Shown piece by piece: positions 1 through 64,000 of a stretch of 64,000 nucleotides of DNA; within the stretch, counting starts at the first letter, position 1; each line of letters starts with the position of its first letter. Under the pieces are notes generated by a model, which was not told the DNA's origin, searched no databases, and saw only the letters and a list, made by a program, of their open reading frames with translations. Position numbers and translations under genes: made by a program. The DNA lies in the NCBI GenBank assembly GCA_026413805.1, contig JAOAKE010000002.1, positions 3,599 to 67,598 on the forward strand. Direction: 5' to 3'. This DNA is from Candidatus Micrarchaeota archaeon (lineage in GTDB: Archaea > Micrarchaeota > Micrarchaeia > Anstonellales > Anstonellaceae).

Positions 1-231
1 GTATTTGAGCACTCATCCTATTATTCGGAGTGGATGCAGCCGCTTATTTCAGGAGTGGTCGGGACATTCCATTCCCATCCAAATGGAGAGAAAACACCCT
101 CTAAGGCAGACAAGGAGCTTTTTTGGAAAAAAGGGGGAATAAACATGATAGCCGCTTATCCATATTCCTTGGATGATGTCGCCGCTTACCTCGGCGGCAG
201 AAAGATGGCCGAATTGAAGATAACAGATTGA
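1..231 (+). CDS. JAB/MPN (JAMM) metalloprotease domain protein, C-terminal fragment (5' end outside window)
   Basis: Frame 1 is open from base 1. The JAMM motif H-x-H-x7-S-x2-D is visible (FHSHPNGEKTPSKAD). Confidence 0.5.
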   Translation, partial: VFEHSSYYSEWMQPLISGVVGTFHSHPNGEKTPSKADKELFWKKGGINMIAAYPYSLDDVAAYLGGRKMAELKITD

Positions 232-286
232 ATTGCCTTTGTGTTTATTTAGTGGCAATAAATGGTCAAGAGGAAAAACGATCTAT

Positions 287-296
287 TTATAAATAT
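287..296 (+). promoter_or_regulatory. TATA-like box (TTTATAAATA) upstream of the 355 ORF, with a GGAGG-like SD at 344-351
   Basis: AT-rich archaeal promoter-like element about 60 nt upstream of the ATG. A purine-rich SD lies immediately before the start. Confidence 0.3.
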
Positions 297-354
297 TTGT
301 GGTAATAAAATAAAACAAGTGGTATAACTATAATAGTGTCCAGGGAGGGGTATA

Positions 355-2703
355 ATGGAAAATGAAGAAACTGCCCCCGAGGGGCAGGAAAAACAGGAAT
401 TGGGAAAGAACATCTACGATTACATTACTGAAAAGGAGCTTCGCCAGTACAGGAGCATGAATGCAGAGGAGCTTTTAGCCAAGCGAAGGTACTTTGAAGA
501 GGAGATTGAAAGGCTAGTGAAAGCAAGGAAAGAAGAACCAAGATATTACCTTGACCGAGATCGCGCCCGCCTTATTGAAGATTTTAAGAATAAGATGCAG
601 ATAATTGATTCCCTGCTTGCCCAGGCAGAAGCAGCCGATGCCGAGGAGCTTGACGCTGCTATTGTAGAAACCATCCAGAAGCACATTTCTTTGATTACCG
701 ATAAAATGAAGCAGAATGCAAAGGAGATAGAAGCCTTGCAGCTCGAGATAGAGCAGGCTCCCCAAGCAGCTAAAATAAAAGAGCAAGAGGAGGCCATAAA
801 GAAAAGGCAGAATAGGCTTGAAGCATGGGAAAAGGGATGGAAAGCAAAGCGGGAAGCTCTGAACAATGAGAAGGAAGAGCTCGAGGCTAAGCTTGAGAAG
901 CACCTTGCGTTCATCGCAAGGCTTGGCAAAAGAAAAATGCTTAGCGAGGATGAACTAATCGTAAAGCAAAATATTGAGGAGGAAGCAGAGGAAATAAAGG
1001 TGCAAATCGCCAAAGTTACTGCCAAAATAATCAAATTTGAAAAGAAAATAGAAGAAAAAACTCTTTCTTTAAACGAAGAGATAAGCAAGCTTGAAGCAGC
1101 GTTGTCCGCAATTAAGAAAGAAATAGAGAGCGAAGTAGCCAAAAAGAAAGAAAGGCTTCTCCAGCTGGAAGCTTTGAACGAAGAGCTCAATCGCCATCTT
1201 GAAGCAAAGGTGAGATTTCTACAAAGCCACGGGGTTGAAGTTGAAGAAACAAGCAAAGATGGTGCTAAAACAAGCAAAGATGGTGCTAAATTAATCCTTC
1301 CTAAAGAAGTTCCAAAAGAAGTCGAACCTAACCAAAAGGAGCCTAAATTACTCCCTCCCAAAAGAGTCCCAGAAGAAATTACGCCTGACCAAAAGGAGCC
1401 AGGCGAAACTGTCCCGACCAATAGCGCGGACCCGACTAGGGTAATTAGCGACTATGTTGCATTGCTTCGAGCAAAGGAAAAGTGGCGAAATCGCTTTAAG
1501 GGCAATTTCATGCGCAGAATTCTCTTAGTACGGAAGGACGATGCAGTTCTTGCAAACGAAAACCAGATTCGCCAAGACTTCCGAGAGCTTGTGCGAGAGA
1601 CTCTCAATGCTTCCCCCCAAAGAAATGCTGCCCTTAAATCAATCTACGAGGACATAGGAAATAGGCTGAACCGGGGAGACAACGTCACTAGCTTAGAAAA
1701 GACACTAAGGTGGCTGCGAAAGCCGGCAGTGGCAATCGGAAGGGTTGCGATAGGTGCCGGTCTAGTCGCTCTTGGCTCACTATCAGGAGGGGCAGTAGGA
1801 GTGGCAGCGATTGCCACAGGCGGCGTGCTAGGCGGAATCGGCCGCTTTGTTGGCGTAGATGCTGCATGGGATCGCATTCGGCATGCTTGGACTGGAAGGG
1901 AAAAGAACAAGCACGGGCTGGAATACGCAGCTTCTGCCCAAGTTTTCTACAACAATGTTTCTGGAGCTAAGCTAGAAGAACGCGTAAATGCAATTGGCAC
2001 AGAAAATGTTGAAGGCACTGCAAACAATGTAGACAACGCCTTCATAAAATACGCTGAGAACACAGGAAAGAACAGGATGTGGAAGAGGCTGGCTGCATTG
2101 GCAGCTGCATTCATTCCTCCAATTGCTCTGAAATACTTAGCTGGAGGAGAGGCGCATCCACAGGCAGGCACAGGCAAGGCAATACAACCCAGTGAAACTA
2201 ACGCCTCACCCAAGCCAGCAGCAAGCGAAGTTCAGCCACAGGCAGGCACAGGCAAGGTCATCCCACCAGAAAAGGCTACTGCTCCGCCCAAGCCCGCCTC
2301 TGAAGGCTTCACTGTTCCTGACAAAGGTGGCATTTGGCATATCAGCGAGCAGATCGCACAGAAGTACATACCTGAATTCAAGCACCTCCCATCTGCCGAT
2401 AAGAATGTCGTAGTTGATGCGATCAAAGACTACATAATCCAAGAAAAGGATAGGCTGTTTGAGCCACACGAGGTTATCCCCAGGCCGATTGAAAATGGCG
2501 GGCCATGGCTGAAGAAGGGAGCCGACATGGCCTTCAACAGAGAGGATCTATTAAAAGCAATAGAGAATGGGGTGCCAAAGAGGATTCGCGATATATTAGG
2601 CACAGACCTTAAGGGAGGCATTCCAAGGCCAAAGAGCCTCAGCAGTGACATTATAGGCAAAGGACACATAAAGGCAGGAAGGGTAGCAGCCGGCAGGGTA
2701 TAA
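355..2703 (+). CDS. large coiled-coil protein (782 aa) with Gly-rich putative membrane segment and low-complexity repeats; function unknown
   Basis: The N-terminal ~300 aa are strongly E/K/L-rich heptad-like sequence. A tandem TSKDGAK repeat is present. The segment AIGRVAIGAGLVALGSLSGGAVGVAAIATGGVLGGIG looks like a glycine-zipper transmembrane helix. A duplicated PQAGTGK(A/V)I.P motif follows. No recognisable catalytic motif. Confidence 0.6.
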   Translation: MENEETAPEGQEKQELGKNIYDYITEKELRQYRSMNAEELLAKRRYFEEEIERLVKARKEEPRYYLDRDRARLIEDFKNKMQIIDSLLAQAEAADAEELDAAIVETIQKHISLITDKMKQNAKEIEALQLEIEQAPQAAKIKEQEEAIKKRQNRLEAWEKGWKAKREALNNEKEELEAKLEKHLAFIARLGKRKMLSEDELIVKQNIEEEAEEIKVQIAKVTAKIIKFEKKIEEKTLSLNEEISKLEAALSAIKKEIESEVAKKKERLLQLEALNEELNRHLEAKVRFLQSHGVEVEETSKDGAKTSKDGAKLILPKEVPKEVEPNQKEPKLLPPKRVPEEITPDQKEPGETVPTNSADPTRVISDYVALLRAKEKWRNRFKGNFMRRILLVRKDDAVLANENQIRQDFRELVRETLNASPQRNAALKSIYEDIGNRLNRGDNVTSLEKTLRWLRKPAVAIGRVAIGAGLVALGSLSGGAVGVAAIATGGVLGGIGRFVGVDAAWDRIRHAWTGREKNKHGLEYAASAQVFYNNVSGAKLEERVNAIGTENVEGTANNVDNAFIKYAENTGKNRMWKRLAALAAAFIPPIALKYLAGGEAHPQAGTGKAIQPSETNASPKPAASEVQPQAGTGKVIPPEKATAPPKPASEGFTVPDKGGIWHISEQIAQKYIPEFKHLPSADKNVVVDAIKDYIIQEKDRLFEPHEVIPRPIENGGPWLKKGADMAFNREDLLKAIENGVPKRIRDILGTDLKGGIPRPKSLSSDIIGKGHIKAGRVAAGRV

Positions 2704-2783
2704 GGCAAGCCTCTTGAACTAACAGGCTGCCTGCCCTTTAGCATTTTTGCTTCAAGTGCTTATTTCCCTCCCTTGATGTCAAT

Positions 2784-3086
2784 TTATGGGTGCAGTGCAT
2801 TTTTCATTTTGACAACAAAAATATTTGCTTCCATCTCATCTGTGATTTTTTCAATCCACGAGTCAAGATATCTGTAAGGTGTTGGAAAATCCCTTTTTAT
2901 TTTTTCTACTTCTTCCTTGAACGCCTTTAAGATTCTTTCCTTCCCTTCAACAGTTCTTGCAGAAAAAAACTTTTTTTGGAGGCCATTGACTCTTGCCTCA
3001 ATTTGCAAGTATGTTGGCGAAATCAGCACCGCATCACAGCGTTTCCGTGCCTCTTTTGCTTTCATATCACATCCCCCGCCTTTCAT
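2784..3086 (-). CDS. hypothetical small protein (100 aa), last gene of the minus-strand cluster
   Basis: ORF overlaps the 3' end of the 1389-aa gene by 20 nt. It is charged and lysine-rich. Confidence 0.4.
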   Translation of the reverse strand: MKGGGCDMKAKEARKRCDAVLISPTYLQIEARVNGLQKKFFSARTVEGKERILKAFKEEVEKIKRDFPTPYRYLDSWIEKITDEMEANIFVVKMKNALHP

Positions 3087-6000
3087 ACATTATCCTTTCT
3101 ATCTCTTTTATTAGATTATCTGGGTCAACCTCAAACTCCATCCTTCTTTCCTCTATTGCCTTTGTGATGTAGGCCAGGGCCTCACCTGGCTTTTCAAAAC
3201 TGCATGCCTTTTTGAAGAAGCCCTCTCCGAACACACCATCTACCTTGGCCTCCAAAAGAGCATAGTCTCCGCTGAAATACGCCTCTCTAAATTCCTTCTC
3301 AGCATTCGCAGCCTTAACCATCCATATAGCTGCCTCTGAACCTATTTGGTGTTGCGGCGGTTTTCCTTCTTCAACAAAAGCCTTGACGTCCATCATCACA
3401 TCCCCTATCCACTTTGTCGGAGCATCAGCTACTGCAAGAGGGACTCCCAAGACTCGGTCAACAGTCTGGCGGCTGTCCTTGTTATAGTAAGTCCGTTCAG
3501 TTGGCATTGCGCGGATTATTTCTGCCATGGTTTCAACAAAAGGATCATTGAAGCCTATCCTTGCTTCCCCTACTACGAACTTTTTGGTCAATGGCTTCGC
3601 CCACGGGACCTCTTCGGCATCCCTGGTCCCAAGACAATCACTGACGTAATAAGAAACCTCAAAGTGGGCTGCTCGCCTCAGTATGTTTATATTATATGTG
3701 AAAGAGTGGTCGCTGCCATTTATGTATAGATTCCCATTGTTTTCAGTTACGCAGAATGGGTGGTCCCCTCTAACTTTGCGCAGGTGGGGTATAAGCTCCT
3801 TGTATTCGGCACTCTGGACATTAGTGCAAACAACAGAGTTTCTCTCAACCTGTTTCTTCAAATCATATGCAAAGAGCATTTGCGGGAGCATAATATTCTG
3901 GATATTTGAAAGGAGATGGCCCATGTCTCCAGTCGTTTTTGCATTTTTGAGAACATTCTTTAAGATAATAGAGATAAGCGCAAGGTCGCCAGTTATTCTA
4001 CTTGGAGCAAGGAGGTCGGCAGCGAGCCCTGCGTATTCTTCTCTCAGGGGCGCCATGTTCTTTTCGCTTTTCGTTATTATTGAAGAAGCTTCAAGCAAGT
4101 CTCTTTCCATCTCATCAATTTTCTTCATCTTTTCTTCGGTCTCAAATTTGTTTAGGACTTTTCTCATGTAGCTGCAGATACTTTTTATATATCCATCCAT
4201 GGCCTCTTTGATGCTGGCAGGGTCGCTTTTCCCCATTGCCTCTTCCAATTTCTGCCTGGCAGAATTCATCTCCCAAGTCATCTCCTCCGAGAAGTAGTCT
4301 TTCTGCAGCTCTACAACAGGCCGAGTCTGGAACCTTTTAGAATACTGCGCTACTGACCGCATCAGCGAGAGCCTGGCAATGAGAGCTCCATCGTGTTTTT
4401 CTTTAGTTTGGCCAACCAATTCTTTTTCAATATTCTTTTCAATTAGCTTAATCGCCTCTTTTAGCTCGAGATAGGCCAATCCCTTTGCCTTGAGCCTTTC
4501 ATAAATTGTAAAGGGCACTTCTATGGGCAGCGCCTTATTCTTAAGAAATTCTGCTGCAAATGTTGTCCCATTATCCAGGTCAAATCTCGCTATCTCTTCT
4601 ATATATGGGTAATAGTAGTCAAGGGCCGTTCGCCTTTCTGCTATTTTTTTCGCAATTGCATTAGTTATCCATTCAACTGCGATTAGCTCTGGTCTTGATG
4701 TCAATATGAGCTCGTCCAACCTTTTTCCGCCATCCACATTGCACAGCCGCAGTATCAGCTTGTTTTTAGTTGGGAAAGTGGACCAAATTTCGTTTAGAGC
4801 ATCCTCCCCAATATTCGGGTTTTCCTTAGCAATGCTCAACTCCGTCTTGGCCACTTCCATCTTCAATCTCCACCCGACATCGCGCCCAGAGCGGATAGAG
4901 CGGATTTCCATCAAGTCAGATTGGGTAAATGGGTAGCCCCCCTCAGCAAGTTTCCTTATCAGCCTTAGCAGATGTGGCTCTTTTTTTGCCGCTTCAAAAA
5001 GCTTCTTTTTTAGCCCCACATCCACCCAATCTCTAACTTCATGGCCACTAAGAGTTAGCATCCCTTCCAATTCAAAATAAGTTTTCTTGTTTCCGCCCAT
5101 CCATTCATCAAGGAGGTTTAGGAATCGTTTGCGCTTGCCAGTCAACTCCAAAAGTTCATCAGGAGTCTTTGTGGAAATTTGGGGAAGGAACAGCACTAAT
5201 TCCTCAATCGTCATCTTGCCAAGGAGGTCTACGCTTCGTAGGCACCTTGACTTTATCTCTTCAAAAGGGGTGCTAGGGAAAGCTTTCAGATACAGCTGTA
5301 CAAGTTCTTTGGCGATCATTCCCGCTATGCTATTTGAGTGCTTAGAGAGGGCAGCAACAACCCCCTCGTTCCCAAGTATGTCTAGGATTTCAATTACCCG
5401 GCCATCTTCTAGGAAAGAGAAGCAGACTTCATCCACAAGGCTAACAAGGCTTAGGTTATTTTTGTTCTTTTCAAAAACGCCCTTTGCTAGTCTTGCTATC
5501 TCTTGGTTGCGCCCCAAGGCTATCCTTTCTACTGTTTCTGCAGCATACTCCCAGTCCTCTTTGATTCTGGGCCTGCTATCAGGTGCTTCAACGATTTCAG
5601 GGCGTCTTTCTTTTATTGGTTGTGCGCTTGAAATGATCGATTCGTAACCTCTTTTTATCATTTCGCTTTTTATATGGTCTAAAACTTGCGGGGAGGACTT
5701 CTCAAGGGCGGCATAGTAAAGCTCTCTTAGGAACTTCTCTCTGCTCTCTTTTGACATTTCCTCAGCACCCTTTATCAGTTTTCCTATTTCTTCTACTAAG
5801 GCCGGTTCCTCACCTCGCTTTGAAGACTCTTCTAGCCGATTCAAGAAGAAATCAAAAAACGATTTCATCATGACTTGTGCGCCTTTTTCATCCATCGCTT
5901 TGGCGTACTTTTCCTGCGCAGGAGAAAGCCTTGGCTTTCCAGTTACTTCGCCCGGCTTGATTTTTAGGCCGGTTACTCCCTTTGAAACAATCCGAGGCAG

Positions 6001-7236
6001 GCCCAAAAGGCCCCCACTTACAAGCAGGTTAGTGACATCATCAGGGCTCAATCCATATTTTTCAGCATTCAGTGATAGGTAAGTGCCGCTTGTCCCAACC
6101 TCAATCAGGAGGAACTTGCCAGCTAATGAACTGATGCCCATGCCTGCCTTTCCAACTGCAGCAAGAGCCGCGCCGCTAGATTCGATGGCAGACATGCCAG
6201 CGGTTTGCCCTATAAAACTAAGCATTCTGCCAGCAGCTTTGACATAAGCAAAAAATGGGGCTGCCATGGTAGCCGCCATAAGAGCCCCATGGACCTTGTC
6301 CTCCCAGCTGCTCTCTTTTTTGAAAGAGTCCATTACATCCTTTCCAAAATAAAGATAGCCTGCAAGCTGGGTTGGGGGGTAGGCTAATGCAGCCACTGCA
6401 AGCAGAGTCGGAGCCGCGGTCACAAGAGGCTCTGCAGCATGATATACCTTGTCGCCGATGCCTTTGGCTTCCCTTACTTTTTTTCGATATAGGAAGCTTG
6501 AAAGCTGTTTTTGCTCAAATTGCAAATAAGCATTGTTGAATCTTTCAAGTGATTTGCGGTAATTTGCAACCTCTTCGGCAAATCTTGCGTTGCTGCTCCA
6601 CCTAATTTGTGGAAGATTGGACGGGAGGAGGGAAGCATATTCTCTTTCAAGCTGCTTATTCGTGCTGCTGATGTACTCCATCTTGCCATTTATTTTATCT
6701 TGCATGCTGTAGAGGTTGAAGAGTTTTGAATACGCAAGGTAAGTGTTGGCATCTCTCAGGACGTTAAACCTGCTTTGGCAGTCAGGCATCTTGCCAAACT
6801 GGGCTCCCCACAATATGTAAGGAGTAAAGCGGCTGAGCAAATAGCTTGCAAGGGCATTGGCCGCCTTGGCAAATTCTTCAGGATCTTTGAGCGCTTTTGA
6901 TACTCTTTCCAATCTTTTTATGGTCAGCTCAACTTCGGAATATTGCTTTTCAAATGTTGACAACTGCAAGCTGTTCAATACTGCTTTGGCGTTGGCGTAG
7001 CCCATCCTCTCAAGCAAAGCAACCTGCTCTTCTGCGCTTTTCGCCTCATTTATAAGACCTATTAGCTCCCTTTCGCATTTTTTTGCAAGAAGCAGCTTGT
7101 CCCACGCCCCCTTGAATGTAGGGTCAAATAAATGCTCTTCTCTCACTTCTCTTTCTTCAGGGGGCTCTCTTCTGCCTACAACCTTGACCTCAACCTCCTT
7201 AGAGAATGACTGGAATAAAAGCACCATGGGGTGCAC
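3067..7236 (-). CDS. giant hypothetical protein (1389 aa), no recognisable domain
   Basis: Uninterrupted 4.17-kb ORF. There is an internal hydrophobic/Ala-Gly-rich stretch (PFFAYVKAAGRMLSFIGQTAGMSAIESSGAALAAVGKAGMGISSLAGKF). It sits immediately downstream of the beta-helix/vWA/MoxR genes with small intergenic gaps. Confidence 0.65.
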   Translation of the reverse strand: MHPMVLLFQSFSKEVEVKVVGRREPPEEREVREEHLFDPTFKGAWDKLLLAKKCERELIGLINEAKSAEEQVALLERMGYANAKAVLNSLQLSTFEKQYSEVELTIKRLERVSKALKDPEEFAKAANALASYLLSRFTPYILWGAQFGKMPDCQSRFNVLRDANTYLAYSKLFNLYSMQDKINGKMEYISSTNKQLEREYASLLPSNLPQIRWSSNARFAEEVANYRKSLERFNNAYLQFEQKQLSSFLYRKKVREAKGIGDKVYHAAEPLVTAAPTLLAVAALAYPPTQLAGYLYFGKDVMDSFKKESSWEDKVHGALMAATMAAPFFAYVKAAGRMLSFIGQTAGMSAIESSGAALAAVGKAGMGISSLAGKFLLIEVGTSGTYLSLNAEKYGLSPDDVTNLLVSGGLLGLPRIVSKGVTGLKIKPGEVTGKPRLSPAQEKYAKAMDEKGAQVMMKSFFDFFLNRLEESSKRGEEPALVEEIGKLIKGAEEMSKESREKFLRELYYAALEKSSPQVLDHIKSEMIKRGYESIISSAQPIKERRPEIVEAPDSRPRIKEDWEYAAETVERIALGRNQEIARLAKGVFEKNKNNLSLVSLVDEVCFSFLEDGRVIEILDILGNEGVVAALSKHSNSIAGMIAKELVQLYLKAFPSTPFEEIKSRCLRSVDLLGKMTIEELVLFLPQISTKTPDELLELTGKRKRFLNLLDEWMGGNKKTYFELEGMLTLSGHEVRDWVDVGLKKKLFEAAKKEPHLLRLIRKLAEGGYPFTQSDLMEIRSIRSGRDVGWRLKMEVAKTELSIAKENPNIGEDALNEIWSTFPTKNKLILRLCNVDGGKRLDELILTSRPELIAVEWITNAIAKKIAERRTALDYYYPYIEEIARFDLDNGTTFAAEFLKNKALPIEVPFTIYERLKAKGLAYLELKEAIKLIEKNIEKELVGQTKEKHDGALIARLSLMRSVAQYSKRFQTRPVVELQKDYFSEEMTWEMNSARQKLEEAMGKSDPASIKEAMDGYIKSICSYMRKVLNKFETEEKMKKIDEMERDLLEASSIITKSEKNMAPLREEYAGLAADLLAPSRITGDLALISIILKNVLKNAKTTGDMGHLLSNIQNIMLPQMLFAYDLKKQVERNSVVCTNVQSAEYKELIPHLRKVRGDHPFCVTENNGNLYINGSDHSFTYNINILRRAAHFEVSYYVSDCLGTRDAEEVPWAKPLTKKFVVGEARIGFNDPFVETMAEIIRAMPTERTYYNKDSRQTVDRVLGVPLAVADAPTKWIGDVMMDVKAFVEEGKPPQHQIGSEAAIWMVKAANAEKEFREAYFSGDYALLEAKVDGVFGEGFFKKACSFEKPGEALAYITKAIEERRMEFEVDPDNLIKEIERIMYERRGM

Positions 7237-7318
7237 CTAATACAGATAGTTAGCCCCCGCACATTATTATTTCTTCTTCTATTTCCCTGCGCACCTAAAA
7301 GGAGCATGCCGTTTTGGC

Positions 7319-8260
7319 TTACCTAAAGATTATCTCGCCGCTTAATTTTTTATATCCAGTATAATGGCGGCTTTTCCCTCCTAAAAATATCGTTGCTCCT
7401 TGCAGTTCAAAGCCAGTGTAGTCTCGCACATCCCCAAATACGTGGATTTTGCCTCCGCTTGCGCGATAGCCCGTATAGTCCATTGCGTTTTTCAGCACAA
7501 AGATTTCCCCTCCTTTCATTTCGCACCCTACCCAGTTCCTTGCGTTCCCAACGACATTTAGCACCCCGCCCTCCATTTTTTCACCGCCGAAGTCCAGCAC
7601 GTCTCCAATGACGCTCACTTGCCCGCCAACCATCTGCGAGCCAGTGAAATTCCCACAGCTTCCTTCAACTACGAACCTTCCACAGACCATGCCCTTTGCG
7701 CTGTAGTCTCCTAAGTTGCCTTTGACCACGACATCCTTTTTGTTCCGGCATCCAAGGTAATTTATCCTCACATCAAGATGCCTCAAGCTTATTATGAACT
7801 CGTCGTCTTTGCAAGCGTTGATTAAATCCGAAAGGAATAGGCCCGCCCTATCGCTAAAATTCTTTTCGTGCTGGTATTTCCTCAGCAGCAAGACAAACTC
7901 GGCTATGTCAGCAGCTCCATAACCAGTGCGCGCTATGCTCTCGAGCAGGAGTTGGGCATGGGTTTTTGGCATGTGGTCTTTGCGTGGCACAGCCGTATAG
8001 TGGAAAGTGGAAAACAGGTCAGCAAAAAAGTCAGATGCAAATCCTTTCATCGGGGATTCAGCAGGGGCATAGTAGTCTTTCAGCTGCATTACTTTCAAGA
8101 ACGCCCTTTCCATCTCCCCTGCCTTTAAGCTATTTGTAGAAATGCCTTTGGCTTCTTCTAAGATTGGCGGCTGTGGGACAAACTTTCCAAGGAGCAAGCG
8201 CCCATTCCCATCTGGCAATAATTGCATTCTCCCATTCAAGTTCTTCTTAAATGACTGCAC
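7319..8260 (-). CDS. GXGXG-motif beta-helix protein (glutamate synthase C-terminal domain / FwdC-like fold) with unique N-terminal domain
   Basis: The C-terminal 150 aa show repeated G-x-G-x-x-G/V turns (GDYSAKGMVCGRFVVEGSCGNFTGSQMVGGQVSVIGDVLDFGGEKMEGGVLNVVGNARNWVGCEMKGGEIFV...). This is characteristic of the GXGXG right-handed beta-helix. Confidence 0.6.
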   Translation of the reverse strand: MQSFKKNLNGRMQLLPDGNGRLLLGKFVPQPPILEEAKGISTNSLKAGEMERAFLKVMQLKDYYAPAESPMKGFASDFFADLFSTFHYTAVPRKDHMPKTHAQLLLESIARTGYGAADIAEFVLLLRKYQHEKNFSDRAGLFLSDLINACKDDEFIISLRHLDVRINYLGCRNKKDVVVKGNLGDYSAKGMVCGRFVVEGSCGNFTGSQMVGGQVSVIGDVLDFGGEKMEGGVLNVVGNARNWVGCEMKGGEIFVLKNAMDYTGYRASGGKIHVFGDVRDYTGFELQGATIFLGGKSRHYTGYKKLSGEIIFR

Positions 8261-8269
8261 TTTCTCATC

Positions 8270-10174
8270 CTACCGTTTCCCCTTTGCAAGCTGCTGCCTC
8301 ATCCCTTTTTCTGCCTCTTGAATGATTATCCTTGCGCCTTCTGAAATGTCCTTGACAGAGTGATAGACCGTCAGCTTTCCAGAAGTTTCAATCCCCACCT
8401 CCCATGCAGGGGCGCTTGTTATGACCGCTACGCTGTTGGCTTCCTTTAGCTCTTCAAGCAGCTCAAGCATCTTGCGCTTGTTGTGAATTTTCATGTCGCT
8501 TACCAAATACACATGCAGGTCCTTCTCAGAGAAGTTTTCTGAAAGCCCGTTGCCTATTGCAGCCTCTTGCGCATGCTTTTTTGCAAACACCACATTCTCC
8601 AAAAGGCTTTGCAAATTGCCGCTGTTAAATGGGGCCTCTAATCGGGCCTGCATCCCAGAATTCTTTTTGAGCATCAGCCGCCCCATTGCAGTGTCTATCA
8701 AAGTGCCACCGCCCTGATACGCCAATATTGCGGCGCAGGCAAGGCGAAGGTCACAGGTGTATGGCAGGCAGTATGTTTTAGAGCCGAAGTTGATTACTCC
8801 TACTTTGCCGCCAAGCTGGATGGTCGTTTTGGCAATTCCAACCGCAATTGCAGCAAGCACAGAAGTTGACTTCTCAGGGTCGCCCATAGTCAGGCTGGCA
8901 TCCTGTATTATCAGGGAATTTTCAGGGGCATAATCAGTCTTGCGGAAAACCCTTGGGGCCTCGCCAACCATCATGGTGATGCCGGGCAAAACCTTTCCGC
9001 CAGAAGTCTCTGGCAAGGCCCTTTCCATCGGGTTGCCAAGGAAGAACCTATCAGTTCCGCTCATTCTTTTTTGCTCCGCGAGAATCTCTTTGGCGGGCTT
9101 GCCAGCCACTGCAGGATAGTTTTCAATAAGCTTCAAGTAATATTCAACAGTCTGCCTCTTTACCCAAAGCCCACCGCCAGAAGTCCCTGCGCCAAGGAAA
9201 GGGTTCATGAGCTCGCCTTTGCCTTCTCCCCCTTCAATTTCAATCCCTGCCCTTTTTGTTATCCTTTCAAGTTCCTCTTTTGAGGCAAAAGGCGCAATTT
9301 TTGAGAGGGCAATGTCAATGTCTGCGCGCCTGGCCTTTCGTATCATCTCGGTTGCGTCGCTGTCAATAGGTTCCATCTTTCCTTCATAGGCCTCTCCCAA
9401 GGAAAATCTGCCCTTGCCGATTCCAAATGACCTTGAAAAGTAACGCTCTCCCCAGAAGTTTCGCATCACCTCTAAGAACACCACTGCTGCATTTTCAAGT
9501 GCCCTAGGCTCAAACGGGGCATTCTTAAAGTCAATGCAAAATAGCCTTTCCAAGAAAGGCGCATGCTCTTTTTCAGAGGCTCCAGTTTCCCCCGCTTGCT
9601 TTTCAAGATAAGCAAGAATGAGGCTTGCAAACTCATCCTTGCTTGCTATTGCCTCTGCTTTGCGGAGGCATAAGACAAACCTGCTTCTTTGAGGGCAAAT
9701 GGCATTGTTTGCATCGTTTATCAAGCGCGAGAGCTTGCGGAAGGCAGCCTCTGCAAAGGCGATGCCATGCGAGTCCCCAGCATTCTCGTGTATATAGTGC
9801 TGCAAAAGCATGATATTTTGGTAGTTCCTTGGAAAGTTCATATACGATCCAATCACCCCTGTCATCATGCCAGCAAGCACTAAGTCAAGGTCAATGCCGC
9901 TGTTTTGGGAGAGGCGGAATGCAAATGCAGGGTCAATATATGGCCTGCCCGAGGCAAAGTCAAAGTGCATCCCACTGAAAGGAAAAGGGGGCTTTTCAAG
10001 CGCAGGATCTTTTATGACTGGAAGGTGGAATGTTGCCCTGCATTCCTCCCAAATCTTCAATGCCTTTTCCTTTGGGACAAGGGTTGCTTGCTCCAGCAGG
10101 GGTTCACTTTCAGTCTTGCCAGCCTTTCTATTTGTTTTGGAATATTGGGCAAGGAGGCTCCTGTTGCGCAGCAT
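8270..10174 (-). CDS. von Willebrand factor A (vWA) domain protein with long N-terminal region
   Basis: The C-terminal ~200 aa carry a MIDAS-like DxSxT motif (IQDASLTMGD). The hydrophobic core is typical of vWA (VLAAIAVGIA...VGVINFGSKTY...YQGGGT). It lies 11 nt downstream of the MoxR ATPase gene. Confidence 0.65.
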   Translation of the reverse strand: MLRNRSLLAQYSKTNRKAGKTESEPLLEQATLVPKEKALKIWEECRATFHLPVIKDPALEKPPFPFSGMHFDFASGRPYIDPAFAFRLSQNSGIDLDLVLAGMMTGVIGSYMNFPRNYQNIMLLQHYIHENAGDSHGIAFAEAAFRKLSRLINDANNAICPQRSRFVLCLRKAEAIASKDEFASLILAYLEKQAGETGASEKEHAPFLERLFCIDFKNAPFEPRALENAAVVFLEVMRNFWGERYFSRSFGIGKGRFSLGEAYEGKMEPIDSDATEMIRKARRADIDIALSKIAPFASKEELERITKRAGIEIEGGEGKGELMNPFLGAGTSGGGLWVKRQTVEYYLKLIENYPAVAGKPAKEILAEQKRMSGTDRFFLGNPMERALPETSGGKVLPGITMMVGEAPRVFRKTDYAPENSLIIQDASLTMGDPEKSTSVLAAIAVGIAKTTIQLGGKVGVINFGSKTYCLPYTCDLRLACAAILAYQGGGTLIDTAMGRLMLKKNSGMQARLEAPFNSGNLQSLLENVVFAKKHAQEAAIGNGLSENFSEKDLHVYLVSDMKIHNKRKMLELLEELKEANSVAVITSAPAWEVGIETSGKLTVYHSVKDISEGARIIIQEAEKGMRQQLAKGKR

Positions 10175-10185
10175 CTCATCTACCC

Positions 10186-11658
10186 TTACATTGGCAGGCT
10201 GTCCTCCATTATCTTCCCGTAGAATTCAGCTATTTTGACCTCGTTTTGAACCCTTCGTATTATTGCCTTGGCGGCAGGATGGTCGTAGTCTGACTCTCTC
10301 AGCGACTTTATCCTTTCTATGTCCCCACTTTCTTCAGCCTCCGATATTGCTGCAAGCAGCTTCTTGAGGGACGGAGCGGCCTTGTGGTAGTTTTCAAATA
10401 GCCTGTCTGCAAGCCTTTCTGCAAGATAAATGGGTAATGCATCTTTTCTCGCGTCGTTAATGTGCTTTTGCTTGAATTCCTCGGAAAATTCCATCTTATG
10501 CGCGAGGGCGTGCGGCAAAATATTGCGGATGTCCTTTGTATCTACATGGTCTCTGCCAGCAAGCCACGCCAGGCCTTTTGCATAGAAAACAACGTCATGA
10601 GAGCGGACGCTGAAGTTGTCCTTTACAAGAATGCCAACGTAGTTTCGGTCATGGGCGTCAGTGCTTATCCCATCCTCTGCCCTTTTCACCCCATATTTTT
10701 CAGACCAGTTTATTTCAGCCTCAAGGGCAGATATTATCAGCTGCGGGTCGTTTATTGCAATCTTCCCGTTATTCCCTTCTTTTACATATGCAAGGGGGAT
10801 GGCCTCGATTTCCCTAACAGCTTCTCTTCGCTCATCATCAGTCAGGGGCTCTACTGATTTTAGCAGGTTTGCCCTGTCGGAAATAAATCGCTTGAACTCC
10901 CCTACTGGGTCCTGCCTTGAATCATCAACCAATATCTGAAGCGCCTTTTCTGAAATTTGTGGATTGGAAAGGCGCATTGCAACAAGCTTCTCAGCGTTTT
11001 CGTAGCTCAAGCAGGCGATTGAGTTGTCCATTCCCGAGTATTTGGCTTCAAGCACAAGGGAGAAGCGGTCTTTCAGCTCCCTGGTCAGGGCAAGGGACCC
11101 ATCTTCCCCAAAATTCGCAGTTGCATTAGTCGGCCTGTTTCCAATGTGTTTGCTATAGAATGAGTATTCAGCCACTCCATACTCTATCATCTTGTAAAAG
11201 AGCACTTGGTCTTCTTTTGGCAGCTGTGCTATTTCATCTATGTTCAGCACAGGCACTGCGATTGCGCCTCCCCACACTACCCTCTCCTTCCCATCTTTGT
11301 TCATGCTGCCAAAGTGCAGCCTTGCAAACATTGTCTCTGGCCGCTGGTGGGGATGCCCATTAATCATGGTCGCTTCAAAAATCTCTATCGGTATCCCGGT
11401 GTATAGCGAAGAAAAAACGAGCATCTCACGGGTTTTCCCAGTTCCCCTTCCGCCAACAGAGATTATCGCATCCCCCCTTAGGAAGCTCAGGGCTCTAAGA
11501 GAGGAGTTTAGCGGAAGCGGGATTTTTTCATCAATCTTGTCAGTCAGCGGCTCTGCGGGATGCAGGGCCATGCCATGCACTATCTTTCGGATTACCTTCT
11601 CCCTTACCTTGCTATTTTGTGTATTTTGTGTTTGCTGTGGCTTTTCGGCGCATTGCAT
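10186..11658 (-). CDS. MoxR-family AAA+ ATPase (CbbQ/NorQ/GvpN-like)
   Basis: Walker A GGRGTGKT, Walker B-like VLNIDEI and an arginine-rich sensor region are present. The layout is the classic MoxR-vWA gene pair. Confidence 0.7.
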   Translation of the reverse strand: MQCAEKPQQTQNTQNSKVREKVIRKIVHGMALHPAEPLTDKIDEKIPLPLNSSLRALSFLRGDAIISVGGRGTGKTREMLVFSSLYTGIPIEIFEATMINGHPHQRPETMFARLHFGSMNKDGKERVVWGGAIAVPVLNIDEIAQLPKEDQVLFYKMIEYGVAEYSFYSKHIGNRPTNATANFGEDGSLALTRELKDRFSLVLEAKYSGMDNSIACLSYENAEKLVAMRLSNPQISEKALQILVDDSRQDPVGEFKRFISDRANLLKSVEPLTDDERREAVREIEAIPLAYVKEGNNGKIAINDPQLIISALEAEINWSEKYGVKRAEDGISTDAHDRNYVGILVKDNFSVRSHDVVFYAKGLAWLAGRDHVDTKDIRNILPHALAHKMEFSEEFKQKHINDARKDALPIYLAERLADRLFENYHKAAPSLKKLLAAISEAEESGDIERIKSLRESDYDHPAAKAIIRRVQNEVKIAEFYGKIMEDSLPM

Positions 11659-11717
11659 ACGACCTATCCCCCACCTTAGTTTTCACTAAGCGCTAATCAT
11701 CTTGCGCCCCTTGCAGC

Positions 11718-12437
11718 TTACTCTTTCTCTTGCCCTTTTCCTTCTGATGGCTGTTTTCCAAGGACTGCATTGACAGCGTGCTTTACTTCAAGGACTGCCC
11801 ACTTAACCGCGGCATTTCCAAAGGCAGCCACGCTTGCAAGTGATGCCCCTACTGCCAAGGGAGCTGCGGGCGAGCCCGAAACAATGGTCGCTACTGCTGC
11901 TGTGCCAGTGGCAACCACCGCGGCCCCGGACAGGGGCAGCACCTTCTTTTTCATAGAGCCTATGGCATTCCTGCTTTCATCGTTTAGTTTCCCCACAACA
12001 GCGGCGATGGGCGCAGCTTCAAATTTTTCTCCCAAGACGTCCTTTGCCATCCAAACCGCGTCTGATGCTTTCAGCAAATTATCTGTTTTTTTAAGCGGGC
12101 CCGAACCCCCTGCCCTGTTAACGACAAAATCGGCGCTTTCAATGAGTGCCAGTCCAAACTCCTTGCGCACCCTTTCAAACCTCTCCATTTCGTGGCGCAT
12201 CATCTTGTTTTGCTCATGCCCTTGCGAGGCAGGGAGCCCACCCATCACCATAAGGGATACGTCCCTCTCTTTTTTGTATTTAGCCCATTTTATAGCCACG
12301 TCTTTTTCCATCTGTGCTGGAAGATTCAGGCTGGCTAAAAACCTCTTCATCTCCTTGTCCTTCATCATTGCTGGATTTGGCTTGGCATTTGCTAACCTCA
12401 TATTATCTAACCTCCCTGGTGCCTTTTTTCTTTTCAT
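11718..12437 (-). CDS. hypothetical protein with Ala/Gly-rich C-terminal segment, first gene of the minus-strand cluster
   Basis: 239-aa ORF 59 nt upstream of the MoxR gene. The C-terminus LSGAAVVATGTAAVATIVSGSPAAPLAVGASLASVAAFG is a possible membrane or fibrous segment. Confidence 0.45.
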   Translation of the reverse strand: MKRKKAPGRLDNMRLANAKPNPAMMKDKEMKRFLASLNLPAQMEKDVAIKWAKYKKERDVSLMVMGGLPASQGHEQNKMMRHEMERFERVRKEFGLALIESADFVVNRAGGSGPLKKTDNLLKASDAVWMAKDVLGEKFEAAPIAAVVGKLNDESRNAIGSMKKKVLPLSGAAVVATGTAAVATIVSGSPAAPLAVGASLASVAAFGNAAVKWAVLEVKHAVNAVLGKQPSEGKGQEKE

Positions 12438-12513
12438 GCGGCTGTTTATTCCCGAGTAGAAATGCTTTTAAAACAAACGCGAGTCGCAGCTATGCTTTGG
12501 CAGGTTGGGCACA

Positions 12514-12528
12514 ATCTTTTATAAACTT
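12514..12528 (+). promoter_or_regulatory. TATA box (TTTTATAAA) of the rpoH-rpoB-rpoA operon in a divergent intergenic region
   Basis: AT-rich box about 45 nt upstream of the rpoH start. The intergenic region is shared with the oppositely oriented cluster. Confidence 0.3.
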
Positions 12529-12569
12529 TTTCTTGCTAATAACCCCCTACTGTCCCGATTAAGTTAGGT

Positions 12570-12800
12570 GTGGCTTTGCCCGAGCGTCAACCCCCATCAC
12601 ATGAATTGATACCTCAGCATAGGCTATTGAAAAAAGAAGAAGCCGAGAAAGTTTTGGCAGAGTTTAAAGTTTCAGCCCTGCAGATTCCAAAAATAAAGGC
12701 AAAAGACGCGGCTCTTATAGGCACCGGGGCAAAGGCGGGGCAGATAGTTGAGATTACAAGAAGCGATGGCTCGCGAAACTACAGGCTAGTAGTTGATTAG
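12570..12800 (+). CDS. rpoH: DNA-directed RNA polymerase subunit H (Rpb5 homolog)
   Basis: HELIPQHRLL..EEAEKVL...LPKIKAKD.ALIGTGAKAGQIVEITR.S...NYRLVV matches the RpoH family. It likely uses a GTG start. Confidence 0.85.
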   Translation: MALPERQPPSHELIPQHRLLKKEEAEKVLAEFKVSALQIPKIKAKDAALIGTGAKAGQIVEITRSDGSRNYRLVVD

Positions 12801-12808
12801 CCCAGCCC

Positions 12809-14302
12809 TTGCAAGGAAGTGATGTTTCAATGCGCGGAGAGCTCCTCACAGCATATTTCAAGGAAAACAGCCTGGTAAAGCAGCACCTCGACTCTTACAA
12901 CAAGTTCGTAGAACACGGCTTGCAAAGCATAGTAAATAGGGTGGGCGTGATCCAGCCATCGGTTGAGGGCTTTGAGCTGCGATTCGGGCAGATACGGCTT
13001 GAAAAGCCAAAGATAATAGAGGCTGACGGCTCGCAGCGGCCGATTTACCCCTCTGAGGCAAGGCTTCGCAACCTCACTTATGCTGCCCCTATTTTTCTTG
13101 AAATAATCCCTGTTTTTAACGGAGTTGAAAAGACAATCTTTTCAGAAGTCTTCATAGGCGAGCTTCCAGTAATGGTCAAGTCCAAGCTGTGCTACCTTGA
13201 CAACATGAGCGAAGAGGAGCTAATTGAGGCAGGCGAAGACCCCGCAGACCCTGGCGGCTATTTTATAATAAATGGCTCTGAGCGAGTCCTAACTTCAATA
13301 GAAGACCTTGCCCCAAACAGGATAATGTGCACGCGCGAAAAAGAAAACATGCTCGTCACTGCCAAGGTATTCTCCACACGCTTTGGGTTTCGCGCGAGGT
13401 GCGTTGTGGAGCGAACCAATGAAGGCTTCATGAGGGTGGTTTTCCCGGCTTCTCCAAAGGACCTGCCCCTGACAACAACCCTCCGCGCCTTGGGGCTTGA
13501 AAAGAAAGAGCAAATCCTCTCTGCCTTTTCACAAGAGAAGCACATACGAAATGACATTTTGCTCAATCTTGAGCTGGACACCACCAACAACAAGGAAAGC
13601 GCAATGGAATTCCTGGGCAAAAAGGCCGCCCCTGGCCAGGCGCAGGATTACCGCGAAAAGCGGGCTGAAATTCTTCTTGACACCTACCTTCTTCCACACA
13701 TAGGCACCACCCCTGAGGACAGGCTCAAAAAGGCGCATTACCTTTGCAAAATGGCAGAGCACGCAATAAGGGTGGCACACAGGGAGATACCCCAAGATGA
13801 CAAGGACCACTATGCAAACAAGAGAATCAAGCTGGCAGGGGACTTAATGGAAGACCTTTTCCGCTATGCCTTCCAGTTTTTGGTGAAAGACGTTGCATAC
13901 CAAGCAGGGAGGGCAGATGCCCGCGGAAGGCACTTGGCAGTGCAGACTCTTGTCCGCCCAGACGCGCTTTCCGACAGGATACGCTACTCAATGGCAACAG
14001 GAAACTGGATAGCCGGGCAGACAGGCGTTTCGCAGCTTCTTGACCGAACCAGCTTCCTTTCTTCTACCTCGCATCTTCGCCGCATCATTTCTCCCCTTTC
14101 AAGAAAGCACCCGCACTTCAAGGCACGCGACCTGCATGGCACTCACTGGGGGAAGCTCTGCCCAAATGAGTCGCCCGAAGGGCCATCGTGCGCCCTTGTA
14201 AAGAACATGTCGCTGCTTTGCGAGATTTCCATTGGCGAAGACGAACGCACCATAGAAGAGATGGTCAACAAGCTTGGGGTAAAGATGAGCCCAATAAGGT
14301 AA
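12809..14302 (+). CDS. rpoB2: RNA polymerase subunit B'' (N-terminal half of split RpoB)
   Basis: The N-terminal conserved RpoB regions and its position between rpoH and rpoB' support the call. The stop lies 6 nt before the rpoB' ATG. Confidence 0.9.
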   Translation: MQGSDVSMRGELLTAYFKENSLVKQHLDSYNKFVEHGLQSIVNRVGVIQPSVEGFELRFGQIRLEKPKIIEADGSQRPIYPSEARLRNLTYAAPIFLEIIPVFNGVEKTIFSEVFIGELPVMVKSKLCYLDNMSEEELIEAGEDPADPGGYFIINGSERVLTSIEDLAPNRIMCTREKENMLVTAKVFSTRFGFRARCVVERTNEGFMRVVFPASPKDLPLTTTLRALGLEKKEQILSAFSQEKHIRNDILLNLELDTTNNKESAMEFLGKKAAPGQAQDYREKRAEILLDTYLLPHIGTTPEDRLKKAHYLCKMAEHAIRVAHREIPQDDKDHYANKRIKLAGDLMEDLFRYAFQFLVKDVAYQAGRADARGRHLAVQTLVRPDALSDRIRYSMATGNWIAGQTGVSQLLDRTSFLSSTSHLRRIISPLSRKHPHFKARDLHGTHWGKLCPNESPEGPSCALVKNMSLLCEISIGEDERTIEEMVNKLGVKMSPIR

Positions 14303-14307
14303 TTCTT

Positions 14308-16182
14308 ATGCGCCGCAAAATAAAGAGAAAGAAAAAGAAGAAAATTTCACATCTTGGCGAGGCCATTTCATTTGCCCACACCAGTGTCTATGTCAATGGC
14401 AGGCTGGTTGGCTACCATGAAAATGGCGAAGTCCTTCTCGCCGAGCTTAAAAACAGGCGCAGGCAAGGGGCAATCTCGCAGCAAGTTAATTTCCACTACA
14501 GAAAAAGCACAGATGAGCTTTTCATCAACACAGACTCAGGCAGGGCAAGGCGCCCCTACATAGTAGTAGAAAATGGGCAGTCTCGCCTCACCCCTGCCCT
14601 CCTTGAGCAGCTCAAAAGAGGCGAAATATCCTGGAGCAGCCTAATCAAGCTCGGGGTAATTGAGTACCTGGACGCAGAAGAGGAGGAGGGAGCCTATGTC
14701 GCACTTCGCGAGGAAGACCTCACGCCAGAGCACACCCACCTTGAGCTTGACCCCGTCTCAATCTTCGGAGTCACTGTATCCATCCTTCCTTACCCAGAAT
14801 ACAACTCTTCTCCGAGGATTACCATGGCATGCGCCATGGCAAAGCAATCGCTTGGCACCTACCTTGTAAATTTCAACATGCGCAACGACTCGCGCGCCCA
14901 CATACTTTACTACCCCCAGCAGCCCCTTGTCCAGACACAGCCCTATCGCCTGCTTGGCTTTGCAGAGAGGGCAGCAGGCCAAAACTTTGTGGTGGCAATT
15001 ACCTCTTCTTACGGATACAATATCGGCGATGCAGTAGTAATGAACAAAAATGCAATTGACCGAGGGCTTGGCAGGAGCGTTTTTTACAAGTCTTATGAAA
15101 CAGAGGAGAGGCGCTATCCAGGCGGGCAGCGGGACACATTTGAAATACCGCCTCCAACTACTACCGGCTACCGAGAAGAAAGAGTATACCGCTTTTTGGG
15201 GGAAGATGGCATAATCTCCCCAGAATGCGAGGTGCAGGGCAAGGATGTGCTTGTTGGAAAGACCTCTCCGCCTCGCTTCTTGGAGGAAATAACAGTGTTC
15301 GGGGTTATTGAGGAAAAGAAGCGCGAGTCTTCCCTGGTATTAAAGTCAGGGGAAGAGGGCGTGGTAGATTCGGTAATGCTTACTGACTCTCTTGCAGGCA
15401 CCAAGCTGGTAAAAGTGCGCGTGCGCTCAATAAAGATACCTGAAGTTGGCGACAAGTTCGCATCTCGGCACGGCCAAAAAGGAGTCATCGGGCTGCTTCG
15501 CCCGCAGGAGGACATGCCATTTACTGCAGACGGCATAGTGCCTGACTTAATAATTAACCCACATGCAATTCCCTCCCGTATGACAATTGGGCACCTTCTT
15601 GAAATGCTGGGCGGCAAGGCAGCCTGCTTTAAGGGCAATTTTGTAGACGCCACGTCCTTCACAGGAGACAGGGAAGAAGAAATCCGCAAGATAATGAAGG
15701 AGTATGGGCTGGACGAATATGGCGAAGAGGTGCTCTATGATGGCATCACAGGAAAGCCCTGCAAGGCAAAAATCTTCATAGGAGTGATATATTACCAAAA
15801 GCTTCACCATCTTGTTTCAAACAAGATGCACGTGCGCTCGCGAGGGCCGGTCCAGCTGCTCACCCACCAGCCAACCGAAGGGCGCTCGCGGGAGGGCGGC
15901 TTGAGGTTCGGGGAAATGGAGCGCGACTGCCTCATCGGTTATGGCGCCTCCATGCTGCTCAAAGAGAGGCTGCTTGACGAGTCTGACAAAACTACCCTGC
16001 TAGTCTGTGAAAAATGCGGCTCAATCGGGTACCATGATTTTGTCAAGAATCGCGACCGCTGCCCCCTCTGTGACGATTCAAGGCTGGAGCCAATAGAAAT
16101 GAGCTATGCCTTCAAGCTCCTGCTTGACGAGATAGAGTCGCTTGGGATTTTCCCGCGGCTCATATTGAGGGATAAAGCATAG
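14308..16182 (+). CDS. rpoB1: RNA polymerase subunit B' (C-terminal half of split RpoB)
   Basis: Conserved RpoB C-terminal regions are present, including the Zn-ribbon CEKCGSIGYHDFVKNRDRCPLCDDS. The true start is the ATG at 14308. The listed ORF from 14188 is an upstream in-frame extension overlapping rpoB''. Confidence 0.9.
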   Translation: MRRKIKRKKKKKISHLGEAISFAHTSVYVNGRLVGYHENGEVLLAELKNRRRQGAISQQVNFHYRKSTDELFINTDSGRARRPYIVVENGQSRLTPALLEQLKRGEISWSSLIKLGVIEYLDAEEEEGAYVALREEDLTPEHTHLELDPVSIFGVTVSILPYPEYNSSPRITMACAMAKQSLGTYLVNFNMRNDSRAHILYYPQQPLVQTQPYRLLGFAERAAGQNFVVAITSSYGYNIGDAVVMNKNAIDRGLGRSVFYKSYETEERRYPGGQRDTFEIPPPTTTGYREERVYRFLGEDGIISPECEVQGKDVLVGKTSPPRFLEEITVFGVIEEKKRESSLVLKSGEEGVVDSVMLTDSLAGTKLVKVRVRSIKIPEVGDKFASRHGQKGVIGLLRPQEDMPFTADGIVPDLIINPHAIPSRMTIGHLLEMLGGKAACFKGNFVDATSFTGDREEEIRKIMKEYGLDEYGEEVLYDGITGKPCKAKIFIGVIYYQKLHHLVSNKMHVRSRGPVQLLTHQPTEGRSREGGLRFGEMERDCLIGYGASMLLKERLLDESDKTTLLVCEKCGSIGYHDFVKNRDRCPLCDDSRLEPIEMSYAFKLLLDEIESLGIFPRLILRDKA

Positions 16183-16196
16183 TTTGCGCTGATGGT

Positions 16197-18752
16197 GTGC
16201 ATATGATTGTAACAAAGATGATTGACCGAATAAAATTCTCCCTCTTCTCGCCAGAGATGATACGCAAAATGTCCAGCGCAAAAATCACGGTGCCAGACAC
16301 CTACAACGACGACTCCTACCCAATTGACGGAGGGCTGATGGACCTTCGCATGGGAGTAATTGACCCAGGGCTCAAATGCAAAGTCTGTGGCGGGACCATT
16401 CGCAGCTGCCCAGGCCACTACGGGCATATTGAGTTGGTCCGCCCAGTAATCCACCCTGAATTTGCAAAGACCATCCTTTTCATACTAAAATCTACCTGCC
16501 ATTCCTGCAAGCGGGTTTTGATACACCAAGAAGAAGCAGAGGAACTTGCGCAAAAGATTGAAAGAGACATAGAGGACGAGATGAAGAGCAAGACAAAGAA
16601 GAGGTCGCACTGCCCGCACTGCAAGACGAAAATACCGGAGATAAAGCTCCTGCGCCCGACTTCCTTCTTCAAAGACAACCAATCCATGCTCCCAACTGAA
16701 ATACGCGACTGGCTTGCAGCCATTTCAGACAGGGACTTGCGCGTGCTTGGGATTGACCCGCAATACGCGCGGCCTGAGTGGATGGTCCTTACCGCCCTGA
16801 TAGTCCCTTCAGTCTCAGTCCGCCCTTCAATAACCCTTGAAACAGGCGACCGCTCAGAAGACGACCTAACGCACAAGCTAGTGGACATAATGAGGATAAA
16901 CCAGCGGCTTGAGGCAAACATAAATGCCGGGGCTCCGCAGCTTATAATTGAAGACTTATGGGAGCTTGTCCAGTACCACGTTACAACCTACTTCAACAAC
17001 GAGACCTCCAACATCCCCCCTGCCCGCCACCGCTCAGGCAGGCCGCTCAAGACGCTGAGCCAGAGGCTAAAAGGAAAGGAGGGAAGGTTCAGGTACAACC
17101 TCTCAGGCAAAAGGGTCAATTTCTCGGCAAGGACAGTAATTTCTCCTGACCCCAATATCTCAATTTCAGAAGTCGGGGTTCCACAGCAAGTGGCAGAAGA
17201 AATGACAGTCCCAATCAGGGTGACCAGCTGGAACATAGAAGACTGCAAAAAGTTCATTTTGTCTGACAACTACCCGCGCGCCGAGTATGTCATAAGGCCA
17301 GATGGCAAAAGAATCCGAGTCACCCCCTCTGCGCGCGAGGAGATACTTGCCACCTTTGGCGCAGGCTATGTTGTGGAGCGCCAGCTCATGGACGGCGACA
17401 TTGTTCTTTTCAACAGGCAGCCGTCATTGCACAGGATATCTATAATGTGCCACACTGTAAAGGTGCTGCCTGGAAAGACCTTTAGGCTCAACCCAGTGGT
17501 TTGCCCACCATACAACGCCGACTTTGACGGCGACGAAATGAACCTGCACGTGATACAAAATGAGGAGGCAAGGGTAGAAGCAGAGATACTCATGAAAGTG
17601 CACCACCAGATAATTTCGCCTCGGCATGGGCATGCCATAATCAAGCCGCAGGAAGACTATGTTTCAGGGGCATACTTTTTCACCAAGCAGACAACTGAAT
17701 TTACAAAGAGCGAGGCATGCCAGCTTCTTGCTATGGCAGGGATTTCACGCCTGCCCAAGCCTGACCGAGGCGACAAATACTCCGGCAAGCTCATTTTTTC
17801 CATGCTCCTTCCAAAAGAGCTTAACATAAAGGTAAAAAGCAAGATGCAAAAGTCAAAGGACCCAGCCGAAGACCCAGATTCACTGATAGTCATCAAAAAT
17901 GGGATACTTGTCTCAGGCGCCCTTGAAAGCCGCTCTTATGAAAACGAAATACTTGAGCAGATATTCCACACAAGAGGGCCAGATGAGGCCAGGCGCTTCA
18001 TAGATACCTCTACCCACATGCTTCTTGAGGTCATTTCACAGCACGGGCTTTCAGTCTCCCTCAAAAACTACTCAATTGACCTAGAAAGCGCAAAGAAGCT
18101 TGCCGAGCTGCAGGATGACATGAAAAGAGAGATCGAGGCAGCCATCGTGCAATACAAAAACAAGACACTTGAGCGCTCGCCTGGCCTGTCGCTGCGCGAG
18201 TCGCTTGAGGAAAGGATAATGCAAATAACTTCCCGTGCAAGGGAGGCAGCGGGGGTGCTTGTGGAAAAATCCCTTGGCTTTGATAATACTGCTATCATTA
18301 TGGCAAAGATAGGGGCGCGAGGCTCCCTTCTCAATGCAATCCAGATGGCTGCCATGCTTGGCCAGCAAGCAGTGCGAAGCAAGAGGCTAACGCGCGGATA
18401 CCGGGGGCGCACCCTCATACACTTTAAGAAAAACGACCTTGGGGCTGCCTCGCGGGGCTTTATCTTCGGTTCATTCAAGACAGGGCTCTCCCCTACAGAA
18501 TTTTTCCACCACTCAATGGGCGGCCGCGAATCACTTGTCAATACTGCCATCAGGACTGCCCGCTCAGGCTACATGCAGCGCAGGTTGATAAACGCATTGC
18601 AGGACATGGTGGTTGCACAGGACTTGTCGGTGCGCGACTCGCGAGGCGTAATAGTCCAGTTCAAATATGGCGGTGACGGGTATGACCCGATAAAAGCAAA
18701 TGTCAAGACCGAGGCTCCAGAAGAAATCAGAAGGGAGGAGCACGAGGCATAA
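16197..18752 (+). CDS. rpoA1: RNA polymerase subunit A' (N-terminal part of split RpoA)
   Basis: The Zn-binding CKVCGG...CPGHYGHIEL motif and the NADFDGDEMN catalytic loop are present. Confidence 0.92.
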   Translation: MHMIVTKMIDRIKFSLFSPEMIRKMSSAKITVPDTYNDDSYPIDGGLMDLRMGVIDPGLKCKVCGGTIRSCPGHYGHIELVRPVIHPEFAKTILFILKSTCHSCKRVLIHQEEAEELAQKIERDIEDEMKSKTKKRSHCPHCKTKIPEIKLLRPTSFFKDNQSMLPTEIRDWLAAISDRDLRVLGIDPQYARPEWMVLTALIVPSVSVRPSITLETGDRSEDDLTHKLVDIMRINQRLEANINAGAPQLIIEDLWELVQYHVTTYFNNETSNIPPARHRSGRPLKTLSQRLKGKEGRFRYNLSGKRVNFSARTVISPDPNISISEVGVPQQVAEEMTVPIRVTSWNIEDCKKFILSDNYPRAEYVIRPDGKRIRVTPSAREEILATFGAGYVVERQLMDGDIVLFNRQPSLHRISIMCHTVKVLPGKTFRLNPVVCPPYNADFDGDEMNLHVIQNEEARVEAEILMKVHHQIISPRHGHAIIKPQEDYVSGAYFFTKQTTEFTKSEACQLLAMAGISRLPKPDRGDKYSGKLIFSMLLPKELNIKVKSKMQKSKDPAEDPDSLIVIKNGILVSGALESRSYENEILEQIFHTRGPDEARRFIDTSTHMLLEVISQHGLSVSLKNYSIDLESAKKLAELQDDMKREIEAAIVQYKNKTLERSPGLSLRESLEERIMQITSRAREAAGVLVEKSLGFDNTAIIMAKIGARGSLLNAIQMAAMLGQQAVRSKRLTRGYRGRTLIHFKKNDLGAASRGFIFGSFKTGLSPTEFFHHSMGGRESLVNTAIRTARSGYMQRRLINALQDMVVAQDLSVRDSRGVIVQFKYGGDGYDPIKANVKTEAPEEIRREEHEA

Positions 18753-18764
18753 GGAGGTTATGGC

Positions 18765-20107
<1,343 letters not shown>

Positions 20108-20168
20108 GGTGCTTCTTTTTATTGCTTATGTTTCATATTTGGAGGCTTTGTTGCCTTGGGTTGTTTTG

Positions 20169-20504
20169 ATGGCAAGAAAAAAATCAGCTTCATCGGAGAC
20201 GCGCGGGAGTGGTCTTGCGCGAGCCATCCGCCAGTGCGTAGATTCAGGAAGGGTGGAGTTTGGCGCCAATTCCAGCTTAAAAAGGGCTCTTATTGGGGCT
20301 GCCAAGCTCTTTGTATTGGCTTCAAACTGCCCAAGGGAAGTGGCACAGGACATCCAGAGATTTGCAAAGCTTTCAGGAGTCCCTGTGATAGTCTTCGAGG
20401 GCAGCGCAGTGGAGCTTGGGACCATCGCCGGAAGGCCCCATCCAGTAGCAGTGCTATCTGTCTTGGATGCTGGCACCTCTGAAATTATGGCATTTGCAAA
20501 ATAA
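20169..20504 (+). CDS. rpl30e: ribosomal protein L30e
   Basis: L30e/L7Ae-fold sequence in the canonical position after rpoA''. Start at the internal ATG (MARKKSAS...). Confidence 0.8.
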   Translation: MARKKSASSETRGSGLARAIRQCVDSGRVEFGANSSLKRALIGAAKLFVLASNCPREVAQDIQRFAKLSGVPVIVFEGSAVELGTIAGRPHPVAVLSVLDAGTSEIMAFAK

Positions 20505-20514
20505 AGTGAAATTG

Positions 20515-20937
20515 ATGGTTGAGCTTTCCAATGATGAAATGAAGTGCATTGCCTCGTTTGAGTCGGTCACAGGCGCAACAGTAAAAGACTGCCTGATAAC
20601 AGACGAGGCAGTTGCATTCATCGTAAAGGAGGGGGATTTGGGGAGGGCAATAGGCAGAAAGGGGGCAAACATCACCCGCGTGCGGCAGATGTTCGCGCGG
20701 CAGGTGCTTGTGTTTGAGGACTCTGAGAACATAGAGCAATTCATAAGAAACCTTTTCGGCAGCGTGCCGGTGAAGAATATAAACATTCATGAGAAAATGG
20801 AATCAAAGGTGGCATATGTATTGGTTGATGGGGCAGACAGGGGCGCAGCAATAGGAAAAGACGGCAACCGCATAAAGCTTGGCAGGGCCATCTTGCAGCG
20901 CCGGTTTGGCTGCGACCTTCGCCTGGTGTCAAAGTAA
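20515..20937 (+). CDS. nusA: transcription elongation factor NusA-like (archaeal, two KH domains)
   Basis: The KH GxxG motifs [11 protein letters not shown] and [11 protein letters not shown] are present. The L30e-NusA-S12-S7 order is conserved. Confidence 0.85.
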
Positions 20938-20948
20938 GAGTGGTTTTT

Positions 20949-21377
20949 ATGGGAAGAGGGGAGCTTTCAGGAAGGGCAATATACATGAAGCGCAAGCGCC
21001 AGCGGTGGCTTAAGAAAACCTGGAAGCGCAGGGCGCTGAGGCTCAAGGAAAAGCACGACCCGTTAGAAGGCGCGCCGATGGCAAAGGGCATTGTGATTGA
21101 AAAGAAGGCACTTGAGCAAAAGCAGCCGCATTCTGGGCTTATAAAATGCGTCAAGATACAGCTTGTGAAAAACGGAAAGTTCATTACTGCATTTGCGCCG
21201 CGCACAGGGGCAATCAACTACATAGACGAGCACGATGAGGTCACTGTTGATGGGCTTGGAGGCTCGCAGCGTGGGCAGATGGGCTCTATTCCCGGCGTGC
21301 GCTACAAGGTGATAAAAGTCAATGGCGTAGACCTTCAAATGCTGGTGCAAAAAAGAAAGGAGAAGCCGCGCAGGTAA
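20949..21377 (+). CDS. rps12: ribosomal protein S12
   Basis: Archaeal S12/S23e family (…[17 protein letters not shown]…[11 protein letters not shown]…). Confidence 0.88.
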
Positions 21378-21390
21378 GAGGTAATTTTGC

Positions 21391-22008
21391 ATGTCATCCC
21401 ATTCAGTTAAGCTATTTGGCAAATACGATTTAAGCGAAGTTAAGGTCTCAGACCCGTCCTTTTCCAACTACATAAGCCTATCGCCCGTCATTCTCCCCCA
21501 CTCACATGGCAGGCACGCAAAGAAGCAATTTGGCAAGAAATCAGTCAATCTGGTAGAGAGGCTTGCCAACAAGCTAATGCGCGGCGGGACTGGTGAAAAA
21601 ACATCTGGCAAAGTCATCAGGACAGACGGCAGAATGCAAGGAAAGAAGACAAAGGCCCTTGCAATAGTTGAAGAGGCATTTTCCATAATCGAAGGGCGGA
21701 CAAAGAAAAATCCAGTCCAGCTTCTTGTAGATGCTGCCCAGAATGCTGCCCCGCGCGAAGACTTCACTCGCGTTTCAATGGGCGGGGTTTCTTACCAGGT
21801 GGCAGTTGACATCTCTGCCTCGCGCAGGCTGGACATGGCGCTGCGCAACCTTGCACTTGCAGCTGTCATGGGCTCATTTGACAAGAAAAAGACGCTTGCA
21901 GAGGCACTGGCAGACGAGATAGAGTTCGCTGCAAAGGGAGACCCCAACTCCTCCTATGCCATCAAAAAGCGCGACGAAACCGAAAGGATGGCCCGCTCTG
22001 CAAGATAA
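21391..22008 (+). CDS. rps7: ribosomal protein S7
   Basis: S7/S5e family and its position. Confidence 0.88.
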   Translation: MSSHSVKLFGKYDLSEVKVSDPSFSNYISLSPVILPHSHGRHAKKQFGKKSVNLVERLANKLMRGGTGEKTSGKVIRTDGRMQGKKTKALAIVEEAFSIIEGRTKKNPVQLLVDAAQNAAPREDFTRVSMGGVSYQVAVDISASRRLDMALRNLALAAVMGSFDKKKTLAEALADEIEFAAKGDPNSSYAIKKRDETERMARSAR

Positions 22009-22030
22009 AGGCTTATTGCCCATTGTTGCC

Positions 22031-22060
22031 ACAGGGCAACAGCTTGAAAACTTTTATTAG
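22031..22060 (+). terminator. hairpin GTTGCC-ACAG-GGCAAC followed by a T-rich tract downstream of rps7
   Basis: Perfect 6-bp inverted repeat directly followed by CTTGAAAACTTTTATT. Confidence 0.35.
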
Positions 22061-22134
22061 CTTTCTTGGGATTAGGTGGGTGTATTTAGGTCTTGGGCAA
22101 CAGATATGGCCGCACCTCACCGATATTGCAAACT

Positions 22135-22860
22135 CTAATTTGGTTCGCAACACCTACTGTCACATCCACAACTAATGTTACAGACTTGATAGCTACAGCA
22201 AACATGGGTGTCAGGGAGGTAAATTGTCTCATTGTTACAGCACGCATAAGGAGGATAATATGTTTTCTCCCCACAGTTCCCGCGGGGCAGGCACCATTCC
22301 CCAAAGCACGGCATTTCTTGAATGCATTCTCCCACCAGCTTCACCGTGCCTGTCTGGTTTTCTTCAGGTCCAAAATAAATAGGATAAGAAGAGGCGCGAT
22401 AACTAAAAGCCAAGTCAAGCTGGTATCTTGATCCTTCTAAAAACACCTCTCCTGACTTGCAGGGATGTTTCTGAAGAGAGCTTAGATTTATGGAAATTAT
22501 CTTTACTGTGTTTGGATAAAAGTACAGAGAGCGAGCGGGAGCACCCTTATCCCATGAGAATCGAGTAGCCTCATGGACTCTAAACATTGAAAAATTTTGC
22601 CCATTGACATAAACTTTGGTTAGCGTAATTGCCTGCGGCTCCTCGTTTTTAATCTCCAGCAAAAGGTAATTTGGGCTTACGAAATTTGATTTTACTGCAA
22701 TTGGCCTTGCAGAAGACCAGTATTTGTCCGACCTCTCCTTTTCAACAGAGCTTGCAAAGCCAGGCCAAATCATCGCAAGCACTATTGCAATTATAACAAT
22801 GAGGAGGGCAACAGCATAAATCATCATGCTTTCAGATGCTGCCTGGCCGCGCAAAGCCAT
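22135..22860 (-). CDS. type IV pilin-like (class III signal peptide) secreted Cys-rich protein
   Basis: The N-terminus MALRGQAASESMMIYAVALLIVIIAIVLAMIW has the [KR]G-Q/A prepilin-peptidase-like site with Glu at +5 and a hydrophobic helix. The C-terminal 60 aa contain about 14 Cys (YACCNNE...VCCSYQVCNISCGCDSRCCEPN). It is encoded antisense between rps7 and EF-2. Confidence 0.55.
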   Translation of the reverse strand: MALRGQAASESMMIYAVALLIVIIAIVLAMIWPGFASSVEKERSDKYWSSARPIAVKSNFVSPNYLLLEIKNEEPQAITLTKVYVNGQNFSMFRVHEATRFSWDKGAPARSLYFYPNTVKIISINLSSLQKHPCKSGEVFLEGSRYQLDLAFSYRASSYPIYFGPEENQTGTVKLVGECIQEMPCFGEWCLPRGNCGEKTYYPPYACCNNETIYLPDTHVCCSYQVCNISCGCDSRCCEPN

Positions 22861-22979
22861 ATGCTCGCCTATTTGCCCATCTGCTTTCCGCCAATTATAA
22901 AAACGTTATGCATTATAAGGCTTCGCTGCTTGATGCCAGCTTTAGCTCAAGTAAGTTAGCAATTGCCAGGGGTTTTCAT

Positions 22980-25172
22980 ATGGTGCGAAAGGAATACGTT
23001 GTTGAAGAAGTAGTCAAAATGATGAACAAGGTTGAGAACATACGCAACATCGCCATAGTCGCGCATGTTGACCATGGAAAAACCACCATGACAGATTCTC
23101 TTGTCGCCAGGGCTGGGCTTATCTCAAAAGAGCTTGCAGGCGAGCAGCGCGTCATGGACTTTGATGAGCAAGAACAGGCGCGGGGGATTACCATCAAGGC
23201 AGCCAACATATCATTGGGCTTCCAATACAACAACGAAGACTACCTGATCAACCTGATTGACACTCCAGGCCATGTTGATTTTGGCGGCCATGTCACCCGC
23301 GCCATGAGGGCAGTAGACGGCGTGGTGCTGGTGGTAGATTCAGTAGAAGGAATAATGCCACAGACAGAGACCGTGCTTCGGCAGGCCCTAAAAGAAAAGG
23401 CAAAGCCCACTGTTTTTATTAATAAGATAGACAGGCTGATCAACGAGCTTCAGCTGGATGCAAATGCCATGCAAGCCAGGCTAATCAAGATAATTACGGG
23501 CTTGAACAAGATAATTGAGCAATATGCGCCCCCTGACAAGCGCGAGGAGTGGCAAATCGGCGTGGCAAAGGGCAATGTGGCTTTTGGCTCAGCATACCAC
23601 AAATGGGCAGTTTCAATAAAGAGCATGACCCGATTTAACATCAAGTTTCCTGAAATTTACCAGCATTGCAAGGCAGGTGACCACAAGACTTTGGTGGAAA
23701 AGTCTCCCCTTGATGATGTCTTGCTCCAGATGGTGATTGACCATCTGCCCAATCCAAAGGTGGCACAGCAATACCGAATCCCTGTGATTTGGAAGGGCGA
23801 GCTTGACTCCCCAGAGGGCAAATCCATGCTTGCCTGCGACCCAAGCGGCAAAACAATCGGAGTCTGCTTTGGGGTGGTAAATGACGAGCACGCCGGCGAG
23901 GTGGCAGTTGTTCGGCTCTTTTCAGGCACAGTGAAAAAAGGAGACGTGCTTTATCTTGCCTCCCGGCTTGCAAGCGAAAAGGTCCAGCAGGTGGCAATTT
24001 ACATGGGGCCTGACAGAGTAATGGTGGACAGCGTTCTTGCAGGAAACATCGTTGGGCTGGTGGGCTTGCGCGATGTTTATGTGGGCGAAACAGTCTCAGA
24101 CGGCCCAATAACCCCATTTGAGCAGATAAAGCACTACTCTGAGCCAGTTGTCACCAAGAGCATAGAGGCAAAGGATTCCAAGGACCTCTCCAAGCTCATC
24201 TTGGTGCTTCGCCAAATTGGAAAAGAAGACCCGACCTTGAAGGTGGAAATCAACCATGAAACAGGCGAGCACCTAATCTCTGGGATGGGCGAGCTCCACC
24301 TTGAAATAATAGAATACAAGATAACCAAGGAGCGTGGAATACCAATAGTAACCTCCCCGCCAATCGTGGTCTACCGTGAAACTATTCTTGGCAAGGCAGG
24401 GCCAGTTGAGGGCAAGTCCCCAAACAAGCACACCAAGCTCAAGTTCGTAGTTGAGCCCCTTGAAAAGTCTGTTTATGAAGCGATGGTTGAAGGCAGGATT
24501 CCAGAAGGAAGGCCAAAAGGAAAGTCGCTTGTTGAAACTCTGGTGGAGTGCGGCTTGCCACGCGAGGAGGCAAAGAGCGTGCTGGACATCCACAACCGCA
24601 ACATTTTCATAAACGACACGAGGGGAATCCAATACCTCAACGAGATTATGGAGCTGCTTATACAAGGTTTTGAGGAGGCCATGGACCTTGGCCCGCTTGC
24701 AAAGGAAAAGGTTGTAGGGGTAAAGGTCCGAATAGTAGATGCCCTGATTCACGAAGACCCAGTCCACCGAGGGCCTGCCCAGATAATACCTGCAACAAAA
24801 AGGCCAATATACGCAGCGATGATAATGGCGGGCGTAACCCTGCACGAGCCAAAGCAAAAGGTCACCATCCTCTGCCCGCAGGAATACATGGGCAATGTAA
24901 TTACGCTGATTCAAGGAAGGCGAGGCCAGCTTCTTGACATGCAGCAAGAAGGTGAGACCTCAACAATAATAGTAAAGCTGCCAGTTGCCGAGATGTTCGG
25001 CTTTGGGAACGACTTGCGCTCAGCCACGCAAGGAAGAGGGATTCCTTACCAAGAATATGCTGGCTATGAGCCTCTTCCAAAAGAGCTTCTTGCAAAGGTG
25101 GTTCGGCAAATCCGAGAGAGAAAAGGCGACAAGCCCGAGCCTCCAACAGCCCAAGATTTCTTGGACTTGTAA
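22980..25172 (+). CDS. fusA: elongation factor 2 (aEF-2)
   Basis: G-domain AHVDHGKTT, DTPGHVDF and NKIDR motifs. The listed ORF starts 144 nt earlier, but the conserved N-terminus begins at MVRKEYVVEEVVK. Confidence 0.92.
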   Translation: MVRKEYVVEEVVKMMNKVENIRNIAIVAHVDHGKTTMTDSLVARAGLISKELAGEQRVMDFDEQEQARGITIKAANISLGFQYNNEDYLINLIDTPGHVDFGGHVTRAMRAVDGVVLVVDSVEGIMPQTETVLRQALKEKAKPTVFINKIDRLINELQLDANAMQARLIKIITGLNKIIEQYAPPDKREEWQIGVAKGNVAFGSAYHKWAVSIKSMTRFNIKFPEIYQHCKAGDHKTLVEKSPLDDVLLQMVIDHLPNPKVAQQYRIPVIWKGELDSPEGKSMLACDPSGKTIGVCFGVVNDEHAGEVAVVRLFSGTVKKGDVLYLASRLASEKVQQVAIYMGPDRVMVDSVLAGNIVGLVGLRDVYVGETVSDGPITPFEQIKHYSEPVVTKSIEAKDSKDLSKLILVLRQIGKEDPTLKVEINHETGEHLISGMGELHLEIIEYKITKERGIPIVTSPPIVVYRETILGKAGPVEGKSPNKHTKLKFVVEPLEKSVYEAMVEGRIPEGRPKGKSLVETLVECGLPREEAKSVLDIHNRNIFINDTRGIQYLNEIMELLIQGFEEAMDLGPLAKEKVVGVKVRIVDALIHEDPVHRGPAQIIPATKRPIYAAMIMAGVTLHEPKQKVTILCPQEYMGNVITLIQGRRGQLLDMQQEGETSTIIVKLPVAEMFGFGNDLRSATQGRGIPYQEYAGYEPLPKELLAKVVRQIRERKGDKPEPPTAQDFLDL

Positions 25173-25227
25173 AAGGAGGAACCCCCAGCTCCTGCCAGTG
25201 GGTTGCAAGCACAGGCAGGCTCACAAG

Positions 25228-25737
25228 CTATCTGCCTATCTTTGCCTTTTTTACAAAGTAAAGGGAGTCAGCAGTCAATGGGGCGGATGCAAGTTTTTTG
25301 TTTTCTTTTTTTATCTTTTCGTCAGCCCCCGAAATGGCATAGATTCTTTTTATCATCTCAATTTTAATCGCAGAGAGCAAATTTTTGGCCTCGAGCCTTA
25401 TCCCTCCTCTGTCAATTTCCTGCATTATGCCACTTTCCCCATTTGAAATTTTTTCTGCTGCCTCGTCACTCACATGTATTATTACATTTGGCTTTTCTAC
25501 AGGGTGCATTTCAAATGAGTAGAGCCTTCCGTTTTTGACTTCCACCCCAATGACCTTCCCCCCTACATATACATTCATTTTTTCATTTCCAATAAGCATC
25601 TTGGCAGAAGAAGGTATCTTGTCTTCAATGTGAGAAAAGTAATAATCAAGCATCTCTTCCCTGCTTTGCTTTATCTCAAAAGAAAAAGCCAAGGTAAAAA
25701 GTGCCAGCAGCATAATGCCAACGGCAGCCGCCCTCAT
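25228..25737 (-). CDS. hypothetical secreted/membrane-anchored protein (169 aa)
   Basis: The N-terminal hydrophobic signal MRAAAVGIMLLALFTLAFSF is present. It is divergent from the GH5 gene. Confidence 0.45.
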   Translation of the reverse strand: MRAAAVGIMLLALFTLAFSFEIKQSREEMLDYYFSHIEDKIPSSAKMLIGNEKMNVYVGGKVIGVEVKNGRLYSFEMHPVEKPNVIIHVSDEAAEKISNGESGIMQEIDRGGIRLEAKNLLSAIKIEMIKRIYAISGADEKIKKENKKLASAPLTADSLYFVKKAKIGR

Positions 25738-25846
25738 TAAAAGACCGACTAATAATAAGCATACAAACTTATTTAAACTATAACTGGAAGAAATTTAATT
25801 TGTGCTGTTGGCAGCACAAATAGGAGAAATATACGGGGTTGGTGCT

Positions 25847-28765
25847 ATGGATAGGCGAATCATTTATGTCTTTTTGTTTGCTTTGTTTTCTGGGGCAATT
25901 TTTGCGTCAGACCCTTCTTTTGTAAGTGTTCAATCAGGCAGGTTTATGCTCAATAACCAACCGTTCTATTTCTCAGGCACCAACGCCTATTATCTAGTGA
26001 CTTATGAGAAACTTGACCCCGCATACGTCACCAACACACTTAATCTCTTTGCGAATAACAACGTGACTGTTGTAAGGATGTGGGGCTTCTTTGACGGCTA
26101 TCCAAAATCAAAGTGCAGTAACTATAGTGGCGCGTCCGACCCCTCGCTTCAGCCACTTCCCGGAGTTTATAATGAATCCGCCCTCCGCTTGATGGACTCA
26201 GTCGTAAAAAAGGCAAAAGACCGCAACATCAAACTTATAATCTCATTTGTGAATTTCTGGGGAGACTTGGGAGGAATCTGCCAATATAACCAATGGGCAA
26301 ATTATTCCGGCAGCTACCAACCCACCCATGATGAAGCAGTTTTCTTCTTTACCAACCCGACTACCAAGCAGTGGTATAAGAACTATGTTTCCATGATTTT
26401 AAACAGGGTGAATACCCAAACAGGAGTGGCATACAAAGATGAGCCTACTATAATGGCATGGGAGCTGATAAATGAAGGAAGGATTCCCCAAGAAAGTGAC
26501 ATCACAATCATTCGTAATTGGTATCAAGAGATGGCGCAGCACATAAAATCAATTGACAACAAGCACCTTGTTACTACTGGTGAAGAAGGATTTGAAAATG
26601 CCATGGACTACTCCGGCTCGCCATACAGCCGCAATCTTTCCAATACCTATGTCCTTCGTGCAGGGCAGGGCACAAGTTACATTGCCAACATACAAATCCC
26701 AGAAATTGACTTTGGGCAAATACACGTCTATCCCGATGCATTCGGCTTTTCCACGGCCAACAATTATTCTGCATGGTTCCCTGACTCGGTCACCTACATC
26801 AATGACCATGCAAGAATTACCCAGCAATACGGAAAACCCATGCTTATTGGAGAATACGGCTCAAGCTATGTTGAAGGGTGGGTCGAAGATTCATTATTCA
26901 AAAGGAATTTCTACTCTTATATCTGGGCCAACAACGAACAAAATCCAAATGTGGCAGGAGACCTGCACTGGCAATTTGTTATCGGTCCCAAGTGCACTGA
27001 ATACGGAGGCAACATATGTGCTACCCGCGACCCCATTCTTACCTCGATGTTCAACCAGCATGGCTACAACATGAAGATGAAGTCAGGAGGAACAACTCCA
27101 TCAGACACCACCCCGCCAACAGTTTCAATTACCCATTCACCTGCCAACCCAACCTCCACTCAAAATATCACCCTCACAGCAACTGCTTCTGATGCATCAG
27201 GAATAAAGCAAATCCAGATTTACCTAGATGGGGCGCTTGCCAAGACATGCACCTCAGCTACCTCCTGCACCCATATTGCAGGCCCATTTGCAGCAAACAC
27301 TGTGCACACCTACTATGCAACAGCCACTGATAACTCTGCCAATGCCAACACTGGCAGAGACCCAGCCTCTGGAACAAAGAACTTCACAATATCCCAAGCA
27401 GCCCAGCAAGACACCACCCCGCCAACAGTTTCAATTACCTCCCCAGCAAATGGCAGCACAGTAAATGGCACCATTACAATAACTGCAACTGCCTCTGACA
27501 ATGTAGCAGTTGCAGGGGTGCAGTTCAAGGTGGATGGGGCCAACCTTGGCTCAGAGGACACCACTGCGCCTTACTCAGTTGTGTGGAATTCCTCTTCAGT
27601 TTCACCAGGCCAGCACACAATATCAGCAGTGGCAAGGGACACCAGCAACAACACTGCCACTGCCACAATAGTGGTTAATGTAGCAGCAGAGGTCCCACCG
27701 GCAGACACCACCCCGCCAACAGTTTCAGTTTCCCACTCGCCTGCCAACCCAACAAGCCTAGACAGGGTTACTGTTACTGCAGAAGCCTATGATGCAAGCG
27801 GCATAGCTTACATCACCATAATGGTCGATAACAAGACCGCGGCAAACTGCACCACAAGCCCATGCAAGACAACCGCTGCTCGCTATGCGATAGGCACTCA
27901 CACCTACTCTGCAATTGCAGTTGATAAATCCAGCAATGCCAACAAAGGCTATTCTGCAGTCAAATCATTTGTCGTTGTTAAGAAGGGCACCAAGCCCACC
28001 ACTACTATACAAAGCACAGCTGCACTTGACGCAGCCAGCTCAATTACCTATACACGCGAGGTTTCAGGAGACGAGGAGACCACTACCGTGGCTCTCAGTG
28101 TAACCAACCCAACGGACACTGAGATGAAAAATGTCCTGCTAAAGGAAAAGATTCCCGCTGCCTTTGCCACAGACCCAACCAAGATATCCTTCAGCCAGAA
28201 GCCTTCCTACTTCGAGTCAGGCTCGATAGTCGCAGTTTGGGAGTTTGCAAAAATCAAGCCAAAGGAAAAAATCAGCATCACTTACAGCGTGGCGCGCGAG
28301 GCTTCGGTTAAGGCAAGCGACTTCAAGCTCTCAGCAGCATTTAAGGCGCCACCTGAGCCTGGCAAGGAAGCGGCCCTTTCTGTGCCCGCATCAGTTTCAG
28401 CCCCTGAAAAAGTCGTAATCGGAAAGGAAGTCTCAGTGCAGCTGACAGATGCAGCTGGCAAGCCCCTCAAGAACGTGCTGGTGTCAATAAAAGGACCTGA
28501 GGGAGAAACAGTCGATTACATGACTGACCAGCAAGGCACCCTGCGGTTCACTCCAGAGGTAAGTGGCAAATATTATTACCTCTCCAAGGAAGCGAAGCTT
28601 TCAGCCCCAGCAGCTACCGAGGTCCTTGTAGAGCCAGAAGAGAAAAAGCCAGCCGCCATTCTCTCCAAGGAGACATCTGACAACATAGGGCTGCTGATAG
28701 CTCTCTTCCTTGTGGTTATTGCGGGCGCGGTACTCTACCTCTCCACTCGCAAGAAAGGGAATTGA
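25847..28765 (+). CDS. cell-surface glycoside hydrolase family 5 (endo-beta-mannanase-like) with three Ig-like (Big-type) repeats and a C-terminal TM anchor
   Basis: Signal peptide MDRRIIYVFLFALFSGAIFA. GH5 hallmarks VVRMWGFFDG and WELINEGR (the NEP-like acid/base region) are present. Three ~100-aa repeats each begin TTPPTVS(I/V)(T/S)HSPANPTS. The C-terminal anchor is IGLLIALFLVVIAGAVLYLSTRKKGN. Confidence 0.7.
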   Translation: MDRRIIYVFLFALFSGAIFASDPSFVSVQSGRFMLNNQPFYFSGTNAYYLVTYEKLDPAYVTNTLNLFANNNVTVVRMWGFFDGYPKSKCSNYSGASDPSLQPLPGVYNESALRLMDSVVKKAKDRNIKLIISFVNFWGDLGGICQYNQWANYSGSYQPTHDEAVFFFTNPTTKQWYKNYVSMILNRVNTQTGVAYKDEPTIMAWELINEGRIPQESDITIIRNWYQEMAQHIKSIDNKHLVTTGEEGFENAMDYSGSPYSRNLSNTYVLRAGQGTSYIANIQIPEIDFGQIHVYPDAFGFSTANNYSAWFPDSVTYINDHARITQQYGKPMLIGEYGSSYVEGWVEDSLFKRNFYSYIWANNEQNPNVAGDLHWQFVIGPKCTEYGGNICATRDPILTSMFNQHGYNMKMKSGGTTPSDTTPPTVSITHSPANPTSTQNITLTATASDASGIKQIQIYLDGALAKTCTSATSCTHIAGPFAANTVHTYYATATDNSANANTGRDPASGTKNFTISQAAQQDTTPPTVSITSPANGSTVNGTITITATASDNVAVAGVQFKVDGANLGSEDTTAPYSVVWNSSSVSPGQHTISAVARDTSNNTATATIVVNVAAEVPPADTTPPTVSVSHSPANPTSLDRVTVTAEAYDASGIAYITIMVDNKTAANCTTSPCKTTAARYAIGTHTYSAIAVDKSSNANKGYSAVKSFVVVKKGTKPTTTIQSTAALDAASSITYTREVSGDEETTTVALSVTNPTDTEMKNVLLKEKIPAAFATDPTKISFSQKPSYFESGSIVAVWEFAKIKPKEKISITYSVAREASVKASDFKLSAAFKAPPEPGKEAALSVPASVSAPEKVVIGKEVSVQLTDAAGKPLKNVLVSIKGPEGETVDYMTDQQGTLRFTPEVSGKYYYLSKEAKLSAPAATEVLVEPEEKKPAAILSKETSDNIGLLIALFLVVIAGAVLYLSTRKKGN

Positions 28766-28832
28766 AAGCCTTCACGGGGCTTTTAATCCCCCTCTTTTTC
28801 TTTTTCATGCTCCCCTCCAAGCAGTGGTTGGC

Positions 28833-29276
28833 ATGCGCCTGTGGTCAATTCACCCCAAATACCTTGACACCAAAGGCCTTTTGGCAGTGTGGAGAGAGGC
28901 CTTGCTGGCAAAGAAGGTTTTAGAGAACAAAACAAAAGGCTACAAACACCACCCACAGCTTGCTAGATTTAGAGAATGCAGAAATCCGTTGGCTGCTATA
29001 AACTCCTACCTTTTCTGGATTTATAAAGAAGCAAAAAAGCGAGGCTACAATTTCAGCGCAAAAAAATTCCGCCACTGCAAAGGCAGGGGAATAATTCAAG
29101 TTTCAGAGGGGCAGCTGGAATTTGAGCGCAAGCACCTTGCAGCCAAGCTCAAAGAGAGGGACAAAGAGAGCCATCTGCGGCTTAAAAGCTCAAAAAGGGC
29201 TTGCCCACACCCAATTTTCAAGGTAGTGAGAGGGAAGGTTGAAGGCTGGGAAAAAGGGATTAGAAAACGTTTTTAA
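28833..29276 (+). CDS. pyrimidine-dimer DNA glycosylase (T4 endonuclease V / Pyr_excise family)
   Basis: The N-terminus MRLWSIHPKYLDTKGLLAVWREALLAKKVL is a near-canonical Pyr_excise signature. The listed ORF from 28710 is an upstream extension. Confidence 0.7.
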   Translation: MRLWSIHPKYLDTKGLLAVWREALLAKKVLENKTKGYKHHPQLARFRECRNPLAAINSYLFWIYKEAKKRGYNFSAKKFRHCKGRGIIQVSEGQLEFERKHLAAKLKERDKESHLRLKSSKRACPHPIFKVVRGKVEGWEKGIRKRF

Positions 29277-29286
29277 ATCCTTGTCT

Positions 29287-29296
29287 CAATATAAAG
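29287..29296 (+). promoter_or_regulatory. TATA-like box (CAATATAAAG) upstream of the rpl3 operon, followed by a ~90-nt structured leader
   Basis: AT-rich box lies ~120 nt upstream of the rpl3 ATG. The leader contains hairpin CCCTCGG...GAGGG and the palindrome GGTGA-A-TCACC. Confidence 0.3.
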
Positions 29297-29414
29297 CCTG
29301 CTTCTTACTTAAAGGTAAGATGACACTCACCGACACCCCTCGGCTTGATGCAAGAGGGCAGAAGCGCGGTGAATCACCTGCGGTTGCGTTCCACTGCAGA
29401 GGTTAGGTAATAAT

Positions 29415-30362
29415 ATGGGCAAGCGCTCTGGCTCAAAAAAAGGCTCCATGGCTTTCAGGCCGCGCAAGCGGGCAGATTCCCAAATGCCTACTGTCAAGTT
29501 TTGGCCATCGGTTGCTGAAAAAAGGCTATGCGGCTTTGCCTGCTACAAGGCAGGAATGACGCATATCGGCTATATTGATGACACCGAATCCCCCTCAAAG
29601 GGAAACGAGGTTTTTGCTTCTGCCACCGTGCTTGAATGCCCTCCAATGACTGTTTTCGGGGTGCGAGGCTACAAGGGCGGGAGATGTGTTGGGGAGATTT
29701 GGTGCCAGGATGAAAAAATCCTAAAAGAGCTTTCTATGAAGAAGAAAAAAGACTCAAAATTTTCTGCTTCTGATGTTGATGATGTATTTGCCTTGTGTTT
29801 TGCCCGCCCTGGCTTGGCTGGTTTTGGAAAGAAAACCCCTGAGAGGATGGAGATAGCTGTTGGGGGCAAGGACATAAATGAAAAATACGAATATGCAATG
29901 TCGCTTCTTGGAAAGGAAGTAAAAATTTCCGAAGTTTTCAAGCCAGGCGAGTTTGTGGATGCCATCATGATAACAACAGGCAAAGGCTGGCAGGGGACAG
30001 TCAAGCGTTTTGGGACTGCTGTCCAGAGGCGCAAGGCAACTGGAAAGCGCAGGCACATCGGGACTCTTGGGGCATGGCACCCTGGCTACGTCCAATACAC
30101 AGTGCCCATGCCAGGCCAGATGGGATACCACAAAAGGACCGAGCTCAACAAGAGAATAATGAAGATAGGCCAGCCAAATGAAATAAACCCAAAAGGAGGC
30201 TTTCCGCATTACGGGGTTGTCAAAAACGAATTCCTCCTATTGAAAGGCTCGGTTGGCGGCCCTGTCAAAAGGCTCATCCGCTTAAGAAAGGCTGTACGAA
30301 AGGCGCATTCAGCCCCAAAGGCGCCCGAAATAAAATATGTTTCACTTGAGTCAAAGCAATAA
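29415..30362 (+). CDS. rpl3: ribosomal protein L3
   Basis: L3 family. First gene of the conserved L3-L4-L23-L2-S19-L22-S3-L29 block. Confidence 0.92.
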   Translation: MGKRSGSKKGSMAFRPRKRADSQMPTVKFWPSVAEKRLCGFACYKAGMTHIGYIDDTESPSKGNEVFASATVLECPPMTVFGVRGYKGGRCVGEIWCQDEKILKELSMKKKKDSKFSASDVDDVFALCFARPGLAGFGKKTPERMEIAVGGKDINEKYEYAMSLLGKEVKISEVFKPGEFVDAIMITTGKGWQGTVKRFGTAVQRRKATGKRRHIGTLGAWHPGYVQYTVPMPGQMGYHKRTELNKRIMKIGQPNEINPKGGFPHYGVVKNEFLLLKGSVGGPVKRLIRLRKAVRKAHSAPKAPEIKYVSLESKQ

Positions 30363-30371
30363 GTGGTTTTG

Positions 30372-31151
30372 ATGAAAGCAACAGTCTATTCCATTGATGG
30401 AAAAGCGCTGCGCGAAGTGCAGCTTCCTCCCCAGTTCGAGTGTGAGGTGCGCTATGACTTAATCTCTCGCGCGGCAATTTCAGACCAGACCAAGCACTAC
30501 CAGCCAAAGGGCAACTACCCTCTGGCAGGGATGGAGACCTCTGCAAGATACCGGGGCAGGAAGGGCGATTTTGGCTCAGGCAAAAACAGGGGAATGGCAA
30601 TTCGCCCAAGAGAGGTGCTCCCAAAGGGAAGGCTTGGCCGGGTAAAAAGGATTCCCTCTGCAGTAAAAGGAAGGAGGGCGCACCCGCCACATGTAAATGA
30701 GAAAATACTCGAAAAAGTCAACAAAAAAGAATATCGCGCAGCCCTTCTCTCAGCCATCGCAGCAACTGCCAGCAGCGAGGCAGTGAAGAAGCGAGGCCAC
30801 AGAATCTCCAAGCAGCTTCCGATAGTTGTTGAAAATGCATTTGAGTCCCTCGCAAAGGCAAAGGAGGCATTTCGCGCCCTCTCCAGCTTAATAGCTGAGG
30901 ATTTGTCCCGCACAAGGAAGGGCAAGGCAAGAAGCGGAGTGGGCTGCAGGAGAGGCGGCAAGCGCTACCCAAAATCCGCGCTGGTGGTGGTCTCTTCCGA
31001 TGCCCCTGTTTTGAAGGCAGCGCGAAACATTCCAGGAATCGATGTCGTAAAGGCGAGCTCACTTTCAGTTGAGCTTCTTGCGCCTGGAGCAAAGGCAGGC
31101 AGGCTTGCCTTATACAGCGAGGCAGCCTTGGCAGAAATAGCAAAGCTATAA
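30372..31151 (+). CDS. rpl4: ribosomal protein L4
   Basis: L4/L1e family. ATG at 30372 (the listed ORF starts at an upstream GTG). Confidence 0.9.
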   Translation: MKATVYSIDGKALREVQLPPQFECEVRYDLISRAAISDQTKHYQPKGNYPLAGMETSARYRGRKGDFGSGKNRGMAIRPREVLPKGRLGRVKRIPSAVKGRRAHPPHVNEKILEKVNKKEYRAALLSAIAATASSEAVKKRGHRISKQLPIVVENAFESLAKAKEAFRALSSLIAEDLSRTRKGKARSGVGCRRGGKRYPKSALVVVSSDAPVLKAARNIPGIDVVKASSLSVELLAPGAKAGRLALYSEAALAEIAKL

Positions 31152-31160
31152 GTGGTATTT

Positions 31161-31412
31161 ATGGCGCCAATACTTTACCCTGTGACAAATGAGAAGGCAA
31201 TCGGGCTTATTGAGTCGCAGAACACCTTAACTTTCGTAGTTGAAAAAAATGCAACCAAGCCACAAATAAAAAAGGAAGTTGAAGAGCTCTTTGAAGTGAA
31301 GGTAGCTTCAGTGAACACCCTTATAACTCCCTCGGGGAAAAAACGTGCCTATGTTAAGCTCAAAGAGGGCTTCAAGGCAGATGATGTGGCAGCAAAACTA
31401 AAGATAGTATAG
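31161..31412 (+). CDS. rpl23: ribosomal protein L23
   Basis: L23 family. ATG at 31161. Confidence 0.9.
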   Translation: MAPILYPVTNEKAIGLIESQNTLTFVVEKNATKPQIKKEVEELFEVKVASVNTLITPSGKKRAYVKLKEGFKADDVAAKLKIV

Positions 31413-31440
31413 TGGTGACAGATACAAATTAGGTGCGAAA

Positions 31441-32202
31441 ATGGGGAAATTACTGCGGCAGCAAAGGAGAGGGAAAGGCTCGGTGGCATATCGCGCGCCA
31501 TCTCACCGCTACAAGGCAGACTTGGCTTTCAGGAAGCTTGATGAAATTGAGAGAAATGGCGCAGTGCGAGGGGAGGTTCTCTCTTTTGTAGATGACCCAG
31601 CCCGAGGCGCCATCCTGATGGACGTCCTTTTTGAAGACGGGCAAAAGCTCCACTTGCTTGCCCCAGAAGGAATTGCAGTGGGCCAGGAGGTTTGGAGCGG
31701 CGCACAGGCAAAGCTTTCGCTTGGAAGCTGCCTGCCGCTTTCAAAGATTCCCGAAGGCTCAATGATTTACAATATAGAAATGGTTCCAGGAGATGGAGGC
31801 AAGCTGGTCAGGGCGCCAGGCTCTTATGCCACTTTGGTCTCAAAAGAAAAGGACTTGGTTTTTGTCAAGCTTCCTTCAAGGCAGACGCTTACACTCTCAG
31901 GAGCATGCCGCGCCCAAATAGGCGTTGTCTGTGGTGGCGGAAGGCTGGAAAAGCCTCTTTTGAAGGCAGGGGCAAACTTTTACAAGAAGCATGCACAAAA
32001 CCGAAGATGGCCTGTCAACCGAGGCGTGCACATGTCTGCCTATAACCATCCCTTTGGTGGAAAGCAGCACCACAAGGGGCGCGGCAGCATGACAAGCAGG
32101 AATGCGCCGCCTGGAAGGAAAGTCGGCCACATCGCTGCCAGGAGCGTTGGCAGGAAGAAAGCGAAAGTTGAAGAGCAGAAAATGAATGAAACAACCCTAT
32201 AG
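31441..32202 (+). CDS. rpl2: ribosomal protein L2
   Basis: L2 signature (…GGGRLEKPLLKAGANFYK…HPFGGKQHHKGRGS…). Confidence 0.93.
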   Translation: MGKLLRQQRRGKGSVAYRAPSHRYKADLAFRKLDEIERNGAVRGEVLSFVDDPARGAILMDVLFEDGQKLHLLAPEGIAVGQEVWSGAQAKLSLGSCLPLSKIPEGSMIYNIEMVPGDGGKLVRAPGSYATLVSKEKDLVFVKLPSRQTLTLSGACRAQIGVVCGGGRLEKPLLKAGANFYKKHAQNRRWPVNRGVHMSAYNHPFGGKQHHKGRGSMTSRNAPPGRKVGHIAARSVGRKKAKVEEQKMNETTL

Positions 32203-32213
32203 GAGCTGTATTT

Positions 32214-32615
32214 ATGCCACGTGTTGACAAATACCGCGGAAAAACAAAGGAGGAATGTGCCAAGATGGGCATAGAGGAATTCATGCCGCTTCTTACCTCT
32301 CGGGCAAGGCGGGCGCTAAAGCGCGCCACTTCAAGGGCAAGCGAGGTAAAAAAGCTCATCAAAAAGGCAGCGAGAGTAAAGGCGACAAACCCATCTAAGG
32401 TAATCCGCACCCACCTGCGCGAGGCAGTCATAATCCCAGACTGGCTTGGTCTTACCTTTGCAGTGCATAACGGAAAGGAATGGAAGAATGTCCAGATAAC
32501 AATAGACAAGCTGGGCTATCGTTTGGGTGATTTCTCCCACAGCACGGGGAGGGTCATTCACTCTGGCCCAGGGGTTGGGGCAACAAGGGGCTCCAAGTTC
32601 ATCCCGCTTAAGTAG
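32214..32615 (+). CDS. rps19: ribosomal protein S19
   Basis: S19 family (…HNGKEWKNVQIT…GHRLGDFSHST…). Confidence 0.92.
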   Translation: MPRVDKYRGKTKEECAKMGIEEFMPLLTSRARRALKRATSRASEVKKLIKKAARVKATNPSKVIRTHLREAVIIPDWLGLTFAVHNGKEWKNVQITIDKLGYRLGDFSHSTGRVIHSGPGVGATRGSKFIPLK

Positions 32616-32623
32616 TGGTTTTT

Positions 32624-33109
32624 ATGAAGTATGCATACACTGAAAAAGAGGGCGTCCGAACGGCGCGTGCTCGCTTGGCTAGTGTAAATGCCTCATACAA
32701 AGACCTCTCCCAAGTATGCCGCAATGTTCGCGGCATGCCAACTGAAATGGCAATAAAGTTCCTTGAAGAGGCAGCTGAGAAAAAAAGGGCAGTCAGGTTT
32801 TTCACTCACAACGCAGGGATGGGCCATCGCCGCGAGCTTGGCGGGAAAAAAGGAGGTTACCCAATAAAAGCAGCCAGGCTGGTGCTCGGCTTGGTCAAAA
32901 GTGCGGAGGCAAACGCTGCAAAGCTTGGGCTTGGAGAAACAAAAATTGCGCACATAATGGCAAACAAGCAGGACATATTTCCTCGCCTCTCCCCAAAGGG
33001 AAGGCGCATCAGGCACGACTACGAGACAGCATTTGTAGAAGTGGTGCTTGAAGAGATGCAGCAGAAAGCTGAAAAGCAAGAAAAAAAGAAAAAAGGGGAG
33101 AAAAAGTAG
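32624..33109 (+). CDS. rpl22: ribosomal protein L22
   Basis: L22 family. ATG at 32624. Confidence 0.9.
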   Translation: MKYAYTEKEGVRTARARLASVNASYKDLSQVCRNVRGMPTEMAIKFLEEAAEKKRAVRFFTHNAGMGHRRELGGKKGGYPIKAARLVLGLVKSAEANAAKLGLGETKIAHIMANKQDIFPRLSPKGRRIRHDYETAFVEVVLEEMQQKAEKQEKKKKGEKK

Positions 33110-33118
33110 GTAGTTCCT

Positions 33119-33844
33119 ATGCCTGACAAGATGAAAGTTGAAGAAAAGTTCATAGAAGATGCAATCACTCGCTACAGGGTGTCCAAGTTCCTGGAGCGAG
33201 AGCTGGACAGGGCGGGCTTTTCACGGGTAGGGATACAGCGCACCCCCATGGTCACCAGGATAGCAGTTGAGGTGACCAACCCCGGAAGGGTAATTGGAAA
33301 GAAGGGCAAGTCAATACAGGACTTGACAGAGGCGATACAAAAAGAGTTCAAGATTGAAAACCCGCAGATTTCAGTGGTTGAAGCATCAAACCAGAACCTC
33401 GAGCCAAGGCTGGTGGCAAAGAAGATATGCCGCTACATTGAGATGGGGAAGAAAGTGCGGGCAATACTCCATGCCAGCCTTCGTGACATAATACGCGCAG
33501 GCGCCCTGGGTGCTGAGATAGTTGCCTCTGGAAAAATTGCCGCAAAGGGCGGGCGAAGCAAGTCCTGCCGCGTGATGTCAGGCTACATACCAAAAGCCGG
33601 CGAGCCAGCACGGCAAGTGGTTGAGGCGCACGTTACCGCCTATCCCAAGTCAGGCGCAATCGGCGTCCTGGTCAGAATTGTGCTTCCAGGCACAAAGTTC
33701 CCAGACAAGGTTGAGGGTGCAAAGATAGAAATTCCAAAAGTGATATCCGCAGCCGAAGATGTCACTGCCGCAACTCCGATGGAAGTTGCGCCGAAGGAGG
33801 AGCCAGCGCCAAAGCGAAAAAGGCCTCCGCACAGGAGGAAATAG
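33119..33844 (+). CDS. rps3: ribosomal protein S3
   Basis: KH domain GRVIGKKGKSIQDL and an S3 C-domain are present. Confidence 0.92.
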   Translation: MPDKMKVEEKFIEDAITRYRVSKFLERELDRAGFSRVGIQRTPMVTRIAVEVTNPGRVIGKKGKSIQDLTEAIQKEFKIENPQISVVEASNQNLEPRLVAKKICRYIEMGKKVRAILHASLRDIIRAGALGAEIVASGKIAAKGGRSKSCRVMSGYIPKAGEPARQVVEAHVTAYPKSGAIGVLVRIVLPGTKFPDKVEGAKIEIPKVISAAEDVTAATPMEVAPKEEPAPKRKRPPHRRK

Positions 33845-33853
33845 GAGGGAAAG

Positions 33854-34114
33854 ATGGCAATCTTAAAGCCGAGCAGGGCACGGGAGCTTTCTGATGCCGA
33901 GCTTCAGACCAAGCTCTTTGAATACCAAAAGGAGCTAAATTCCGAGCGAGGTCTGTTGGCAGCAGGAGGAAGGACTAGCAACCCCGGCAAGCTTCGCGAG
34001 CTTCGCAAGGCAATCGCGCGCATAATGACGATAATTCATGAAAGGAAGCTTGGGCTTTTGCGAGGCGCAAAAACCAAGGCGCAAGAGCAGCAGCCCAAAG
34101 AGGAGAAAAAATGA
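33854..34114 (+). CDS. rpl29: ribosomal protein L29
   Basis: L29 family (LSDAELQTKLFEYQKEL). Confidence 0.88.
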   Translation: MAILKPSRARELSDAELQTKLFEYQKELNSERGLLAAGGRTSNPGKLRELRKAIARIMTIIHERKLGLLRGAKTKAQEQQPKEEKK

Positions 34115-34152
34115 TGAAATATTTCCACAATTTGTGGAGGAGGTAAAGGCAA

Positions 34153-34470
34153 TTGGCTGATATCTGTCCGAAATGCGGTCTGATAATGGAGATTTGCTCC
34201 TGCGACATCCTCGAAAAAGAGGAAACGCAGAAGATCCGCGTCTACGCGACAAAGGAAAAGTTCCGCAAGCTGGTGACAATTGTTGAGGGAATCGACGAGT
34301 CAAAGCTCGAGCAGACCAGCAGCGAACTTAAGCACAAGCTCGCGTGCGGAGGGACAGCCAAGAACGGAGTGATTGTGTTGCAGGGAGACCAGCGCAAGAA
34401 CATAAAGAAGTTTTTGGTGCAGTTTGGCTTTCCCGAATCATCAATCACCGTGCTTGACGCAATCCAGTGA
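34153..34470 (+). CDS. sui1: translation initiation factor SUI1 (aIF1)
   Basis: SUI1 family, with an N-terminal Zn-ribbon-like CPKCGL...CSC. It sits in the conserved position after L29. Confidence 0.85.
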   Translation: MADICPKCGLIMEICSCDILEKEETQKIRVYATKEKFRKLVTIVEGIDESKLEQTSSELKHKLACGGTAKNGVIVLQGDQRKNIKKFLVQFGFPESSITVLDAIQ

Positions 34471-34475
34471 ATCCC

Positions 34476-34748
34476 ATGATAACGCCGCAGAACATAAAAT
34501 TGCATGAGCTCATCGGCCTTCAGGTGCGGGTGGTGGAAAGCCTCTCGCTTCCATACAGGAAGATAGAAGGCCGCATAGTTGACGAGACAAAAAACACCTT
34601 TGTAATTGAAGGGCAGGACGGAATTGAAAGGCGCGTGCCAAAGCGCGGCTGCGTCTTTGAGTTTGTCCTGCCAAGCAAAAGAAGGGTGAGGCTGGACGGA
34701 GAAACAATTGCATTTCGGCCTTATGACAGGCCAAAGAAGTTGCGCTGA
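34476..34748 (+). CDS. rnp1: RNase P protein component Rpp29 (Pop4)
   Basis: Rpp29 family (LIGLQVRVVES...GRIVDETKNTFVIE). In the conserved position before rps17. Confidence 0.8.
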   Translation: MITPQNIKLHELIGLQVRVVESLSLPYRKIEGRIVDETKNTFVIEGQDGIERRVPKRGCVFEFVLPSKRRVRLDGETIAFRPYDRPKKLR

Positions 34749-34762
34749 AAGAGGTAGCATTT

Positions 34763-35176
34763 ATGGAAGAAAAAAAACCAACTGCCATTTCCTTGCCAAG
34801 AAACAGGAAAGGCCCGCTCGTCCCTCGCGGAAGAGTGCTTCGGGGAATAGTAGTTTCCGACAGGTCAAAGAAGACAGTAATTGTCCAGCGCGAGGTGCTG
34901 GAGAGGTTTCCAAAATATCGGCGCTTTGCCCGTGCTCACTCCCGCATTCCAGCGCACAACCCTGAGGAGATAGGGGCAAAGACCGGGGATTTGGTGGAAA
35001 TTTCAGAGTGCAGAAAGATTTCAAAGACAAAGGCGTGGATGGTAACAAAGATAATAAAGCGCGCAGAAGGCGCCGTTGTCCTTGAGCAAAAAGGAGGCAG
35101 GGCGCTTGAGGAAGAGGCAGAGCGGCTCAAAAAATCAGAGGTGAAGCGCGCGGAGATTCCTGCCAAGAAAGAATAG
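34763..35176 (+). CDS. rps17: ribosomal protein S17
   Basis: S17 family (GRVLRGIVVSDRSKKTVIVQRE). Confidence 0.9.
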   Translation: MEEKKPTAISLPRNRKGPLVPRGRVLRGIVVSDRSKKTVIVQREVLERFPKYRRFARAHSRIPAHNPEEIGAKTGDLVEISECRKISKTKAWMVTKIIKRAEGAVVLEQKGGRALEEEAERLKKSEVKRAEIPAKKE

Positions 35177-35191
35177 CAAGGGGTAGTCTTC

Positions 35192-35590
35192 ATGAAAGGG
35201 CTTGGTGGCCACATCACAAAGGGCTTGCAGACTGGCTCGCTTCTGGTCTGCAACGACAACTCTGGCGCAAAGGTAGTTGCCATAATAGGGGTGGCTGGAG
35301 CAAAGGCAAGAAGGGGCAGGTACCCAAAAGTAGGGGTTGGCGATGTGGTAACCGTTGCAGTCAAGAAAGGGACAGCAGCGCAGAAGAAAAAGGTCCTCAA
35401 AGCCGTGATAATCCGCCAAAAGCAGCCGTTCAGGAGGCCAAATGGAATGAGGATTTCCTTCGAGGACAACGCCTGCGTGATAATTGACGAGCAGGGGCTG
35501 CCTGTTGGAAGCGAAATAAAGGGAGTCATTGCCCGCGAGGTAGCGGCAAGGTTTCCAAAAGTTGCCGCAATAGCTGCGGCTGTCATATAG
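35192..35590 (+). CDS. rpl14: ribosomal protein L14
   Basis: L14 family (LLVCNDNSGAK). Confidence 0.92.
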   Translation: MKGLGGHITKGLQTGSLLVCNDNSGAKVVAIIGVAGAKARRGRYPKVGVGDVVTVAVKKGTAAQKKKVLKAVIIRQKQPFRRPNGMRISFEDNACVIIDEQGLPVGSEIKGVIAREVAARFPKVAAIAAAVI

Positions 35591-35598
35591 TGGTTTTT

Positions 35599-35973
35599 AT
35601 GGTTTCAGCAAAGCCAAGGAAGCAAAGGAAGCTGCGCTACAGCGCGCCTATGCACATTCGCAAGAAGATGGTAAGCGCACACCTCTCGCCCGAGCTTCGC
35701 GCAAAGCTTGGGACAAAGAAGCGCAGCATTCCTCTGAGAAAGGGAGACACTGTCAAAATCATGCGCGGCGATAAGAAGGGCCATAAGGGCAAGGTAATGG
35801 AGGTTTCGCTCAATGACTTGAAAGCTTATGTTGAAGGGGTTGTATCCCGCACTGCGAAGGGAGTGGAGAAGCTCATTCCAATTGACCCTTCAAACCTTCT
35901 GATAATTGATGGGGACTTTTCCAAAGACAGGCTGAGAATTCTTGAAAGGTCAAAAGGAGGCAATAAGGGTTGA
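35599..35973 (+). CDS. rpl24: ribosomal protein L24
   Basis: L24/KOW family (KGDTVKIMRGDKKGHKGKV). Confidence 0.9.
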   Translation: MVSAKPRKQRKLRYSAPMHIRKKMVSAHLSPELRAKLGTKKRSIPLRKGDTVKIMRGDKKGHKGKVMEVSLNDLKAYVEGVVSRTAKGVEKLIPIDPSNLLIIDGDFSKDRLRILERSKGGNKG

Positions 35974-36677
35974 TGCTTATGGCGAAAAAAGGCGGCTCGC
36001 ACCACATGGTAAGGCTGGTTGCAAAGAAAAGGACAGGGGCAGTTGCAAGAAAAAAGCTCAAGTGGCTGCTTGTGCCTTCCCCTGGGCCGCACCCCAAGGC
36101 AGACAGCATCCCAGTCGGAGTGCTCATTCGCGACACTTTCAAGTGGGCTCGCAACCTTGCAGAGGCAAAACGAATACTCAAAAGCGGCGCGCTGCTGATA
36201 GATGGGCGAAAGGTCTCTGACCCCCACTTTCCAGTTGGACTCATGGACATCGTCTCAAGCCCTGCCCAAAACAAGTTCTACCGCATTTCCCTGAAAGGCC
36301 CAAGCCTCTTCCCCAAGGAAATCAAGCCAGAAGAAGCCAAGTCCAAGTACCTCAAAGTAATCCGCAAGCACACCATAAAAGGAGGAAAAATCAACCTTAC
36401 CTTCCACGATGGAAGGAATTACGTTTCAGACGCCCACATAAATACAGGGGACACATGCATCCTTTCAGTCCCAGAGTTTAAGCTGCAGTCCCACATAAGG
36501 CTTGCCCCCGGCGCCCAATGCTTGGTGGTGGAAGGCAAGCACCGAGGCGAGAAGGCAAGGCTCGAAAAAATAATTGAGAGGCCTGGTTCGCATGAAAGCG
36601 AAGCCTTATTGTCTGGCCCTGAAGGGGAATTCATTACAGTGCTGAAATACCTCTTCCCGATTGACGAAAATTATTGA
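35973..36677 (+). CDS. rps4e: ribosomal protein S4e
   Basis: S4e family. The ATG overlaps the rpl24 stop (TGATG). Confidence 0.9.
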   Translation: MLMAKKGGSHHMVRLVAKKRTGAVARKKLKWLLVPSPGPHPKADSIPVGVLIRDTFKWARNLAEAKRILKSGALLIDGRKVSDPHFPVGLMDIVSSPAQNKFYRISLKGPSLFPKEIKPEEAKSKYLKVIRKHTIKGGKINLTFHDGRNYVSDAHINTGDTCILSVPEFKLQSHIRLAPGAQCLVVEGKHRGEKARLEKIIERPGSHESEALLSGPEGEFITVLKYLFPIDENY

Positions 36678-36692
36678 TAATGGTGCAATAAA

Positions 36693-37268
36693 ATGAGCAG
36701 TGAAAGCGAAAGCAAAATTGGGCAATCCCTTCCAACCGAAGAGAGCGCAAGCAAGGCAAAGGAAAACAGGATGCTTGAGGTCATTGTTGATAAGGTAACC
36801 CTGAACATAGGAGTTGGCAGGGGCGGCCAGGAGCTTGAAAATGCCCGCACCCTGCTTGAAAGGCTTGCAGGGGCGAAGGCAGTGCCAACCCGCGCCAAGG
36901 TCCGCAACCCAGTCTTTCGCATCAAGAAAGGCGACATAATCGGGACAAAGACCACCCTCCGCGGGCCCGCTGCTGTAGATTTTGTAAGAAAAGCCCTCAA
37001 GGCAAAGAACTTCACCCTGCCTTCCCGTTCCTTTGACAAGGAAGGCAACTTTTCATTTGGGGTGCCAGAATACATTGAGTTTCCAGGGGCAAAATATGAC
37101 CCGCAAATTGGGATGCTTGGCTTTGATGTTTGCGTCACCCTCCGCAGGCGCGGATTTAGGGTCGGGAAAAGAAGGCGCGCCAAGGCAAAGATAGGGCGAG
37201 CGCACCGATTGACCAAAAAAGATGGAATAGAATTTGCAAAGAGGGTTTTTCAGATAAACGTAGTGTAG
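36693..37268 (+). CDS. rpl5: ribosomal protein L5
   Basis: L5 family. Confidence 0.9.
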   Translation: MSSESESKIGQSLPTEESASKAKENRMLEVIVDKVTLNIGVGRGGQELENARTLLERLAGAKAVPTRAKVRNPVFRIKKGDIIGTKTTLRGPAAVDFVRKALKAKNFTLPSRSFDKEGNFSFGVPEYIEFPGAKYDPQIGMLGFDVCVTLRRRGFRVGKRRRAKAKIGRAHRLTKKDGIEFAKRVFQINVV

Positions 37269-37277
37269 GGGTATTGC

Positions 37278-37457
37278 ATGGCTGAAAAAGAAAACAAAAA
37301 GCGCGGGATACCTCCGCAGCACCGCTGGCAGGGGAAAGGGGCGCGCAAGTGCCGTTTTTGTGGCTCGGCGCGTGCGCTTATCCGCTCCTACGGCCTTCGG
37401 ATATGCAGGAGATGTTTCCGGGAAGTTGCAGAGGAAATAGGCTTTCGCAAGTATTAG
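37278..37457 (+). CDS. rps14: ribosomal protein S14 (Zn-binding type), 59 aa, missed by the ≥60-aa ORF track
   Basis: Own translation: [59 protein letters not shown]. It has the C-x2-C...C-x2-C Zn-ribbon and sits in the canonical L5-S14-S8 position. Confidence 0.85.
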
Positions 37458-37468
37458 GATGTGATGTT

Positions 37469-37855
37469 ATGGCTAACGATCCACTGGCAGACGCTCTCAA
37501 TACCATAAAGACCCATGAGAGGTTCGCCAAGCCAAGCTGCAGCATAAAGCCCTCAAAGCTTATCCGCGAAACCCTGAAAATATTGCAAAGAAAGGGATAC
37601 ATAGGCGATTTTGAGTTCGTAGATGACGGGCTGAGCGGTTATTTCAAGGTGCAGCTTCTTGGAAGGATAAATGAGTGCGGTGCAGTTAAGCCAAGGTTTG
37701 CAGTCAAAAAATCCGAGTGGGGAGAATGGGAGAGCAAATACCTGCCAGGGATAGGGTTTGGGATTTTCATAGTTTCAACCCCGCAAGGCCTGATGACCAA
37801 CGAAGAAGCAAAAGAAAAGGGGCTTGGCGGAAGGCTTATAGCCTACATATATTGA
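37469..37855 (+). CDS. rps8: ribosomal protein S8
   Basis: S8 family. ATG at 37469 (the listed ORF from 37349 overlaps rps14). Confidence 0.9.
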
Positions 37856-37867
37856 CGCGGTGAAATA

Positions 37868-38353
37868 ATGAAATTGCCAGAAGGAGTCAAGGCATCGGTT
37901 GAAGGCAGGCGCCTCACCATTAGCGGGCCAAAGGGCACAGTGTCCAAGGTTTTCAACCATCCCGATGCCCGAATCAGCATCCAAAACGGGGAGGTTGAAA
38001 TCGGCGGCGGGAAAAAGATAGAGGCGACAATAGAGGCGCATATAAGAAACATGGCAATAGGTGTAACTGAAGGCTACACCAAAAAGCTAAAGGCAGTTTA
38101 CTCTCACTTTCCAATTTCTGTGGAGGTGAAAGGAAAGGAGCTCCTGATAAAAAACTTTCTTGGCGAAAAGCAGCCAAGAAGGGCGCGGATAGCTGGCGAA
38201 ACCAAGGTGGAAGCCAAGGGGCAGGAGCTTACGGTTTCAGGCCCATCAAAAGAGGATGTTGGGCAGACCATTGCAAATATTCGCTCTGCCACAAAGATAA
38301 GGAACCGCGATTCGCGGGTTTTCCAAGATGGCTTTTACATAGTTGAACAATGA
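37868..38353 (+). CDS. rpl6: ribosomal protein L6
   Basis: L6 family. Confidence 0.9.
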   Translation: MKLPEGVKASVEGRRLTISGPKGTVSKVFNHPDARISIQNGEVEIGGGKKIEATIEAHIRNMAIGVTEGYTKKLKAVYSHFPISVEVKGKELLIKNFLGEKQPRRARIAGETKVEAKGQELTVSGPSKEDVGQTIANIRSATKIRNRDSRVFQDGFYIVEQ

Positions 38354-38370
38354 TATGGCGCGGTGTGCTT

Positions 38371-38835
38371 ATGGTCAAAAAAAGAAAACACCCCAAATTC
38401 CTTCGGCCTAACTTCGGGCGCTCCAGCAGGAAGAGGGTAAAGCGCTCGTGGAGGAGCCAGCGAGGGATTGACAATAAAAAGAGGCTGAAGATAAAGTATA
38501 TGGGCGCCTCGCCATCAATCGGGTACGGCCAGCCTGCTCAATTGAGGCACAAGCACCCAATTGGCCTGCCAGAAGTCCTTGTTGACTCTGCCTCAAAGCT
38601 TGAGGGGCTAAAGGAAGTGGCAGTCCGCATAGCAGGAGGGGTAGGCAGAAAGAAGCGGGAAGAAATAGTCAAAAAGGCAGAAGCGCTCGGGCTTGCAGTC
38701 CTAAATAAGGCAAAAAAATATTCCGCACCTGAAAAGAAAAAGCCCGAGGAAAAAAAGGCAGAAGCACCCGCCTTAAAGCAAGAAGAAAAGCCCCAAGGGC
38801 AAAAGCCTGATGAGACTAAAGAGAGCAAAAGCTAA
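38371..38835 (+). CDS. rpl32e: ribosomal protein L32e with Lys/Glu-rich C-terminal extension
   Basis: L32e family. The start could also be the ATG at 38350 overlapping the rpl6 stop. Confidence 0.85.
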   Translation: MVKKRKHPKFLRPNFGRSSRKRVKRSWRSQRGIDNKKRLKIKYMGASPSIGYGQPAQLRHKHPIGLPEVLVDSASKLEGLKEVAVRIAGGVGRKKREEIVKKAEALGLAVLNKAKKYSAPEKKKPEEKKAEAPALKQEEKPQGQKPDETKESKS

Positions 38836-38838
38836 GTG

Positions 38839-39339
38839 ATGCTTATGGCAATGGCAACTGTAAAAAGGATTGCATCAGAGCTGCTGGGAGTTGGAAAGTC
38901 CCAGATACGCTTTAAGCCAGACTCACTGCAGAAGATTGAAGAGGCGCTTACCAGGGAGGACGTCCGCAGCCTCATAAAAGAAGGGGCAGTATATGCCCTC
39001 AGCCCAAGAGGGGCATGCCGCCTTCGCAGAAAGAAAAAGGCAGGGCAGCTCAGAAAGGGGAGAAGAAGCGGAACTGGGACGCGCAAGGGCTCTGCTGGCG
39101 CAAGGATGGGAAATAAAAAATTTTGGATTGCGCGCGTCCGTGCGCAGCGCAAGTATCTGCGGATTCTTGTCTCTGAAAATAGGCTGCCTCCAAAAGAAGC
39201 GCGAAGGATGTATTGGATGATAAAAGGCAATGCCTTCAGGGGAGTGCGCGCCCTTGAGACATTCTTGCATGAGAACAAGCTCTTGCAAGAGGAAAGGAAA
39301 AAGGCAAGTGAATCTAACAGGCATCAAGTGGAGAAGTGA
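38839..39339 (+). CDS. rpl19e: ribosomal protein L19e
   Basis: L19e family (TVKRIASELLGVGKSQIRF). Confidence 0.88.
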   Translation: MLMAMATVKRIASELLGVGKSQIRFKPDSLQKIEEALTREDVRSLIKEGAVYALSPRGACRLRRKKKAGQLRKGRRSGTGTRKGSAGARMGNKKFWIARVRAQRKYLRILVSENRLPPKEARRMYWMIKGNAFRGVRALETFLHENKLLQEERKKASESNRHQVEK

Positions 39340-39929
39340 TTGAAGTGCCAAAGGCAACAAGTGCGATTTACAAGGTGGCGTTTCGCCGAAGGAGGCTCAA
39401 CCTTACAAATTATTCCAAGAGGCTTTCGCTAGTGAAGGGCGCGCTTCCAAGAATGGTAGTGCGCAAGTCTTCTCGCGGAGTCTTGGTGCAGTTTATCTCG
39501 TTTTCTCCAAAGGGGGACCAGGTATTGGCCTGTGCAGCCTCTGGCAGCCTAAAAGAATATGGATGGGTCCCGCACTGCAATTCCCCGACAGCTTACCTCT
39601 GCGGGCTGCTTGCCGGAAAAAATGCGGCAGCAAAGGGGCTCAAAGAGTTCAACCTTGACATTGGGATGCACACCCCCTCCAAAGGCTCCTTGGTTTTTGC
39701 GGCACTAAAAGGGGCGCTTGATGCTGGGCTAAAAACAAATTACTCTGAGGAAATGATTAGCGAAGATAGGATTCAGGGGGCTCAAATTGCGCAGTTTGCC
39801 AAGAAGCTGCGCTCCGAAGACGAGTCGAGATACAAAAGGGTGTTTTCATCTTACTTAAAAGAGAACTTTGCCCCTGAAAACATTGTGGAGCAGTTCAATT
39901 TAGTTAAGGAAAAGATACAGCGATCGTGA
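39336..39929 (+). CDS. rpl18: ribosomal protein L18 (L5e)
   Basis: L18/L5e family. GTG start overlapping the rpl19e stop. Confidence 0.88.
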   Translation: MIEVPKATSAIYKVAFRRRRLNLTNYSKRLSLVKGALPRMVVRKSSRGVLVQFISFSPKGDQVLACAASGSLKEYGWVPHCNSPTAYLCGLLAGKNAAAKGLKEFNLDIGMHTPSKGSLVFAALKGALDAGLKTNYSEEMISEDRIQGAQIAQFAKKLRSEDESRYKRVFSSYLKENFAPENIVEQFNLVKEKIQRS

Positions 39930-39941
39930 CGGTGAAGCAAT

Positions 39942-40631
39942 ATGGCAAGGGTTAGTAACGAAGTTGGCGGGCAGCAGGAAGATGAAAAGCCAGAGTGGAT
40001 TCCAAAGACCGAGATAGGCAGGATGGTAAAATCAGGCCAGATAACCTCTGTAGAAGAGATATTCTTCATGGGCAAAAAGATACTTGAGCACGAAATCGTT
40101 GATTACCTTTACCCCAATTTAATTGAAGAAACCCTAGAAGTTTCAAGCACCCAGAGGATGACTGACAATGGCAGAAAGGCGCAGTTTAGGGCAGTTGTCC
40201 TTGTTGGCGACAAAAATGGGCATGTGGGCGTGGGCGTAGGAAAATCCGAGGAAGTAAAGCCTGCCATTGAATCTGCGATTAAAAATGCAAAGAGAAACAT
40301 CATCTCAGTTCCGCTTGGAAAGACTGGCAAGTACAAGCACACCTTGCCAATAAAGGTGGTTGGAAAGTCAGGGAGCGTAGAAGTGACCCTTAAGCCTGCC
40401 CCGCTTGGAATTGGGCTGGTGGCAAACGAAGTAGTCAAAAAGGTGCTGGCAGCTGCTGGAGTAAAGGACATCTGGAGCTTCTCACGTGGGCATACTCGCA
40501 ACGTGTATAACACCGCCATGGCAGTAATTGACGCTATTGAGAAGCTAAACACCATGAGGCTAAAAGAGGGCTGGGAATCCATTGTAGAGGTGCAGGCTAA
40601 ATTAAAGTCTGGTGAAAAGGTGCATTCATGA
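39942..40631 (+). CDS. rps5: ribosomal protein S5
   Basis: S5 dsRBD plus C-domain. Confidence 0.92.
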   Translation: MARVSNEVGGQQEDEKPEWIPKTEIGRMVKSGQITSVEEIFFMGKKILEHEIVDYLYPNLIEETLEVSSTQRMTDNGRKAQFRAVVLVGDKNGHVGVGVGKSEEVKPAIESAIKNAKRNIISVPLGKTGKYKHTLPIKVVGKSGSVEVTLKPAPLGIGLVANEVVKKVLAAAGVKDIWSFSRGHTRNVYNTAMAVIDAIEKLNTMRLKEGWESIVEVQAKLKSGEKVHS

Positions 40632-41062
40632 AGCTCGCAGTAATAAGGCTAAAAGGAAGGTTTTCACTTTCCCCAAAGGTAGAAGACACTCTTTGCAGGC
40701 TGAGGCTGCAAAAGACCTACTCTTGCACCCTTGTGGAGGAAAAAGAGGTCGGCATGCTCCGAGCCTGCAAAGATGCAATATCCTTTGGGCAGCTGGACGC
40801 AGACACCCTCGCCTTGCTACTTGCAAAGCGAGGCAAAACAACTGATGGGAAAAGGCTGTCCGAAGAAAAAAAGCCAGACCAGATACACAAAATAGCCGAA
40901 GAGATTATTTCATCTTCCAAGGGGCTTGAGGAGCACGGAGTCTTCCCAGTTTTCTTTCTCTCTCCCCCAAAAGGCGGGTTTGGAAGCAAGAAGGCCCATG
41001 CGCCGCGCGGGCCAGTGGGCAACAACCCAGAAATAGCCAAGCTTATAAAAAAGATGGTTTGA
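40628..41062 (+). CDS. rpl30: ribosomal protein L30
   Basis: L30/L7e family. ATGA overlap with rps5. Confidence 0.88.
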   Translation: MKLAVIRLKGRFSLSPKVEDTLCRLRLQKTYSCTLVEEKEVGMLRACKDAISFGQLDADTLALLLAKRGKTTDGKRLSEEKKPDQIHKIAEEIISSSKGLEEHGVFPVFFLSPPKGGFGSKKAHAPRGPVGNNPEIAKLIKKMV

Positions 41063-41509
41063 ATGGCAAGACTAAAAAAGCGAAACCGGAAGTTTTTAGG
41101 AAGCCGAAGCCACGGCAAAGGCAACGCCAAAAACAGGCGTGGAAAGGGCAATAAGGGCGGCTGGGGCAGGGCAGGGATGCACAAGCACCGCTATTCCTAC
41201 ATTACTGCCTATGAGCCTGATTTCTTCGGAGTCCATGGGTTTGTCCCTCCTAAAAAGCAAAAGCCAAAATGCATCAACTTGTGGCAAATTGACAGATATG
41301 CCGCCTTGGGCAAGCTACAAAAAAAGGACGGCAAGGATTACTTTGAGTTTAGCGGGAAAGTGCTTGGGACAGGAAGCATAAACCACCCAGTTATAATAAA
41401 AGCACTTTCTTTCTCAAGGGGGGCAGAAGAGAAAATAAGGGCAGCTGGAGGAAGGGCAGAGAAGCTTTCTTCCAGCGAGAAAGGCCTCAACACAATGGAA
41501 AAGAATTAA
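41063..41509 (+). CDS. rpl15: ribosomal protein L15
   Basis: L15 family (Gly/Arg-rich N-terminus). Confidence 0.9.
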   Translation: MARLKKRNRKFLGSRSHGKGNAKNRRGKGNKGGWGRAGMHKHRYSYITAYEPDFFGVHGFVPPKKQKPKCINLWQIDRYAALGKLQKKDGKDYFEFSGKVLGTGSINHPVIIKALSFSRGAEEKIRAAGGRAEKLSSSEKGLNTMEKN

Positions 41510-41517
41510 AATTTATG

Positions 41518-41527
41518 CTATAAAATA
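41518..41527 (+). promoter_or_regulatory. TATA-like box (CTATAAAATA) immediately upstream of the small membrane-protein gene
   Basis: An AT-rich box lies ~21 nt before the ATG. AAGGTGGT lies directly before the ATG. Confidence 0.3.
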
Positions 41528-41547
41528 TTTGTAAAAGGTGGTAATAA

Positions 41548-41907
41548 ATGCTAAATAGAAAAATAGCCATTTTGTCAGTTGCACTGCTGATGCTGGTTGC
41601 ATTGGCAAGTGCCCAGCGCAGCGGGCTTTCTGCGCTGGAGAACGCCATCAGGACATTATGCAGCAGCCTAAATGCCCTGCTTCCAGTAGTGGCAATGCTG
41701 ATGGTCTTGGTGGCAGGAGTAATATATGCTGCTGGGCAGATAATGGGTGCTGAAACCCGTGCAAGGGCAAATGTCTGGGCAACTGCTGCCCTGACAGGCG
41801 CACTAATAGCCCTTCTTATCTACTCTATCGCCCCGCAGATACTCTTCCAGCTTTATAACACAGGCAGTGCCACCAGCACAGACTGGATAAACCAATACTG
41901 CAGATAA
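41548..41907 (+). CDS. small secreted double-TM protein (119 aa), VirB2/TrbC-pilin-like architecture
   Basis: Signal peptide MLNRKIAILSVALLMLVALASA. Two hydrophobic helices (LLPVVAMLMVLVAGVIYAAG and AALTGALIALLIYSIAPQILF) are separated by a short polar loop. It is inserted between rpl15 and secY. Confidence 0.45.
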   Translation: MLNRKIAILSVALLMLVALASAQRSGLSALENAIRTLCSSLNALLPVVAMLMVLVAGVIYAAGQIMGAETRARANVWATAALTGALIALLIYSIAPQILFQLYNTGSATSTDWINQYCR

Positions 41908-41995
41908 ACCAATACTGCACTGCAACCGTTCCATAAAGCCTTCTTTTTTTGTTTTTCTTTTTCAGGCTTGCCTTATTTGAGTTCCCCAAAGCTAA

Positions 41996-42009
41996 TTATA
42001 TATAAATAT
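41996..42009 (+). promoter_or_regulatory. TATA-like element (TTATATATAAATAT) upstream of secY
   Basis: AT-rich box about 40 nt before the secY ATG. Confidence 0.3.
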
Positions 42010-42046
42010 TTTCACCATAAGCAGTGCGAGTTTAACTGCTGATTTT

Positions 42047-43555
42047 ATGGGCTCGCTTGATTTCATCCAGCCTGTTATGCGCTTTTTGCCAGAGGTTGCA
42101 CCGCCTTCTAGACCACCTACCCTTTCAGAAAAGCTGATGTGGACTTCTCTGGCGCTTGGAATATTTTTTGTCATGTACAATGTAGTGGCTGTCGGGGTGG
42201 AGCAGCACGCTGCAGGAATGGACTTTTTGCAGGTGGTGACTGCCAGCCGCATAGGCTCTCTGATTACTGTTGGAATCGGTCCAATTGTGCTTGCAAGCAT
42301 TTTCTTGCAGCTTTTTGCTGGAGCGAAGATAATTAACGTGGACATGTCCAATCCAGAAGAAAAGCGCAAGTTCCAAGCTACGCAGAAGCTTCTTGCCATA
42401 CTGCTTTGCTTTTTAGAGGCCACAATATTTGTGGTATTTGCGAGGGTGGCACTGATGCCCCTTTTCCCCGGAGAGGGCTATACCACAAACCTAGACGGTT
42501 CGCAAAGCCTTCATGCCCCACTTACCATGGCTATAGTGATATTCCAAATAGCCCTTGGCTCGCTCATTCTTCTTTATCTTGACGAAGTGGTTTCAAAGCA
42601 CGGAATAGGCAGCGGCATTTCCCTTTTCATCGCTGCCGGTGTCTCCATGGCAATAGTTGGAGGCACAATTGCGCTTTTTACAGGCCCTGGCGGGGTAATC
42701 GAAGCCCTTTCCTCTGGAAGCTCAGAGGCTCTTCCAAATGCCATTCTTGCCCTTCTCCCACTTTTCTTTACAATTGCAGTCTTCTTGGTAGTTTCGTATG
42801 CAGAAGGAATAAAAGTGGAAATACCTCTTGCATTTGACCGAGCGCGCGGGTTTGGAAGCCGGTTTCCAATAAAGCTTTTGTATGTCTCAAACATCCCAGT
42901 CATACTTGCCTCTGCCCTTCTTATGAACCTTCATCTTTTTGCAGTTGGCCTGCAAGACAAGCACCTCTGCATTACAGGGGAGTTTGACCCTACAAGCCAG
43001 GAGCTTAACAAGTGCAAAGGAGGAATAGACTTAGTGCAGCTGATAGCATTTGTTGATTCCAGCCATCAGATAAGGGATGGAGCGCTTTATTTGATATCGC
43101 CCATCTATCGCCCGCTGCAAGGAAACTACGGCGCTTACTTTAACCACATAATTTCAGGCCAAACCCCGGTATATGGCTTGCCAGAGTGGCTTCACGTAAT
43201 CGTGTATATTCTCTTCATGATGGGGCTTTGCATTCTTTTTGGCCAGTTCTGGATTGAGACCACGGGAATGAACGCGCAGGAAGTGGCAAAGCAGCTGGAC
43301 AAGTCTGGGCTTCAAATTCCAGGATTTCGCCGCGACCCGAGAGTAGTAGAAAAAAAGCTCAACGACTATATACCTTACATTACAGTAATCGGCAGCGCAT
43401 TTGTCGGCCTGCTTGCAGCACTTGCAGACATGTCAGGGGCGCTTGGCAGCGGGACAGGAATACTCCTGACAGTGGGCATCCTTTATAGGATGTACCAAGA
43501 CCTCGAGAACCAGCGGCTCTTTGAATCATATTCCCTCCTGAGCAAATTTGCATGA
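42047..43555 (+). CDS. secY: preprotein translocase subunit SecY
   Basis: 10-TM SecY family, in the conserved position after rpl15. Confidence 0.92.
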   Translation: MGSLDFIQPVMRFLPEVAPPSRPPTLSEKLMWTSLALGIFFVMYNVVAVGVEQHAAGMDFLQVVTASRIGSLITVGIGPIVLASIFLQLFAGAKIINVDMSNPEEKRKFQATQKLLAILLCFLEATIFVVFARVALMPLFPGEGYTTNLDGSQSLHAPLTMAIVIFQIALGSLILLYLDEVVSKHGIGSGISLFIAAGVSMAIVGGTIALFTGPGGVIEALSSGSSEALPNAILALLPLFFTIAVFLVVSYAEGIKVEIPLAFDRARGFGSRFPIKLLYVSNIPVILASALLMNLHLFAVGLQDKHLCITGEFDPTSQELNKCKGGIDLVQLIAFVDSSHQIRDGALYLISPIYRPLQGNYGAYFNHIISGQTPVYGLPEWLHVIVYILFMMGLCILFGQFWIETTGMNAQEVAKQLDKSGLQIPGFRRDPRVVEKKLNDYIPYITVIGSAFVGLLAALADMSGALGSGTGILLTVGILYRMYQDLENQRLFESYSLLSKFA

Positions 43556-43571
43556 GGCTGAGGTGTTGAGG

Positions 43572-44123
43572 ATGGCGATTACCATTGTTATGGGCGTCCC
43601 AGGCGCAGGAAAATCCACTGTCCTTGAAGCCATCAAAAGCAACCCCAAATGCAGGCTCGTAAATTATGGAGACCTGATGTTTGAAATAGCCGCAAAAGAA
43701 AAGTTGGCTTCTCATCGCGATGAGCTTAGGAGGCTTTCCCCTGGCAAGCAGCTTGAGCTGCAATCAAAAGTTGCTTCAGCCCTTTCTAAAATGGGCGGGA
43801 AGGTCGTCCTTGACACCCACTGCTCAATCGCCACTCCAAAAGGCTACCTCCCCGGCCTGCCATTTCATGTCATATCGCAGCTGAAAGTGGAACAGCTCAT
43901 TCTGATTGTAGCCCCAGTTGAAGAGATAATCGCAAGGCGCAAGAATGACACCTCGCGCCAGAGAGACTATGACAGCATCTCCTCTCTTAAGGCCCATGAA
44001 GAGTGGAACAAATTCCTGCTTGCCACTTATTCAGCCCTCTGCGGGGCACCTGCAAAAATAATTGTAAATTCAAACGGCAAGCTCAAAGAGGCGCAAGAAG
44101 AGCTCCTTTCCACTCTTGGTTAG
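43572..44123 (+). CDS. adkA: adenylate kinase, archaeal type
   Basis: P-loop GVPGAGKST. Conserved secY-adk order. Start chosen at MAITIVMG... Confidence 0.82.
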   Translation: MAITIVMGVPGAGKSTVLEAIKSNPKCRLVNYGDLMFEIAAKEKLASHRDELRRLSPGKQLELQSKVASALSKMGGKVVLDTHCSIATPKGYLPGLPFHVISQLKVEQLILIVAPVEEIIARRKNDTSRQRDYDSISSLKAHEEWNKFLLATYSALCGAPAKIIVNSNGKLKEAQEELLSTLG

Positions 44124-44133
44124 CGGTGCAGAA

Positions 44134-45213
44134 ATGATTTTTGATTTGTCAAATTTCTGGATATTTGTCCTAATCGTTGCTTCGCTTTATTTGCTAATCT
44201 TGAATTTTGTGCAGGATAGGCTTGGCTGGAAGTCTCGCCTCCAATCTCTTCAAAAAGAGATGGCTGAAAACCAAAAAAAGATGATTGAGGCTGCAAAGGC
44301 CAGGCGGGATGAAGAATACCAGCAGTGCACTGAGAAATACAACAAGCAAACGATTGAACTTATGAAGCTTCAGCTTAAGCTGACTGCCCTTTTCCTTGCC
44401 CTTTACTATCCTATAACTGCCATTATCTTTCCGGCATTTGAGCCAGGGTTTGGCGACGATGTTCACCTAAGGCTTTATGATGATGGGCTCGGGGCGCACT
44501 GCGACTTAGCGGCAGGAGACGGCATTTTTTCAGTATGCTATTCCCTGCCGCAGCAAGCAACGAAAGGAGCATGGGTAATAGACGGCTACCTAAACAGCAG
44601 CAGCGATTTTCTTGCAAGAGAAGGGACAGCAATCTATGTTGAGGAGGGCAAAAAAGAGGACGTTTGGCTCCAGTCGCTATCTGCAAAAGGCCCTTTGGAC
44701 TTTGCATTTGGAAAGGAGGCATATTCACTTTACATCTCAACAGACAAGGAGAAATATGCGGCAGGCGAGCAGGTCCAGATAGTTGCAATCCCGCAAAAAC
44801 AGGTTGCCTCGTGCGGCAAGACTCTCAGCGAAATAGTGCGCGCTTTCAGGCAAAAGGGGGCTGAACTTTCTGAAAAGGAAATAGGCGAAGTTGCAAACTT
44901 CACCCTCTCTTCGTCTGATTGGAAGCCTCTTTCAATAGGCAACAAAAGCTATTTTCTAAAAAGGCACCCCACTTTATTCGGAGAAGAGGCCCTAATTTTT
45001 GAGCCAGCGCTTCCTTCCAACCCCGCGGTTGAAGCAGTCCTCAACTCCGGCACCTTTTTCCACATTGACCTTCCCTTTGCGCTACCTTTATTAAACATCC
45101 GCCGCATAATCGGCTCTACCGGCGTATTCATATTCTTTGTCTTCGTGATAGGGCTGGGGTATAGCATTGCAAGCTCAGCCTACAAAAAATTCATGAAGAG
45201 CAGGGGTGCATAA
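44134..45213 (+). CDS. DUF106/EMC3/Oxa1-superfamily membrane insertase-like protein with a ~200-aa inserted extracytoplasmic domain and extra C-terminal TM
   Basis: TM1, then the coiled-coil LQSLQKEMAENQKKMIEAAKARRDEEYQQ...ELMKLQLK, then TM2 (LTALFLALYYPITAIIFPAF). This matches archaeal DUF106, which conventionally follows adk. The protein is 365 aa versus the usual ~200. Confidence 0.5.
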   Translation: MIFDLSNFWIFVLIVASLYLLILNFVQDRLGWKSRLQSLQKEMAENQKKMIEAAKARRDEEYQQCTEKYNKQTIELMKLQLKLTALFLALYYPITAIIFPAFEPGFGDDVHLRLYDDGLGAHCDLAAGDGIFSVCYSLPQQATKGAWVIDGYLNSSSDFLAREGTAIYVEEGKKEDVWLQSLSAKGPLDFAFGKEAYSLYISTDKEKYAAGEQVQIVAIPQKQVASCGKTLSEIVRAFRQKGAELSEKEIGEVANFTLSSSDWKPLSIGNKSYFLKRHPTLFGEEALIFEPALPSNPAVEAVLNSGTFFHIDLPFALPLLNIRRIIGSTGVFIFFVFVIGLGYSIASSAYKKFMKSRGA

Positions 45214-45544
45214 TGTGACTCTCCCAAAAAATCGTTCAAATTCGGTGCGCAAGGTAAAAAGGCGCGCTCCATCAGGCGAAGTGCACACGCTTTACAGAAG
45301 GAGGCAGAAGGGAAAGAGGCATACCTGCCCAATAAGCGGAAAGCCGCTTCAGGCAGTGAGCTCCTTGGAAGGCAACCTTTCAAGGCGCAGGCCTAACCGA
45401 AAATTCGGCGGGCAGCTTTCATCTGGCGCAGCCTCACGCATAATAGTCCTTGCCACGCGCGTCAAGGAAGGAGTCATGAAACTTCAAGACATAGACATCA
45501 AGCTTCTTCCTTATGTCAAGCGCTACCTTGCAAGAAAGAAGTAA
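45206..45544 (+). CDS. rpl34e: ribosomal protein L34e
   Basis: L34e family (RRRQKGKRHTCPISGKPLQAV). GTG start. Confidence 0.75.
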   Translation: MHNVTLPKNRSNSVRKVKRRAPSGEVHTLYRRRQKGKRHTCPISGKPLQAVSSLEGNLSRRRPNRKFGGQLSSGAASRIIVLATRVKEGVMKLQDIDIKLLPYVKRYLARKK

Positions 45545-45560
45545 GCAAAAGGAGGAGCAG

Positions 45561-46151
45561 ATGATAATAACAATCTCTGGCTTGTCAGGAAGCGGCAAAA
45601 ATACAATCGGCAGCATAGTTGCAAAAAGGCTGAAGCTTAGGCATGTCAACCCCACATTCAAGAAGCTGGCAGAAGAGCGCCGCATGGACCTGCTGGAATT
45701 CCAAAAAAAGGCAGAGGCAGAGCCCAGGATTGACAAGGAATTTGACGCAGCTTTGATAAAAGAAGTTGAGAAAGGCCCATGCGTTGTGACGACCTGGCTT
45801 GGCCCATGGATGATACTAAATGCAGACCTGCGTGTCTGGATAGATGCCTCGCAACAGACACGGGCCCAGAGAATTGCAAAAAGAGACGGCATGACTTTGG
45901 AAAAGGCGCTTGAGCACATAAGCGCACGCGACTCCTCAAACCGCTCAAGGTACCTCTCAATATACAATATAGACATCTGCGACCATTCGGGCTTTGACTT
46001 GGTGATAAATTCAGAGAAGTTCAAGCCAGAGCAATCTGCCCAGGTAATCATTAATGCTGCCTTGTTAAAGGCTGGAAAGCCAAAAAAAGGAAGGCCCGCT
46101 TTGCAGAAAAAGGTCCAAAGGAAGGCGGGCAAGAAAGTGAAAGGAAAATAA
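45561..46151 (+). CDS. cmk: cytidylate kinase (archaeal)
   Basis: P-loop GLSGSGKNT. Conserved L34e-cmk-L14e order. Confidence 0.82.
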   Translation: MIITISGLSGSGKNTIGSIVAKRLKLRHVNPTFKKLAEERRMDLLEFQKKAEAEPRIDKEFDAALIKEVEKGPCVVTTWLGPWMILNADLRVWIDASQQTRAQRIAKRDGMTLEKALEHISARDSSNRSRYLSIYNIDICDHSGFDLVINSEKFKPEQSAQVIINAALLKAGKPKKGRPALQKKVQRKAGKKVKGK

Positions 46152-46178
46152 GCAGTTTTTTGCAACGGAGGAATTTTT

Positions 46179-46367
46179 ATGGCGGCTATATCTGTTGGGC
46201 GCGTGTGCGTAAAGTTAAAGGGGCGAGACGCAGGCGAAAAGGTAGTCATAACAAAGATAATAGACAAGAATTTCGTCATGGTTCGCTCGGCTGCGAGGAA
46301 GAAAAACCCTGAGAGGCGCTGTGCCATTGTCCATCTTGAGCCAACCGAAACAGTAGTTAGCGCCTGA
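46179..46367 (+). CDS. rpl14e: ribosomal protein L14e
   Basis: KOW-type L14e (ISVGRVCVKLKGRDAGEKVVI). Confidence 0.85.
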   Translation: MAAISVGRVCVKLKGRDAGEKVVITKIIDKNFVMVRSAARKKNPERRCAIVHLEPTETVVSA

Positions 46368-46401
46368 TTTTTCAAAGCGCCTGCCGGCAAGGGTATTATA
46401 G

Positions 46402-47295
46402 ATGGCGCACCCAGAACTTGGCGAGCTTTTAAAATGCTCCTTTTTAATAGTTGACAAGCCCATCGGCCCTTCTTCTCACGAGGTCACTTCCTTTGTGCGC
46501 AAGATGCTTGGCGTTAAAAAGGCAGGGCATTCTGGCACCCTTGACCCGCAGGTTTCAGGCGTGCTTCCTGTCGGGGTTGGAAAAGCTACCCGCCTGCTTC
46601 AATACCTTGCGGCCAAGGACAAAAAATATGTCTGCCTGATGAAGACAGGGAGGAAGATGGGCAAAGAAGAGATAGAGCAGCTGTTTGAGTCATTCACAGG
46701 AACCATCGTGCAGACTCCCCCAAAAGAGAGCGCGGTCAGCAAAAAGCCCCGCCAACGCAAGGTTTTTTATATCCATCTCCTCCAATTACAGTCCACGAAG
46801 GTGCTTTTCGAGGTGCACTGCGAGGCTGGGACCTATATTCGTGTCCTGGTCTCGGATTTTGCTCCGCATTGCGGCGGTGCAAAGATGCTTGAGTTGAGGC
46901 GGATATCAGTTGGCCCGATAACTGAATCCTCTGCTCACACTTTGCAAGAGATATCTGACGCGATGTGGCTTGCACAAGAAAAGCGCGACGAGTCGGCAAT
47001 AAGAAAAATGCTTTTGCCGGCGTCTGAGGCGCTCTCCCTTCCGAAGATGGTGCTGCAGGACTCCGCTGTGGAGTCGGTCTGCGCAGGCTCAGGGCTTTAT
47101 CGCCCAGGGCTTCTTGGCTTTGACCAAGGCATCAATGAGGGGGAAGAGGTCGCCCTCATGACGAGGAAGGGGGAGCTGGTTGGCGTTGGGCGCGCAACAG
47201 CTTCTTCTTCGGAAATCACGAAAATGAAAAGCGGCTGTGTTGCATCGCCGCTTACAATAGTAATGGAGCGCGGAACTTACCCGCGAAAATGGTAA
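46402..47295 (+). CDS. cbf5: tRNA/rRNA pseudouridine synthase Cbf5 (TruB family, with PUA domain)
   Basis: The catalytic motif HSGTLDPQVSGVLPVGV and a C-terminal PUA domain are present. Confidence 0.88.
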   Translation: MAHPELGELLKCSFLIVDKPIGPSSHEVTSFVRKMLGVKKAGHSGTLDPQVSGVLPVGVGKATRLLQYLAAKDKKYVCLMKTGRKMGKEEIEQLFESFTGTIVQTPPKESAVSKKPRQRKVFYIHLLQLQSTKVLFEVHCEAGTYIRVLVSDFAPHCGGAKMLELRRISVGPITESSAHTLQEISDAMWLAQEKRDESAIRKMLLPASEALSLPKMVLQDSAVESVCAGSGLYRPGLLGFDQGINEGEEVALMTRKGELVGVGRATASSSEITKMKSGCVASPLTIVMERGTYPRKW

Positions 47296-47500
47296 TGGGA
47301 GGCGAGTGAGCCGGGATCGCATAACCTGGTAGTGCGCATGCCTGGAGTGTTTTTCCCGATAGCATGTGGTCGCAAGGCCGTATGGGTTCCGGCAGGTGCC
47401 CCTGAGTTTGTTGTTCTTGGGGCGTGTGCCGCCCAAAAAAGCTCAGGCGGGGAAAACGCCTGCCACAGGGCTGAAAGTCCCATTCCCGGCGCTTCCCTTT
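47296..47500 (+). ncRNA. candidate structured ncRNA (~200 nt) between cbf5 and rps13; possibly a reduced RNase P RNA (alternatively SRP RNA)
   Basis: The terminal helix GGGAGGCG(47297-304)/CGCUUCCC(47490-97) extends to CCGGGA(47311-16)/UCCCGG(47484-89). GNRA-like hairpin CAGGCG-GGGAAAA-CGCCUG. GCAAGGCCGUAUGGGUUCC resembles the RNase P J11/12 motif AGCAAGGCCAAAUAGGGGUUC. CCGGGAUCGCAUA is reminiscent of CR-I (GUCCGGGCUCCAUA). ACAG precedes the 3' strand. It is GC-rich and has no ORF. Confidence 0.35.
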
Positions 47501-47555
47501 ACTAAAGGAGCAATCATGGCAGAGGCTCGGAATTGCCAAGAATTAAGGTGAAAAA

Positions 47556-48239
47556 ATGCCTGAAGACTTCAAGAAAGCAGAGAAATATGAAGAGAAGAAA
47601 AAGGACAGGTCAGCTCCTGCGCAGCGCAAGCCGCCGCAGCAGGCAGGAAAGCCGATCATTTCCCCTTCGGGAAAAGAAGTGCGGGGAGTGGTTCGGCTTG
47701 CAGGAAAAGACCTCCGCGGAACTCTTCCAATCAACCGCGCCATCGTTGCTGTAAAGGGGGTTGGGATTAACCTTGGCACAGTCCTCTCTTCAATTGCAAT
47801 TGAGAAGCTGCAAGTGAATGACAAAACCCTCCTTGGCGAGCTTTCAGAGGAGCAGATTCACCAGCTAGAGCACATACTGGCGCATCCCAAAGAATACGGA
47901 GTTCCCTCGTGGATGCTAAACAGGCAAAAGGACTTGCTCTCTGGGGAAGACCTGCACCTGATAGGCTCTGATTTAACGTTTGCCGTAAAGCAGGACATTG
48001 AGCATGAAAAGGAAATTAACAGCTGGAGAGGGTTCCGCCACGCCTACGGGCAAAAGGTGCGCGGCCAGCACACCCGCAGCACCGGCAGGACAGGCATGAC
48101 CGTAGGAGTTCTTAGGAAATCTGTGCTTGCAAAGGCAGGTGCAGCCGCCCAGGCAACTGGGGCAAAGGCACAGCAGGCTTCTGCAGCTGCGGCAAAGCCC
48201 TCTGCTGCACCGCAAAAGAAAGAGGAGGCTAAAAAGTGA
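47556..48239 (+). CDS. rps13: ribosomal protein S13 with ~70-aa N-terminal low-complexity extension
   Basis: S13 core (GKDLRGTLPINRAIVAVKGVGINLG...). Ala/Gln-rich C-terminal tail. Confidence 0.88.
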   Translation: MPEDFKKAEKYEEKKKDRSAPAQRKPPQQAGKPIISPSGKEVRGVVRLAGKDLRGTLPINRAIVAVKGVGINLGTVLSSIAIEKLQVNDKTLLGELSEEQIHQLEHILAHPKEYGVPSWMLNRQKDLLSGEDLHLIGSDLTFAVKQDIEHEKEINSWRGFRHAYGQKVRGQHTRSTGRTGMTVGVLRKSVLAKAGAAAQATGAKAQQASAAAAKPSAAPQKKEEAKK

Positions 48240-48265
48240 GCAAATGATTGCTAAGAGGTTTTTCA

Positions 48266-48805
48266 ATGGGTGACCCACGAAGGATAAAAAACAAATATGA
48301 AACCCCGCGCAAGGTCTGGGATGCAGAAAGGATAAAGACTGAAAAGAAGCTTGCCAGCACCTATGGGCTGAAAAACACCCGCGAGGTTTGGATTGCCCTG
48401 CAGCATCTTAAAAAGGCAAGGCGCAATGCCATTCGCCTGATTGCCTTGGGAAAAGAGGGCATGGAAAAGGGAAAGCCGCTCCTTTCGCGCCTGGCAAAGC
48501 TTGGCTTGCTTTCAGAAAATGCCACCTTGGAAGACGTGCTTTCCATCACTGTTGAAAACTTCCTGGACAGGCGCCTTCAAACTCGGGTTGTGAAAAAGGG
48601 GCTTGCAAGAACGATGGCACAGGCACGCCAGCTAATAACCCATGGCTTCATTGCCATAAGAGGAAGGCGCGTCACCGTTCCATCCTACCTTGTCAATGCT
48701 GAAGAGGACGCCTACATTTCCTATTATCGCCCAATTGACATCTCTCCACAAGAGGCGAAGCCTGAGAGGTCTGCCGCACAGGCAGGGGCTCAAAGAGAAT
48801 CTTAA
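48266..48805 (+). CDS. rps4: ribosomal protein S4
   Basis: S4 family ([18 protein letters not shown]...). Confidence 0.88.
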
Positions 48806-49341
48806 TGGTGGTTTTTGTGGTTGACAAAAAAGAAGCAGCTCAAAGCGAGGCAAAAACCGAGGCACCAAAAGCCGCAAAAGAGGCTCCAGAGGCAGTTGCT
48901 TCCCCCCCTCCGCAGCAGCCTGCTGCCCAAGAACATGCTGAGGCACCAAAGCCGCGCGTGCAGAGGTGGGCAGTAGCGCATGTTTACTCTTCCAAGAATG
49001 ACACGATAATAACCGTTACTGACCTGTCTGGCGCAGAGACGATAGCAAAGGCTTCAGGAGGAATGATTGTAAAGGCAGACCGAGAAGAAGGAAAGCCATA
49101 TGCTGCCATGCAGGCTGCCATGCGCGTGGCAAACGAGGTAAAAAACAAGGGGATTACTGGCCTGCACATCCGAATTCGCGCACCCGGAGGCAATGGGGCA
49201 AAAACGCCTGGGGCAGGGGCGCAGGCAGTAGTCCGCTCGCTTGCAAGGATGGGGCTGAAAATAGGCAAAATAGAAGACGTTACCCCCATTCCAACTGATA
49301 CTACCAAAAGGCCAGGCGGCAGAAGGGGACGAAGGGTTTGA
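48805..49341 (+). CDS. rps11: ribosomal protein S11 with ~50-aa Ala/Pro/Glu-rich N-terminal extension
   Basis: S11 core ([20 protein letters not shown]...). Confidence 0.88.
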
Positions 49342-49353
49342 GCCGGTGATAGC

Positions 49354-49929
49354 ATGGATATTGAGATATTGCGCGAAAAGGAGAACAGGCTGGAGTTTTT
49401 GCTTAAAGGAACCTCTGTTCCGTTCTCCAACTTGGTAAGAAGGTATGTTTTAGGGCAGCTTCCAACCTTTGCAATTGACCGAGTGACCTTTTATGAGAAT
49501 TCCTCCGCGCTCTTTGACGAATACATTGCCCACAGGCTTGGGCAAATCCCAATTGTTTCAGACGTTGCCCGCCCAACAGATGAAATCACCTTCATGCTTG
49601 ACGCAGAGGGGCCAGCCACAGTTTATTCCAAGCACCTCAAAAGCAGTGACCCGAAAATAAAAGTGGCTTATGAGAACATCCCTATCCTGCGCCTGCTTGA
49701 AGGGCAAAACATACGCCTTGAGGCAAAGGCTCGGCAGGGGATAGGGCGAGCCCATGCAAAGTTCCAACCAGGCTTAATCTCCTATGAGATGCTCTCTGAA
49801 AGCGAGTTTCGTTTCAAGCTTGAAAGCTTCATGCAAATTCCGCCTCGCAAGATGCTTATGCAAACAGCGGATATCATAATTGAAAAATGCGAGGAGCTTG
49901 AACGCAAGCTTTCGGAGTTAAAAGAATAA
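49354..49929 (+). CDS. rpoD: RNA polymerase subunit D (Rpb3 homolog), short form (191 aa) lacking the Cys-rich Fe-S domain
   Basis: Rpb3 dimerisation-domain sequence. Conserved S11-rpoD order. No cysteine cluster. Confidence 0.82.
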   Translation: MDIEILREKENRLEFLLKGTSVPFSNLVRRYVLGQLPTFAIDRVTFYENSSALFDEYIAHRLGQIPIVSDVARPTDEITFMLDAEGPATVYSKHLKSSDPKIKVAYENIPILRLLEGQNIRLEAKARQGIGRAHAKFQPGLISYEMLSESEFRFKLESFMQIPPRKMLMQTADIIIEKCEELERKLSELKE

Positions 49930-49996
49930 CTAGCTAAAAATTGCATGCGCAAAAGAAATAAAAAGGGGGCGATGTAGCAAGTTGAAATTAGAGGTT

Positions 49997-50120
49997 GTGG
50001 GGGTGGCAGAGCCAGGTCAAATGCGCCAGCTTGAGGGGCTGGTGCCTTAGGGCTTCGAGGGTTCAAAAAAAATCCGCCCTTGTCTGGTGCGGGTTTGGAG
50101 AACAAATCCCTTCCCCCACA
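49997..50120 (+). tRNA. tRNA-Leu(GAG) with a ~39-nt non-canonical intron in the T-loop (between positions 56/57)
   Basis: Acceptor GTGGGGG/CCCCCAC, then discriminator A. D-arm GCA-GAGCCAGGTCAAA-TGC. Anticodon arm CCAGC-TTGAGGG-GCTGG. Long variable arm. The T-stem GAGGG-TTC is interrupted by AAAAAAAATCCGCCCTTGTCTGGTGCGGGTTTGGAGAAC before AAAT-CCCTT. Confidence 0.75.
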
Positions 50121-50141
50121 CTTAACCGCTCGGTGTTGTTT

Positions 50142-50495
50142 ATGAGGAAAGCAAAATTCTCTGAGAAAAACTTAAAGATATCCGCGGGCCTTCCGCCAGA
50201 GGCAAGGAAGACGCCATTTTGGAAAAGGGTCCTTGGGCTTCTTTCAGCCCCATCCAGGAAAAAGCCAGGAGTAAACGTAAGCAAGATTGCAAAGTTTGCA
50301 GGAAACGGCCAGCTGGTGGTTGTCCCTGACAAGGTGCTCGGCGCAGGAAGGCTGACCTCAGCAGTCAACGTTGCAGCAGTTTCATTCTCGCAGTCTGCCA
50401 AGTCCATGATAGAAGCCGCAGGCGGAAAGGCAATCTCAATAGTTGAGGCAGCTAAAAAAAGCCCAACTGGCAAGGGCCTAATAATCATAAAATAA
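50142..50495 (+). CDS. rpl18e: ribosomal protein L18e
   Basis: L18e family. Start at the ATG at 50142 (the listed ORF from 49995 overlaps the tRNA). Confidence 0.85.
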   Translation: MRKAKFSEKNLKISAGLPPEARKTPFWKRVLGLLSAPSRKKPGVNVSKIAKFAGNGQLVVVPDKVLGAGRLTSAVNVAAVSFSQSAKSMIEAAGGKAISIVEAAKKSPTGKGLIIIK

Positions 50496-50508
50496 ATTGG
50501 GTGAAGGA

Positions 50509-50925
50509 ATGGTAGTGATTGATGCCAACGGAGCGGTTGTTGGAAGGCTGGGGGCAAGGGTGGCGAAGCTTTTGCTCTCTGGGCAGGAAGTTCAAATAAT
50601 AAACGCTGACAAGGCAATCATGGTGGGCTCCCTTTCTGCTGCTCGCGACAAGTATTTTTCCCGCAGGCAGCAGAAAAACAAGCGCCAGCCTGAAAACTCG
50701 CCCCGCTGGCCTCGTGTCCCACACCTCCTCTTGCGCAGGATAATCAGGGGCATGCTGCCCTGGAAGAGCCAGCGCGGAAGAGAAGCGTATCGGAGGCTGA
50801 AAGTATTTTCAGGTGAAGCCGGCGAAGGCAAGAAGCTCTCCATACCCGAGGCCTCAGGGAGCGGAAAGCACAGGGCATTTACCCTTTCGCAGCTTTGCTT
50901 GGCGCTTGGCGGCAAGCCAAATTAG
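50509..50925 (+). CDS. rpl13: ribosomal protein L13
   Basis: L13 family (VVIDANGAVVGRLGARVAK). Confidence 0.9.
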   Translation: MVVIDANGAVVGRLGARVAKLLLSGQEVQIINADKAIMVGSLSAARDKYFSRRQQKNKRQPENSPRWPRVPHLLLRRIIRGMLPWKSQRGREAYRRLKVFSGEAGEGKKLSIPEASGSGKHRAFTLSQLCLALGGKPN

Positions 50926-50943
50926 AGGAATAAGGTGCATATT

Positions 50944-51381
50944 ATGGCAACTCCAAAAAAGAAGGCAAAACCAAAACAAAAAAAGGAGGCAAATGTATTC
51001 CGCGGAAAAAGAAAAGAGAGCGTGGCCCGTGCCACAATCAAAAAAGGCAAGGGAGTTGTAAGGATAAACAGCGTCCTTCTGCAAGCCATTGACAACAAGT
51101 ATGTGCGCGAGACAATTGCCGAGCCGCTTCATCTCGCCCCAGAAATTGCTTCGCAAGTTGACATATCCGTAAATGTCTATGGCGGAGGGGCGATGGGGCA
51201 GGCGCAGGCAAGCCGCCTGGCAATTGCCAGGGCATTAATTGGCTTTTCAAATGACCCTGCCCTCAAGCAAAAGTTCTTGTCATACGACCGCTCAATGGTC
51301 GCTGAGGACTCAAGGCGCATTGAGCCGAAGAAGTACAAAGGGCCAAAGGCTCGCGCAAGATTCCAAAAGTCATACAGGTAA
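50944..51381 (+). CDS. rps9: ribosomal protein S9
   Basis: S9 family, with the C-terminal ...[11 protein letters not shown]. Confidence 0.9.
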
Positions 51382-51412
51382 ATAGGATATTGGGTTGGCA
51401 AGGGGTGTGCGT

Positions 51413-51610
51413 ATGTTCTTTCCAATAAGATGCTTCACATGCGGGGCAGTGATAGGGCACCAGTGGGAAGAATACCAAAAGCAGGTTAAAGAGGGCAAAA
51501 GCCCTGCAGAGGTGCTGGATTCATTGGAGATTGAGCGTTACTGCTGCCGCAGGATGTTTCTTTCGCACGTAGAAGTGATGGACAAGGTGATGCGCTACAG
51601 GAAATTTTAG
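51413..51610 (+). CDS. rpoN: RNA polymerase subunit N (Rpb10 homolog)
   Basis: Zn-binding motif PIRCFTCG...CCRRM. Confidence 0.85.
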   Translation: MFFPIRCFTCGAVIGHQWEEYQKQVKEGKSPAEVLDSLEIERYCCRRMFLSHVEVMDKVMRYRKF

Positions 51611-51632
51611 GAGGATATTGGCTTGCGGTATT

Positions 51633-51770
51633 GGGGCCATGGGGTAACCTGGCTATCCTTCCGGCTTGGGGTGCCGGCGATCCGAGTGAGGTTGAAGTGG
51701 CCTTCGGGAATTCAACTCTTTGCAAGGTGGCAAGAATCCACCTGCAAAAGGACAAATCTCGGTGGCCCCA
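51633..51770 (+). tRNA. tRNA-Pro(GGG)-like gene with a ~65-nt insertion in the T-arm and no canonical TTC half (intron-containing tRNA or pseudogene)
   Basis: Acceptor GGGGCCA/TGGCCCC plus A, then a T-rich tract. D-arm GGGT-AACCTGGCT-ATCC. Anticodon arm CCGGC-TTGGGGT-GCCGG (GGG, G37). T-stem CCGAG...CTCGG flanks TGAGGTTGAAGTGGCCTTCGGGAATTCAACTCTTTGCAAGGTGGCAAGAATCCACCTGCAAAAGGAC before AAAT. The region between rpoN and rps2 often carries tRNA-Pro in archaea. Confidence 0.4.
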
Positions 51771-51845
51771 TTTTATTTTAACGAAAGGGAAATTTCGAGA
51801 GTGGCGTCAACAAGTGCCTGCGAAATCCCGGACAGAGGTTGTATC

Positions 51846-52604
51846 ATGAGCGAGAGTTTCTTGATAAAGCAGGAGGCATACCTTGAAGCAGGGGTGCATA
51901 TCGGCACAAAGCTCAAAGTAATTGACATGAGCCAATTCATCTACCGAATGCGAAATGACGGCCTGTATATACTTGACCTGCGCAAGATAGATGAGCGGAT
52001 AAGGCTTGCAGGAAAGCTTCTTTCTCAATATGCCCCAAACGAAATCCTCGTTGTTGCCTCGCGCACCTACTCTGGCAATGCCGCTTCGGTTTTTTCCCAG
52101 CAGACAGGCATCAAGATTTTTCAGGGGAGGTTTATCCCAGGCATTTTCACAAACGTCTCACGCTCAGATTTCATGGAGCCCAAGCTGCTTCTAATCTGCG
52201 ACCCAAAAGGCGAGCGGCAGGCCGCCATTGAAGCAGGAAAAATGGGCATCCCCACAATAGGGCTTTGCGACACCGACAACTCAACTTCATTTATAGACTG
52301 GGTAGTGCCCTGCAACAACAAAGGGAGGCGCTCACTTGCCCTTATTTTCTACCTTCTAACCCGCGAGTATCTAATGGGAAGGGGCAGGATTTCTTCATAT
52401 GACGAGTTTAGCGTGCCTCTTTCTGCATTTGAGGCAGAGCCGCAGATGCAGGAAAGCCCTGCGCAGGAAAAAGAGGGAGCTGCCGAAGAAGGCGCCCCTG
52501 CGCAGCAGCCAAGCGTTCCTCAACAGGAAGACCTACCAGATAAAGCAGCAGAACAGGAGGCTGGCACTAAAAAGGAGAAAAAGGGCCGAAAAAAAGAAGA
52601 ATAG
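51846..52604 (+). CDS. rps2: ribosomal protein S2 with acidic/Lys-rich C-terminal extension
   Basis: S2 family (LEAGVHIGTKLKV...). Start at MSESFLIK (the listed ORF extends upstream over the RNA element). Confidence 0.88.
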   Translation: MSESFLIKQEAYLEAGVHIGTKLKVIDMSQFIYRMRNDGLYILDLRKIDERIRLAGKLLSQYAPNEILVVASRTYSGNAASVFSQQTGIKIFQGRFIPGIFTNVSRSDFMEPKLLLICDPKGERQAAIEAGKMGIPTIGLCDTDNSTSFIDWVVPCNNKGRRSLALIFYLLTREYLMGRGRISSYDEFSVPLSAFEAEPQMQESPAQEKEGAAEEGAPAQQPSVPQQEDLPDKAAEQEAGTKKEKKGRKKEE

Positions 52605-52605
52605 T

Positions 52606-53811
52606 CTAATCAGGGAACGCCGCATAGCAGTTCCTTGCGTCATCACTGGCTTGGCTTATAAATTTGCAAATCTCCTTGTCATAAGCCACTATGGCTGCCC
52701 GGTAATAGCACTTGTCTTTCCAAGCAGTGTCCGACACCTTTCCGCAGTCGTCTGCAACAGGCCCTTCTTCTACATGCAGGATGCTGTTTGCATAGCACTC
52801 CGTCCTTTGCGAGCCTGTCTCAAGCCCGTTGCAAAGAGAAGGCATCCTGTTAGCCATTGCAGCAGCGTAGTAGCATCCTGCCTTGAGAAGGCTGATTTTT
52901 ATCTTGGTGCAAACTGAAACATCTGCTGTCTCTTTTGCAAACTCTGAGTAACACCAGTTCCTGTCTGTGCCGCTTCCCACAGCCATCTCGGGTTCTACCT
53001 TTTCGCAGAACCTTTCATCCTTTCTTTCAGCTGCAAAATGCAAGTAACACCTGTTTCGGTAGTCGCTGCCAGCAGTGGCAAGGTCGCAGCCTGATGGGTC
53101 GCCCAGCCTCTTTGAGGCAAGCTCCAAGCAATAGTCTTGCACAGCCGCAAAGCTTGCAAGCTTGCACTCCAAAAAGTCCCTTTTCACCACTGCCCTGCAC
53201 GCATGCCTTTCAGCAGGCGTGCTTATTTTCTCACAGGCACTTGTGTCGCTTTTGTTTTTTGCATATTCATAATAGCACCAGTCGCTTGAGCAATACGAGT
53301 AATCCTCCTTTTCCAATGCGATGCACAAGCCCCTTTTTTCCAAGTCAAGCAAAAGCATGCACTCTGGCAGCACGTTCTTGAGGCAGACCAGCCTTTTGTC
53401 ATAGTCTGCAATGAGGTTGCATATCTCTTCTGACTTTTCCCTTCTTGCATTTTCAGTCAGGCATTCTACCCTTAATTCAGGGTTGCTTATCTTCCTGCAC
53501 ACCTCCAGGCTTTTGTTTGCAAAAAGCGAATAGCACCAGTCAATCTTCTCCACCGAATAGATATTTTTGCACAGTTCAACGTCCCCCCTTTCGCGCGCAA
53601 GGTTGTAGAAGCACTCATCGCGCTGGAGAACGTTGCCTTCTTTGCACGGGGAAAGAGCAGTCTCGTTCTTTTCAGAGCCATTCCTGCTAGCATTTTCTGC
53701 AACCTCTTCCCCCACAATAGGAGCCGGTTTTTTTTCCGTGCAGCCTGCAATAAGGATTAACAGGAAAACTGCTGCTGCCATTGCAAAGGCTAGCCATCGT
53801 GCCGTGCCCAT
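52606..53811 (-). CDS. secreted Cys-rich repeat lipoprotein (putative), ~400 aa
   Basis: Signal plus lipobox-like MGTARWLAFAMAAAVFLLILIAGC. At least 6 copies of a ~35-aa module [DN]xCY..[FY]A....D..C.KI are present. The longer start at 54036 would overlap a tRNA on the other strand. Confidence 0.5.
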   Translation of the reverse strand: MGTARWLAFAMAAAVFLLILIAGCTEKKPAPIVGEEVAENASRNGSEKNETALSPCKEGNVLQRDECFYNLARERGDVELCKNIYSVEKIDWCYSLFANKSLEVCRKISNPELRVECLTENARREKSEEICNLIADYDKRLVCLKNVLPECMLLLDLEKRGLCIALEKEDYSYCSSDWCYYEYAKNKSDTSACEKISTPAERHACRAVVKRDFLECKLASFAAVQDYCLELASKRLGDPSGCDLATAGSDYRNRCYLHFAAERKDERFCEKVEPEMAVGSGTDRNWCYSEFAKETADVSVCTKIKISLLKAGCYYAAAMANRMPSLCNGLETGSQRTECYANSILHVEEGPVADDCGKVSDTAWKDKCYYRAAIVAYDKEICKFISQASDDARNCYAAFPD

Positions 53812-53874
53812 TTTATGCACCACTGCCCTTTCGAATGCAGCATTTTTAATGATATTCGCCAAAACTATCCTTTT

Positions 53875-53995
53875 GCGGAGATGGCAGAGCCTGGTCAAAT
53901 GCGCGAGGCTTAGGACCTCGTGCCTTAGCGGCTGCGGGGGTTCTGGCTTTTTTGGCATAGCCCAAAATTGCCGCCTATAAATCCTCCTCTCCGCA
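53875..53995 (+). tRNA. tRNA-Leu(UAG) with a 35-nt intron in the T-loop (56/57)
   Basis: Acceptor GCGGAGA/TCTCCGC plus A, then a T-tract. D-arm GCA-GAGCCTGGTCAAA-TGC. Anticodon arm CGAGG-CTTAGGA-CCTCG. Long variable arm. GGGGG-TTC, then TGGCTTTTTTGGCATAGCCCAAAATTGCCGCCTAT, then AAAT-CCTCC. Confidence 0.72.
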
Positions 53996-54019
53996 CCTTT
54001 TTTATTAACAAGCTTCGAT

Positions 54020-55090
54020 ATGATGGGCATGCTCATTTTTCAATCATATGCACAAAAGCAAGAAAGCTCCCACGAGGAAGACGAACGCCGCTTCGGAATA
54101 AGGATGCGAAAGCCATTTTATGAAATATCAAGTGTGTTTAGCGAAGAAATCCAGACTGCTCTGCCCGAGATAGAAAAAATATTCCAAAAGAAGGGCCTGT
54201 CCGAGTTTATTTCTACCCTGACGCCTGGCACCCAAAATGCAATATACGCGGCATCATTTGCGTGGGGCTATGAAAATGCGGTGCGCTATGTCAAAAGCGC
54301 CATGAAGCTTGAGGAGGTGAAGAACGCCGCTGATTCTGAGGAGCGAAGCAAGGCAGTGATGGAAAGCATCTGCTCGCAGGCGCAAAGCGAAAAGCCCGCG
54401 GAATACAAGGAAAGCGCCAGCTTTGTTTGGGGCTTCTACAACGAAGACTTGAAAGAAACGCAGGCCCAAAAGGCAAAGACCGAGCGCATTCTAAAAAGCA
54501 GTGAAAAGACGAAGGAAGAAATTGAGCTGCCCTCTAGCTCTCAAGCAGCCGTTTCTCTTTCCATAGAGCACGACTCCACCACCCCCTCCCTCCTATATTG
54601 CGCTTCATCGCTGCAAGCAGAGGAAGAACAAAAGGAGCAGCAGGCAATCGCACAAAAGAGAGAGGAGCTTGCGCGCTTGATTGAAGCCCCGCAGGCCAAA
54701 CTCATCATCCAAGAAGCAAAAAAAGAAGGAAGCGCTGAAAAAGAAGAGGAGATGGAAAAGGCAAGGCAGATAGCCCTCCAAAGAAAAGAAGAGCTAATTG
54801 AAGAGTACCAGCGGACAGAAAAGAAAATAGCAGAGGCCATAAAAGTCCTTGACAAGCTTGAAAGCGACAAAAAAGAAGAGCTGCAGCGAATTGCGTCCAT
54901 GCTCCCCAGGGAGCTGGAAGCAGTTGTGCTGCGCCGCGGCCATCTTCTTGCAAGCCGCAAAGCCCTAAAAGCGCAGCTTGTAAAGTGGCTGGCGTTTTCC
55001 TCTGCAACTCGCTATGCCCTCAAAAACATGCCTCCAGAAAGGCTATTTAAGCTCATCTCCCTTTCCTCTCTTTTCAGGTTTGGAAGGTAG
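54020..55090 (+). CDS. hypothetical coiled-coil protein (356 aa)
   Basis: Long ORF, E/K/A-rich, no motif recognised. Confidence 0.45.
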   Translation: MMGMLIFQSYAQKQESSHEEDERRFGIRMRKPFYEISSVFSEEIQTALPEIEKIFQKKGLSEFISTLTPGTQNAIYAASFAWGYENAVRYVKSAMKLEEVKNAADSEERSKAVMESICSQAQSEKPAEYKESASFVWGFYNEDLKETQAQKAKTERILKSSEKTKEEIELPSSSQAAVSLSIEHDSTTPSLLYCASSLQAEEEQKEQQAIAQKREELARLIEAPQAKLIIQEAKKEGSAEKEEEMEKARQIALQRKEELIEEYQRTEKKIAEAIKVLDKLESDKKEELQRIASMLPRELEAVVLRRGHLLASRKALKAQLVKWLAFSSATRYALKNMPPERLFKLISLSSLFRFGR

Positions 55091-55108
55091 TTAGCTAAAG
55101 GTGTTTTA

Positions 55109-56824
55109 GTGCATGATGGTAGCAGCGCAGTGGTGCAGTTTTCCTTTTTCATAATATTTGCCCTTCTTGGCACCCTCCTTTCAATGAAGCTTCGCCAGCC
55201 ATATGTAGTGGGGCTGCTACTGCTTGGAATGATTGCTGGTCCAAATGCCTTGGGAATAATCTCAGACACAGGGCTTATCGCCACCCTTTCAGACCTTGGG
55301 GCCATCTTGCTCCTTTTCACAGTGGGGATTGAGTTTTCAATAGCCAGGATACTAAAGTCAAGCTTCCGCGCACTATTTATCACAGCGTTCAAAATGTCCC
55401 TTCTTTTCATATTTGGCTACGAAGCCGCTCTTTATTTCGGGCTTGACCTGACCTCTGCGCTATTTGTTGGCGCAATGCTTTCAATCACCAGCACTGCCCT
55501 GCTTTTCAAGATAGTTGAGCAAAAAAACATGCACAAGAACCGCGTCCTGCCCCTCCTCTTCTCCATGCTCATATTTGAAGACATTGCCGCAGTGGCTGCG
55601 CTTACCTTCTTTTCAAGCTTGGGCAGTGGCGCCCCAACTTATGAGGACAAGGTCTATTCCATCTTGGTTTCGCTGGGGTTGCTTGGCGCCTTCTATATAC
55701 TTGTGCGCAAGGCAGCAGCAGACATGATAACTCGGCTCACCTCCACCTTTTCACAGGAGGTCATGATCTTTGTCTCATTTTCCCTCTGCCTTGCACTCTC
55801 AATGGTCTCTTCATTCCTTGGCCTTTCGCCAGCAATAGGGGCTTTCTTGGCAGGCAGCATTGTAGCCTCATTGAAAAATTCCCGCCAGATTGAGCGAGAG
55901 ATAAAGCCCCTCCTTTTGACATTTGCATCGCTTTTCTTCCTCTCCCTTGGAATGCAGATAAGCCCAGCGGTGATACTTGCCAACTTTCCCTTCGCCTTCA
56001 CAATCACAGCGCTATTCGTCCTCATCTGCTTTTCTTCAGTCTATTTCTTCCTTTATACTACTGGGGCAAGCTCACGGACCGCACTTTTCGGAGCCTCGGC
56101 GATGGTGGTGCTTGGAGAGTTCTCACTCCTCATTGCCTCGCTTGCCAGAGGTGAATTTGGCTCTCTTCTAATATCCACAGCCTCTTTTGGAGTAGTGGCC
56201 ACCTCCATCCTCTCTTCTTTCCTTCTTGACAACCAAGAGCGCCTTTTCGGGGTGGGGCAGAGGCTCATGCCAAGGATGTTGCGCCGCTCAGCCCATTCAC
56301 TTTCTTGGTATTTCAGCGGGCTGATGCGCGATTTTTCTCCGACAGGCAGCTTCTGGAAAATCTCCATTGTATGCTGGCAGTGCATCAGAAATGAACTTGG
56401 CAAAATTGCCCTGCTGGGCATCATCCTGGTATTTTTGCGCTTCGCTATCCGAGCAGCAGGGCTTTCTCCTCAGGCTGCTGCCCAGCTCATGGCTGCCCTT
56501 TTTGTTCTTGCAGCCGTCCCATTTCTATTGATACTACGGCGCATAATACAAGAGCTGCACCCAATATTAGATGCCCTTTCAAAGTCAATAGTCCGCCACC
56601 GCAGAACTGCAAAGAGCCGCTCTATAATTTTGCGAGATATGGCTTCTGCCCTCATCCTAATATTAACATCAATCATCCTTCCAGAGGTTATTTCCTTTTT
56701 GAGGCTGCCACCACTATTCCTCTGGGCAGACGAGCTTCTAATCCTCCTTGCCCTCGTATTCCTATGGGACGTCTACCGCCATTCGCGCCAGCTATCGCTG
56801 CCCCCAGCAAAAAGATCAACCTGA
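55109..56824 (+). CDS. monovalent cation:proton antiporter (CPA2 / Kef-type Na+/H+ exchanger family)
   Basis: About 12 TM helices, with typical CPA2 N-terminal segments (GLLLLGMIAGPNALGII...LFTVGIEFS...). Confidence 0.75.
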   Translation: MHDGSSAVVQFSFFIIFALLGTLLSMKLRQPYVVGLLLLGMIAGPNALGIISDTGLIATLSDLGAILLLFTVGIEFSIARILKSSFRALFITAFKMSLLFIFGYEAALYFGLDLTSALFVGAMLSITSTALLFKIVEQKNMHKNRVLPLLFSMLIFEDIAAVAALTFFSSLGSGAPTYEDKVYSILVSLGLLGAFYILVRKAAADMITRLTSTFSQEVMIFVSFSLCLALSMVSSFLGLSPAIGAFLAGSIVASLKNSRQIEREIKPLLLTFASLFFLSLGMQISPAVILANFPFAFTITALFVLICFSSVYFFLYTTGASSRTALFGASAMVVLGEFSLLIASLARGEFGSLLISTASFGVVATSILSSFLLDNQERLFGVGQRLMPRMLRRSAHSLSWYFSGLMRDFSPTGSFWKISIVCWQCIRNELGKIALLGIILVFLRFAIRAAGLSPQAAAQLMAALFVLAAVPFLLILRRIIQELHPILDALSKSIVRHRRTAKSRSIILRDMASALILILTSIILPEVISFLRLPPLFLWADELLILLALVFLWDVYRHSRQLSLPPAKRST

Positions 56825-56841
56825 CTAGGGCATTCTTCTGT

Positions 56842-57714
56842 TCAGAACCCCAAAAGGTAAATTTCACTCCCGTCAGGGAGGAGGATGCTTGAAGGCCATT
56901 TGAACAGCTCTTCTTTTTTTCCATCACTCTTCTTTGCATTCTCAGCAGTGCATTTTTCTTTTTGCATGGCGAATATCTCCATTTTAGAATTCCTAATCGC
57001 AGAGTTAATGTCCCTGATTAAGCCTTCGCAAAAGCTAGCCAGCCTTTCAAGATTTGCCTCTGACAGGCGAGCCATCCTGTCTATGAATAAATAGCCTGTC
57101 TTCTTTTTGCCAGTTGCCACTTCTATATTCCACCTGCTCCAGCGGTAAGTGGAGTATAGCGAATGTGCCAAGAATGCCGATGCCGCCCCAAGCCCTATTG
57201 CAGTGATTGGGGAGGGAAAAGCTGCAAAAAATGCTCCTGCTATCGCCATTGTCCAGAAAGCCGCAGAATCTTTTAGCAAGTATTCTCCTTCTTTTGAAGG
57301 TGGCAGCTCAAGAAAAGTGCCAAAAGCAATCTTGGCATATCTTTCGGCATTTCTTGCAAGCAGCCTTTTTTCGGCATTGCCTCTGATCTCTTCTATCTTT
57401 TGCTCAACGCGACCATTTTTTATAGACATTGCAATCTCTTGCACCAGCCTGAGGGTTTTGGCAGAATACTCCAAGTATCTTATTTTCTCTTCTATTTCCT
57501 CTTTTGTCTTTTCCTTTTCCAAAAGAGGCATTCTACGGCGTATAGCTACATTGTTTTCATCCACTACCCATTCCTTTGTTGCCAGGTTTCTTACTGTCCT
57601 GAGGCATCCCAAAAAAGAGTAGCTCTCAACCCTTCTGAAAAATTTCTCGCGCCTGCCTTCTTTTCCTGCGACAGGGCTTGCGCTGGACTTTGAATCCCTA
57701 AGAAGGAGCTCCAT
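56842..57714 (-). CDS. hypothetical membrane protein (290 aa)
   Basis: ORF with a central hydrophobic segment (FWTMAIAGAFFAAFPSPITAIGLGAASAFLAHSLY). Confidence 0.4.
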   Translation of the reverse strand: MELLLRDSKSSASPVAGKEGRREKFFRRVESYSFLGCLRTVRNLATKEWVVDENNVAIRRRMPLLEKEKTKEEIEEKIRYLEYSAKTLRLVQEIAMSIKNGRVEQKIEEIRGNAEKRLLARNAERYAKIAFGTFLELPPSKEGEYLLKDSAAFWTMAIAGAFFAAFPSPITAIGLGAASAFLAHSLYSTYRWSRWNIEVATGKKKTGYLFIDRMARLSEANLERLASFCEGLIRDINSAIRNSKMEIFAMQKEKCTAENAKKSDGKKEELFKWPSSILLPDGSEIYLLGF

Positions 57715-57867
57715 CCCATCACCCGGGCGTGTGCACTACGCCCATTTATAAAATTCGCCCGGCAAACCTTATACAGCTTTCCCCTCTCTTTTCACGCCAG
57801 TTGCCAGCAGGACACAGAAGCAAACCTTTAAATAATGCTGTTATAATAAGTATAAATAGGTGTATTT

Positions 57868-58500
57868 ATGTCTTGGTTTAAAAAGAACCCCAAGGGGACG
57901 AATGGCGAGGTTTACCAAGCCCTCAGAGAAGGGCTTGATAAGATGAAAAGGCTGCAAATTGAGCGCATTCCTTTAATGGTAGAGGAAGCAGGCCCATCAG
58001 GGGAATCAAAAAAGGCGGTGGGCTGGTCGCCAATAAACAGGCTCAATCTCGGCTATTATCCGTATGCAACTCTGCACGAAATAGAAAAGGAGAAGATAGA
58101 CGAAAATAAGCACTACATAGTGGCATCCCTTTTTTATAGGAAAGGGGTTGGGGGCGAACCAGACATAGAAAGAGTAGAGGTCGTGCACCGGACACGCATC
58201 TTTCCGCTATTTCCAGCTTCCGGCAAGCATTACTATTCTGTCGCTTATCATTACGACGGCGACAGCATAAAAATTTTCGCAGACGACAACCAAAAGATAG
58301 AAGGCTGGAAGGGCGCAGAGGTTGAAGAAGCTATTAACAAAGGCATCCGCGAATATCTTGCAATAACAAAAGAACTGATGGAAAAGGCAGGAGTATTCAA
58401 GGCACTTGAAAAAATCGCAAACCGGGCAGTTTCTCCCTTTGATCAGATTTTGTCCGATATGCGCAATAGCATTGAGAAGGCAAAAAAACACCCCCTATAA
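57868..58500 (+). CDS. hypothetical protein (210 aa)
   Basis: ORF with good coding appearance, no motif recognised. Confidence 0.4.
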   Translation: MSWFKKNPKGTNGEVYQALREGLDKMKRLQIERIPLMVEEAGPSGESKKAVGWSPINRLNLGYYPYATLHEIEKEKIDENKHYIVASLFYRKGVGGEPDIERVEVVHRTRIFPLFPASGKHYYSVAYHYDGDSIKIFADDNQKIEGWKGAEVEEAINKGIREYLAITKELMEKAGVFKALEKIANRAVSPFDQILSDMRNSIEKAKKHPL

Positions 58501-58513
58501 ATATGGTGGTTTT

Positions 58514-59467
58514 ATGCAGGGAACCCAAGCAGCCATGCGCCCCACCCTCCAAGAGGCTCTAGGCAGTGTTAATTCCGAAGTTAAAAACCGCATAAGAGGT
58601 GCACAGGTACTCATTAAGCCCAATTTTGTGGATCCACAAATACCAAGGGCGTGTTCAACACCAGCAGCAATAGGCACGGTTGCACGCTGGGCTTTTTTTC
58701 ACGGTGCGGACCGTGTCCTTGTAGGAGACGATGGATGCCTGCATTCCCAGGAAAAAATGCTTGGGAGTGGGATAAAAACCTTCTCAAGCCGAGCCGGTGA
58801 TCTTTTAGGAGTTACAGATGAACTGCGAAAAGTCGTGGCTGAAACTGGAAAAAAGGCTGGCTATATCGAGATGGCTTCTTTGCGCACAGTAGAGTTTGAA
58901 GGAATTCTGCTCAGGGACACTTCGGAGTTTATGGTGGTCAATCTCACTCTTCCAAAAGTGCATGGCGAATATGAGTTCAGCGGAGTTTGCAAAAACCTCA
59001 TCGGGCTAATACCTCCTGAAAAAAGGTCGGAAACAGTACACCCATCAAGCGGTAGAGAGATAGGCTTGGAGTTGAAATATGCTGTATCCTCCGACACCAG
59101 CATCAAGCCTTTGTGCTCCCCGCAGATTGTGTATGTGGATGAAAGCAACCGCCAAAAGCAATTTGACGTTATGCAAAAGCTGATAAATTACGCAAGGACT
59201 GCCGGAAACTTCCTGCTCCATGTGATAGATGGAAGCATGGGCCTGATTCTCCACGAACATTTTGGGCCCAGAGTCAAGCTGGGCTTCGCAGCGGCAGGCA
59301 CCGACCCCGTCCAAGTTGATAGCATATGCTACAAGTACCTTAACATACCTTCAGTCTTTTACCTTCCAGGCGGCCAAGTTGGCAAAATGGCAGGTAAGCA
59401 AGTTCTGATATACGACAGCGATAGCCAAGGTCTTTGGACCGGGCTTGAATTATCTAATAAAAAATAA
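58514..59467 (+). CDS. DUF362-domain protein
   Basis: GAQVLIKPNFVDPQIP...AAIGTVARW is a DUF362-like signature. Start at the ATG at 58514, preceded by the GTGGTTTTATG junction motif. Confidence 0.5.
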   Translation: MQGTQAAMRPTLQEALGSVNSEVKNRIRGAQVLIKPNFVDPQIPRACSTPAAIGTVARWAFFHGADRVLVGDDGCLHSQEKMLGSGIKTFSSRAGDLLGVTDELRKVVAETGKKAGYIEMASLRTVEFEGILLRDTSEFMVVNLTLPKVHGEYEFSGVCKNLIGLIPPEKRSETVHPSSGREIGLELKYAVSSDTSIKPLCSPQIVYVDESNRQKQFDVMQKLINYARTAGNFLLHVIDGSMGLILHEHFGPRVKLGFAAAGTDPVQVDSICYKYLNIPSVFYLPGGQVGKMAGKQVLIYDSDSQGLWTGLELSNKK

Positions 59468-59472
59468 GTTCA

Positions 59473-59697
59473 AGCCCCCGGCGAGGATCGAACTCGCTAC
59501 CTGTTGTTTTCTTGTTGTTACTTCTCAGGCTTCCCTTGGGAAGTAACGTAGAAACCCGCCCGCAGTTTCGCAAGGGGGTTTCTCGCCCAGTTCCGCTCTG
59601 TTTGGTGTTCGGGAGGAAGTAACGTAGAAACCCGCCCGCAGTTTCGCAAGGGGGTTTCTCGTACAAGACAACCGCTCTACCAATGAGCTACGGGGGC
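59473..59697 (-). tRNA. tRNA-Thr(UGU) with a 153-nt canonical-position (37/38) intron containing a tandem 46-nt direct repeat
   Basis: Minus-strand exon 1 (59697-59662): GCCCCCG-TA-GCTC-ATTGGTA-GAGC-G-GTTGT-CTTGTA. Exon 2 (59508-59473): A-ACAAC-AGGTA-GCGAG-TTCGATC-CTCGC-CGGGGGC-T. The acceptor, D, anticodon and T stems all pair perfectly. The intron is 59509-59661. Confidence 0.8.
59540..59661. repeat. two copies of a 46-nt direct repeat (GAAGTAACGTAGAAACCCGCCCGCAGTTTCGCAAGGGGGTTTCTCG) at 59540-59585 and 59616-59661, inside the tRNA-Thr intron
   Basis: The copies are exactly identical and start 76 nt apart (30-nt spacer). Each contains an internal inverted repeat GAAACCC...GGGTTTC. Confidence 0.85.
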
Positions 59698-59768
59698 CCA
59701 CAGAAAACTTAGCACATATCATTTTAAAGGTTGGTCGGAAGAAAACCAAGCTAACAAGGGTGCAGTCT

Positions 59769-59921
59769 ATGGGCAAATTTCCAGAAGCAGACGCATACAT
59801 CTCAAATATTTTTATCTGCCGCAAGTGCAAGGCACGTAACAAGCGAGGGGCAGAGAAGTGCCGAAAATGCGGTTCTCCTTATATGCGCCCCAAGCGCAAG
59901 GACATCAGGGTCAAGAAGTGA
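59769..59921 (+). CDS. rpl40e: ribosomal protein L40e (50 aa), missed by the ORF track
   Basis: Own translation: MGKFPEADAYISNIFICRKCKARNKRGAEKCRKCGSPYMRPKRKDIRVKK. It has the C4 zinc-ribbon pattern of L40e. Confidence 0.75.
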   Translation: MGKFPEADAYISNIFICRKCKARNKRGAEKCRKCGSPYMRPKRKDIRVKK

Positions 59922-59939
59922 AGGTGGAGGCAGAGGGCC

Positions 59940-60386
59940 ATGGCAGAGGGCGAAGTAGTTTTCACCGCACGCTACAAGGACTGGGTGGTAATAAAGAAGA
60001 TGTCTATTGACTCTTCTACCACCCCGCAGGAAGTGGCAGCGATACTAGCATCAATAGAAGCCACTCTCTCCCGCAAGAGCTATGAATTTGCAGGCATAAA
60101 CCAGCAGAAAATAGACGAAATCGCAGAAAGGATGGTAAAAGGTAAGCGCAAGAGCTACTCCTCTTTGGCAGAGGCGATTTCGTCAATCAAGCCAAGCGAG
60201 CTTCGCCAAGAGCTGCTTGCAGCCTGCCCCACTGAAAAACACCTGCCAATCGCAGAAAATTACCTTCTAAAAATGGTGCTTGATAAGCTCGGGTTTCGCA
60301 CTAACCTAGATACCGAGACGCTTCAAGAGGTATACCCTGAAATAAAGGTGGCAAAGCCACGCGGCAACTTCGGCAAAAAGAAGTAG
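59940..60386 (+). CDS. hypothetical protein (148 aa) upstream of tuf
   Basis: ORF with coding appearance, no motif recognised. Confidence 0.4.
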   Translation: MAEGEVVFTARYKDWVVIKKMSIDSSTTPQEVAAILASIEATLSRKSYEFAGINQQKIDEIAERMVKGKRKSYSSLAEAISSIKPSELRQELLAACPTEKHLPIAENYLLKMVLDKLGFRTNLDTETLQEVYPEIKVAKPRGNFGKKK

Positions 60387-60513
60387 CATGCCAATTGGCG
60401 CAATTCGGAAAGCTTTATAAAATCAATCTCTAATATATTGCCGCTTCGACTTAATGAACGACGTAGGATTTCGTTCAGTCAGGCGTAATTTTGCACTATG
60501 GAGGTGTGTTTGA

Positions 60514-61782
60514 ATGGCAGAAAAGGAGCACATTAACCTGATATTCATAGGCCACGTGGACCATGGCAAGTCCACGACAGTAGGGCGGATACTTTACGAG
60601 ACAGGTGCACTCACAGAGCAGCAGCTTAGAAAGCTCAAGGAAGAGGCAGAAAAGGTTGGCAAGGCCACCTTTGAATTTGCCTTTACCATGGACACCTTGA
60701 AAGAAGAGAGGGAGCGAGGAGTGACAATTGACCTCTCCCACAAGGAATTCCAAACCCAAAAATACTACTTCACCATAATAGACGCCCCTGGCCACAGGGA
60801 CTTTGTAAAAAACATGATTACCGGAGCATCGCAGGCAGATGCCGCTGTCTTGGTCTGCTCTGCAAAAGAAGGGGTGCAGGCACAGACAAAGGAACACGCC
60901 TTCCTTGCAAAAGTGCTGGGGGTAAACCAGCTTATAGTTGCAATAAACAAGATGGATGCAGTCAATTATGACCATGTCAAGTTTGACGAAACCAAGATGG
61001 CACTTCAAAATCTGCTCAAGAACATCGGATACAAAGTAGACACAATACCATTCATCCCAATTTCAGGCTATGCCGGGGCAAACATAAAGACCAAGTCGCC
61101 TGAAACTCCTTGGTACGCAGGTCCAACTCTTATTGAGGCATTTGACAAGCTCACTCCTCCTGCCAAGCCAATTGACAAGCCCCTTAGGCTTCCAATCCAA
61201 GATGTATTTACAATTACAGGCCATGGCACTGTGCCAGTAGGCAGGGTAGAAACAGGCGTAATGAAAGTCAATGACAGCGTGGTATTCATGCCTTCTGGGG
61301 CAAAGGGAGAGGTAAAAAGCATTGAGATGCACCACCAACCCCTGCAGCAAGCAGTGCCTGGCGACAACATCGGCTTCAACGTGAAGAACGTTGACAAGAA
61401 AGACATCAAGCGAGGCGAGGTAGTGGGCCCAGCCAACAACCCGCCAAAGGTAGCTTCAGAATTCACTGCCCAGATTGTTGTGCTTGAGCACCCAACTGCA
61501 ATTGGAAAGGGCTATACTCCTGTCTTCCACATTCACACTGCCCAGGTAGCATGCACAATAACTGAGATAATGGAAAAGAAAGACCCCAAGACCGGGCAAG
61601 TGCTCCAAAAGAACCCTGACTTTATAAAATCAGGAGATGTGGCAGTGGTAAAGGTCAAGCCCCTCAAGCCAGTGGTCGTTGAAAAGTTCCAAGAATTCCC
61701 TCCACTTGGCAGGTTTGCCATTAGGGACATGGGGCAGACAGTCGCGGCAGGAGTGGTGCTTGACGTTGTGCCGAAAGCATAA
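60514..61782 (+). CDS. tuf: elongation factor 1-alpha (aEF-1α)
   Basis: [17 protein letters not shown] and NKMD motifs. Confidence 0.95.
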
Positions 61783-61861
61783 ATTCTCTTTTGTTTTTAT
61801 GAAAATTTATGGCGAGCGAAGTATCCGGTCCGCAAGAATCGGAACAAAACAGGTGCATTGA

Positions 61862-62167
61862 TTGGGTAAGGCAAGGATTAAGCTGATCGGCAAAAGCCCA
61901 GAGGACTTGGAAGAAGTTTGCAAGCAAATCCTTGAAATCACAAAAATGACCGGAGTTGAAGTAAAAGGGCCAATTCCCCTGCCTACCCGCCGCCTTGTTG
62001 TTACCACCCGCCGCTCTCCGTGTGGAGACGGCTCGGACACCTACGAGCACTGGGAAATGCGCATCCACAAGCGAATCATTGATGTTGCAGGCGACGAGCG
62101 CACCCTGAGGCAAATCATGCGCGTGCGCGTTCCTGAAAATGTGCAGGTAAAAATATCGCTTGAATAA
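61862..62167 (+). CDS. rps10: ribosomal protein S10
   Basis: S10 family, following tuf as is usual in archaea. Confidence 0.92.
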   Translation: MGKARIKLIGKSPEDLEEVCKQILEITKMTGVEVKGPIPLPTRRLVVTTRRSPCGDGSDTYEHWEMRIHKRIIDVAGDERTLRQIMRVRVPENVQVKISLE

Positions 62168-62229
62168 CCTATCTTTTAGAAATCCTGCAAATCTCCTGCG
62201 CAAAATTCAAAACTAACGCCGCCACTGAA

Positions 62230-62420
62230 GAATAAAACGCCGAGGAGGAGATCTTGCGCGAAAGCGCGAGAGATTTGGAGCGGAAACGCCGCTCCAAACC
62301 GACGAGGGCATTTTAAAAATAAAGCGCCGAGGAGGAGATTTGTTCATGCGCCCTCCATGTTCTGTTTGGGAGGAAGCAGGGAAACCCTCTTTCAGAAAAG
62401 CAGAGGGGTTTTCCTATTGA
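62230..62420 (+). other. structured intergenic region with a duplicated AATAAA(A/G)CGCCGAGGAGGAGAT cassette, GNRA hairpins and two possible SD-led mini-ORFs (21 and 26 codons)
   Basis: Cassette copies at ~62231-62251 and ~62319-62339. Hairpins GCGC-GAAA-GCGC and GGAGCGG-AAACG-CCGCTCC. An imperfect inverted repeat GGGAAACCCTCT...AGAGGGGTTTTCC. GGGA-GGAAGCAG is reminiscent of the SRP RNA helix-8 motif. Confidence 0.3.
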
Positions 62421-62539
62421 ACTCCTAAGCCCCGAAGGGCACCAGATTGCCTTCCCATATAGAGGCTCAAGTCTGGCGCATTACCAGGTTCTGCCACCTC
62501 GGCATGTTAAAGAAATAGCCTGAATAGAATTTAAAGCAA

Positions 62540-62827
62540 TCAGGGGTTTTCAATTTCCACTTCGCCTTTCAATACCTTGCACTGGCAAGCCAGCCTCTGG
62601 TTTGGCTTTGCCCCAAACCCTTCCAACGTAGCCTTCTCATTCTCCGTTTTTTCGCTTAAATTCTCCATCCCCTTATTTACGTTTACAAGGCACGAAAGGC
62701 AAACCCCTGCCTTGCACGAAAATGATATTGATGCGCCGTTGTCTTCAGCAACCTGCACCAGGTCTGAGCCATCAGGCACCTCAACTGTTTTGTTGTCTGA
62801 CTTGAAAATTACTTTTGCCATCGCCAT
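62540..62827 (-). CDS. 2Fe-2S ferredoxin (plant-type fold)
   Basis: Cys pattern C-x4-C-x2-C...C (SCKAGVCLSCLV...ACQC). Confidence 0.7.
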   Translation of the reverse strand: MAMAKVIFKSDNKTVEVPDGSDLVQVAEDNGASISFSCKAGVCLSCLVNVNKGMENLSEKTENEKATLEGFGAKPNQRLACQCKVLKGEVEIENP

Positions 62828-62944
62828 CGCCTCGCATCTAATTGCCGCAAAAAGTTTATATTTGCTAACCGAAGTTTATCCGTCAATTTGCGAAGGGGCG
62901 CATAAATTAAAAACAAGCTCGTCGCATCTTTTGTTGGTGATAAT

Positions 62945-63562
62945 ATGCCCTCCAATCTTCCATCAAGTTTTTCCCATTCCTCCCATGGCGCTGCCCAAAA
63001 GCAGCAGCCTTCCCATGAAGAAGAAAAGCCCAAAGTGACGCAGGCAGACTCTACCCCGGCAATAATAATCAGCATATTGGCGCTCATGATTTCCATTGCC
63101 AGCTTCTATGTTGCCTTCTTTATGGAAAAGCCGCTTACCCAATCGCAAAAAGAATCCCTCAAAGAAATAGCCCAGCAACTTCGGGAATTGCAAAACAAAG
63201 ACATAATGCTTGGCGCACCTGTTGAAACGCGCCTATATTTGGACCAAGTATACCCTGCCAAAGACATGTTCCCTGAAACCTTCAACGTTACAATTGACTT
63301 TGCCATTCCTATTGAGGGCCAGCTTGTTGGGCTTGGCACGACAGGCCAGCCAGTCTATATCAAAGTCAAAGACGAGCTTCCTGTAAAATCAACAATACCT
63401 CTTTCCAACAAGGTCTTTGGGAACACCACAATAAGAATAGCAAAAGAATTTCCAGTTGAGGCGAGGTTTTCCTCAGTGGTCAAGGTCCGCTCGGCATATG
63501 GAAAAGAGCTAAACGCCATAATAGACAAGCTGGAAGCGCTGGCAGCAGATTCACCCTCTTGA
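62945..63562 (+). CDS. hypothetical N-terminally membrane-anchored protein (205 aa)
   Basis: TM helix AIIISILALMISIASFYVAFF after a polar N-terminus. Confidence 0.4.
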   Translation: MPSNLPSSFSHSSHGAAQKQQPSHEEEKPKVTQADSTPAIIISILALMISIASFYVAFFMEKPLTQSQKESLKEIAQQLRELQNKDIMLGAPVETRLYLDQVYPAKDMFPETFNVTIDFAIPIEGQLVGLGTTGQPVYIKVKDELPVKSTIPLSNKVFGNTTIRIAKEFPVEARFSSVVKVRSAYGKELNAIIDKLEALAADSPS

Positions 63563-64000
63563 AAGCGAGGCTATCTCTGCCACTCCCCTTGCCCCATCCC
63601 ACCTTTTTTTCCAGCCATTTATTTTCAATGCCTTCTTAAAGAAAGGGGCGTCAGCAACAAAGGTCTCCCCTTCTCCTCCCTCAAGGTTCAAGCTTACCTT
63701 GTGCTTCAGCCCAGCCAAATGCCGCACAAAGCCTCGGTCAAACCTCCTGCCAAGCATGTTTTCTGCCAATCCCTCTGCCGACACAGCAACAACATAGGTC
63801 TCCAAATATTCCAGCTGCTCTTCCAAAAGCTTCTTTTTGCACCTCCAAAGAGGGGCGAAGCTTCTTATTCCAAGTTCCCCTGCCAGCACATCTATCCTCT
63901 CCTTTTGATACTCAGACTCAATGGCGCCTGATACCACCCCATCCACTTTCATTTTTTTCAAAGCCTCTCCAATCTCATTCAGCTCGTCCCTTTCGCTTTT
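63551..64000 (-). CDS. diphthine-ammonia ligase-like PP-loop ATPase (DUF71/Dph6 family), partial (N-terminus beyond window end)
   Basis: VDGVVSGAIESEYQKERIDVLAGELGIRSFAPLW...GEGGEGETFVADAPFF matches the central part of the MJ0570/Dph6 family. The reading frame is open to position 64000. Confidence 0.6.
   Translation of the reverse strand, partial: KSERDELNEIGEALKKMKVDGVVSGAIESEYQKERIDVLAGELGIRSFAPLWRCKKKLLEEQLEYLETYVVAVSAEGLAENMLGRRFDRGFVRHLAGLKHKVSLNLEGGEGETFVADAPFFKKALKINGWKKRWDGARGVAEIASLSRG

Follow-up and report, generated by a model that had tools for sequence, protein, structure and literature searches.

Several pairs of a MoxR-class AAA+ ATPase and a vWA protein have been described, among them NorQ-NorD, CbbQ-CbbO, RavA-ViaA, CoxD-CoxE and the products of BatA/B operons. 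Most of the characterized pairs serve the maturation of enzymes by insertion of a cofactor or metal (PMC13036017, PMC9976466). In NorQD a finger of the vWA domain reaches into the pore of the AAA+ protein, and the linker of NorD is remodelled by the ATPase (PMC13036017). The MoxR and metallopeptidase-vWA pair of group 2.2 jumbo phages was predicted to carry out chaperone-assisted assembly and proteolytic processing of its partners, with virion proteins as the proposed substrates (Iyer et al. 2021, PMC7824862). A further group, the ternary conflict systems, combines a MoxR and vWA core with a conserved third component, which is VMAP, iSTAND, an FtsH-type AAA+ protein or a beta-propeller (Kaur et al. 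2020, PMC7159879).

Gene content and conservation of the cluster

The window, i.e. the whole stretch of 64,000 nucleotides that was analyzed, comes from a Candidatus Micrarchaeota MAG. A sequence-only reading had described six co-directional minus-strand genes running from 12437 to 2784, divergent from the rpo region. The ORF check of the window found all six at these coordinates, with a split rpoB gene at 12809 pointing the opposite way. In 5' to 3' operon order the first five genes are separated by 59, 11, 9 and 82 nt. The spacing of 9-82 nt reported earlier is correct apart from the last pair, because these two genes overlap by 20 nt. The features are as follows.

12516..12530, minus strand: candidate operon promoter, archaeal BRE/TATA-like AAAAGTTTATAAAAG, upstream of the 239-aa gene (by eye)
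11718..12437, minus strand: small protein of 239 aa, putative membrane anchor, first gene of the module (position and hydrophobic helices)
10186..11658, minus strand: MoxR-type (AAA_5-like) AAA+ ATPase of 490 aa (Pfam AAA_lid_2, orthologue profiles and motifs)
8270..10174, minus strand: two-domain adaptor of 634 aa, with an N-terminal zincin-like pseudo-peptidase, a linker and beta-hairpin region and a C-terminal vWA/MIDAS domain (orthologues and AF2 model)
9455..10087, minus strand: zincin-fold domain of the adaptor (residues ~30-240), active site destroyed (family alignment)
8300..8923, minus strand: vWA domain of the adaptor (residues ~418-625), complete MIDAS (motif and structure model)
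7319..8260, minus strand: GXGXG right-handed beta-helix protein of 313 aa (Pfam GXGXG)
3067..7236, minus strand: ORFan of 1389 aa (ORF); the probable start is ATG 7227, preceded by AGGTG, and the resulting 1386 aa agree with the NCBI record
2784..3086, minus strand: ORFan of 100 aa (ORF), overlapping the end of the preceding gene by 20 nt

The putative promoter falls in the region divergent from rpoB, and its agreement with the consensus is a resemblance only.

A comparison of neighbourhoods indicated that only four of the six genes recur in related loci. Five further Micrarchaeota loci (L001-L005) have the genes for the small TM protein, the AAA+, the vWA and the GXGXG protein in this same order, with unrelated genes on their flanks. 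The conserved core thus consists of a membrane anchor, a MoxR-type ATPase, a vWA/inactivated zinc-protease adaptor and a beta-helix partner; because only these four genes are co-conserved, the six-gene system of the sequence-only reading is unsupported. In these small DPANN genomes the module is surrounded by housekeeping genes, for example rpoB here and an A-type ATP synthase in L001. A four-gene core with conserved order, located among housekeeping genes in six divergent Micrarchaeota genomes, looks like the result of vertical inheritance and not like a defence island.

In the about 12 loci compared, the full module never adjoins a metabolic partner of the known kinds (RuBisCO, NOR, gas vesicle genes). 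The sole RuBisCO_large gene was seen in an Archaeoglobus locus (L007), ~4 kb upstream and on the opposite strand, and it is absent in the sister locus L016. The sequence-only reading had named a metabolic neighbour of this kind, together with giant or beta-helix proteins of a housekeeping kind that are not co-conserved with the MoxR/vWA pair, as findings that would speak against its interpretation. Half of this was seen: the giant 1389-aa protein is not co-conserved, whereas the beta-helix protein is, and the full module has no such neighbour. The neighbourhood survey proposed at the same time gave a similarly divided answer, in that the beta-helix protein co-occurs with MoxR/vWA but the giant is missing from every related locus.

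Most of the 1389-aa protein is helical and charged; a single hydrophobic stretch, rich in Ala and Gly, covers residues ~267-420. The GC content of its gene is below that of the module, and the 82-nt gap before it holds the A/T-rich GAAATAATAATG. Among 5.8 billion proteins it matched only itself. There was no match in Pfam or NCBIfam (E<=0.1), PADLOC, PHROG or PDB, and neither repeats nor paralogues were found; the earlier statement that it contains no recognisable domain therefore holds, and the protein is a strict ORFan. A role as the ChlH/CobN chelatase subunit, which has a similar size (~1200-1400 aa), was rejected after no CobN-Mg_chel or other Pfam/NCBIfam match appeared at E<=0.1. The 100-aa gene is probably translationally coupled to the giant; its product had no homologue anywhere searched and a single weak PHROG match (E 0.0034). 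Both proteins are absent from every related locus compared. They are lineage-specific and not demonstrably part of the module, and their listing as system components is not sustained.

The four proteins of the module

The first gene encodes a protein with a soluble, helical N-terminal part and, at the C-terminus, two hydrophobic helices rich in Ala and Gly (residues 169-187 and 193-211). Directly upstream of the AAA+ gene, 6/6 Micrarchaeota loci have a gene of 219-270 aa whose product shows this two-helix C-terminus. The protein is confined to this clade, within which its sequences can hardly be aligned; the pairwise E value with the L001 counterpart is 2e-6, and searches of Pfam, NCBIfam and PADLOC gave no family match.

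The earlier assignments of the next three proteins as MoxR ATPase, vWA protein and GXGXG beta-helix protein were all confirmed, although the window ATPase and vWA protein themselves remain below the Pfam AAA_5, AAA_3 and VWA thresholds. The ATPase has the Walker A motif GGRGTGKT (G69-T76, nt 11431-11454), Walker B D141-E142, sensor 1 N182, an Arg finger (R198) and sensor 2 R352 in the lid. This catalytic set is invariant in 8 orthologues and, as in the known MoxR/vWA pairs, intact. On its own the window protein matches only AAA_lid_2 in Pfam (E 1.3e-6). Its orthologues match AAA_lid_2 (5/6), AAA_5 (5/6; 3.5e-6) and AAA_3 (4/6; 1e-3), and those in L010, L013, L018 and L020 carry a precomputed AAA_5 annotation. 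The best PDB match of an 8-orthologue profile is 2r44_A (E 1.7e-7), a MoxR-family protein, ahead of Lon, ChlI and RuvB. The window ATPase is on the basis of these orthologue profiles assigned to the MoxR class. In structures this class (clade 7) is marked by a helix-2 insert and a pre-sensor-1 beta-hairpin; the assignment here is by sequence. It differs from the ATPases of known pairs by a family-specific insert of about 60-130 aa with an INWSE motif (residues ~205-345) and by a C-terminal extension bearing a DHP motif. The vWA gene begins 11 nt downstream; the same adjacency occurs in 10 other loci.

Sequence searches of Pfam, NCBIfam and PDB gave no match for the adaptor, which was recognized only through its MIDAS motif and a structure model (AF2, pLDDT 70). 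Orthologues in L001-L005 are 29-38% identical. The C-terminal domain, which ends ~10 residues before the stop, has the Rossmann-like vWA fold, and the vWA domains of NorD and BatB are among its top structural matches. Its MIDAS residues are D425-x-S427-x-T429 (D-A-S-L-T; nt 8888-8902), T491 (GGT) and D560 (SDMKI). Of these, D425, S427, T491 and D560 do not vary among 105 sequences; the third position is Thr (T429) where Ser is usual. Residues 505-547 form an insert of low model confidence. A C-terminal vWA domain with a complete MIDAS is shared with the partners in known MoxR/vWA pairs, and the arrangement of two domains joined by a linker resembles NorD (PMC13036017).

In contrast to those partners, the N-terminal domain of the adaptor has a zincin (peptidase) fold, with the mixed beta-sheet, the active-site helix and the following helix for the third ligand. 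The sequence-only reading had overlooked this domain. HExxH is retained in 84/105 relatives and lost in the window clade, where its position is occupied by T105-G-V-I-G-S110 (nt 9845-9859) and R150 replaces an Asp that hardly varies in the family. Because HExxH is replaced by TGVIGS and the Asp by Arg, the domain is a pseudo-peptidase and not an active member. As judged from sequence, the adaptor is a degenerate branch nested in a large, unannotated family of archaeal and bacterial HExxH-zincin-vWA proteins.

The order metallopeptidase, then vWA, beside MoxR is also that of the jumbo phage pair. However, a tblastn search with P0005 against 50,697 phage records gave no match, so there is no detectable sequence relationship; the module's family is cellular (archaea and bacteria) and the peptidase is dead in the window clade. 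The Pfam families DUF2201_N and DUF2201 represent a metallopeptidase-vWA architecture. The adaptor shares this architecture, but its membership of either family is unsupported: PF09967 (DUF2201) was matched by 2/81 relatives (3e-4), not including the window protein, and PF13203 (DUF2201_N) by none. Midasin/Rea1, which has an AAA_5-type ring and a C-terminal MIDAS, is similar at the fold level only (13-14% identity); in eukaryotes it serves ribosome biogenesis as one giant polypeptide, whereas the parts of the module are separate small proteins.

The beta-helix protein passes the gathering threshold of Pfam GXGXG (PF01493; 33.3 bits, cut-off 32.5), and 6/6 orthologues match (best E 1.2e-12). 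The repeat occupies residues ~173-312 (nt 7325-7744). It follows an N-terminal domain (residues 1-172) with the motif DIxEF..L.KYQ.EKNFxNRAGLFLSxL.N.C.D, which is conserved in the orthologues and hence not unique as first thought. FwdC and the C-terminal domain of glutamate synthase belong to the same repeat family, and TIGR03122 (FwdC) matches residues 173-312 with E 5e-23. Identification as FwdC was nevertheless rejected: the scores are below the equivalog cut-offs (81.6 bits against 130.65 for TIGR03122; 71.3 against 340 for NF042910), and neither fwd nor GltB genes occur in the neighbourhood (fwd being absent from the window and related loci). The conserved 170-aa N-terminal domain is a further difference.

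The wider family and its partner proteins

The adaptor family comprises 808 cluster representatives from archaea and bacteria; among the 150 matches listed most are full-length. It is widespread and uncharacterized; in it an AAA_5-type MoxR ATPase is paired with a HExxH-zincin-vWA protein, and partner ("client") genes follow. An AAA_5 ATPase adjoins the adaptor in every non-Archaeoglobi locus with a readable upstream side (seen in L009, L010, L013, L018 and L020). In Archaeoglobi (L007, L016) the dead-zincin-vWA and GXGXG pair is kept without an adjacent AAA+ gene, which suggests that the ATPase may be dispensable or encoded elsewhere.

A GXGXG orthologue comes after the vWA gene in L001-L005, L009, L014, L018, L007 and L016. 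They are present in 6/6 loci of the Micrarchaeota clade, two further Micrarchaeota loci, a probable bacterium and Archaeoglobi, a spread that was counted as four lineages. The early suggestion of a beta-helix protein as third component beside MoxR/vWA agrees with this co-occurrence in all six clade loci and beyond. In this the module differs from the known MoxR/vWA pairs, its conserved third gene encoding a beta-helix protein and not a metalloenzyme.

Elsewhere in the family the proteins encoded after the vWA gene vary, and some share N-terminal segments within one operon. Partners 226 and 264 of L014 are 61% identical over residues 5-48 (E 3e-10), the GXGXG protein of L018, a locus with nine client paralogues, resembles a paralogue over residues 1-73 (E 1e-7), and partners 182 and 165 of L020 match with E 6e-5. 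Four L010 paralogues have N-termini that look alike by eye, their similarity being unscored. The N-terminus of the giant does not match the client motif. Likewise, in a leave-one-clade-out PSSM test the window beta-helix protein did not show the N-terminal "leader" of the L014/L018 clients.

Alternative explanations and a proposed machine

The sequence-only reading had interpreted the cluster as a ternary NTP-dependent conflict or defence system of six genes, in which the beta-helix and 1389-aa proteins are the variable sensor or effector. A MoxR-like AAA+ protein next to a vWA protein, with a conserved third and further proteins downstream, fits such a system. One orthologue weakly matches the bpMoxR model (E 0.008), distant relatives of the adaptor are near conflict-type genes (ThiF/E1 and JAB in L013; a HEPN-MNT pair and the nine-paralogue array in L018), and the giant evolves fast, as an ORFan within a stretch of lower GC. 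However, VMAP, iSTAND, FtsH and beta-propeller components are absent from the six proteins and their neighbours, the third component being a GXGXG protein. The published vWA domains are N-terminal to variable effectors; here the vWA follows the zincin domain and has no effector fused to its C-terminus. None of the six proteins matched PADLOC at E<=0.1, and searches with the relatives tested (P0006, P0005, alignment A5) turned up no copies on plasmids, phages or viral contigs. The host is a DPANN archaeon, while the published systems occur mainly in multicellular bacteria (PMC7159879). With the giant and the 100-aa protein missing from all related loci, and the four-gene order kept amid housekeeping genes in six divergent genomes, a defence function is highly improbable.

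Two other functions were considered. The module could be a maturation chaperone that inserts a cofactor or metal into an enzyme encoded elsewhere, with the beta-helix protein serving as a scaffolding subunit like FwdC or the C-domain of glutamate synthase. Its models are NorQ/NorD (target NOR), CoxD/CoxE (CO dehydrogenase), CbbQ/CbbO (RuBisCO) and ChlI/ChlD or CobS/CobT (the chelatases). The prevalence of this role among characterized pairs, the NorD structural match, the otherwise known role of GXGXG as structural subunit in complexes of metalloenzymes (the TIGR03122 match) and a superficial likeness of AAA+, vWA and >1300-aa proteins to ChlI/ChlD/ChlH are in its favour. We consider it unlikely, since no candidate target adjoins the full module in about 12 loci (the lone RuBisCO_large gene being distant and inconstant), the giant is unconserved and unlike CobN/ChlH, and the ancestral N-domain is a peptidase-type zincin and not of NorD, CbbO or CoxE type. 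The metabolism of Micrarchaeota is also very reduced. Alternatively, the module could build an envelope or host-contact structure of these episymbiotic archaea, in which the beta-helix protein polymerises or forms a scaffold at the membrane under AAA+/vWA control and the giant is a lineage-specific surface client. DPANN commonly encode large surface proteins of this kind. A membrane hairpin protein heads the operon in 6/6 loci, Ala/Gly-rich hydrophobic stretches occur in the giant, the small protein and a neighbouring 782-aa ORF, and the giant is co-directional downstream and coupled to the 100-aa ORF. Filament or virion assembly has a precedent among MoxR-vWA pairs (PMC7824862); the parallel is the ATV pair p618/p892, which drives growth of the tail filament. 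On the other hand, no protein has a signal peptide or surface-domain match, polymerisation is conjecture, and the giant lacks the N-terminal client motif. The triad also occurs in a probable bacterium and the pair without AAA+ in free-living Archaeoglobi, so a DPANN-specific role cannot be ancestral. An envelope function thus has a small but appreciable chance of being right.

The explanation that we favour, by a little over even chances, is that the vertically conserved Micrarchaeota module of two-TM protein, MoxR-type AAA+ ATPase, dead-zincin-vWA adaptor and GXGXG protein is an ATP-driven chaperone-adaptor machine acting on a beta-helix client, a degenerate branch of the unannotated archaeal and bacterial family. 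From the adjacency and co-conservation of the four proteins we infer that they form a complex, which of them is the client, the tethering to the membrane and the direction of remodelling. By analogy to NorQ-NorD, CbbQ-CbbO, RavA-ViaA and midasin, the ATPase hexamer would dock one adaptor through the adaptor's vWA domain. The adaptor may grip its client by its MIDAS metal site together with the cleft of the former peptidase, and ATP hydrolysis would then pull or twist the adaptor linker, so that the client is remodelled, assembled or released. The beta-helix protein would be the recurrent client in this module, while the upstream two-TM protein may tether the machine to the membrane. In relatives with an intact HExxH the same machine probably cleaves its clients as well. 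Because proteolysis was lost in the window genome, its machine could only bind and remodel.

Conserved unit within the cluster

Six open reading frames (ORFs) were called on the minus strand. They are arranged head to tail with gaps of 59, 11, 9 and 82 nt; the final pair overlaps by 20 nt:

11718-12437, minus strand: small protein, 239 aa
10186-11658, minus strand: AAA+ protein, 490 aa
8270-10174, minus strand: vWA protein, 634 aa
7319-8260, minus strand: GXGXG (beta-helix) protein, 313 aa
3067-7236, minus strand: giant protein, 1389 aa, with its annotated start at the ATG at 7227
2784-3086, minus strand: 100-aa ORF

The AAA+ protein, the vWA protein and the giant are identical to N3G22_00595, N3G22_00590 and N3G22_00580 from a Candidatus Micrarchaeota MAG. 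A split rpoB begins at 12809 and is divergent from the cluster. This RNA polymerase subunit B is encoded in two ORFs (12809-16182, plus strand), one with Rpb2 domains 1-3 and the other with domains 4-7; as listed, the two overlap at 14188-14302. Split rpoB genes occur in some archaeal lineages.

The gene neighborhoods of about 14 loci were examined. A word-indexed set of 5.8 billion proteins contained one relative of the AAA+ protein (P0002, 40% identity), and a scan of GTDB species genomes resulted in four further relatives, all from Micrarchaeota. A metagenome scan yielded no new AAA+ relative; its only hit was a duplicate of one related locus, L004. The same four genes occur in the same order in all five related loci (L001-L005):

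Gene 1: 219-270 aa, with two C-terminal hydrophobic helices
Gene 2: AAA+ protein, 461-483 aa
Gene 3: vWA protein, 618-656 aa
Gene 4: GXGXG protein, 279-338 aa

This module is flanked in L001-L005 by unrelated or opposite-strand genes, which in L001 are those for the A-type ATP synthase and AsnRS. A tblastn search of these loci found no homologue of the giant, of the 100-aa protein or of the 782-aa protein encoded at 355-2703; furthermore, no giant gene was called beside the module in the later loci L007, L009, L010, L013, L016, L018 and L020. Co-conservation of any of the three proteins with the module was rejected on these results, and the conserved unit therefore consists of four genes, not six. 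The sequence-only reading had treated all six as one candidate system. The six ORFs and their domain calls are real, and a MoxR-vWA pair with a further protein is confirmed. The survey of neighborhoods separated the two third components that had been proposed: the GXGXG protein co-occurs with MoxR/vWA and is the conserved third protein (L001-L005, L009 and L018, and with the vWA gene in L014), and the giant does not. The giant has no homologue among the 5.8 billion proteins, no family match and no PDB match, and it contains no repeats and has no paralogues.

Two elements that resemble promoters were read from the sequence:

12516-12530, minus strand: archaeal BRE/TATA-like element AAAAGTTTATAAAAG, upstream of the small protein gene, the first of the cluster
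7261-7272: A/T-rich element GAAATAATAATG, within the 82 nt that separate the GXGXG gene from the giant

An AGGTG lies 6 nt ahead of the ATG at 7227. Because of this motif and the A/T-rich element, the giant could have a promoter of its own. The GC content is 0.43-0.47 across 1-7000, which holds the 782-aa ORF and the giant, and 0.48-0.52 across 7300-20000, which holds the conserved module and the rpo genes. The lower value would fit a lineage-specific segment of distinct composition. The 782-aa ORF (plus strand) is convergent with the end of the cluster. Its N-terminal half is coiled coil, with weak SMC/LmuB-type coiled-coil matches; it also has a Gly/Ala-rich hydrophobic patch at residues ~458-500 and a duplicated 'PQAGTGK.I.P' segment. 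Similar Ala/Gly-rich hydrophobic stretches occur in the giant and in the small protein.

The ATPase and the zincin-vWA protein

The only family matched by the window AAA+ protein was AAA_lid_2. Its orthologues matched AAA_5 (5/6, 3.5e-6), AAA_3 (4/6), AAA_lid_2 (5/6) and, once, bpMoxR, and precomputed AAA_5 matches exist for the more distant orthologues in L010, L013, L018 and L020. The catalytic residues (Walker A 69-76, D141-E142, N182, R198 and R352) are invariant in all eight orthologues. Sequence searches of solved structures with the window proteins or six-member profiles gave nothing informative; such searches were informative only with broader profiles. A profile of eight orthologues found 2r44_A, the MoxR-family ATPase of Cytophaga hutchinsonii, as best match (E 1.7e-7), with Lon, ChlI and RuvB behind. 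Two features set the family apart from 2r44: an insert between core and lid, in which an INWSE motif is invariant, and an extended C-terminus that contains a DHP motif. These data support the assignment of the window ATPase to the MoxR type.

The window vWA protein showed no family match and no PDB sequence match. Its C-terminal third contains an invariant MIDAS set (D425xS427xT429, T491 and D560), and Foldseek returned only vWA domains for its AF2 model (pLDDT 70). A profile search with six orthologues uncovered relatives in which HExxGH is aligned exactly with TGVIGS of the window protein. The exhaustive HMMER search placed at least 808 cluster representatives in this family, 242 of them at E<=1e-30; most of the 150 matches listed, out of the 808 representatives, cover nearly the full length of the profile. 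HExxH is present in 84 of the 105 aligned sequences. A Pro five residues downstream of the HExxH position is invariant in this alignment, and an Asp ~40 residues downstream is nearly so; the window protein has Arg at the latter position. In the NJ tree the window clade and its sister (P0007 and P0022), all of which are without HExxH, are nested within an HExxH-bearing clade; a separate, independent loss of HExxH occurred in Archaeoglobi. This nesting indicates that the window vWA protein is a predicted pseudo-peptidase, descended from active forms. Pfam has no model for its N-domain: among 81 relatives, DUF2201_N was matched by none, DUF2201 by two and VWA_2 by 54. No NCBIfam name exists for the zincin-vWA family. 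New here is a MoxR-paired adaptor with a dead zincin domain, which comes from a large unannotated family.

Related loci and the N-termini of partner proteins

The further loci with relatives of the zincin-vWA protein differ in their gene content:

L009: AAA+ protein (431 bits), dead-zincin-vWA and GXGXG (141 bits), on a contig with SecA
L007:6927-9136 and L016:3150-5298, Archaeoglobi MAGs: dead-zincin-vWA (460-465 aa) and GXGXG, with no adjacent AAA+ gene
L014, Micrarchaeota, HExxH intact: vWA, a 264-aa protein and GXGXG (147 bits)
L018:608-12764 (GCA_041643055.1, JBGGHI010000397.1), HExxH intact: nine paralogues of the 264-aa protein around AAA_5 and vWA, with GXGXG at the end
L010:2837-12248: AAA_5, HExxH-vWA, then four acidic paralogues (389, 318, 330 and 379 aa)
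L013:157-7508: AAA_5, HExxH-vWA, then unknown proteins of 149 and 331 aa, a ThiF/E1-like protein (597 aa) and Prok-JAB (347 aa)
L020: AAA_5, a 182-aa gene, HExxH-vWA, then 165-aa and 107-aa genes

Judged by SecA alone, L009 is probably of bacterial source. The gene content of L013 may link the MoxR-zincin-vWA family to ubiquitin-like conjugation. Furthermore, an unannotated 449-aa gene lies directly upstream of the HExxH-vWA gene on the contig of P0008, another relative. The idea that a GXGXG partner occurs only where HExxH was lost is refuted by L014 and L018, where both are present.

The nine L018 paralogues (247-276 aa, 35-54% identity) start with 'RF.GFKP..EG', end with '(F/L)GVAL(I/V)' and have no family matches. 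A relationship of the small TM protein to these ~250-aa putative clients (operon-encoded partner proteins) was rejected, as hmmsearch and hhalign were both negative. A HEPN and MNT toxin-antitoxin pair is inserted in L018 on the opposite strand. L010 also contains a classical AAA protein (420 aa) and, upstream, a metallo-beta-lactamase/Apyc1-like gene. The Archaeoglobi pair adjoins PhoU_div, PHO4 and CofC in both loci; RuBisCO_large lies ~4 kb upstream on the opposite strand in L007 and is absent from L016.

Partner proteins of one operon have a common N-terminal segment even where the remainder of the proteins differs (L014, L018 and L020). This holds for 226 and 264 of L014 (61% identity over residues 5-48, E 3e-10), for the L018 GXGXG protein and a paralogue (residues 1-73, E 1e-7) and for the 182-aa and 165-aa proteins of L020 (E 6e-5). 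The N-termini of the L010 paralogues are visibly alike by eye and were not scored. Such sharing within operons suggests that the segment may serve as a handle for recognition or processing. At their N-termini, the beta-helix proteins of the window clade conserve a motif of their own, with invariant L23, F27 and Q30; in MAFFT and HMM alignments it matches the L014/L018 handle by position only. A leave-one-clade-out PSSM gave no significant support for homology between the two (shuffle fractions 0.05 to 1.0), so the view that the motif is the counterpart of the client handle stays tentative. The N-terminus of the giant (MVLLFQSFSKEVEV) was rejected as a client leader; its PSSM score of -2.4 was beaten by several unrelated ORFs of the window.

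Known systems and a proposed mechanism

The sequence-only reading had likened the cluster to ternary conflict systems. In these systems the third component is VMAP, iSTAND, FtsH or a beta-propeller, effector domains lie C-terminal to the vWA domain, and multicellular bacteria are the enriched hosts (Kaur et al., PMC7159879). None of these third components, C-terminal effectors or hosts is found with the window module, and PADLOC had no match for the cluster proteins; a ternary conflict system with the giant as component is not supported. A chelatase, with AAA+, vWA and a ~1400-aa subunit, offers another analogy, but it breaks down on the giant: this protein is not CobN/ChlH-like and lacks the family match and the homologues expected of such a third subunit. 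A mobile-element or viral origin was also rejected, since no plasmid or viral-contig copies were found with the relatives tested and no phage copies of the vWA family were found. An uncultured 595-kb phage (LR756511.1) has an AAA+ ORF (L017:5857-6927) that weakly matches the L010 AAA_5 core (30% identity, E 1e-7), with no zincin-vWA family member in the 12.5-kb stretch around it. The literature searched contained no mention of MoxR together with GXGXG.

In characterized MoxR-vWA pairs one vWA adaptor is bound by an ATPase hexamer, which remodels the adaptor or its bound target. To our knowledge, few AAA+ machines are as poorly understood as these pairs, and only a handful of their clients are known. 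By analogy with such pairs we propose the following, which, like all functions given for the module, is inferred. The ATPase would drive the zincin-vWA adaptor, which would grip operon-encoded clients via MIDAS and peptidase cleft. HExxH-active versions would cleave the clients; the window version, without cleavage, would be limited to binding and remodeling its beta-helix client and, should the two-TM protein be an anchor, would do so at the membrane.

We put forward a wider reading as a tentative proposal that may well be wrong. It holds that MoxR-type ATPase and zincin-vWA form an undescribed system, widespread in archaea and bacteria with at least 808 protein clusters, and act as a dedicated machine that recognizes, and in active versions cleaves, operon-specific N-terminal segments common to clients encoded next to it, with GXGXG as one recurrent client. 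The window would be a degenerate member; Micrarchaeota would have lost the protease activity and kept the machine membrane-anchored in highly reduced genomes. If true, an important structural role would follow, perhaps in the envelope or in contact with a host, and the giant could be something that this lineage has added to it.

The locus reveals a sizeable branch whose adaptor includes a protease-type domain; there is no Pfam model for its N-domain and no NCBIfam name. The likely clients are encoded in cis, some with common N-terminal segments, which makes client recognition directly testable. The DPANN pseudo-protease version and its protease-intact relatives together separate a chaperone role from a processing role. 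For annotation, a MoxR-vWA cluster with large neighboring ORFans should not automatically be called a ternary conflict system.

For pairs of MoxR and metallopeptidase-vWA that they noted in jumbo phages, Iyer et al. proposed that assembly is chaperone-assisted and accompanied by proteolytic processing; they also cite that the MoxR-vWA pair of ATV is needed for tail growth (PMC7824862). In NorQD the vWA domain inserts a finger into the pore, and the linker that joins the NorD N-domain to vWA is twisted by the ATPase (PMC13036017). The AF2 model of the window vWA protein has candidate counterparts of both, namely a low-confidence insert at residues 505-547 for the finger and residues 244-322 for the linker.

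Follow-up and report, generated by a model that had tools for sequence, protein, structure and literature searches.

The longest open reading frame of the window (the whole stretch of 64,000 nucleotides analysed here, derived from a tiny DPANN archaeon) runs without interruption on the minus strand across positions 3067 to 7236, which gives 1389 codons when counted from a GTG at 7236. The next longest reaches 987 aa, and the initial annotation was thus right on its rank. The true start is probably the ATG at 7227 rather than this GTG. The identical NCBI protein P0001 (100% identity, 1386 aa, ‘hypothetical protein N3G22_00580, Candidatus Micrarchaeota archaeon’) begins at this ATG, three codons past the GTG, and a GGTG sits 6 nt before it. 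The 82-nt gap between the large gene and the preceding beta-helix gene holds both this SD-like element and the A/T-rich ATAATAAT; read from the sequence, the two are possibly a ribosome-binding site and a promoter of the large gene's own. Its GC3 of 0.48 is slightly under the 0.50-0.60 of the neighbouring housekeeping genes.

A small open reading frame follows directly on the same strand. Its first ATG (3086) lies within a 20-nt overlap with the large frame, and the second (3065), which has a G-rich stretch upstream, lies 1 nt after the large stop codon; the small frame is thus probably translationally coupled to the large gene. The product is predicted helical (GC 0.389, GC3 0.366). Searches of Pfam, NCBIfam, PHROGs and PADLOC assigned it to no family at E<=1e-3, the one weak match being to phrog_4768 (E 0.0034), annotated as of unknown function, and it had no counterpart at the eight comparison loci L001-L008.

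Features of the large gene and its surroundings (positions in the window; residues in the 1386-aa numbering)
Feature	Position	Strand	Details
Large protein CDS	3067..7227	-	1386 aa from ATG 7227; stop TGA 3067-3069
Upstream signals	7234..7270	-	GGTG (7234-7237), 6 nt before ATG; ATAATAAT (7263-7270), 36-43 nt before ATG; read from sequence
Constant N-terminal module	5923..7227	-	aa 1-~435; eight homologues, BLASTP, alignment A1, profile matches
Helical sub-domain	6472..7140	-	aa ~30-252; invariant M-G-[YF], A-N, W, L-x-D-A-x-x-Y positions
Ala/Gly-rich, marginally hydrophobic helices	5971..6459	-	aa ~257-419; composition, alignment A1, AlphaFold2
Payload part 1	3757..5922	-	aa ~436-1157; predicted almost wholly alpha-helical
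Payload part 2	3070..3756	-	aa ~1158-1386; predicted small beta-sheet, then helices; contains the segment quoted in the initial annotation
Shared tail segment	3157..3357	-	67 aa (aa 1291-1357); also present at the C-terminal end of P0004, the closest relative
Small downstream ORF	2784..3086	-	100 aa from ATG 3086, or 93 aa from ATG 3065; GC 0.39

As the initial reading by eye had suggested, no known motif could be recognised: the large protein gave zero matches in Pfam, NCBIfam, PHROGs, PADLOC and the PDB sequences. HMMER, run exhaustively over 1.84 billion representative proteins, nevertheless returned eight distant homologues (E 5e-15 to 2e-4), all aligning only within aa ~190-460, and BLASTP widened the homologous stretch to aa ~2-434 (26-32% pairwise identity, E 1e-35 to 5e-46). 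One of them, P0004, was reported by the scan with two matched stretches. The large protein therefore belongs to an undescribed archaeal family of modular proteins, and the label ‘orphan’ holds for its C-terminal two thirds and not for the N-terminal ~435 residues, hydrophobic region included. The family is tiny, with 9 clusters at 50% identity, and the two records bearing organism names are both DPANN. Profile searches of the family loci showed one copy per locus, with neither tandem arrays nor orphan cassettes.

The conserved part is predicted to be an all-alpha ‘constant’ module, in which a helical domain is followed by the Ala/Gly-rich helices. Alignment A1 of this module has 28 invariant columns, and the module ends just past G-[FL]-x-[AG]-[ML]-P, the motif that marks the boundary across the family. 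In the AlphaFold2 model, built on a 9-sequence alignment, the 10-residue block means of the helical sub-domain were mostly 80-96, with one lower block of 60 around aa 201-210; neither a structural search (E<0.1) nor a PDB profile search found a match for it. Read from the sequence, the N-terminus shows nothing signal peptide-like.

The Ala/Gly-rich hydrophobic region noted initially is indeed present, with an A+G content of 28-30% at aa ~264-422 vs 6-18% elsewhere in the protein and with invariant Pro and Gly positions in alignment A1 (P267, P284, G290, P324, G362, G370, G392 and G406). AlphaFold2 models it as helices at pLDDT 56-69. One could thus imagine an ordinary polytopic membrane protein, in which four Sec-inserted segments (aa 264-295, 314-342, 354-382 and 401-422, all predicted helical) anchor two cytoplasmic domains; the Gly/Ala spacing and the invariant positions are like helix-packing motifs, and the Eisenberg <H>, at 0.56, lies above the permissive threshold of 0.42. 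This is improbable given the energetics of insertion. The best 19-aa window of the region has a Hessa-type dG sum of +6.1, much like the soluble RpoA' (+6.5), and the transmembrane check proposed in the initial annotation consequently gave no such prediction. Across the family the best values range from +2.6 to +6.2, only P0011 falling below +4, and soluble controls lie at +6.5 to +8.9, whereas the membrane proteins of the same window reach minima of -1.9 (SecY), -1.7 (Na+/H+ exchanger) and -2.5 (EMC3-like protein), with every listed segment below +3. The Kyte-Doolittle maximum of 1.57 for the region is, like its <H>, marginal; Kyte-Doolittle maxima of 1.2-1.8 stay mostly under the usual threshold of 1.6, and conserved acidic residues and mid-segment prolines lie inside the segments. 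The stretch is not predicted to be a transmembrane domain of the Sec type. That these helices are conserved though far from Sec-type values speaks for the module having a role of the kind proposed below; that by dG they look like helices of soluble proteins speaks against membrane association.

Downstream of the module the picture changes. Part 1 of the payload has zero homologues among the 1.84 billion representatives, no Pfam match at E<=0.01, and neither internal repeats nor motifs. For part 2, strands were predicted at aa ~1161-1184 (counted from the GTG) with helices after them (low confidence); at a pLDDT of 45.7, the structure model of the payload is unusable. The sole match of the ~950-aa tail is the 67-aa segment shared with P0004 (36% identity; E 2.8e-5 within the 9-protein set, 3e-8 pairwise), similarity upstream of it in part 2 not being significant. 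The C-terminal segment that had initially looked conserved (aa ~1173-1216, counted from the GTG) lies elsewhere and is matched by no other protein. An HExxH motif is absent from the entire large protein.

In the relatives, the same position is occupied by mutually unrelated C-termini. Pfam identified GNAT in P0006, TPR in P0009 and FHA+PP2C in P0010, with sub-threshold matches to DnaJ-like (P0005) and PIN-like (P0011) domains. Reading of the sequences added an HELHH...WLSEG motif in P0004, where a peptidase assignment comes from this motif only and finds no support in Pfam, NCBIfam or PDB, and an H...C dyad in the L008 protein. The initial suggestion of a C-terminal effector domain thus gains from the payload position and loses the quoted segment, which is conserved nowhere. 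P0008, P0009 and the L008 protein have N-modules 66-74% identical, and their similarity is gone past residue ~410-430. The clearest case is the orthologous locus L008/L012 of two Iainarchaeum-like genomes. There the N-modules are 74% identical and the payloads unalignable, similarity stopping ~12 residues past the conserved GF-x-AMP motif, while the flanking genes remain syntenic (DUF424 65%, ACT 70%, NFACT_N 70%, downstream gene 56%; L012 has one extra downstream gene). Judged by these comparisons, the payload downstream of the constant module is swapped between lineages, in-place replacement being documented for this single locus pair. The unusable payload model, the tiny family and the single pair all weigh against our preferred interpretation.

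The initial annotation had proposed that the large protein is the effector or substrate of an adjacent MoxR-type machinery. The adjoining genes, on the same strand and ending 82 nt upstream, do resemble an AAA+ ATPase (GGRGTGKT as Walker A and NIDE as Walker B by reading, AAA_lid_2 at E 1.3e-6), a vWA-like protein with a D-x-S-x-T motif, also by reading, and a GXGXG/FwdC-like beta-helix protein. This trio recurs together on the archaeal contig L001 (40/38/35% identity), where a 240-aa gene stands at the place of the window's 239-aa gene, without detectable similarity between the two, where the next gene is a convergent cytidylyltransferase, and where no member of the family is found within 10 kb. 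Conversely, the cluster is missing at all seven distinct family-member loci examined (L002-L008 comparison and gene tables). Because the cluster is conserved elsewhere without the large gene and absent from these seven loci, the MoxR link is unsupported; the separate elements in the gap also argue against it. By synteny, the large protein is not a component of this cluster, and a role as its client is disfavoured as quite unlikely.

The large gene's own neighbourhood includes RNAP, EF-2 and SecY genes. Its relatives lie near NAC, a J-domain protein and a Met-aminopeptidase-like M24 protein at one locus, two FtsZ and ABCE1 at another, and A-ATPase and L15e or aS21 and EF-1beta at others. All family loci lie amid housekeeping genes and none is a conflict island, although this context is only weakly informative because the genomes are ~1 Mb and it is the default there. 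A viral or mobile-element remnant, such as a tape-measure-like or DNA-transfer protein, would share the gross architecture (a long, helical chain whose interior holds a hydrophobic Gly/Ala stretch and whose C-terminus is enzymatic), and weak, non-significant Foldseek matches in a viral library included tape-measure proteins (best E 0.14, TM 0.14); the GC3 is also slightly low. With no PHROG match, an empty tblastn against 50,697 phage and 72,556 plasmid records, no viral or integrase genes at any family locus, and synteny kept between genomes amid core housekeeping neighbours, such an origin is disfavoured as highly improbable.

A further possibility, somewhat less likely than our preferred interpretation, is a cell-intrinsic docking scaffold, in which the module would bind a conserved structure inside the archaeal cell itself (the inner face of the membrane, or the machinery of division or translation) and recruit to it a lineage-specific regulatory or enzymatic domain, with no export. 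The housekeeping loci, the single copies lacking immunity genes, the missing signal peptide and the classical intracellular regulatory modules FHA+PP2C, TPR, J-like and GNAT agree with it. Total payload exchange at a syntenic locus despite 74% identical N-modules would however be unusual for a housekeeping scaffold; the 950-aa payload was found nowhere else among the 1.84 billion representatives, and very small genomes give the housekeeping context by default.

We tentatively favour, with a probability of about 0.4, a polymorphic protein composed of a docking module plus a payload. Through the constant module the protein would dock either onto a conserved partner or onto a delivery route, the Ala/Gly helices may give conditional (amphitropic) membrane association instead of permanent Sec-type insertion, and the payload would provide a lineage-specific activity. 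The orphan payload, mostly helical and ending in a predicted small alpha/beta domain with the P0004-like tail, would be a likelier binder than catalyst because it lacks HExxH. The tightly coupled 93-100-aa frame downstream is a candidate payload-specific partner, probably serving the payload. The absence of a signal peptide-like N-terminus, together with the need of GNAT for a cytoplasmic cofactor, speaks for this interpretation. Against a polymorphic effector, several of the payloads (TPR, FHA+PP2C, J-like) are domains typical of regulation, not toxins; no secretion or delivery apparatus was found near the large gene, we know of none for the family, and no consistent downstream immunity-like gene occurs across its loci, which in addition lack arrays and cassettes and have housekeeping neighbours.

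Several known systems can be compared. With MoxR AAA+/vWA systems the large protein shares, in this one genome, adjacency to genes of the expected kinds, but the association is not conserved and no known MoxR/vWA client domain is present. The payload resembles the gluzincin-type HExxH payload of P0004 in its last ~70 aa and in the low-confidence prediction of beta-sheet and then helices upstream, and differs in lacking HExxH and significant alignment before the tail. Chlamydial Inc proteins and T3SS translocators of the IpaB/YopB class are less hydrophobic than resident membrane proteins and, similarly, have helical, paired central hydrophobic segments between variable cytoplasm-facing domains; here the segments are even less hydrophobic, and sequence or structural matches and a T3SS are absent. 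The prePAAR/transmembrane-domain T6SS effectors (such as Tse6 and Rhs class I/II) work with Eag chaperones, and their helices are thought to be soluble in the producer and to insert into the target membrane for payload delivery. Gly/Ala-rich, weakly hydrophobic N-terminal helices before a variable domain are common to both, and we considered that the Ala/Gly helices may act by such a soluble-then-inserting mechanism. Unlike these effectors, the large protein has no PAAR/prePAAR motif, T6SS and Eag (DUF1795) genes are absent, a large helical domain precedes the Ala/Gly helices in the ~435-aa module, and the organism is an archaeon.

Altogether, a conserved ~435-residue part with a replaced remainder is reminiscent of polymorphic toxins and effectors (CdiA-CT, Rhs, LXG, MafB), a framework reportedly due to Zhang, Aravind and colleagues. 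The family differs from these in having no known trafficking-domain homology, secretion system, regular immunity gene, orphan cassettes or arrays, and in its partly regulatory payloads and housekeeping context. In common are a constant N-terminal region followed by unrelated C-terminal domains past a short, conserved boundary motif with a role like that of VENN or DPxGL, replacement of the C-terminus in place at a syntenic locus, and occasional payload-linked small downstream genes.

The large ORF is uninterrupted and is, as the initial annotation had held, the longest of the window, the runner-up encoding 987 aa. The public record of its product (P0001, 'MAG: hypothetical protein N3G22_00580, Candidatus Micrarchaeota archaeon', on a 68.8-kb contig) starts three codons later. 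A GGTG lies 6 nt and an ATAATAAT element 36-43 nt upstream of this ATG, both within the 82-nt gap that separates the preceding gene from the large gene. The window is an archaeal housekeeping region (split rpoB and rpoA', EF-2, SecY, EF-1alpha), and no tRNA or Rfam match was found in its 64 kb. The GC3 of the large gene (0.48) is slightly under that of its housekeeping neighbours (0.50-0.60). The features referred to in the following are collected in the table.

Coordinates of the large gene, its surroundings and features at related loci (L001, contig with the homologous AAA+ cluster; L003, L007 and L012, loci of family members)
Feature	Location	Strand	Description
Large ORF	window 3067..7236	-	1389 codons counted from GTG
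Start of public record	window 7227	-	ATG; 1386 aa
M-G-[YF] region	window ~6985..7035 (aa ~65-88)	-	invariant L-L-x-x-M-G-[YF], then two short helices
Ala/Gly-rich stretch	aa ~264-422		A+G 28-30%
Small ORF	window 2784..3086	-	93-100 aa, predicted helical
782-aa protein	window 355..2703	+	convergent with the large-gene locus; long coiled-coil N-terminus; Gly/Ala-rich segment, borderline TM (dG-type score +2.5); PQAGTGK[AV]I.P...A.PKPA present twice; weak LmuB/JetC-type PADLOC matches, probably compositional
987-aa protein	window 25802..28765	+	three Big_7 Ig-like domains (E 1e-33), weak glycosyl-hydrolase-2 similarity; probably a surface protein, among translation genes
AAA+/vWA-like/beta-helix cluster	window 7319..12437	-	5' of the large gene
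Same cluster in L001	L001 9234..14388	+	same gene order
5' gene 1			GXGXG/FwdC-like beta-helix protein, 313 aa (L001: 338 aa, 35% identity)
5' gene 2			vWA-like, 634 aa (L001: 654 aa, 38% identity); no Pfam match, D-A-S-L-T motif (D-x-S-x-T)
5' gene 3			AAA+ protein, 490 aa (L001: P0003, 481 aa, 40% identity); Walker A and B; AAA_lid_2 (E 1.3e-6); lid matches PDB 6nyr
5' gene 4			239 aa (L001: 240 aa, same 5' position, no detectable similarity); Ala/Gly-rich tail
489-aa protein	L003 8311..9780	+	directly 5' of the P0004 gene; helical N-terminus, Ala/Gly-rich hydrophobic stretch, C-terminal J-domain with intact HPD
193-aa ORF	L012 8797..9378	+	27 nt after the P0008 payload
A-type ATPase catalytic subunit A	L007 1..2571	-	658-kb contig; intein with LAGLIDADG endonuclease domain (Pfam)

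Homology to a known family was not detected for the large protein in Pfam, NCBIfam, PHROGs, PADLOC or the PDB sequences, and Pfam searches with four overlapping pieces returned nothing credible. A word-indexed search of 5.8 billion proteins, which proved too insensitive for this family, matched the large protein only to itself, and only the relative P0005 when a nine-sequence profile was used. The relatives came from phmmer, run exhaustively over 1.84 billion cluster representatives with aa 191-1389 as the query, which returned eight proteins (P0004-P0011, E 5e-15 to 2e-4). Their best matches all fell within query positions ~1-270, i.e. aa ~190-460 of the large protein, a region made up of the hydrophobic stretch and of those helices that precede it. 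By pairwise BLASTP the similarity spans residue ~2-40 to ~410-434 in all eight relatives (26-32% identity, E 1e-35 to 5e-46 in the nine-protein set). In the following we refer to this shared part, aa 1 to ~435, as the N-module, and to everything C-terminal of it, ~950 aa in the large protein, as the payload. The description of the protein as an orphan is thus no longer valid for the N-module and holds for residues ~436-1386, which show no homologue except in one segment.

The alignment of the nine N-modules contains 28 invariant columns. These are R26, A41, K44, L72, M75-G76 ('MG[YF]'), A123-N124, L131, W140, L157-x-D159-A160-x-x-Y163 and several Tyr, and, in the Ala/Gly region, P267, P284, G290, Y293, L316, P324, G362, G370, G392, L401 and G406. 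The internal Ala/Gly-rich hydrophobic stretch noticed in the initial annotation was borne out, and, because homologues and invariant columns extend through it, it is a conserved part of the protein and not a low-complexity accident. The large protein fits the profile of this alignment, of which it is itself a part, over the full length (507 bits, E 3e-153), including the invariant M-G-[YF], A-N, W, L-x-D-A-x-x-Y, P267, P284, G290, P324 and G-[FL]-x-[AG]-[ML]-P; independent support for its membership comes from the phmmer scan and BLASTP. At each locus the profile detects a single copy, and it detects no other in the window. The sequence around the invariant M-G is reminiscent of UBA-like domains with their helix-MGF-loop-helix signature, but Pfam lends this no support.

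As detectable by a single-sequence query, the family comprises nine clusters at 50% identity. A scan of GTDB gave a single match at a new locus, L008 ('Candidatus ainarchaeum sp.' STA_33), and two metagenome scans for further loci gave nothing new. Two family records carry organism names (Micrarchaeota and Iainarchaeum), and the remaining members are judged to be archaeal from their neighbour genes. No description of the family was found in the literature. Paralogy to the N-module was considered and rejected for the 782-aa protein (hhalign probability 0.03) and the 239-aa Ala/Gly-containing protein of the window, for a 791-aa neighbour in L002 and for the J-domain neighbour in L003. The latter has a layout like that of the N-module proteins, with no sequence homology to them, and several proteins composed of a helical part, an Ala/Gly stretch and a C-terminal domain seem to occur in these genomes. 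An apparent singleton has in this way become a definable family with a testable boundary motif.

Behind its constant part the family is variable. N-modules are 26-74% identical to one another, and the C-termini that follow are mutually unalignable across the relatives. Pfam domains were identified in the payloads of P0006 (GNAT), P0009/P0016 (TPR) and P0010/P0020 (FHA+PP2C). Below threshold, there are hints of a C-terminal DnaJ-like segment that has lost its HPD motif in P0005 (E 0.004) and of PIN/DUF4411 in P0011 (E 0.03-0.1). Reading by eye added HELHH...WLSEG in P0004, a Rossmann-type G-x-G in P0008, and HEAT-like repeats with an H...C dyad in the L008 protein, none of which is supported by Pfam, NCBIfam or PDB; the P0004 payload had no match among the PDB sequences.

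In the closest members, P0008, P0009 and the L008 protein, the N-modules are 66-74% identical over ~400 aa, and the similarity stops abruptly at ~410-430, about 12 residues beyond the conserved GF-x-AMP motif. L008 and L012, the contig of P0008, are furthermore syntenic, with flanking genes 49-70% identical (DUF424 65%, ACT 70%, NFACT_N 70%, downstream gene 56%). Their N-modules are 74% identical over 406 aa and the payloads beyond are unalignable. At this locus pair, the only one available, the C-terminus has therefore been replaced in place at an orthologous locus. The additional ORF behind the P0008 payload, which looks GNAT-like by eye (...VRAGPELRGEGVKKLLGDAV...), is absent at L008 and co-varies with the payload in this pair.

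Within the payload of the large protein, the one segment with a homologue is near the C-terminus, where residues 1291-1357 are 36% identical to P0004 residues 646-711 (E 2.8e-5 in the family set, 3e-8 pairwise). For the N-module of the large protein, too, the best match is P0004. Upstream of the shared tail, the local score between the two payloads (27.0) equals in practice the shuffle mean (26.8). Two placements of the P0004 HELHH are conceivable, opposite AHFEVS or TMAEIIRA, and the 1389-aa translation contains no HExxH. A degenerate zincin homologous throughout to P0004 was rejected, as significant similarity is confined to the last 67 aa and does not include the surroundings of HExxH; since the HExxH motif is absent, a degenerate zincin is retained as a weak hypothesis only. 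Pfam, NCBIfam and PDB gave no peptidase-family match. A single-sequence AlphaFold2 model of aa 444-1389 reached a pLDDT of 45.7 and is unusable as a fold; in this low-confidence model the payload is almost entirely helical apart from three short strands (ORF aa ~1161-1184). Internal repeats were not found in the payload. Because no catalytic motif is present, it is probably a binding scaffold.

Directly behind the large gene, the small ORF either overlaps the end of the large ORF by 20 nt or, from an alternative start with a G-rich stretch in front, begins 1 nt after it. Its GC content (0.39; GC3 0.37) is lower than that of the window (~0.48), it matches only PHROG 4768, a family of unknown function, and this weakly (E 0.003), and no counterpart was found at loci L001-L008. 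It may be payload-linked or recently acquired.

To describe the N-module structurally, AlphaFold2 was run with the nine-sequence alignment (mean pLDDT 69, pTM 0.55). Residues ~30-250 form a well-predicted helical domain, with 10-residue block means mostly of 80-96 and one dip to 60 near aa 201-210. The Ala/Gly region follows as helices at pLDDT 56-69 with a poorly predicted end. Foldseek gave best values of E 0.6 in PDB and E 0.14 in BFVD, and the alignment profile had no match among the PDB sequences; the N-module is predicted with good confidence yet matches nothing in PDB.

Whether this region crosses a membrane was assessed on home-made, position-independent and crude hydrophobicity scales, which are not a trained predictor. 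Kyte-Doolittle maxima of the hydrophobic segments are 1.2-1.8 across the family (1.57 in the large protein), and the Eisenberg <H> of the large protein is marginal (0.56). On the Hessa-type sum, its best 19-aa window scores +6.1 and those of the relatives +2.6 to +6.2, P0011 alone being under +4. Membrane proteins of the same window reach -1.9 (SecY), -1.7 (Na+/H+ exchanger) and -2.5 (EMC3-like), and the soluble controls +6.5 (RpoA') and +8.9 (EF-2). No segment of ~19-23 aa in the large protein is TM-like by insertion energy or hydropathy, and inspection of the translation showed no signal peptide-like N-terminus. As these scores are marginal and far from those of the same-window membrane proteins, we do not call the Ala/Gly region transmembrane. 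Either it forms the densely packed core of a soluble helical domain, or it is an element that inserts conditionally; an ordinary polytopic membrane protein is quite unlikely, given that no TM-like segment appears on the Hessa-type scale.

The position of the gene behind the beta-helix, vWA-like and AAA+ genes had suggested that its product is the effector or substrate of a MoxR system. The AAA+ protein has one homologue, P0003 on L001, where the three genes recur in the same order next to an A-type ATPase operon, followed by a convergent cytidylyltransferase gene. No N-module family member lies within 10 kb of this trio, and no homologue of the cluster was found at seven distinct family-member loci (examined: L002; L003 with its duplicates L004/L005/L009-L011; L006; L007; L008; L012; L013; L014). 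With a cluster that occurs without the gene, and family loci that occur without the cluster, the adjacency is specific to this genome. The proposed role therefore does not follow from synteny, and a MoxR client is very unlikely, since its association with AAA+ and vWA genes is not conserved across genomes. This removes a tempting yet unsupported tie; by itself, the three-gene cluster has the look of a MoxR-like module not described before.

The neighbours at the family loci include exosome Csl4, RpoL and class-I tRNA synthetase; NAC, a J-domain protein, HAD, M24 and TopoVI; ABCE1 and two FtsZ genes; an A-ATPase operon and L15e; NFACT and CDC48; and aS21, EF-1beta and SAM synthetase. These housekeeping neighbours, together with the lack of PHROG, phage or plasmid matches, make a viral or mobile-element relic highly improbable.

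As a best working model, to which we assign a probability of roughly 0.4, we propose a polymorphic toxin/effector-type protein. The constant N-module would dock or deliver the large protein, possibly with conditional membrane association, and the payload would supply a lineage-specific activity. The main rival, a possible but more doubtful one, sees the protein as a cell-intrinsic scaffold by which variable regulatory domains are brought to a conserved internal structure. DPANN archaea rely on other cells, and most of their large proteins are unannotated; the proteins by which they influence their partners are, to our knowledge, almost entirely uncharacterised. If the N-module is a docking or delivery device, the family offers a way to find DPANN effectors and the route they take; if it is instead a scaffold of the cell itself, it points to an unknown cellular structure that is conserved in these minimal cells. 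A more far-reaching version, which we consider unlikely, is a DPANN-specific delivery platform. Here the N-module would be soluble in the producer, and its Ala/Gly helices would enter or cross the membrane at a contact site with a partner or host cell. Interchangeable payloads (acetyltransferase, phosphatase, protease-like, RNase-like or binding scaffolds) would thereby reach the host cytoplasm. If true, DPANN archaea would here have a first candidate both for protein effectors directed at the host and for a delivery route other than Sec.

Unlike prePAAR/TMD T6SS effectors, neither the large protein nor its neighbours show a Pfam match to PAAR or DUF1795 (Eag). Unlike tape-measure proteins, the large protein has no PHROG match and is not part of a tail or structural module; phage and plasmid tblastn gave no match to it, and the viral fold search with the N-module reached only E 0.14 at TM 0.14. 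Polymorphic toxins and effectors are characterised by a constant N-terminus, a short boundary motif, unrelated C-termini, in-place replacement and occasional payload-linked small genes. The N-module family differs from them in several respects. A cognate immunity gene does not regularly follow: close same-strand small ORFs are seen 3' of the family gene only in the window and in L012, none is close downstream in L002, L003/L004, L006, L007, L008 or L013, and in L014 a 113-aa ORF comes only after a 185-nt gap. The N-module shows no link to any secretion or delivery system that could be recognised (T5SS/T6SS/T7SS, Sec), the flanks of the examined family loci containing no secretion genes. Cassette arrays are absent, regulatory domains make up several of the payloads, and the genes around are housekeeping ones. 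Because these important defining features are missing, we do not file the large protein in this class and hold the model at the probability stated. What the family has in common with polymorphic toxins and effectors is a conserved N-terminus with unrelated C-termini and, at one locus pair, C-terminal replacement with a sharp breakpoint beside a conserved motif.

Follow-up and report, generated by a model that had tools for sequence, protein, structure and literature searches.

In the window, by which we mean the whole 64-kb stretch of DNA that was analysed, the 971-bp gap between the genes for ribosomal protein S7 and EF-2 is mostly taken up by another gene, which is read from the other strand (Table 1). 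Its product agrees in every residue with MCX8194608.1 (N3G22_00655), annotated as 'hypothetical protein' in a MAG of a Candidatus Micrarchaeota archaeon. This gene had originally been described as antisense, a term that holds for its orientation but not for any overlap, since no other gene is overlapped. The EF-2 ORF as listed, with a start at 22836, runs over the beginning of the pilin-like gene solely by virtue of an upstream in-frame extension; judged by its 730-aa homologues, EF-2 really starts with MVRKEY, at 22980, and the two genes are therefore divergent, with a spacer of 119 bp between them.

Table 1. Genes, protein regions and putative promoter elements at the S7/EF-2 locus (window coordinates)
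Feature	Position	Strand	Remarks
Ribosomal protein S7	21391..22008	plus	Pfam Ribosomal_S7, E 1e-39; convergent neighbour of the pilin-like gene
S7/pilin convergent spacer	22009-22134		126 bp
Pilin-like CDS	22135..22860	minus	ATG to TAG, 241 aa plus TAG stop, uninterrupted
C-terminal Cys-rich module	22138..22323	minus	residues 180-241 (62 aa); 12 Cys
Beta-sandwich head	22324..22701	minus	residues 54-179; AlphaFold2 strands, pLDDT mostly >90
Mature N-terminal alpha-helix	22714..22845	minus	residues 6-49; hydrophobic at about residues 10-32
Class III signal leader MALRG (predicted)	22846..22860	minus	5 aa; Arg at -2, Gly at -1
Conserved spacer block	22894..22933	.	within the 119-bp pilin/EF-2 spacer
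TATA-like TTTTTATAAT	22894-22903		ends 33 nt before the pilin ATG
TATA-like CTTATAAT	22912-22919		in the conserved spacer block
TCAAGCAGCG	22924-22933		part of the conserved spacer block
EF-2	22980..25172	plus	730 aa; Pfam GTP_EFTU, EFG_III, EFG_IV, EFG_C; divergent neighbour

That the gap holds a 241-aa minus-strand gene, as the original prediction had proposed, is confirmed by the ORF itself, by shuffling and by codon usage in the six frames. When the gap was shuffled 2000 times with its dinucleotides preserved, no stop-free stretch reached 241 codons (maximum 208, mean 95), and the annotated frame has the top codon score among the six under a model trained on the confident genes of the window. 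The score of the N-terminal half, 0.21, is comparable to that of ordinary genes, while that of the part encoding the tail is low because Cys codons are rare. Both the codon score and the GC content of the gene (0.41-0.45) are lower than those of the neighbouring genes, and these two features, together with the absence of a Pfam match, are what could be cited for a chance or decaying frame in an intergenic spacer, from which no protein is made. Such a reading is nevertheless vanishingly improbable and, for practical purposes, is refuted by the shuffles and the six-frame comparison, by the existence of a protein family with invariant residues, by a confident structure model and by orthologues at the same position in at least eight other contigs. 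Loss of the ORF from this position in related genomes, combined with the lack of a coding signal, had been named beforehand as what would speak against the gene; the ORF is in fact kept at the same position in the relatives, and a coding signal is present. A recent horizontal insertion, which was considered for the dip in GC content, was rejected as the general explanation, the slot being filled in all related loci and the GC content of the pilin gene in other loci being equal to that of the locus.

The S7/EF-2 slot and its putative divergent promoters

The genomic context of the relatives was gathered protein by protein; a locus search with five sequences returned one genome and one metagenome locus. 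All nine close relatives with readable context adjoin S7, EF-2 or both. The pilin is divergent from EF-2 on the P0152 contig and in L001, and in five further loci it stands between EF-2 and S7. It is there followed on the S7 side by a second Cys-rich pilin-like gene (L003), by a Cys-repeat ORF (L009), by one gene (L008, another Micrarchaeota MAG, GCA_026414185.1, and L004, where the pilin is a 1247-aa protein with a beta-helix) or by S7 itself (L005, an Anstonellaceae MAG, GCA_038824715.1, in which the pilin has 897 aa and Galaxin-like repeats). In isolate SKW29 (L002) the pilin is convergent with S7 and a large secreted protein stands in place of EF-2, and on the P0011 contig one gene separates S7 from the pilin. 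The more distant members of the family occupy other genomic locations.

The original prediction had seen in this arrangement an insertion into the S12-S7-EF-2 gene string, one of the most conserved in archaea. The position between S7 and EF-2 stands, but the string is already broken here and the insertion is not specific to this genome: EF-1alpha-S10 is found at 60514-62167, about 35 kb away, and EF-2 has a separate promoter region. A pilin in the S7/EF-2 slot is fixed across a clade of Anstonellaceae-like Micrarchaeota. The address is fixed, but its occupant is not conserved in sequence to anything like the same degree as the genes around it. EF-2 is 88-90% identical (L001, L003, L004 and L005), S7 is 82-88% identical (L002, L003, L004 and L005) and S12 is 87-92% identical across loci, whereas the identity of the slot pilin is just 29-35% across the loci in which these three proteins show 82-92%. 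The slot pilin evolves several-fold faster than its neighbour genes.

When the spacer between the pilin gene and EF-2 was aligned for seven loci, a single block of 40 positions emerged as conserved, and the TATA-like boxes of Table 1 were read off this alignment against the archaeal TATA consensus. From these elements we infer a pair of back-to-back promoters, one for EF-2 and one for the pilin.

Signal, helix and head of the encoded protein

The protein begins with the basic leader MALRG followed by QAASESMMIYAVALLIVIIAIVLAMIWPGF, and a cut after Gly5 would leave Gln at +1 and Glu at +5 of the mature product. In substrates of EppA the leader comprises 5-13 aa, the last of them Gly, while the mature part carries Gln at +1 and Glu at +5 (PMC3875500). 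The sequence MALRG/QAASE agrees with this signature (the signal scan used a FlaFind-style pattern), and cleavage by a prepilin peptidase is accordingly predicted between Gly5 and Gln6. Q6 and E10 are invariant in an 18-sequence alignment of the subfamily, and the x[GA]Q motif occurs in 137 of the 154 retrieved relatives. The class III pilin-like signal with Gln+1 and Glu+5 that had initially drawn attention to the gene is thus borne out both by the sequence and by the invariance of these two residues. The signal leads into a helix that AlphaFold2 places at residues 4-49 with a pLDDT of 94-98 (46 residues in all), and the mean hydropathy is 2.1-3.2 in the 19-residue windows starting at residues 7-19; such a helix would serve as filament core or as membrane anchor.

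Searches of the whole protein against Pfam and NCBIfam gave nothing over threshold, and PF04021 (Class_IIIsignal) is absent even at E <= 1. The PF04021 model has 27 positions, and the QAASESMMIY of the window protein deviates from its QxSxEY consensus; the same model does detect homologues, 16 out of the 30 close ones and 70 out of the 86 that are more distant (best E 3.4e-7). The putative membership of the window protein in the class III pilin family rests, in consequence, on the motif and on transitive homology. An exhaustive HMMER search found 156 relatives among 1.84 billion representatives, 19 of them at E <= 1e-10, while a word-indexed homology search returned the query only when given the single protein and six proteins when given the subfamily alignment. 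In a collection of 5.8 billion proteins the family profile matched at least 779 at E <= 1e-5. The organism names listed for these are all Micrarchaeota (Micrarchaeia, Bilamarchaeaceae, Burarchaeum), with one entry given as 'uncultured archaeon', and some of the proteins are annotated as 'class III signal peptide-containing protein' or 'UPF0333 family'.

The closest relatives, about 20 in number, form a subfamily in which Q6, E10, W48, P53, C134, Y154, G177 and C179 are invariant (18-sequence alignment) and in which the closest members carry a QRSDxYWxxARPFSV motif straight after the helix, a Cys within 'NPC' and a 'GxC' at the end. Most members have in addition a local pair of Cys, the first conserved pair, which the window protein has lost. 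The two cysteines that are invariant, C134 (in 'HPC') and C179 (in 'GEC'), are predicted to form a disulfide within the head, where sequons of the type NxS/T are found at N89, N125 and N168.

The fold was modelled by AlphaFold2 with an alignment of 30 sequences (mean pLDDT 83, pTM 0.72), and the pLDDT exceeds 90 over residues 11-180 with the exception of two loops. A Foldseek search of the PDB ranked the type IV pilus of Pyrobaculum calidifontis first (8fk7, E 1e-4) and the Aap pilus of Sulfolobus acidocaldarius second (8q30, E 5.6e-4). The TM-scores to these archaeal pilins are low (0.23-0.38, with an rmsd of about 16 A), because helix and head differ in orientation in the model, and generic Ig-like folds rank close behind. 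An HMM of 86 family members, searched against the sequences of the PDB, gave the same two entries at E 1.3e-5 and 3.9e-4 as its sole significant matches, in alignments that span both helix and sandwich; the HMM of the close subfamily alone reached only E 2.2 against the PDB, so that significance was obtained with the wider family profile. The description of the protein as pilin-like is thereby upheld by a long N-terminal helix, a beta-sandwich and best PDB matches that are, by structure and by profile alike, subunits of archaeal type IV pili. We regard it as highly likely that the gene encodes a pilin-like surface protein with a class III signal.

How such a protein is connected to a pilus is less directly apparent from the locus. 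Pfam searches with 25 of the larger ORFs from the 64-kb window brought up no prepilin peptidase, ATPase or platform gene, and a six-frame scan with the family HMM and the motif gave no second class III or pilin-like protein. Elsewhere in the Micrarchaeia, a 421-kb contig with the relative P0250 (locus L010) carries a T2SSE ATPase (E 2.8e-33) and two T2SSF genes and, directly behind them, three tandem members of the family, of 152, 157 and 156 aa. A pair of platform genes is characteristic of 'system 1' among the archaeal type IV filaments, known from methanogens and DPANN (bioRxiv 10.64898/2026.04.22.720090). In a BLASTP comparison, residues 4-179 of the window protein align with the first of the L010 pilins (L010:9520-9978) at E 5e-18 and 27% identity, and the alignment stops at the C-terminal Cys of the latter; canonical Micrarchaeia pilins terminate exactly at GxC. 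Because the alignment ends at the Cys of the operon pilin, residues 1-179 correspond to a complete canonical Micrarchaeia pilin, to which residues 180-241 have been added, and in its architecture the window protein is a 'modular pilin'.

The solitary position of the gene, far from any machinery within the 64-kb window, could also suit a surface protein with a class III signal that is processed or helix-anchored but never enters a long filament, its head and knob being displayed at the cell surface in the manner of the Sulfolobus bindosome binding proteins or of S-layer-facing proteins of the FlaF/FlaG type. Class III signals do occur in proteins that are not part of pili (bioRxiv 10.64898/2026.04.22.720090; PMC4858521), and the soluble domain of FlaG is among the Foldseek matches (5tuh_B, TM 0.48 relative to the target). 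Stand-alone pilin genes are, however, the rule in archaea (PMC4858521). The homology to operon-encoded pilins extends, moreover, over their full length, and Gln+1 and Glu+5 are conserved. FlaF and FlaG proteins are not known to carry this pair. On balance we consider that a protein kept out of filaments is improbable.

The Cys-rich tail and its counterparts

What distinguishes the window protein from a canonical pilin is the C-terminal module. Of the 14 Cys in the protein, two (C134 and C179) are part of the core domain and 12 fall in the last 57 residues (at 185-238), so that the original count of about 14 Cys in 60 aa was correct as to a Cys-dense C-terminus and slightly too high for the tail, 14 being the number for the whole protein. 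Against the background of 0.74% Cys in the confident proteins of the window, a run of 57 aa would hold 12 or more Cys with a probability of 1.5e-14. The tail cysteines, at 185, 190, 196, 207, 208, 221, 222, 227, 231, 233, 237 and 238, are spaced C-x4-C-x5-C-x10-CC-x12-CC-x4-C-x3-C-x-C-x3-CC, with three CC doublets and one CxC, and their number is even. The remainder of the tail includes 5 Tyr, 1 Trp, 1 Phe and 6 Pro as well as NxS/T sequons at N210 and N228.

A tail with 21% Cys over its final 57 residues and with both CC and CxC motifs might in principle bind metal, as a metallothionein-like module or as a Zn or Fe-S site, and the model of this region is of low confidence (pLDDT 44-68), so that structure cannot discriminate between metal ligands and disulfides. 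The composition nonetheless speaks against metal. No CxxC occurs in the tail, which has neither the paired CxxC ligands nor the aromatic-poor, Cys-Xaa-Cys-rich composition that were looked for as signs of a zinc ribbon, an Fe-S site or a metallothionein; the Cys count is even, aromatic residues and Pro are numerous, two N-glycosylation sequons are present and the predicted location is extracellular. The tails of orthologues, furthermore, match disulfide-rich families (Galaxin-like repeats at 3.2e-25, the match of P0007 to PF24748, and I2 conotoxin at 8.2e-7). On the absence of CxxC and the types of tail found in the orthologues, we lean towards a disulfide-rich knob outside the cell and judge a metal site very unlikely.

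The tail itself gave nothing in Pfam beyond IGFL at E 0.57, and the Galaxin-like PF24748 was not among its matches; phmmer detected no significant similarity between the tail and any of the retrieved homologues, and we therefore claim no homology to the tails of the orthologues. One unit, CCNNETIYLPDTHVCC (CC-x5-Y-x6-CC), is similar to the CC-x4/5-Y-x6-CC repeats of the orthologues P0007, P0014 and L009, a likeness to be read in the light of the 6% of shuffled tails in which the CC..Y..CC pattern is also present.

The C-terminal modules of the orthologues are diverse, comprising di-Cys Galaxin-like repeats, conotoxin-like knots, a beta-helix (NosD-like) and arrays of He_PIG and PKD Ig domains, and in P0004, P0007, P0011 and P0020 they measure 500-1150 residues. 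About half of the slot orthologues have no tail at all and, at 170-200 aa, are of typical pilin size, so that whatever function is conserved at the slot does not depend on the tail. The tail-less orthologues would also suit a major structural pilin, with a tail on every subunit stabilising the filament of a Micrarchaeota pilus in a hot environment; so would the position of the gene, which faces away from the promoter region of EF-2, a highly expressed gene, and has a TATA-like box that is conserved. Yet the pilins encoded in the type IV pilus operon are the shorter, 150-aa members of the family, which lie outside the slot subfamily, modules of 500-1150 residues would be hard to pack at each position of a filament, and the divergence is very fast for a core structural subunit. 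We hold a major pilin to be unlikely. Because the modules of orthologues reach about 1150 residues, a minor pilin that presents an adhesin, at low abundance or at the tip, is favoured over a bulk subunit, and we think it reasonably probable that the window protein is a processed type IV pilin-like protein of this kind, which belongs to a pilus of the system-1 type and exposes a variable adhesive module.

Possible role and relation to known systems

If this reading of the protein as a low-abundance or tip pilin is followed through, transcription would start, probably, from the conserved TATA-like box back to back with the EF-2 promoter, and the preprotein would be inserted into the membrane, where an A24 prepilin peptidase would remove MALRG. 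Type IV pilus machinery, with its genes at another site in the genome, would then extract the mature protein and build it into a filament. There the helix would be buried in the core and the head exposed at the surface, the head being stabilised by the C134-C179 disulfide and by N-glycans, and the tail would form a small, outward-facing knob with up to six disulfides, binding a host cell or a substrate. In the literature searched we found nothing on leader cleavage or filament incorporation of this pilin. A modular pilin that bears a disulfide-rich knob is probably an adhesin, and the window protein is a plausible attachment protein and, in that capacity, a candidate determinant of host attachment in a DPANN lineage.

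The Micrarchaeota are tiny DPANN archaea, many of which depend on a host. ARMAN cells have been seen joined to Thermoplasmatales via pili-like structures (PMC5864196), and pilins are absent from the main text of the comparative-genomics literature on Micrarchaeota that was checked, that paper included. Within the literature searched, a fixed S7/EF-2 address for a pilin and the variability of the modules found there are apparently undescribed. The slot subfamily, with its fixed address, its fast evolution and its interchangeable surface modules, offers an easily located candidate for host or surface recognition, and the slot is a handy marker locus for the study of diversifying selection at the population level. 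One might go further and suggest, as a tentative possibility that we would not call likely, that the slot is a dedicated, clade-wide adhesin cassette of the Anstonellaceae-like Micrarchaeota, composed of a pilin scaffold, a promoter paired with that of EF-2, and C-terminal modules that are swapped or diversify rapidly; if true, such a cassette would set host or substrate specificity and couple the expression of an attachment organelle to the translation apparatus. The general understanding of type IV pilin function is unchanged by these findings, which bring no new mechanism; what they add is a previously unannotated archaeal type IV pilin-like protein of DUF361/UPF0333.

The nearest known kind is represented by the Epd pilins of Methanococcus maripaludis (EpdA-E, MMP1685; DUF361/UPF0333, PF04021), which are processed by EppA and belong to 'system 1'. 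Like the window protein, they combine a hydrophobic helix with a short leader whose last residue is Gly and with Gln at +1 and Glu at +5 (PMC3875500). Pilin genes often stand alone, away from the machinery (PMC4858521), as does the gene described here. System 1 and the Micrarchaeia machinery locus L010 are alike, too, in having two platform genes. The major Epd pilin, by contrast, is without a globular head (bioRxiv 10.64898/2026.04.22.720090), where the window protein has a beta-sandwich of 125 residues and a Cys-rich tail, and the window protein falls below the reporting level of PF04021, the family model of the Epd pilins.

With the Aap pilin (8q30) and the subunit of the flagellar-like pilus of P. 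calidifontis (8fk7) the window protein shares an N-terminal helix followed by an Ig-like beta-sandwich. The identity to these pilins is about 16%, however, and they have 136-144 residues and no C-terminal module; they also lack the pair Gln+1 and Glu+5 (for Sulfolobus: PMC3875500). Another archaeal pilin, from a thermal habitat and compared by description, likewise has an added C-terminal domain and structural cysteines, but its lineage and its type IV filament subsystem are different ones, and no description of it mentions a Cys density or a variability like those of the Micrarchaeota slot.

In bacteria, 'modular pilins' such as PilB and PilC of Streptococcus sanguinis have a functional module grafted C-terminal to the pilin domain. 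The window protein similarly consists of a complete pilin domain and then an extra C-terminal module, a likeness that is one of architecture by analogy and not of homology, since the system is archaeal, the modules are different and both adhesion and incorporation into filaments are here putative. From its sequence features as a whole, we read the window protein as type IV pilin-like, modular in build and of the same kind as DUF361/UPF0333 (Epd, 'system 1') proteins.

Variants of the S7/EF-2 slot in relatives

The interval between S7 and EF-2 that holds the pilin-like gene (the S7/EF-2 slot) is differently occupied in L003, a related locus, where the second of two tandem pilin-like genes encodes a protein starting MEKRGQAASEYLVLG. 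This protein is a member of another pilin subgroup, and its long tail consists of Cys-rich repeats of the CxxxxxxCC type. The Cys-rich module can therefore occupy different pilin scaffolds. In the Micrarchaeota isolate SKW29 (locus L002) the position of EF-2, divergent from the pilin gene, is taken by a gene for a large, sequon-rich secreted protein with apparent beta-helix repeats; this gene continues past the contig end.

At another pilin locus, L009, the EF-2, S7 and pilin genes are all fragmented, which suggests frameshift errors in the assembly. The EF-2 of this locus (4655-7891) contains an intein (Intein_splicing and LAGLIDADG_3), as does, with the same two domains, the RNA polymerase subunit A'' on the P0011 contig, which carries a related pilin-like gene.

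Features of the window and of related loci
Locus	Position (strand)	Feature	Placement
Window	355-2703 (+)	ORF, 782 aa	
Window	3067-7236 (-)	ORF, 1389 aa	
Window	8270-10174 (-)	ORF, 634 aa	
Window	18765-19097 (+)	small ORF, 110 aa, TM-like segment	between the two RNA polymerase subunit A genes
L005 (Anstonellaceae MAG)	6815-7012	ORF, 65 aa	equivalent to window 18765-19097
L008 (another Micrarchaeota MAG)	12952-13245	ORF, 97 aa	equivalent to window 18765-19097
Window	25228-25737 (-)	169-aa protein, N-terminal signal or TM segment	between EF-2 and L3, opposite strand
Window	25802-28765 (+)	secreted protein, 987 aa	between EF-2 and L3
Window	41548-41907 (+)	small membrane protein, 119 aa	immediately 5' of SecY (42047-43555)
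Window	60514-62167 (+)	EF-1alpha and S10	downstream of EF-2
L003	~3760-5049 (+)	two tandem pilin-like genes	S7/EF-2 slot
L002	1-1700 (-)	large secreted protein	in place of EF-2

Inserts between EF-2 and L3

The 169-aa protein, for which a Pfam search returned no match, has counterparts in the same place in two of the related pilin loci (53% identity in L001, 44% in L004), and ORFs near its size also occur in L008 and on the pilin-bearing P0152 contig; its gene is a second clade-specific insert of the ribosomal superoperon. In the 987-aa secreted protein a TIM-barrel region resembling glycoside hydrolases is joined to three Big_7 Ig domains, with a TM anchor at the C-terminus. Only in this genome does its gene occupy the place between EF-2 and L3; it is missing from L001 and L004. 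With this gene between EF-2 and L3, surface-protein genes thus accumulate in the neighbourhood.

Other ORFs of the window

The 119-aa ORF beside SecY, where the ribosomal-protein block ends, matches the Pfam TrbC/VirB2 pilin family weakly (E 2.9e-5; 24.6 bits, short of the cut-off of 27.9 bits) and is an unusual gene to find next to SecY. The three large ORFs of 782, 1389 and 634 aa gave no Pfam match at E <= 0.001, and an adjoining 490-aa ORF matched the AAA lid domain only.

The broken translation-gene string

The classical gene string runs S12-S7-EF-2-EF-1alpha-S10. Here EF-1alpha and S10 do not directly follow EF-2 but lie ~35 kb downstream of it, so that in this lineage the string is interrupted at more than one place.
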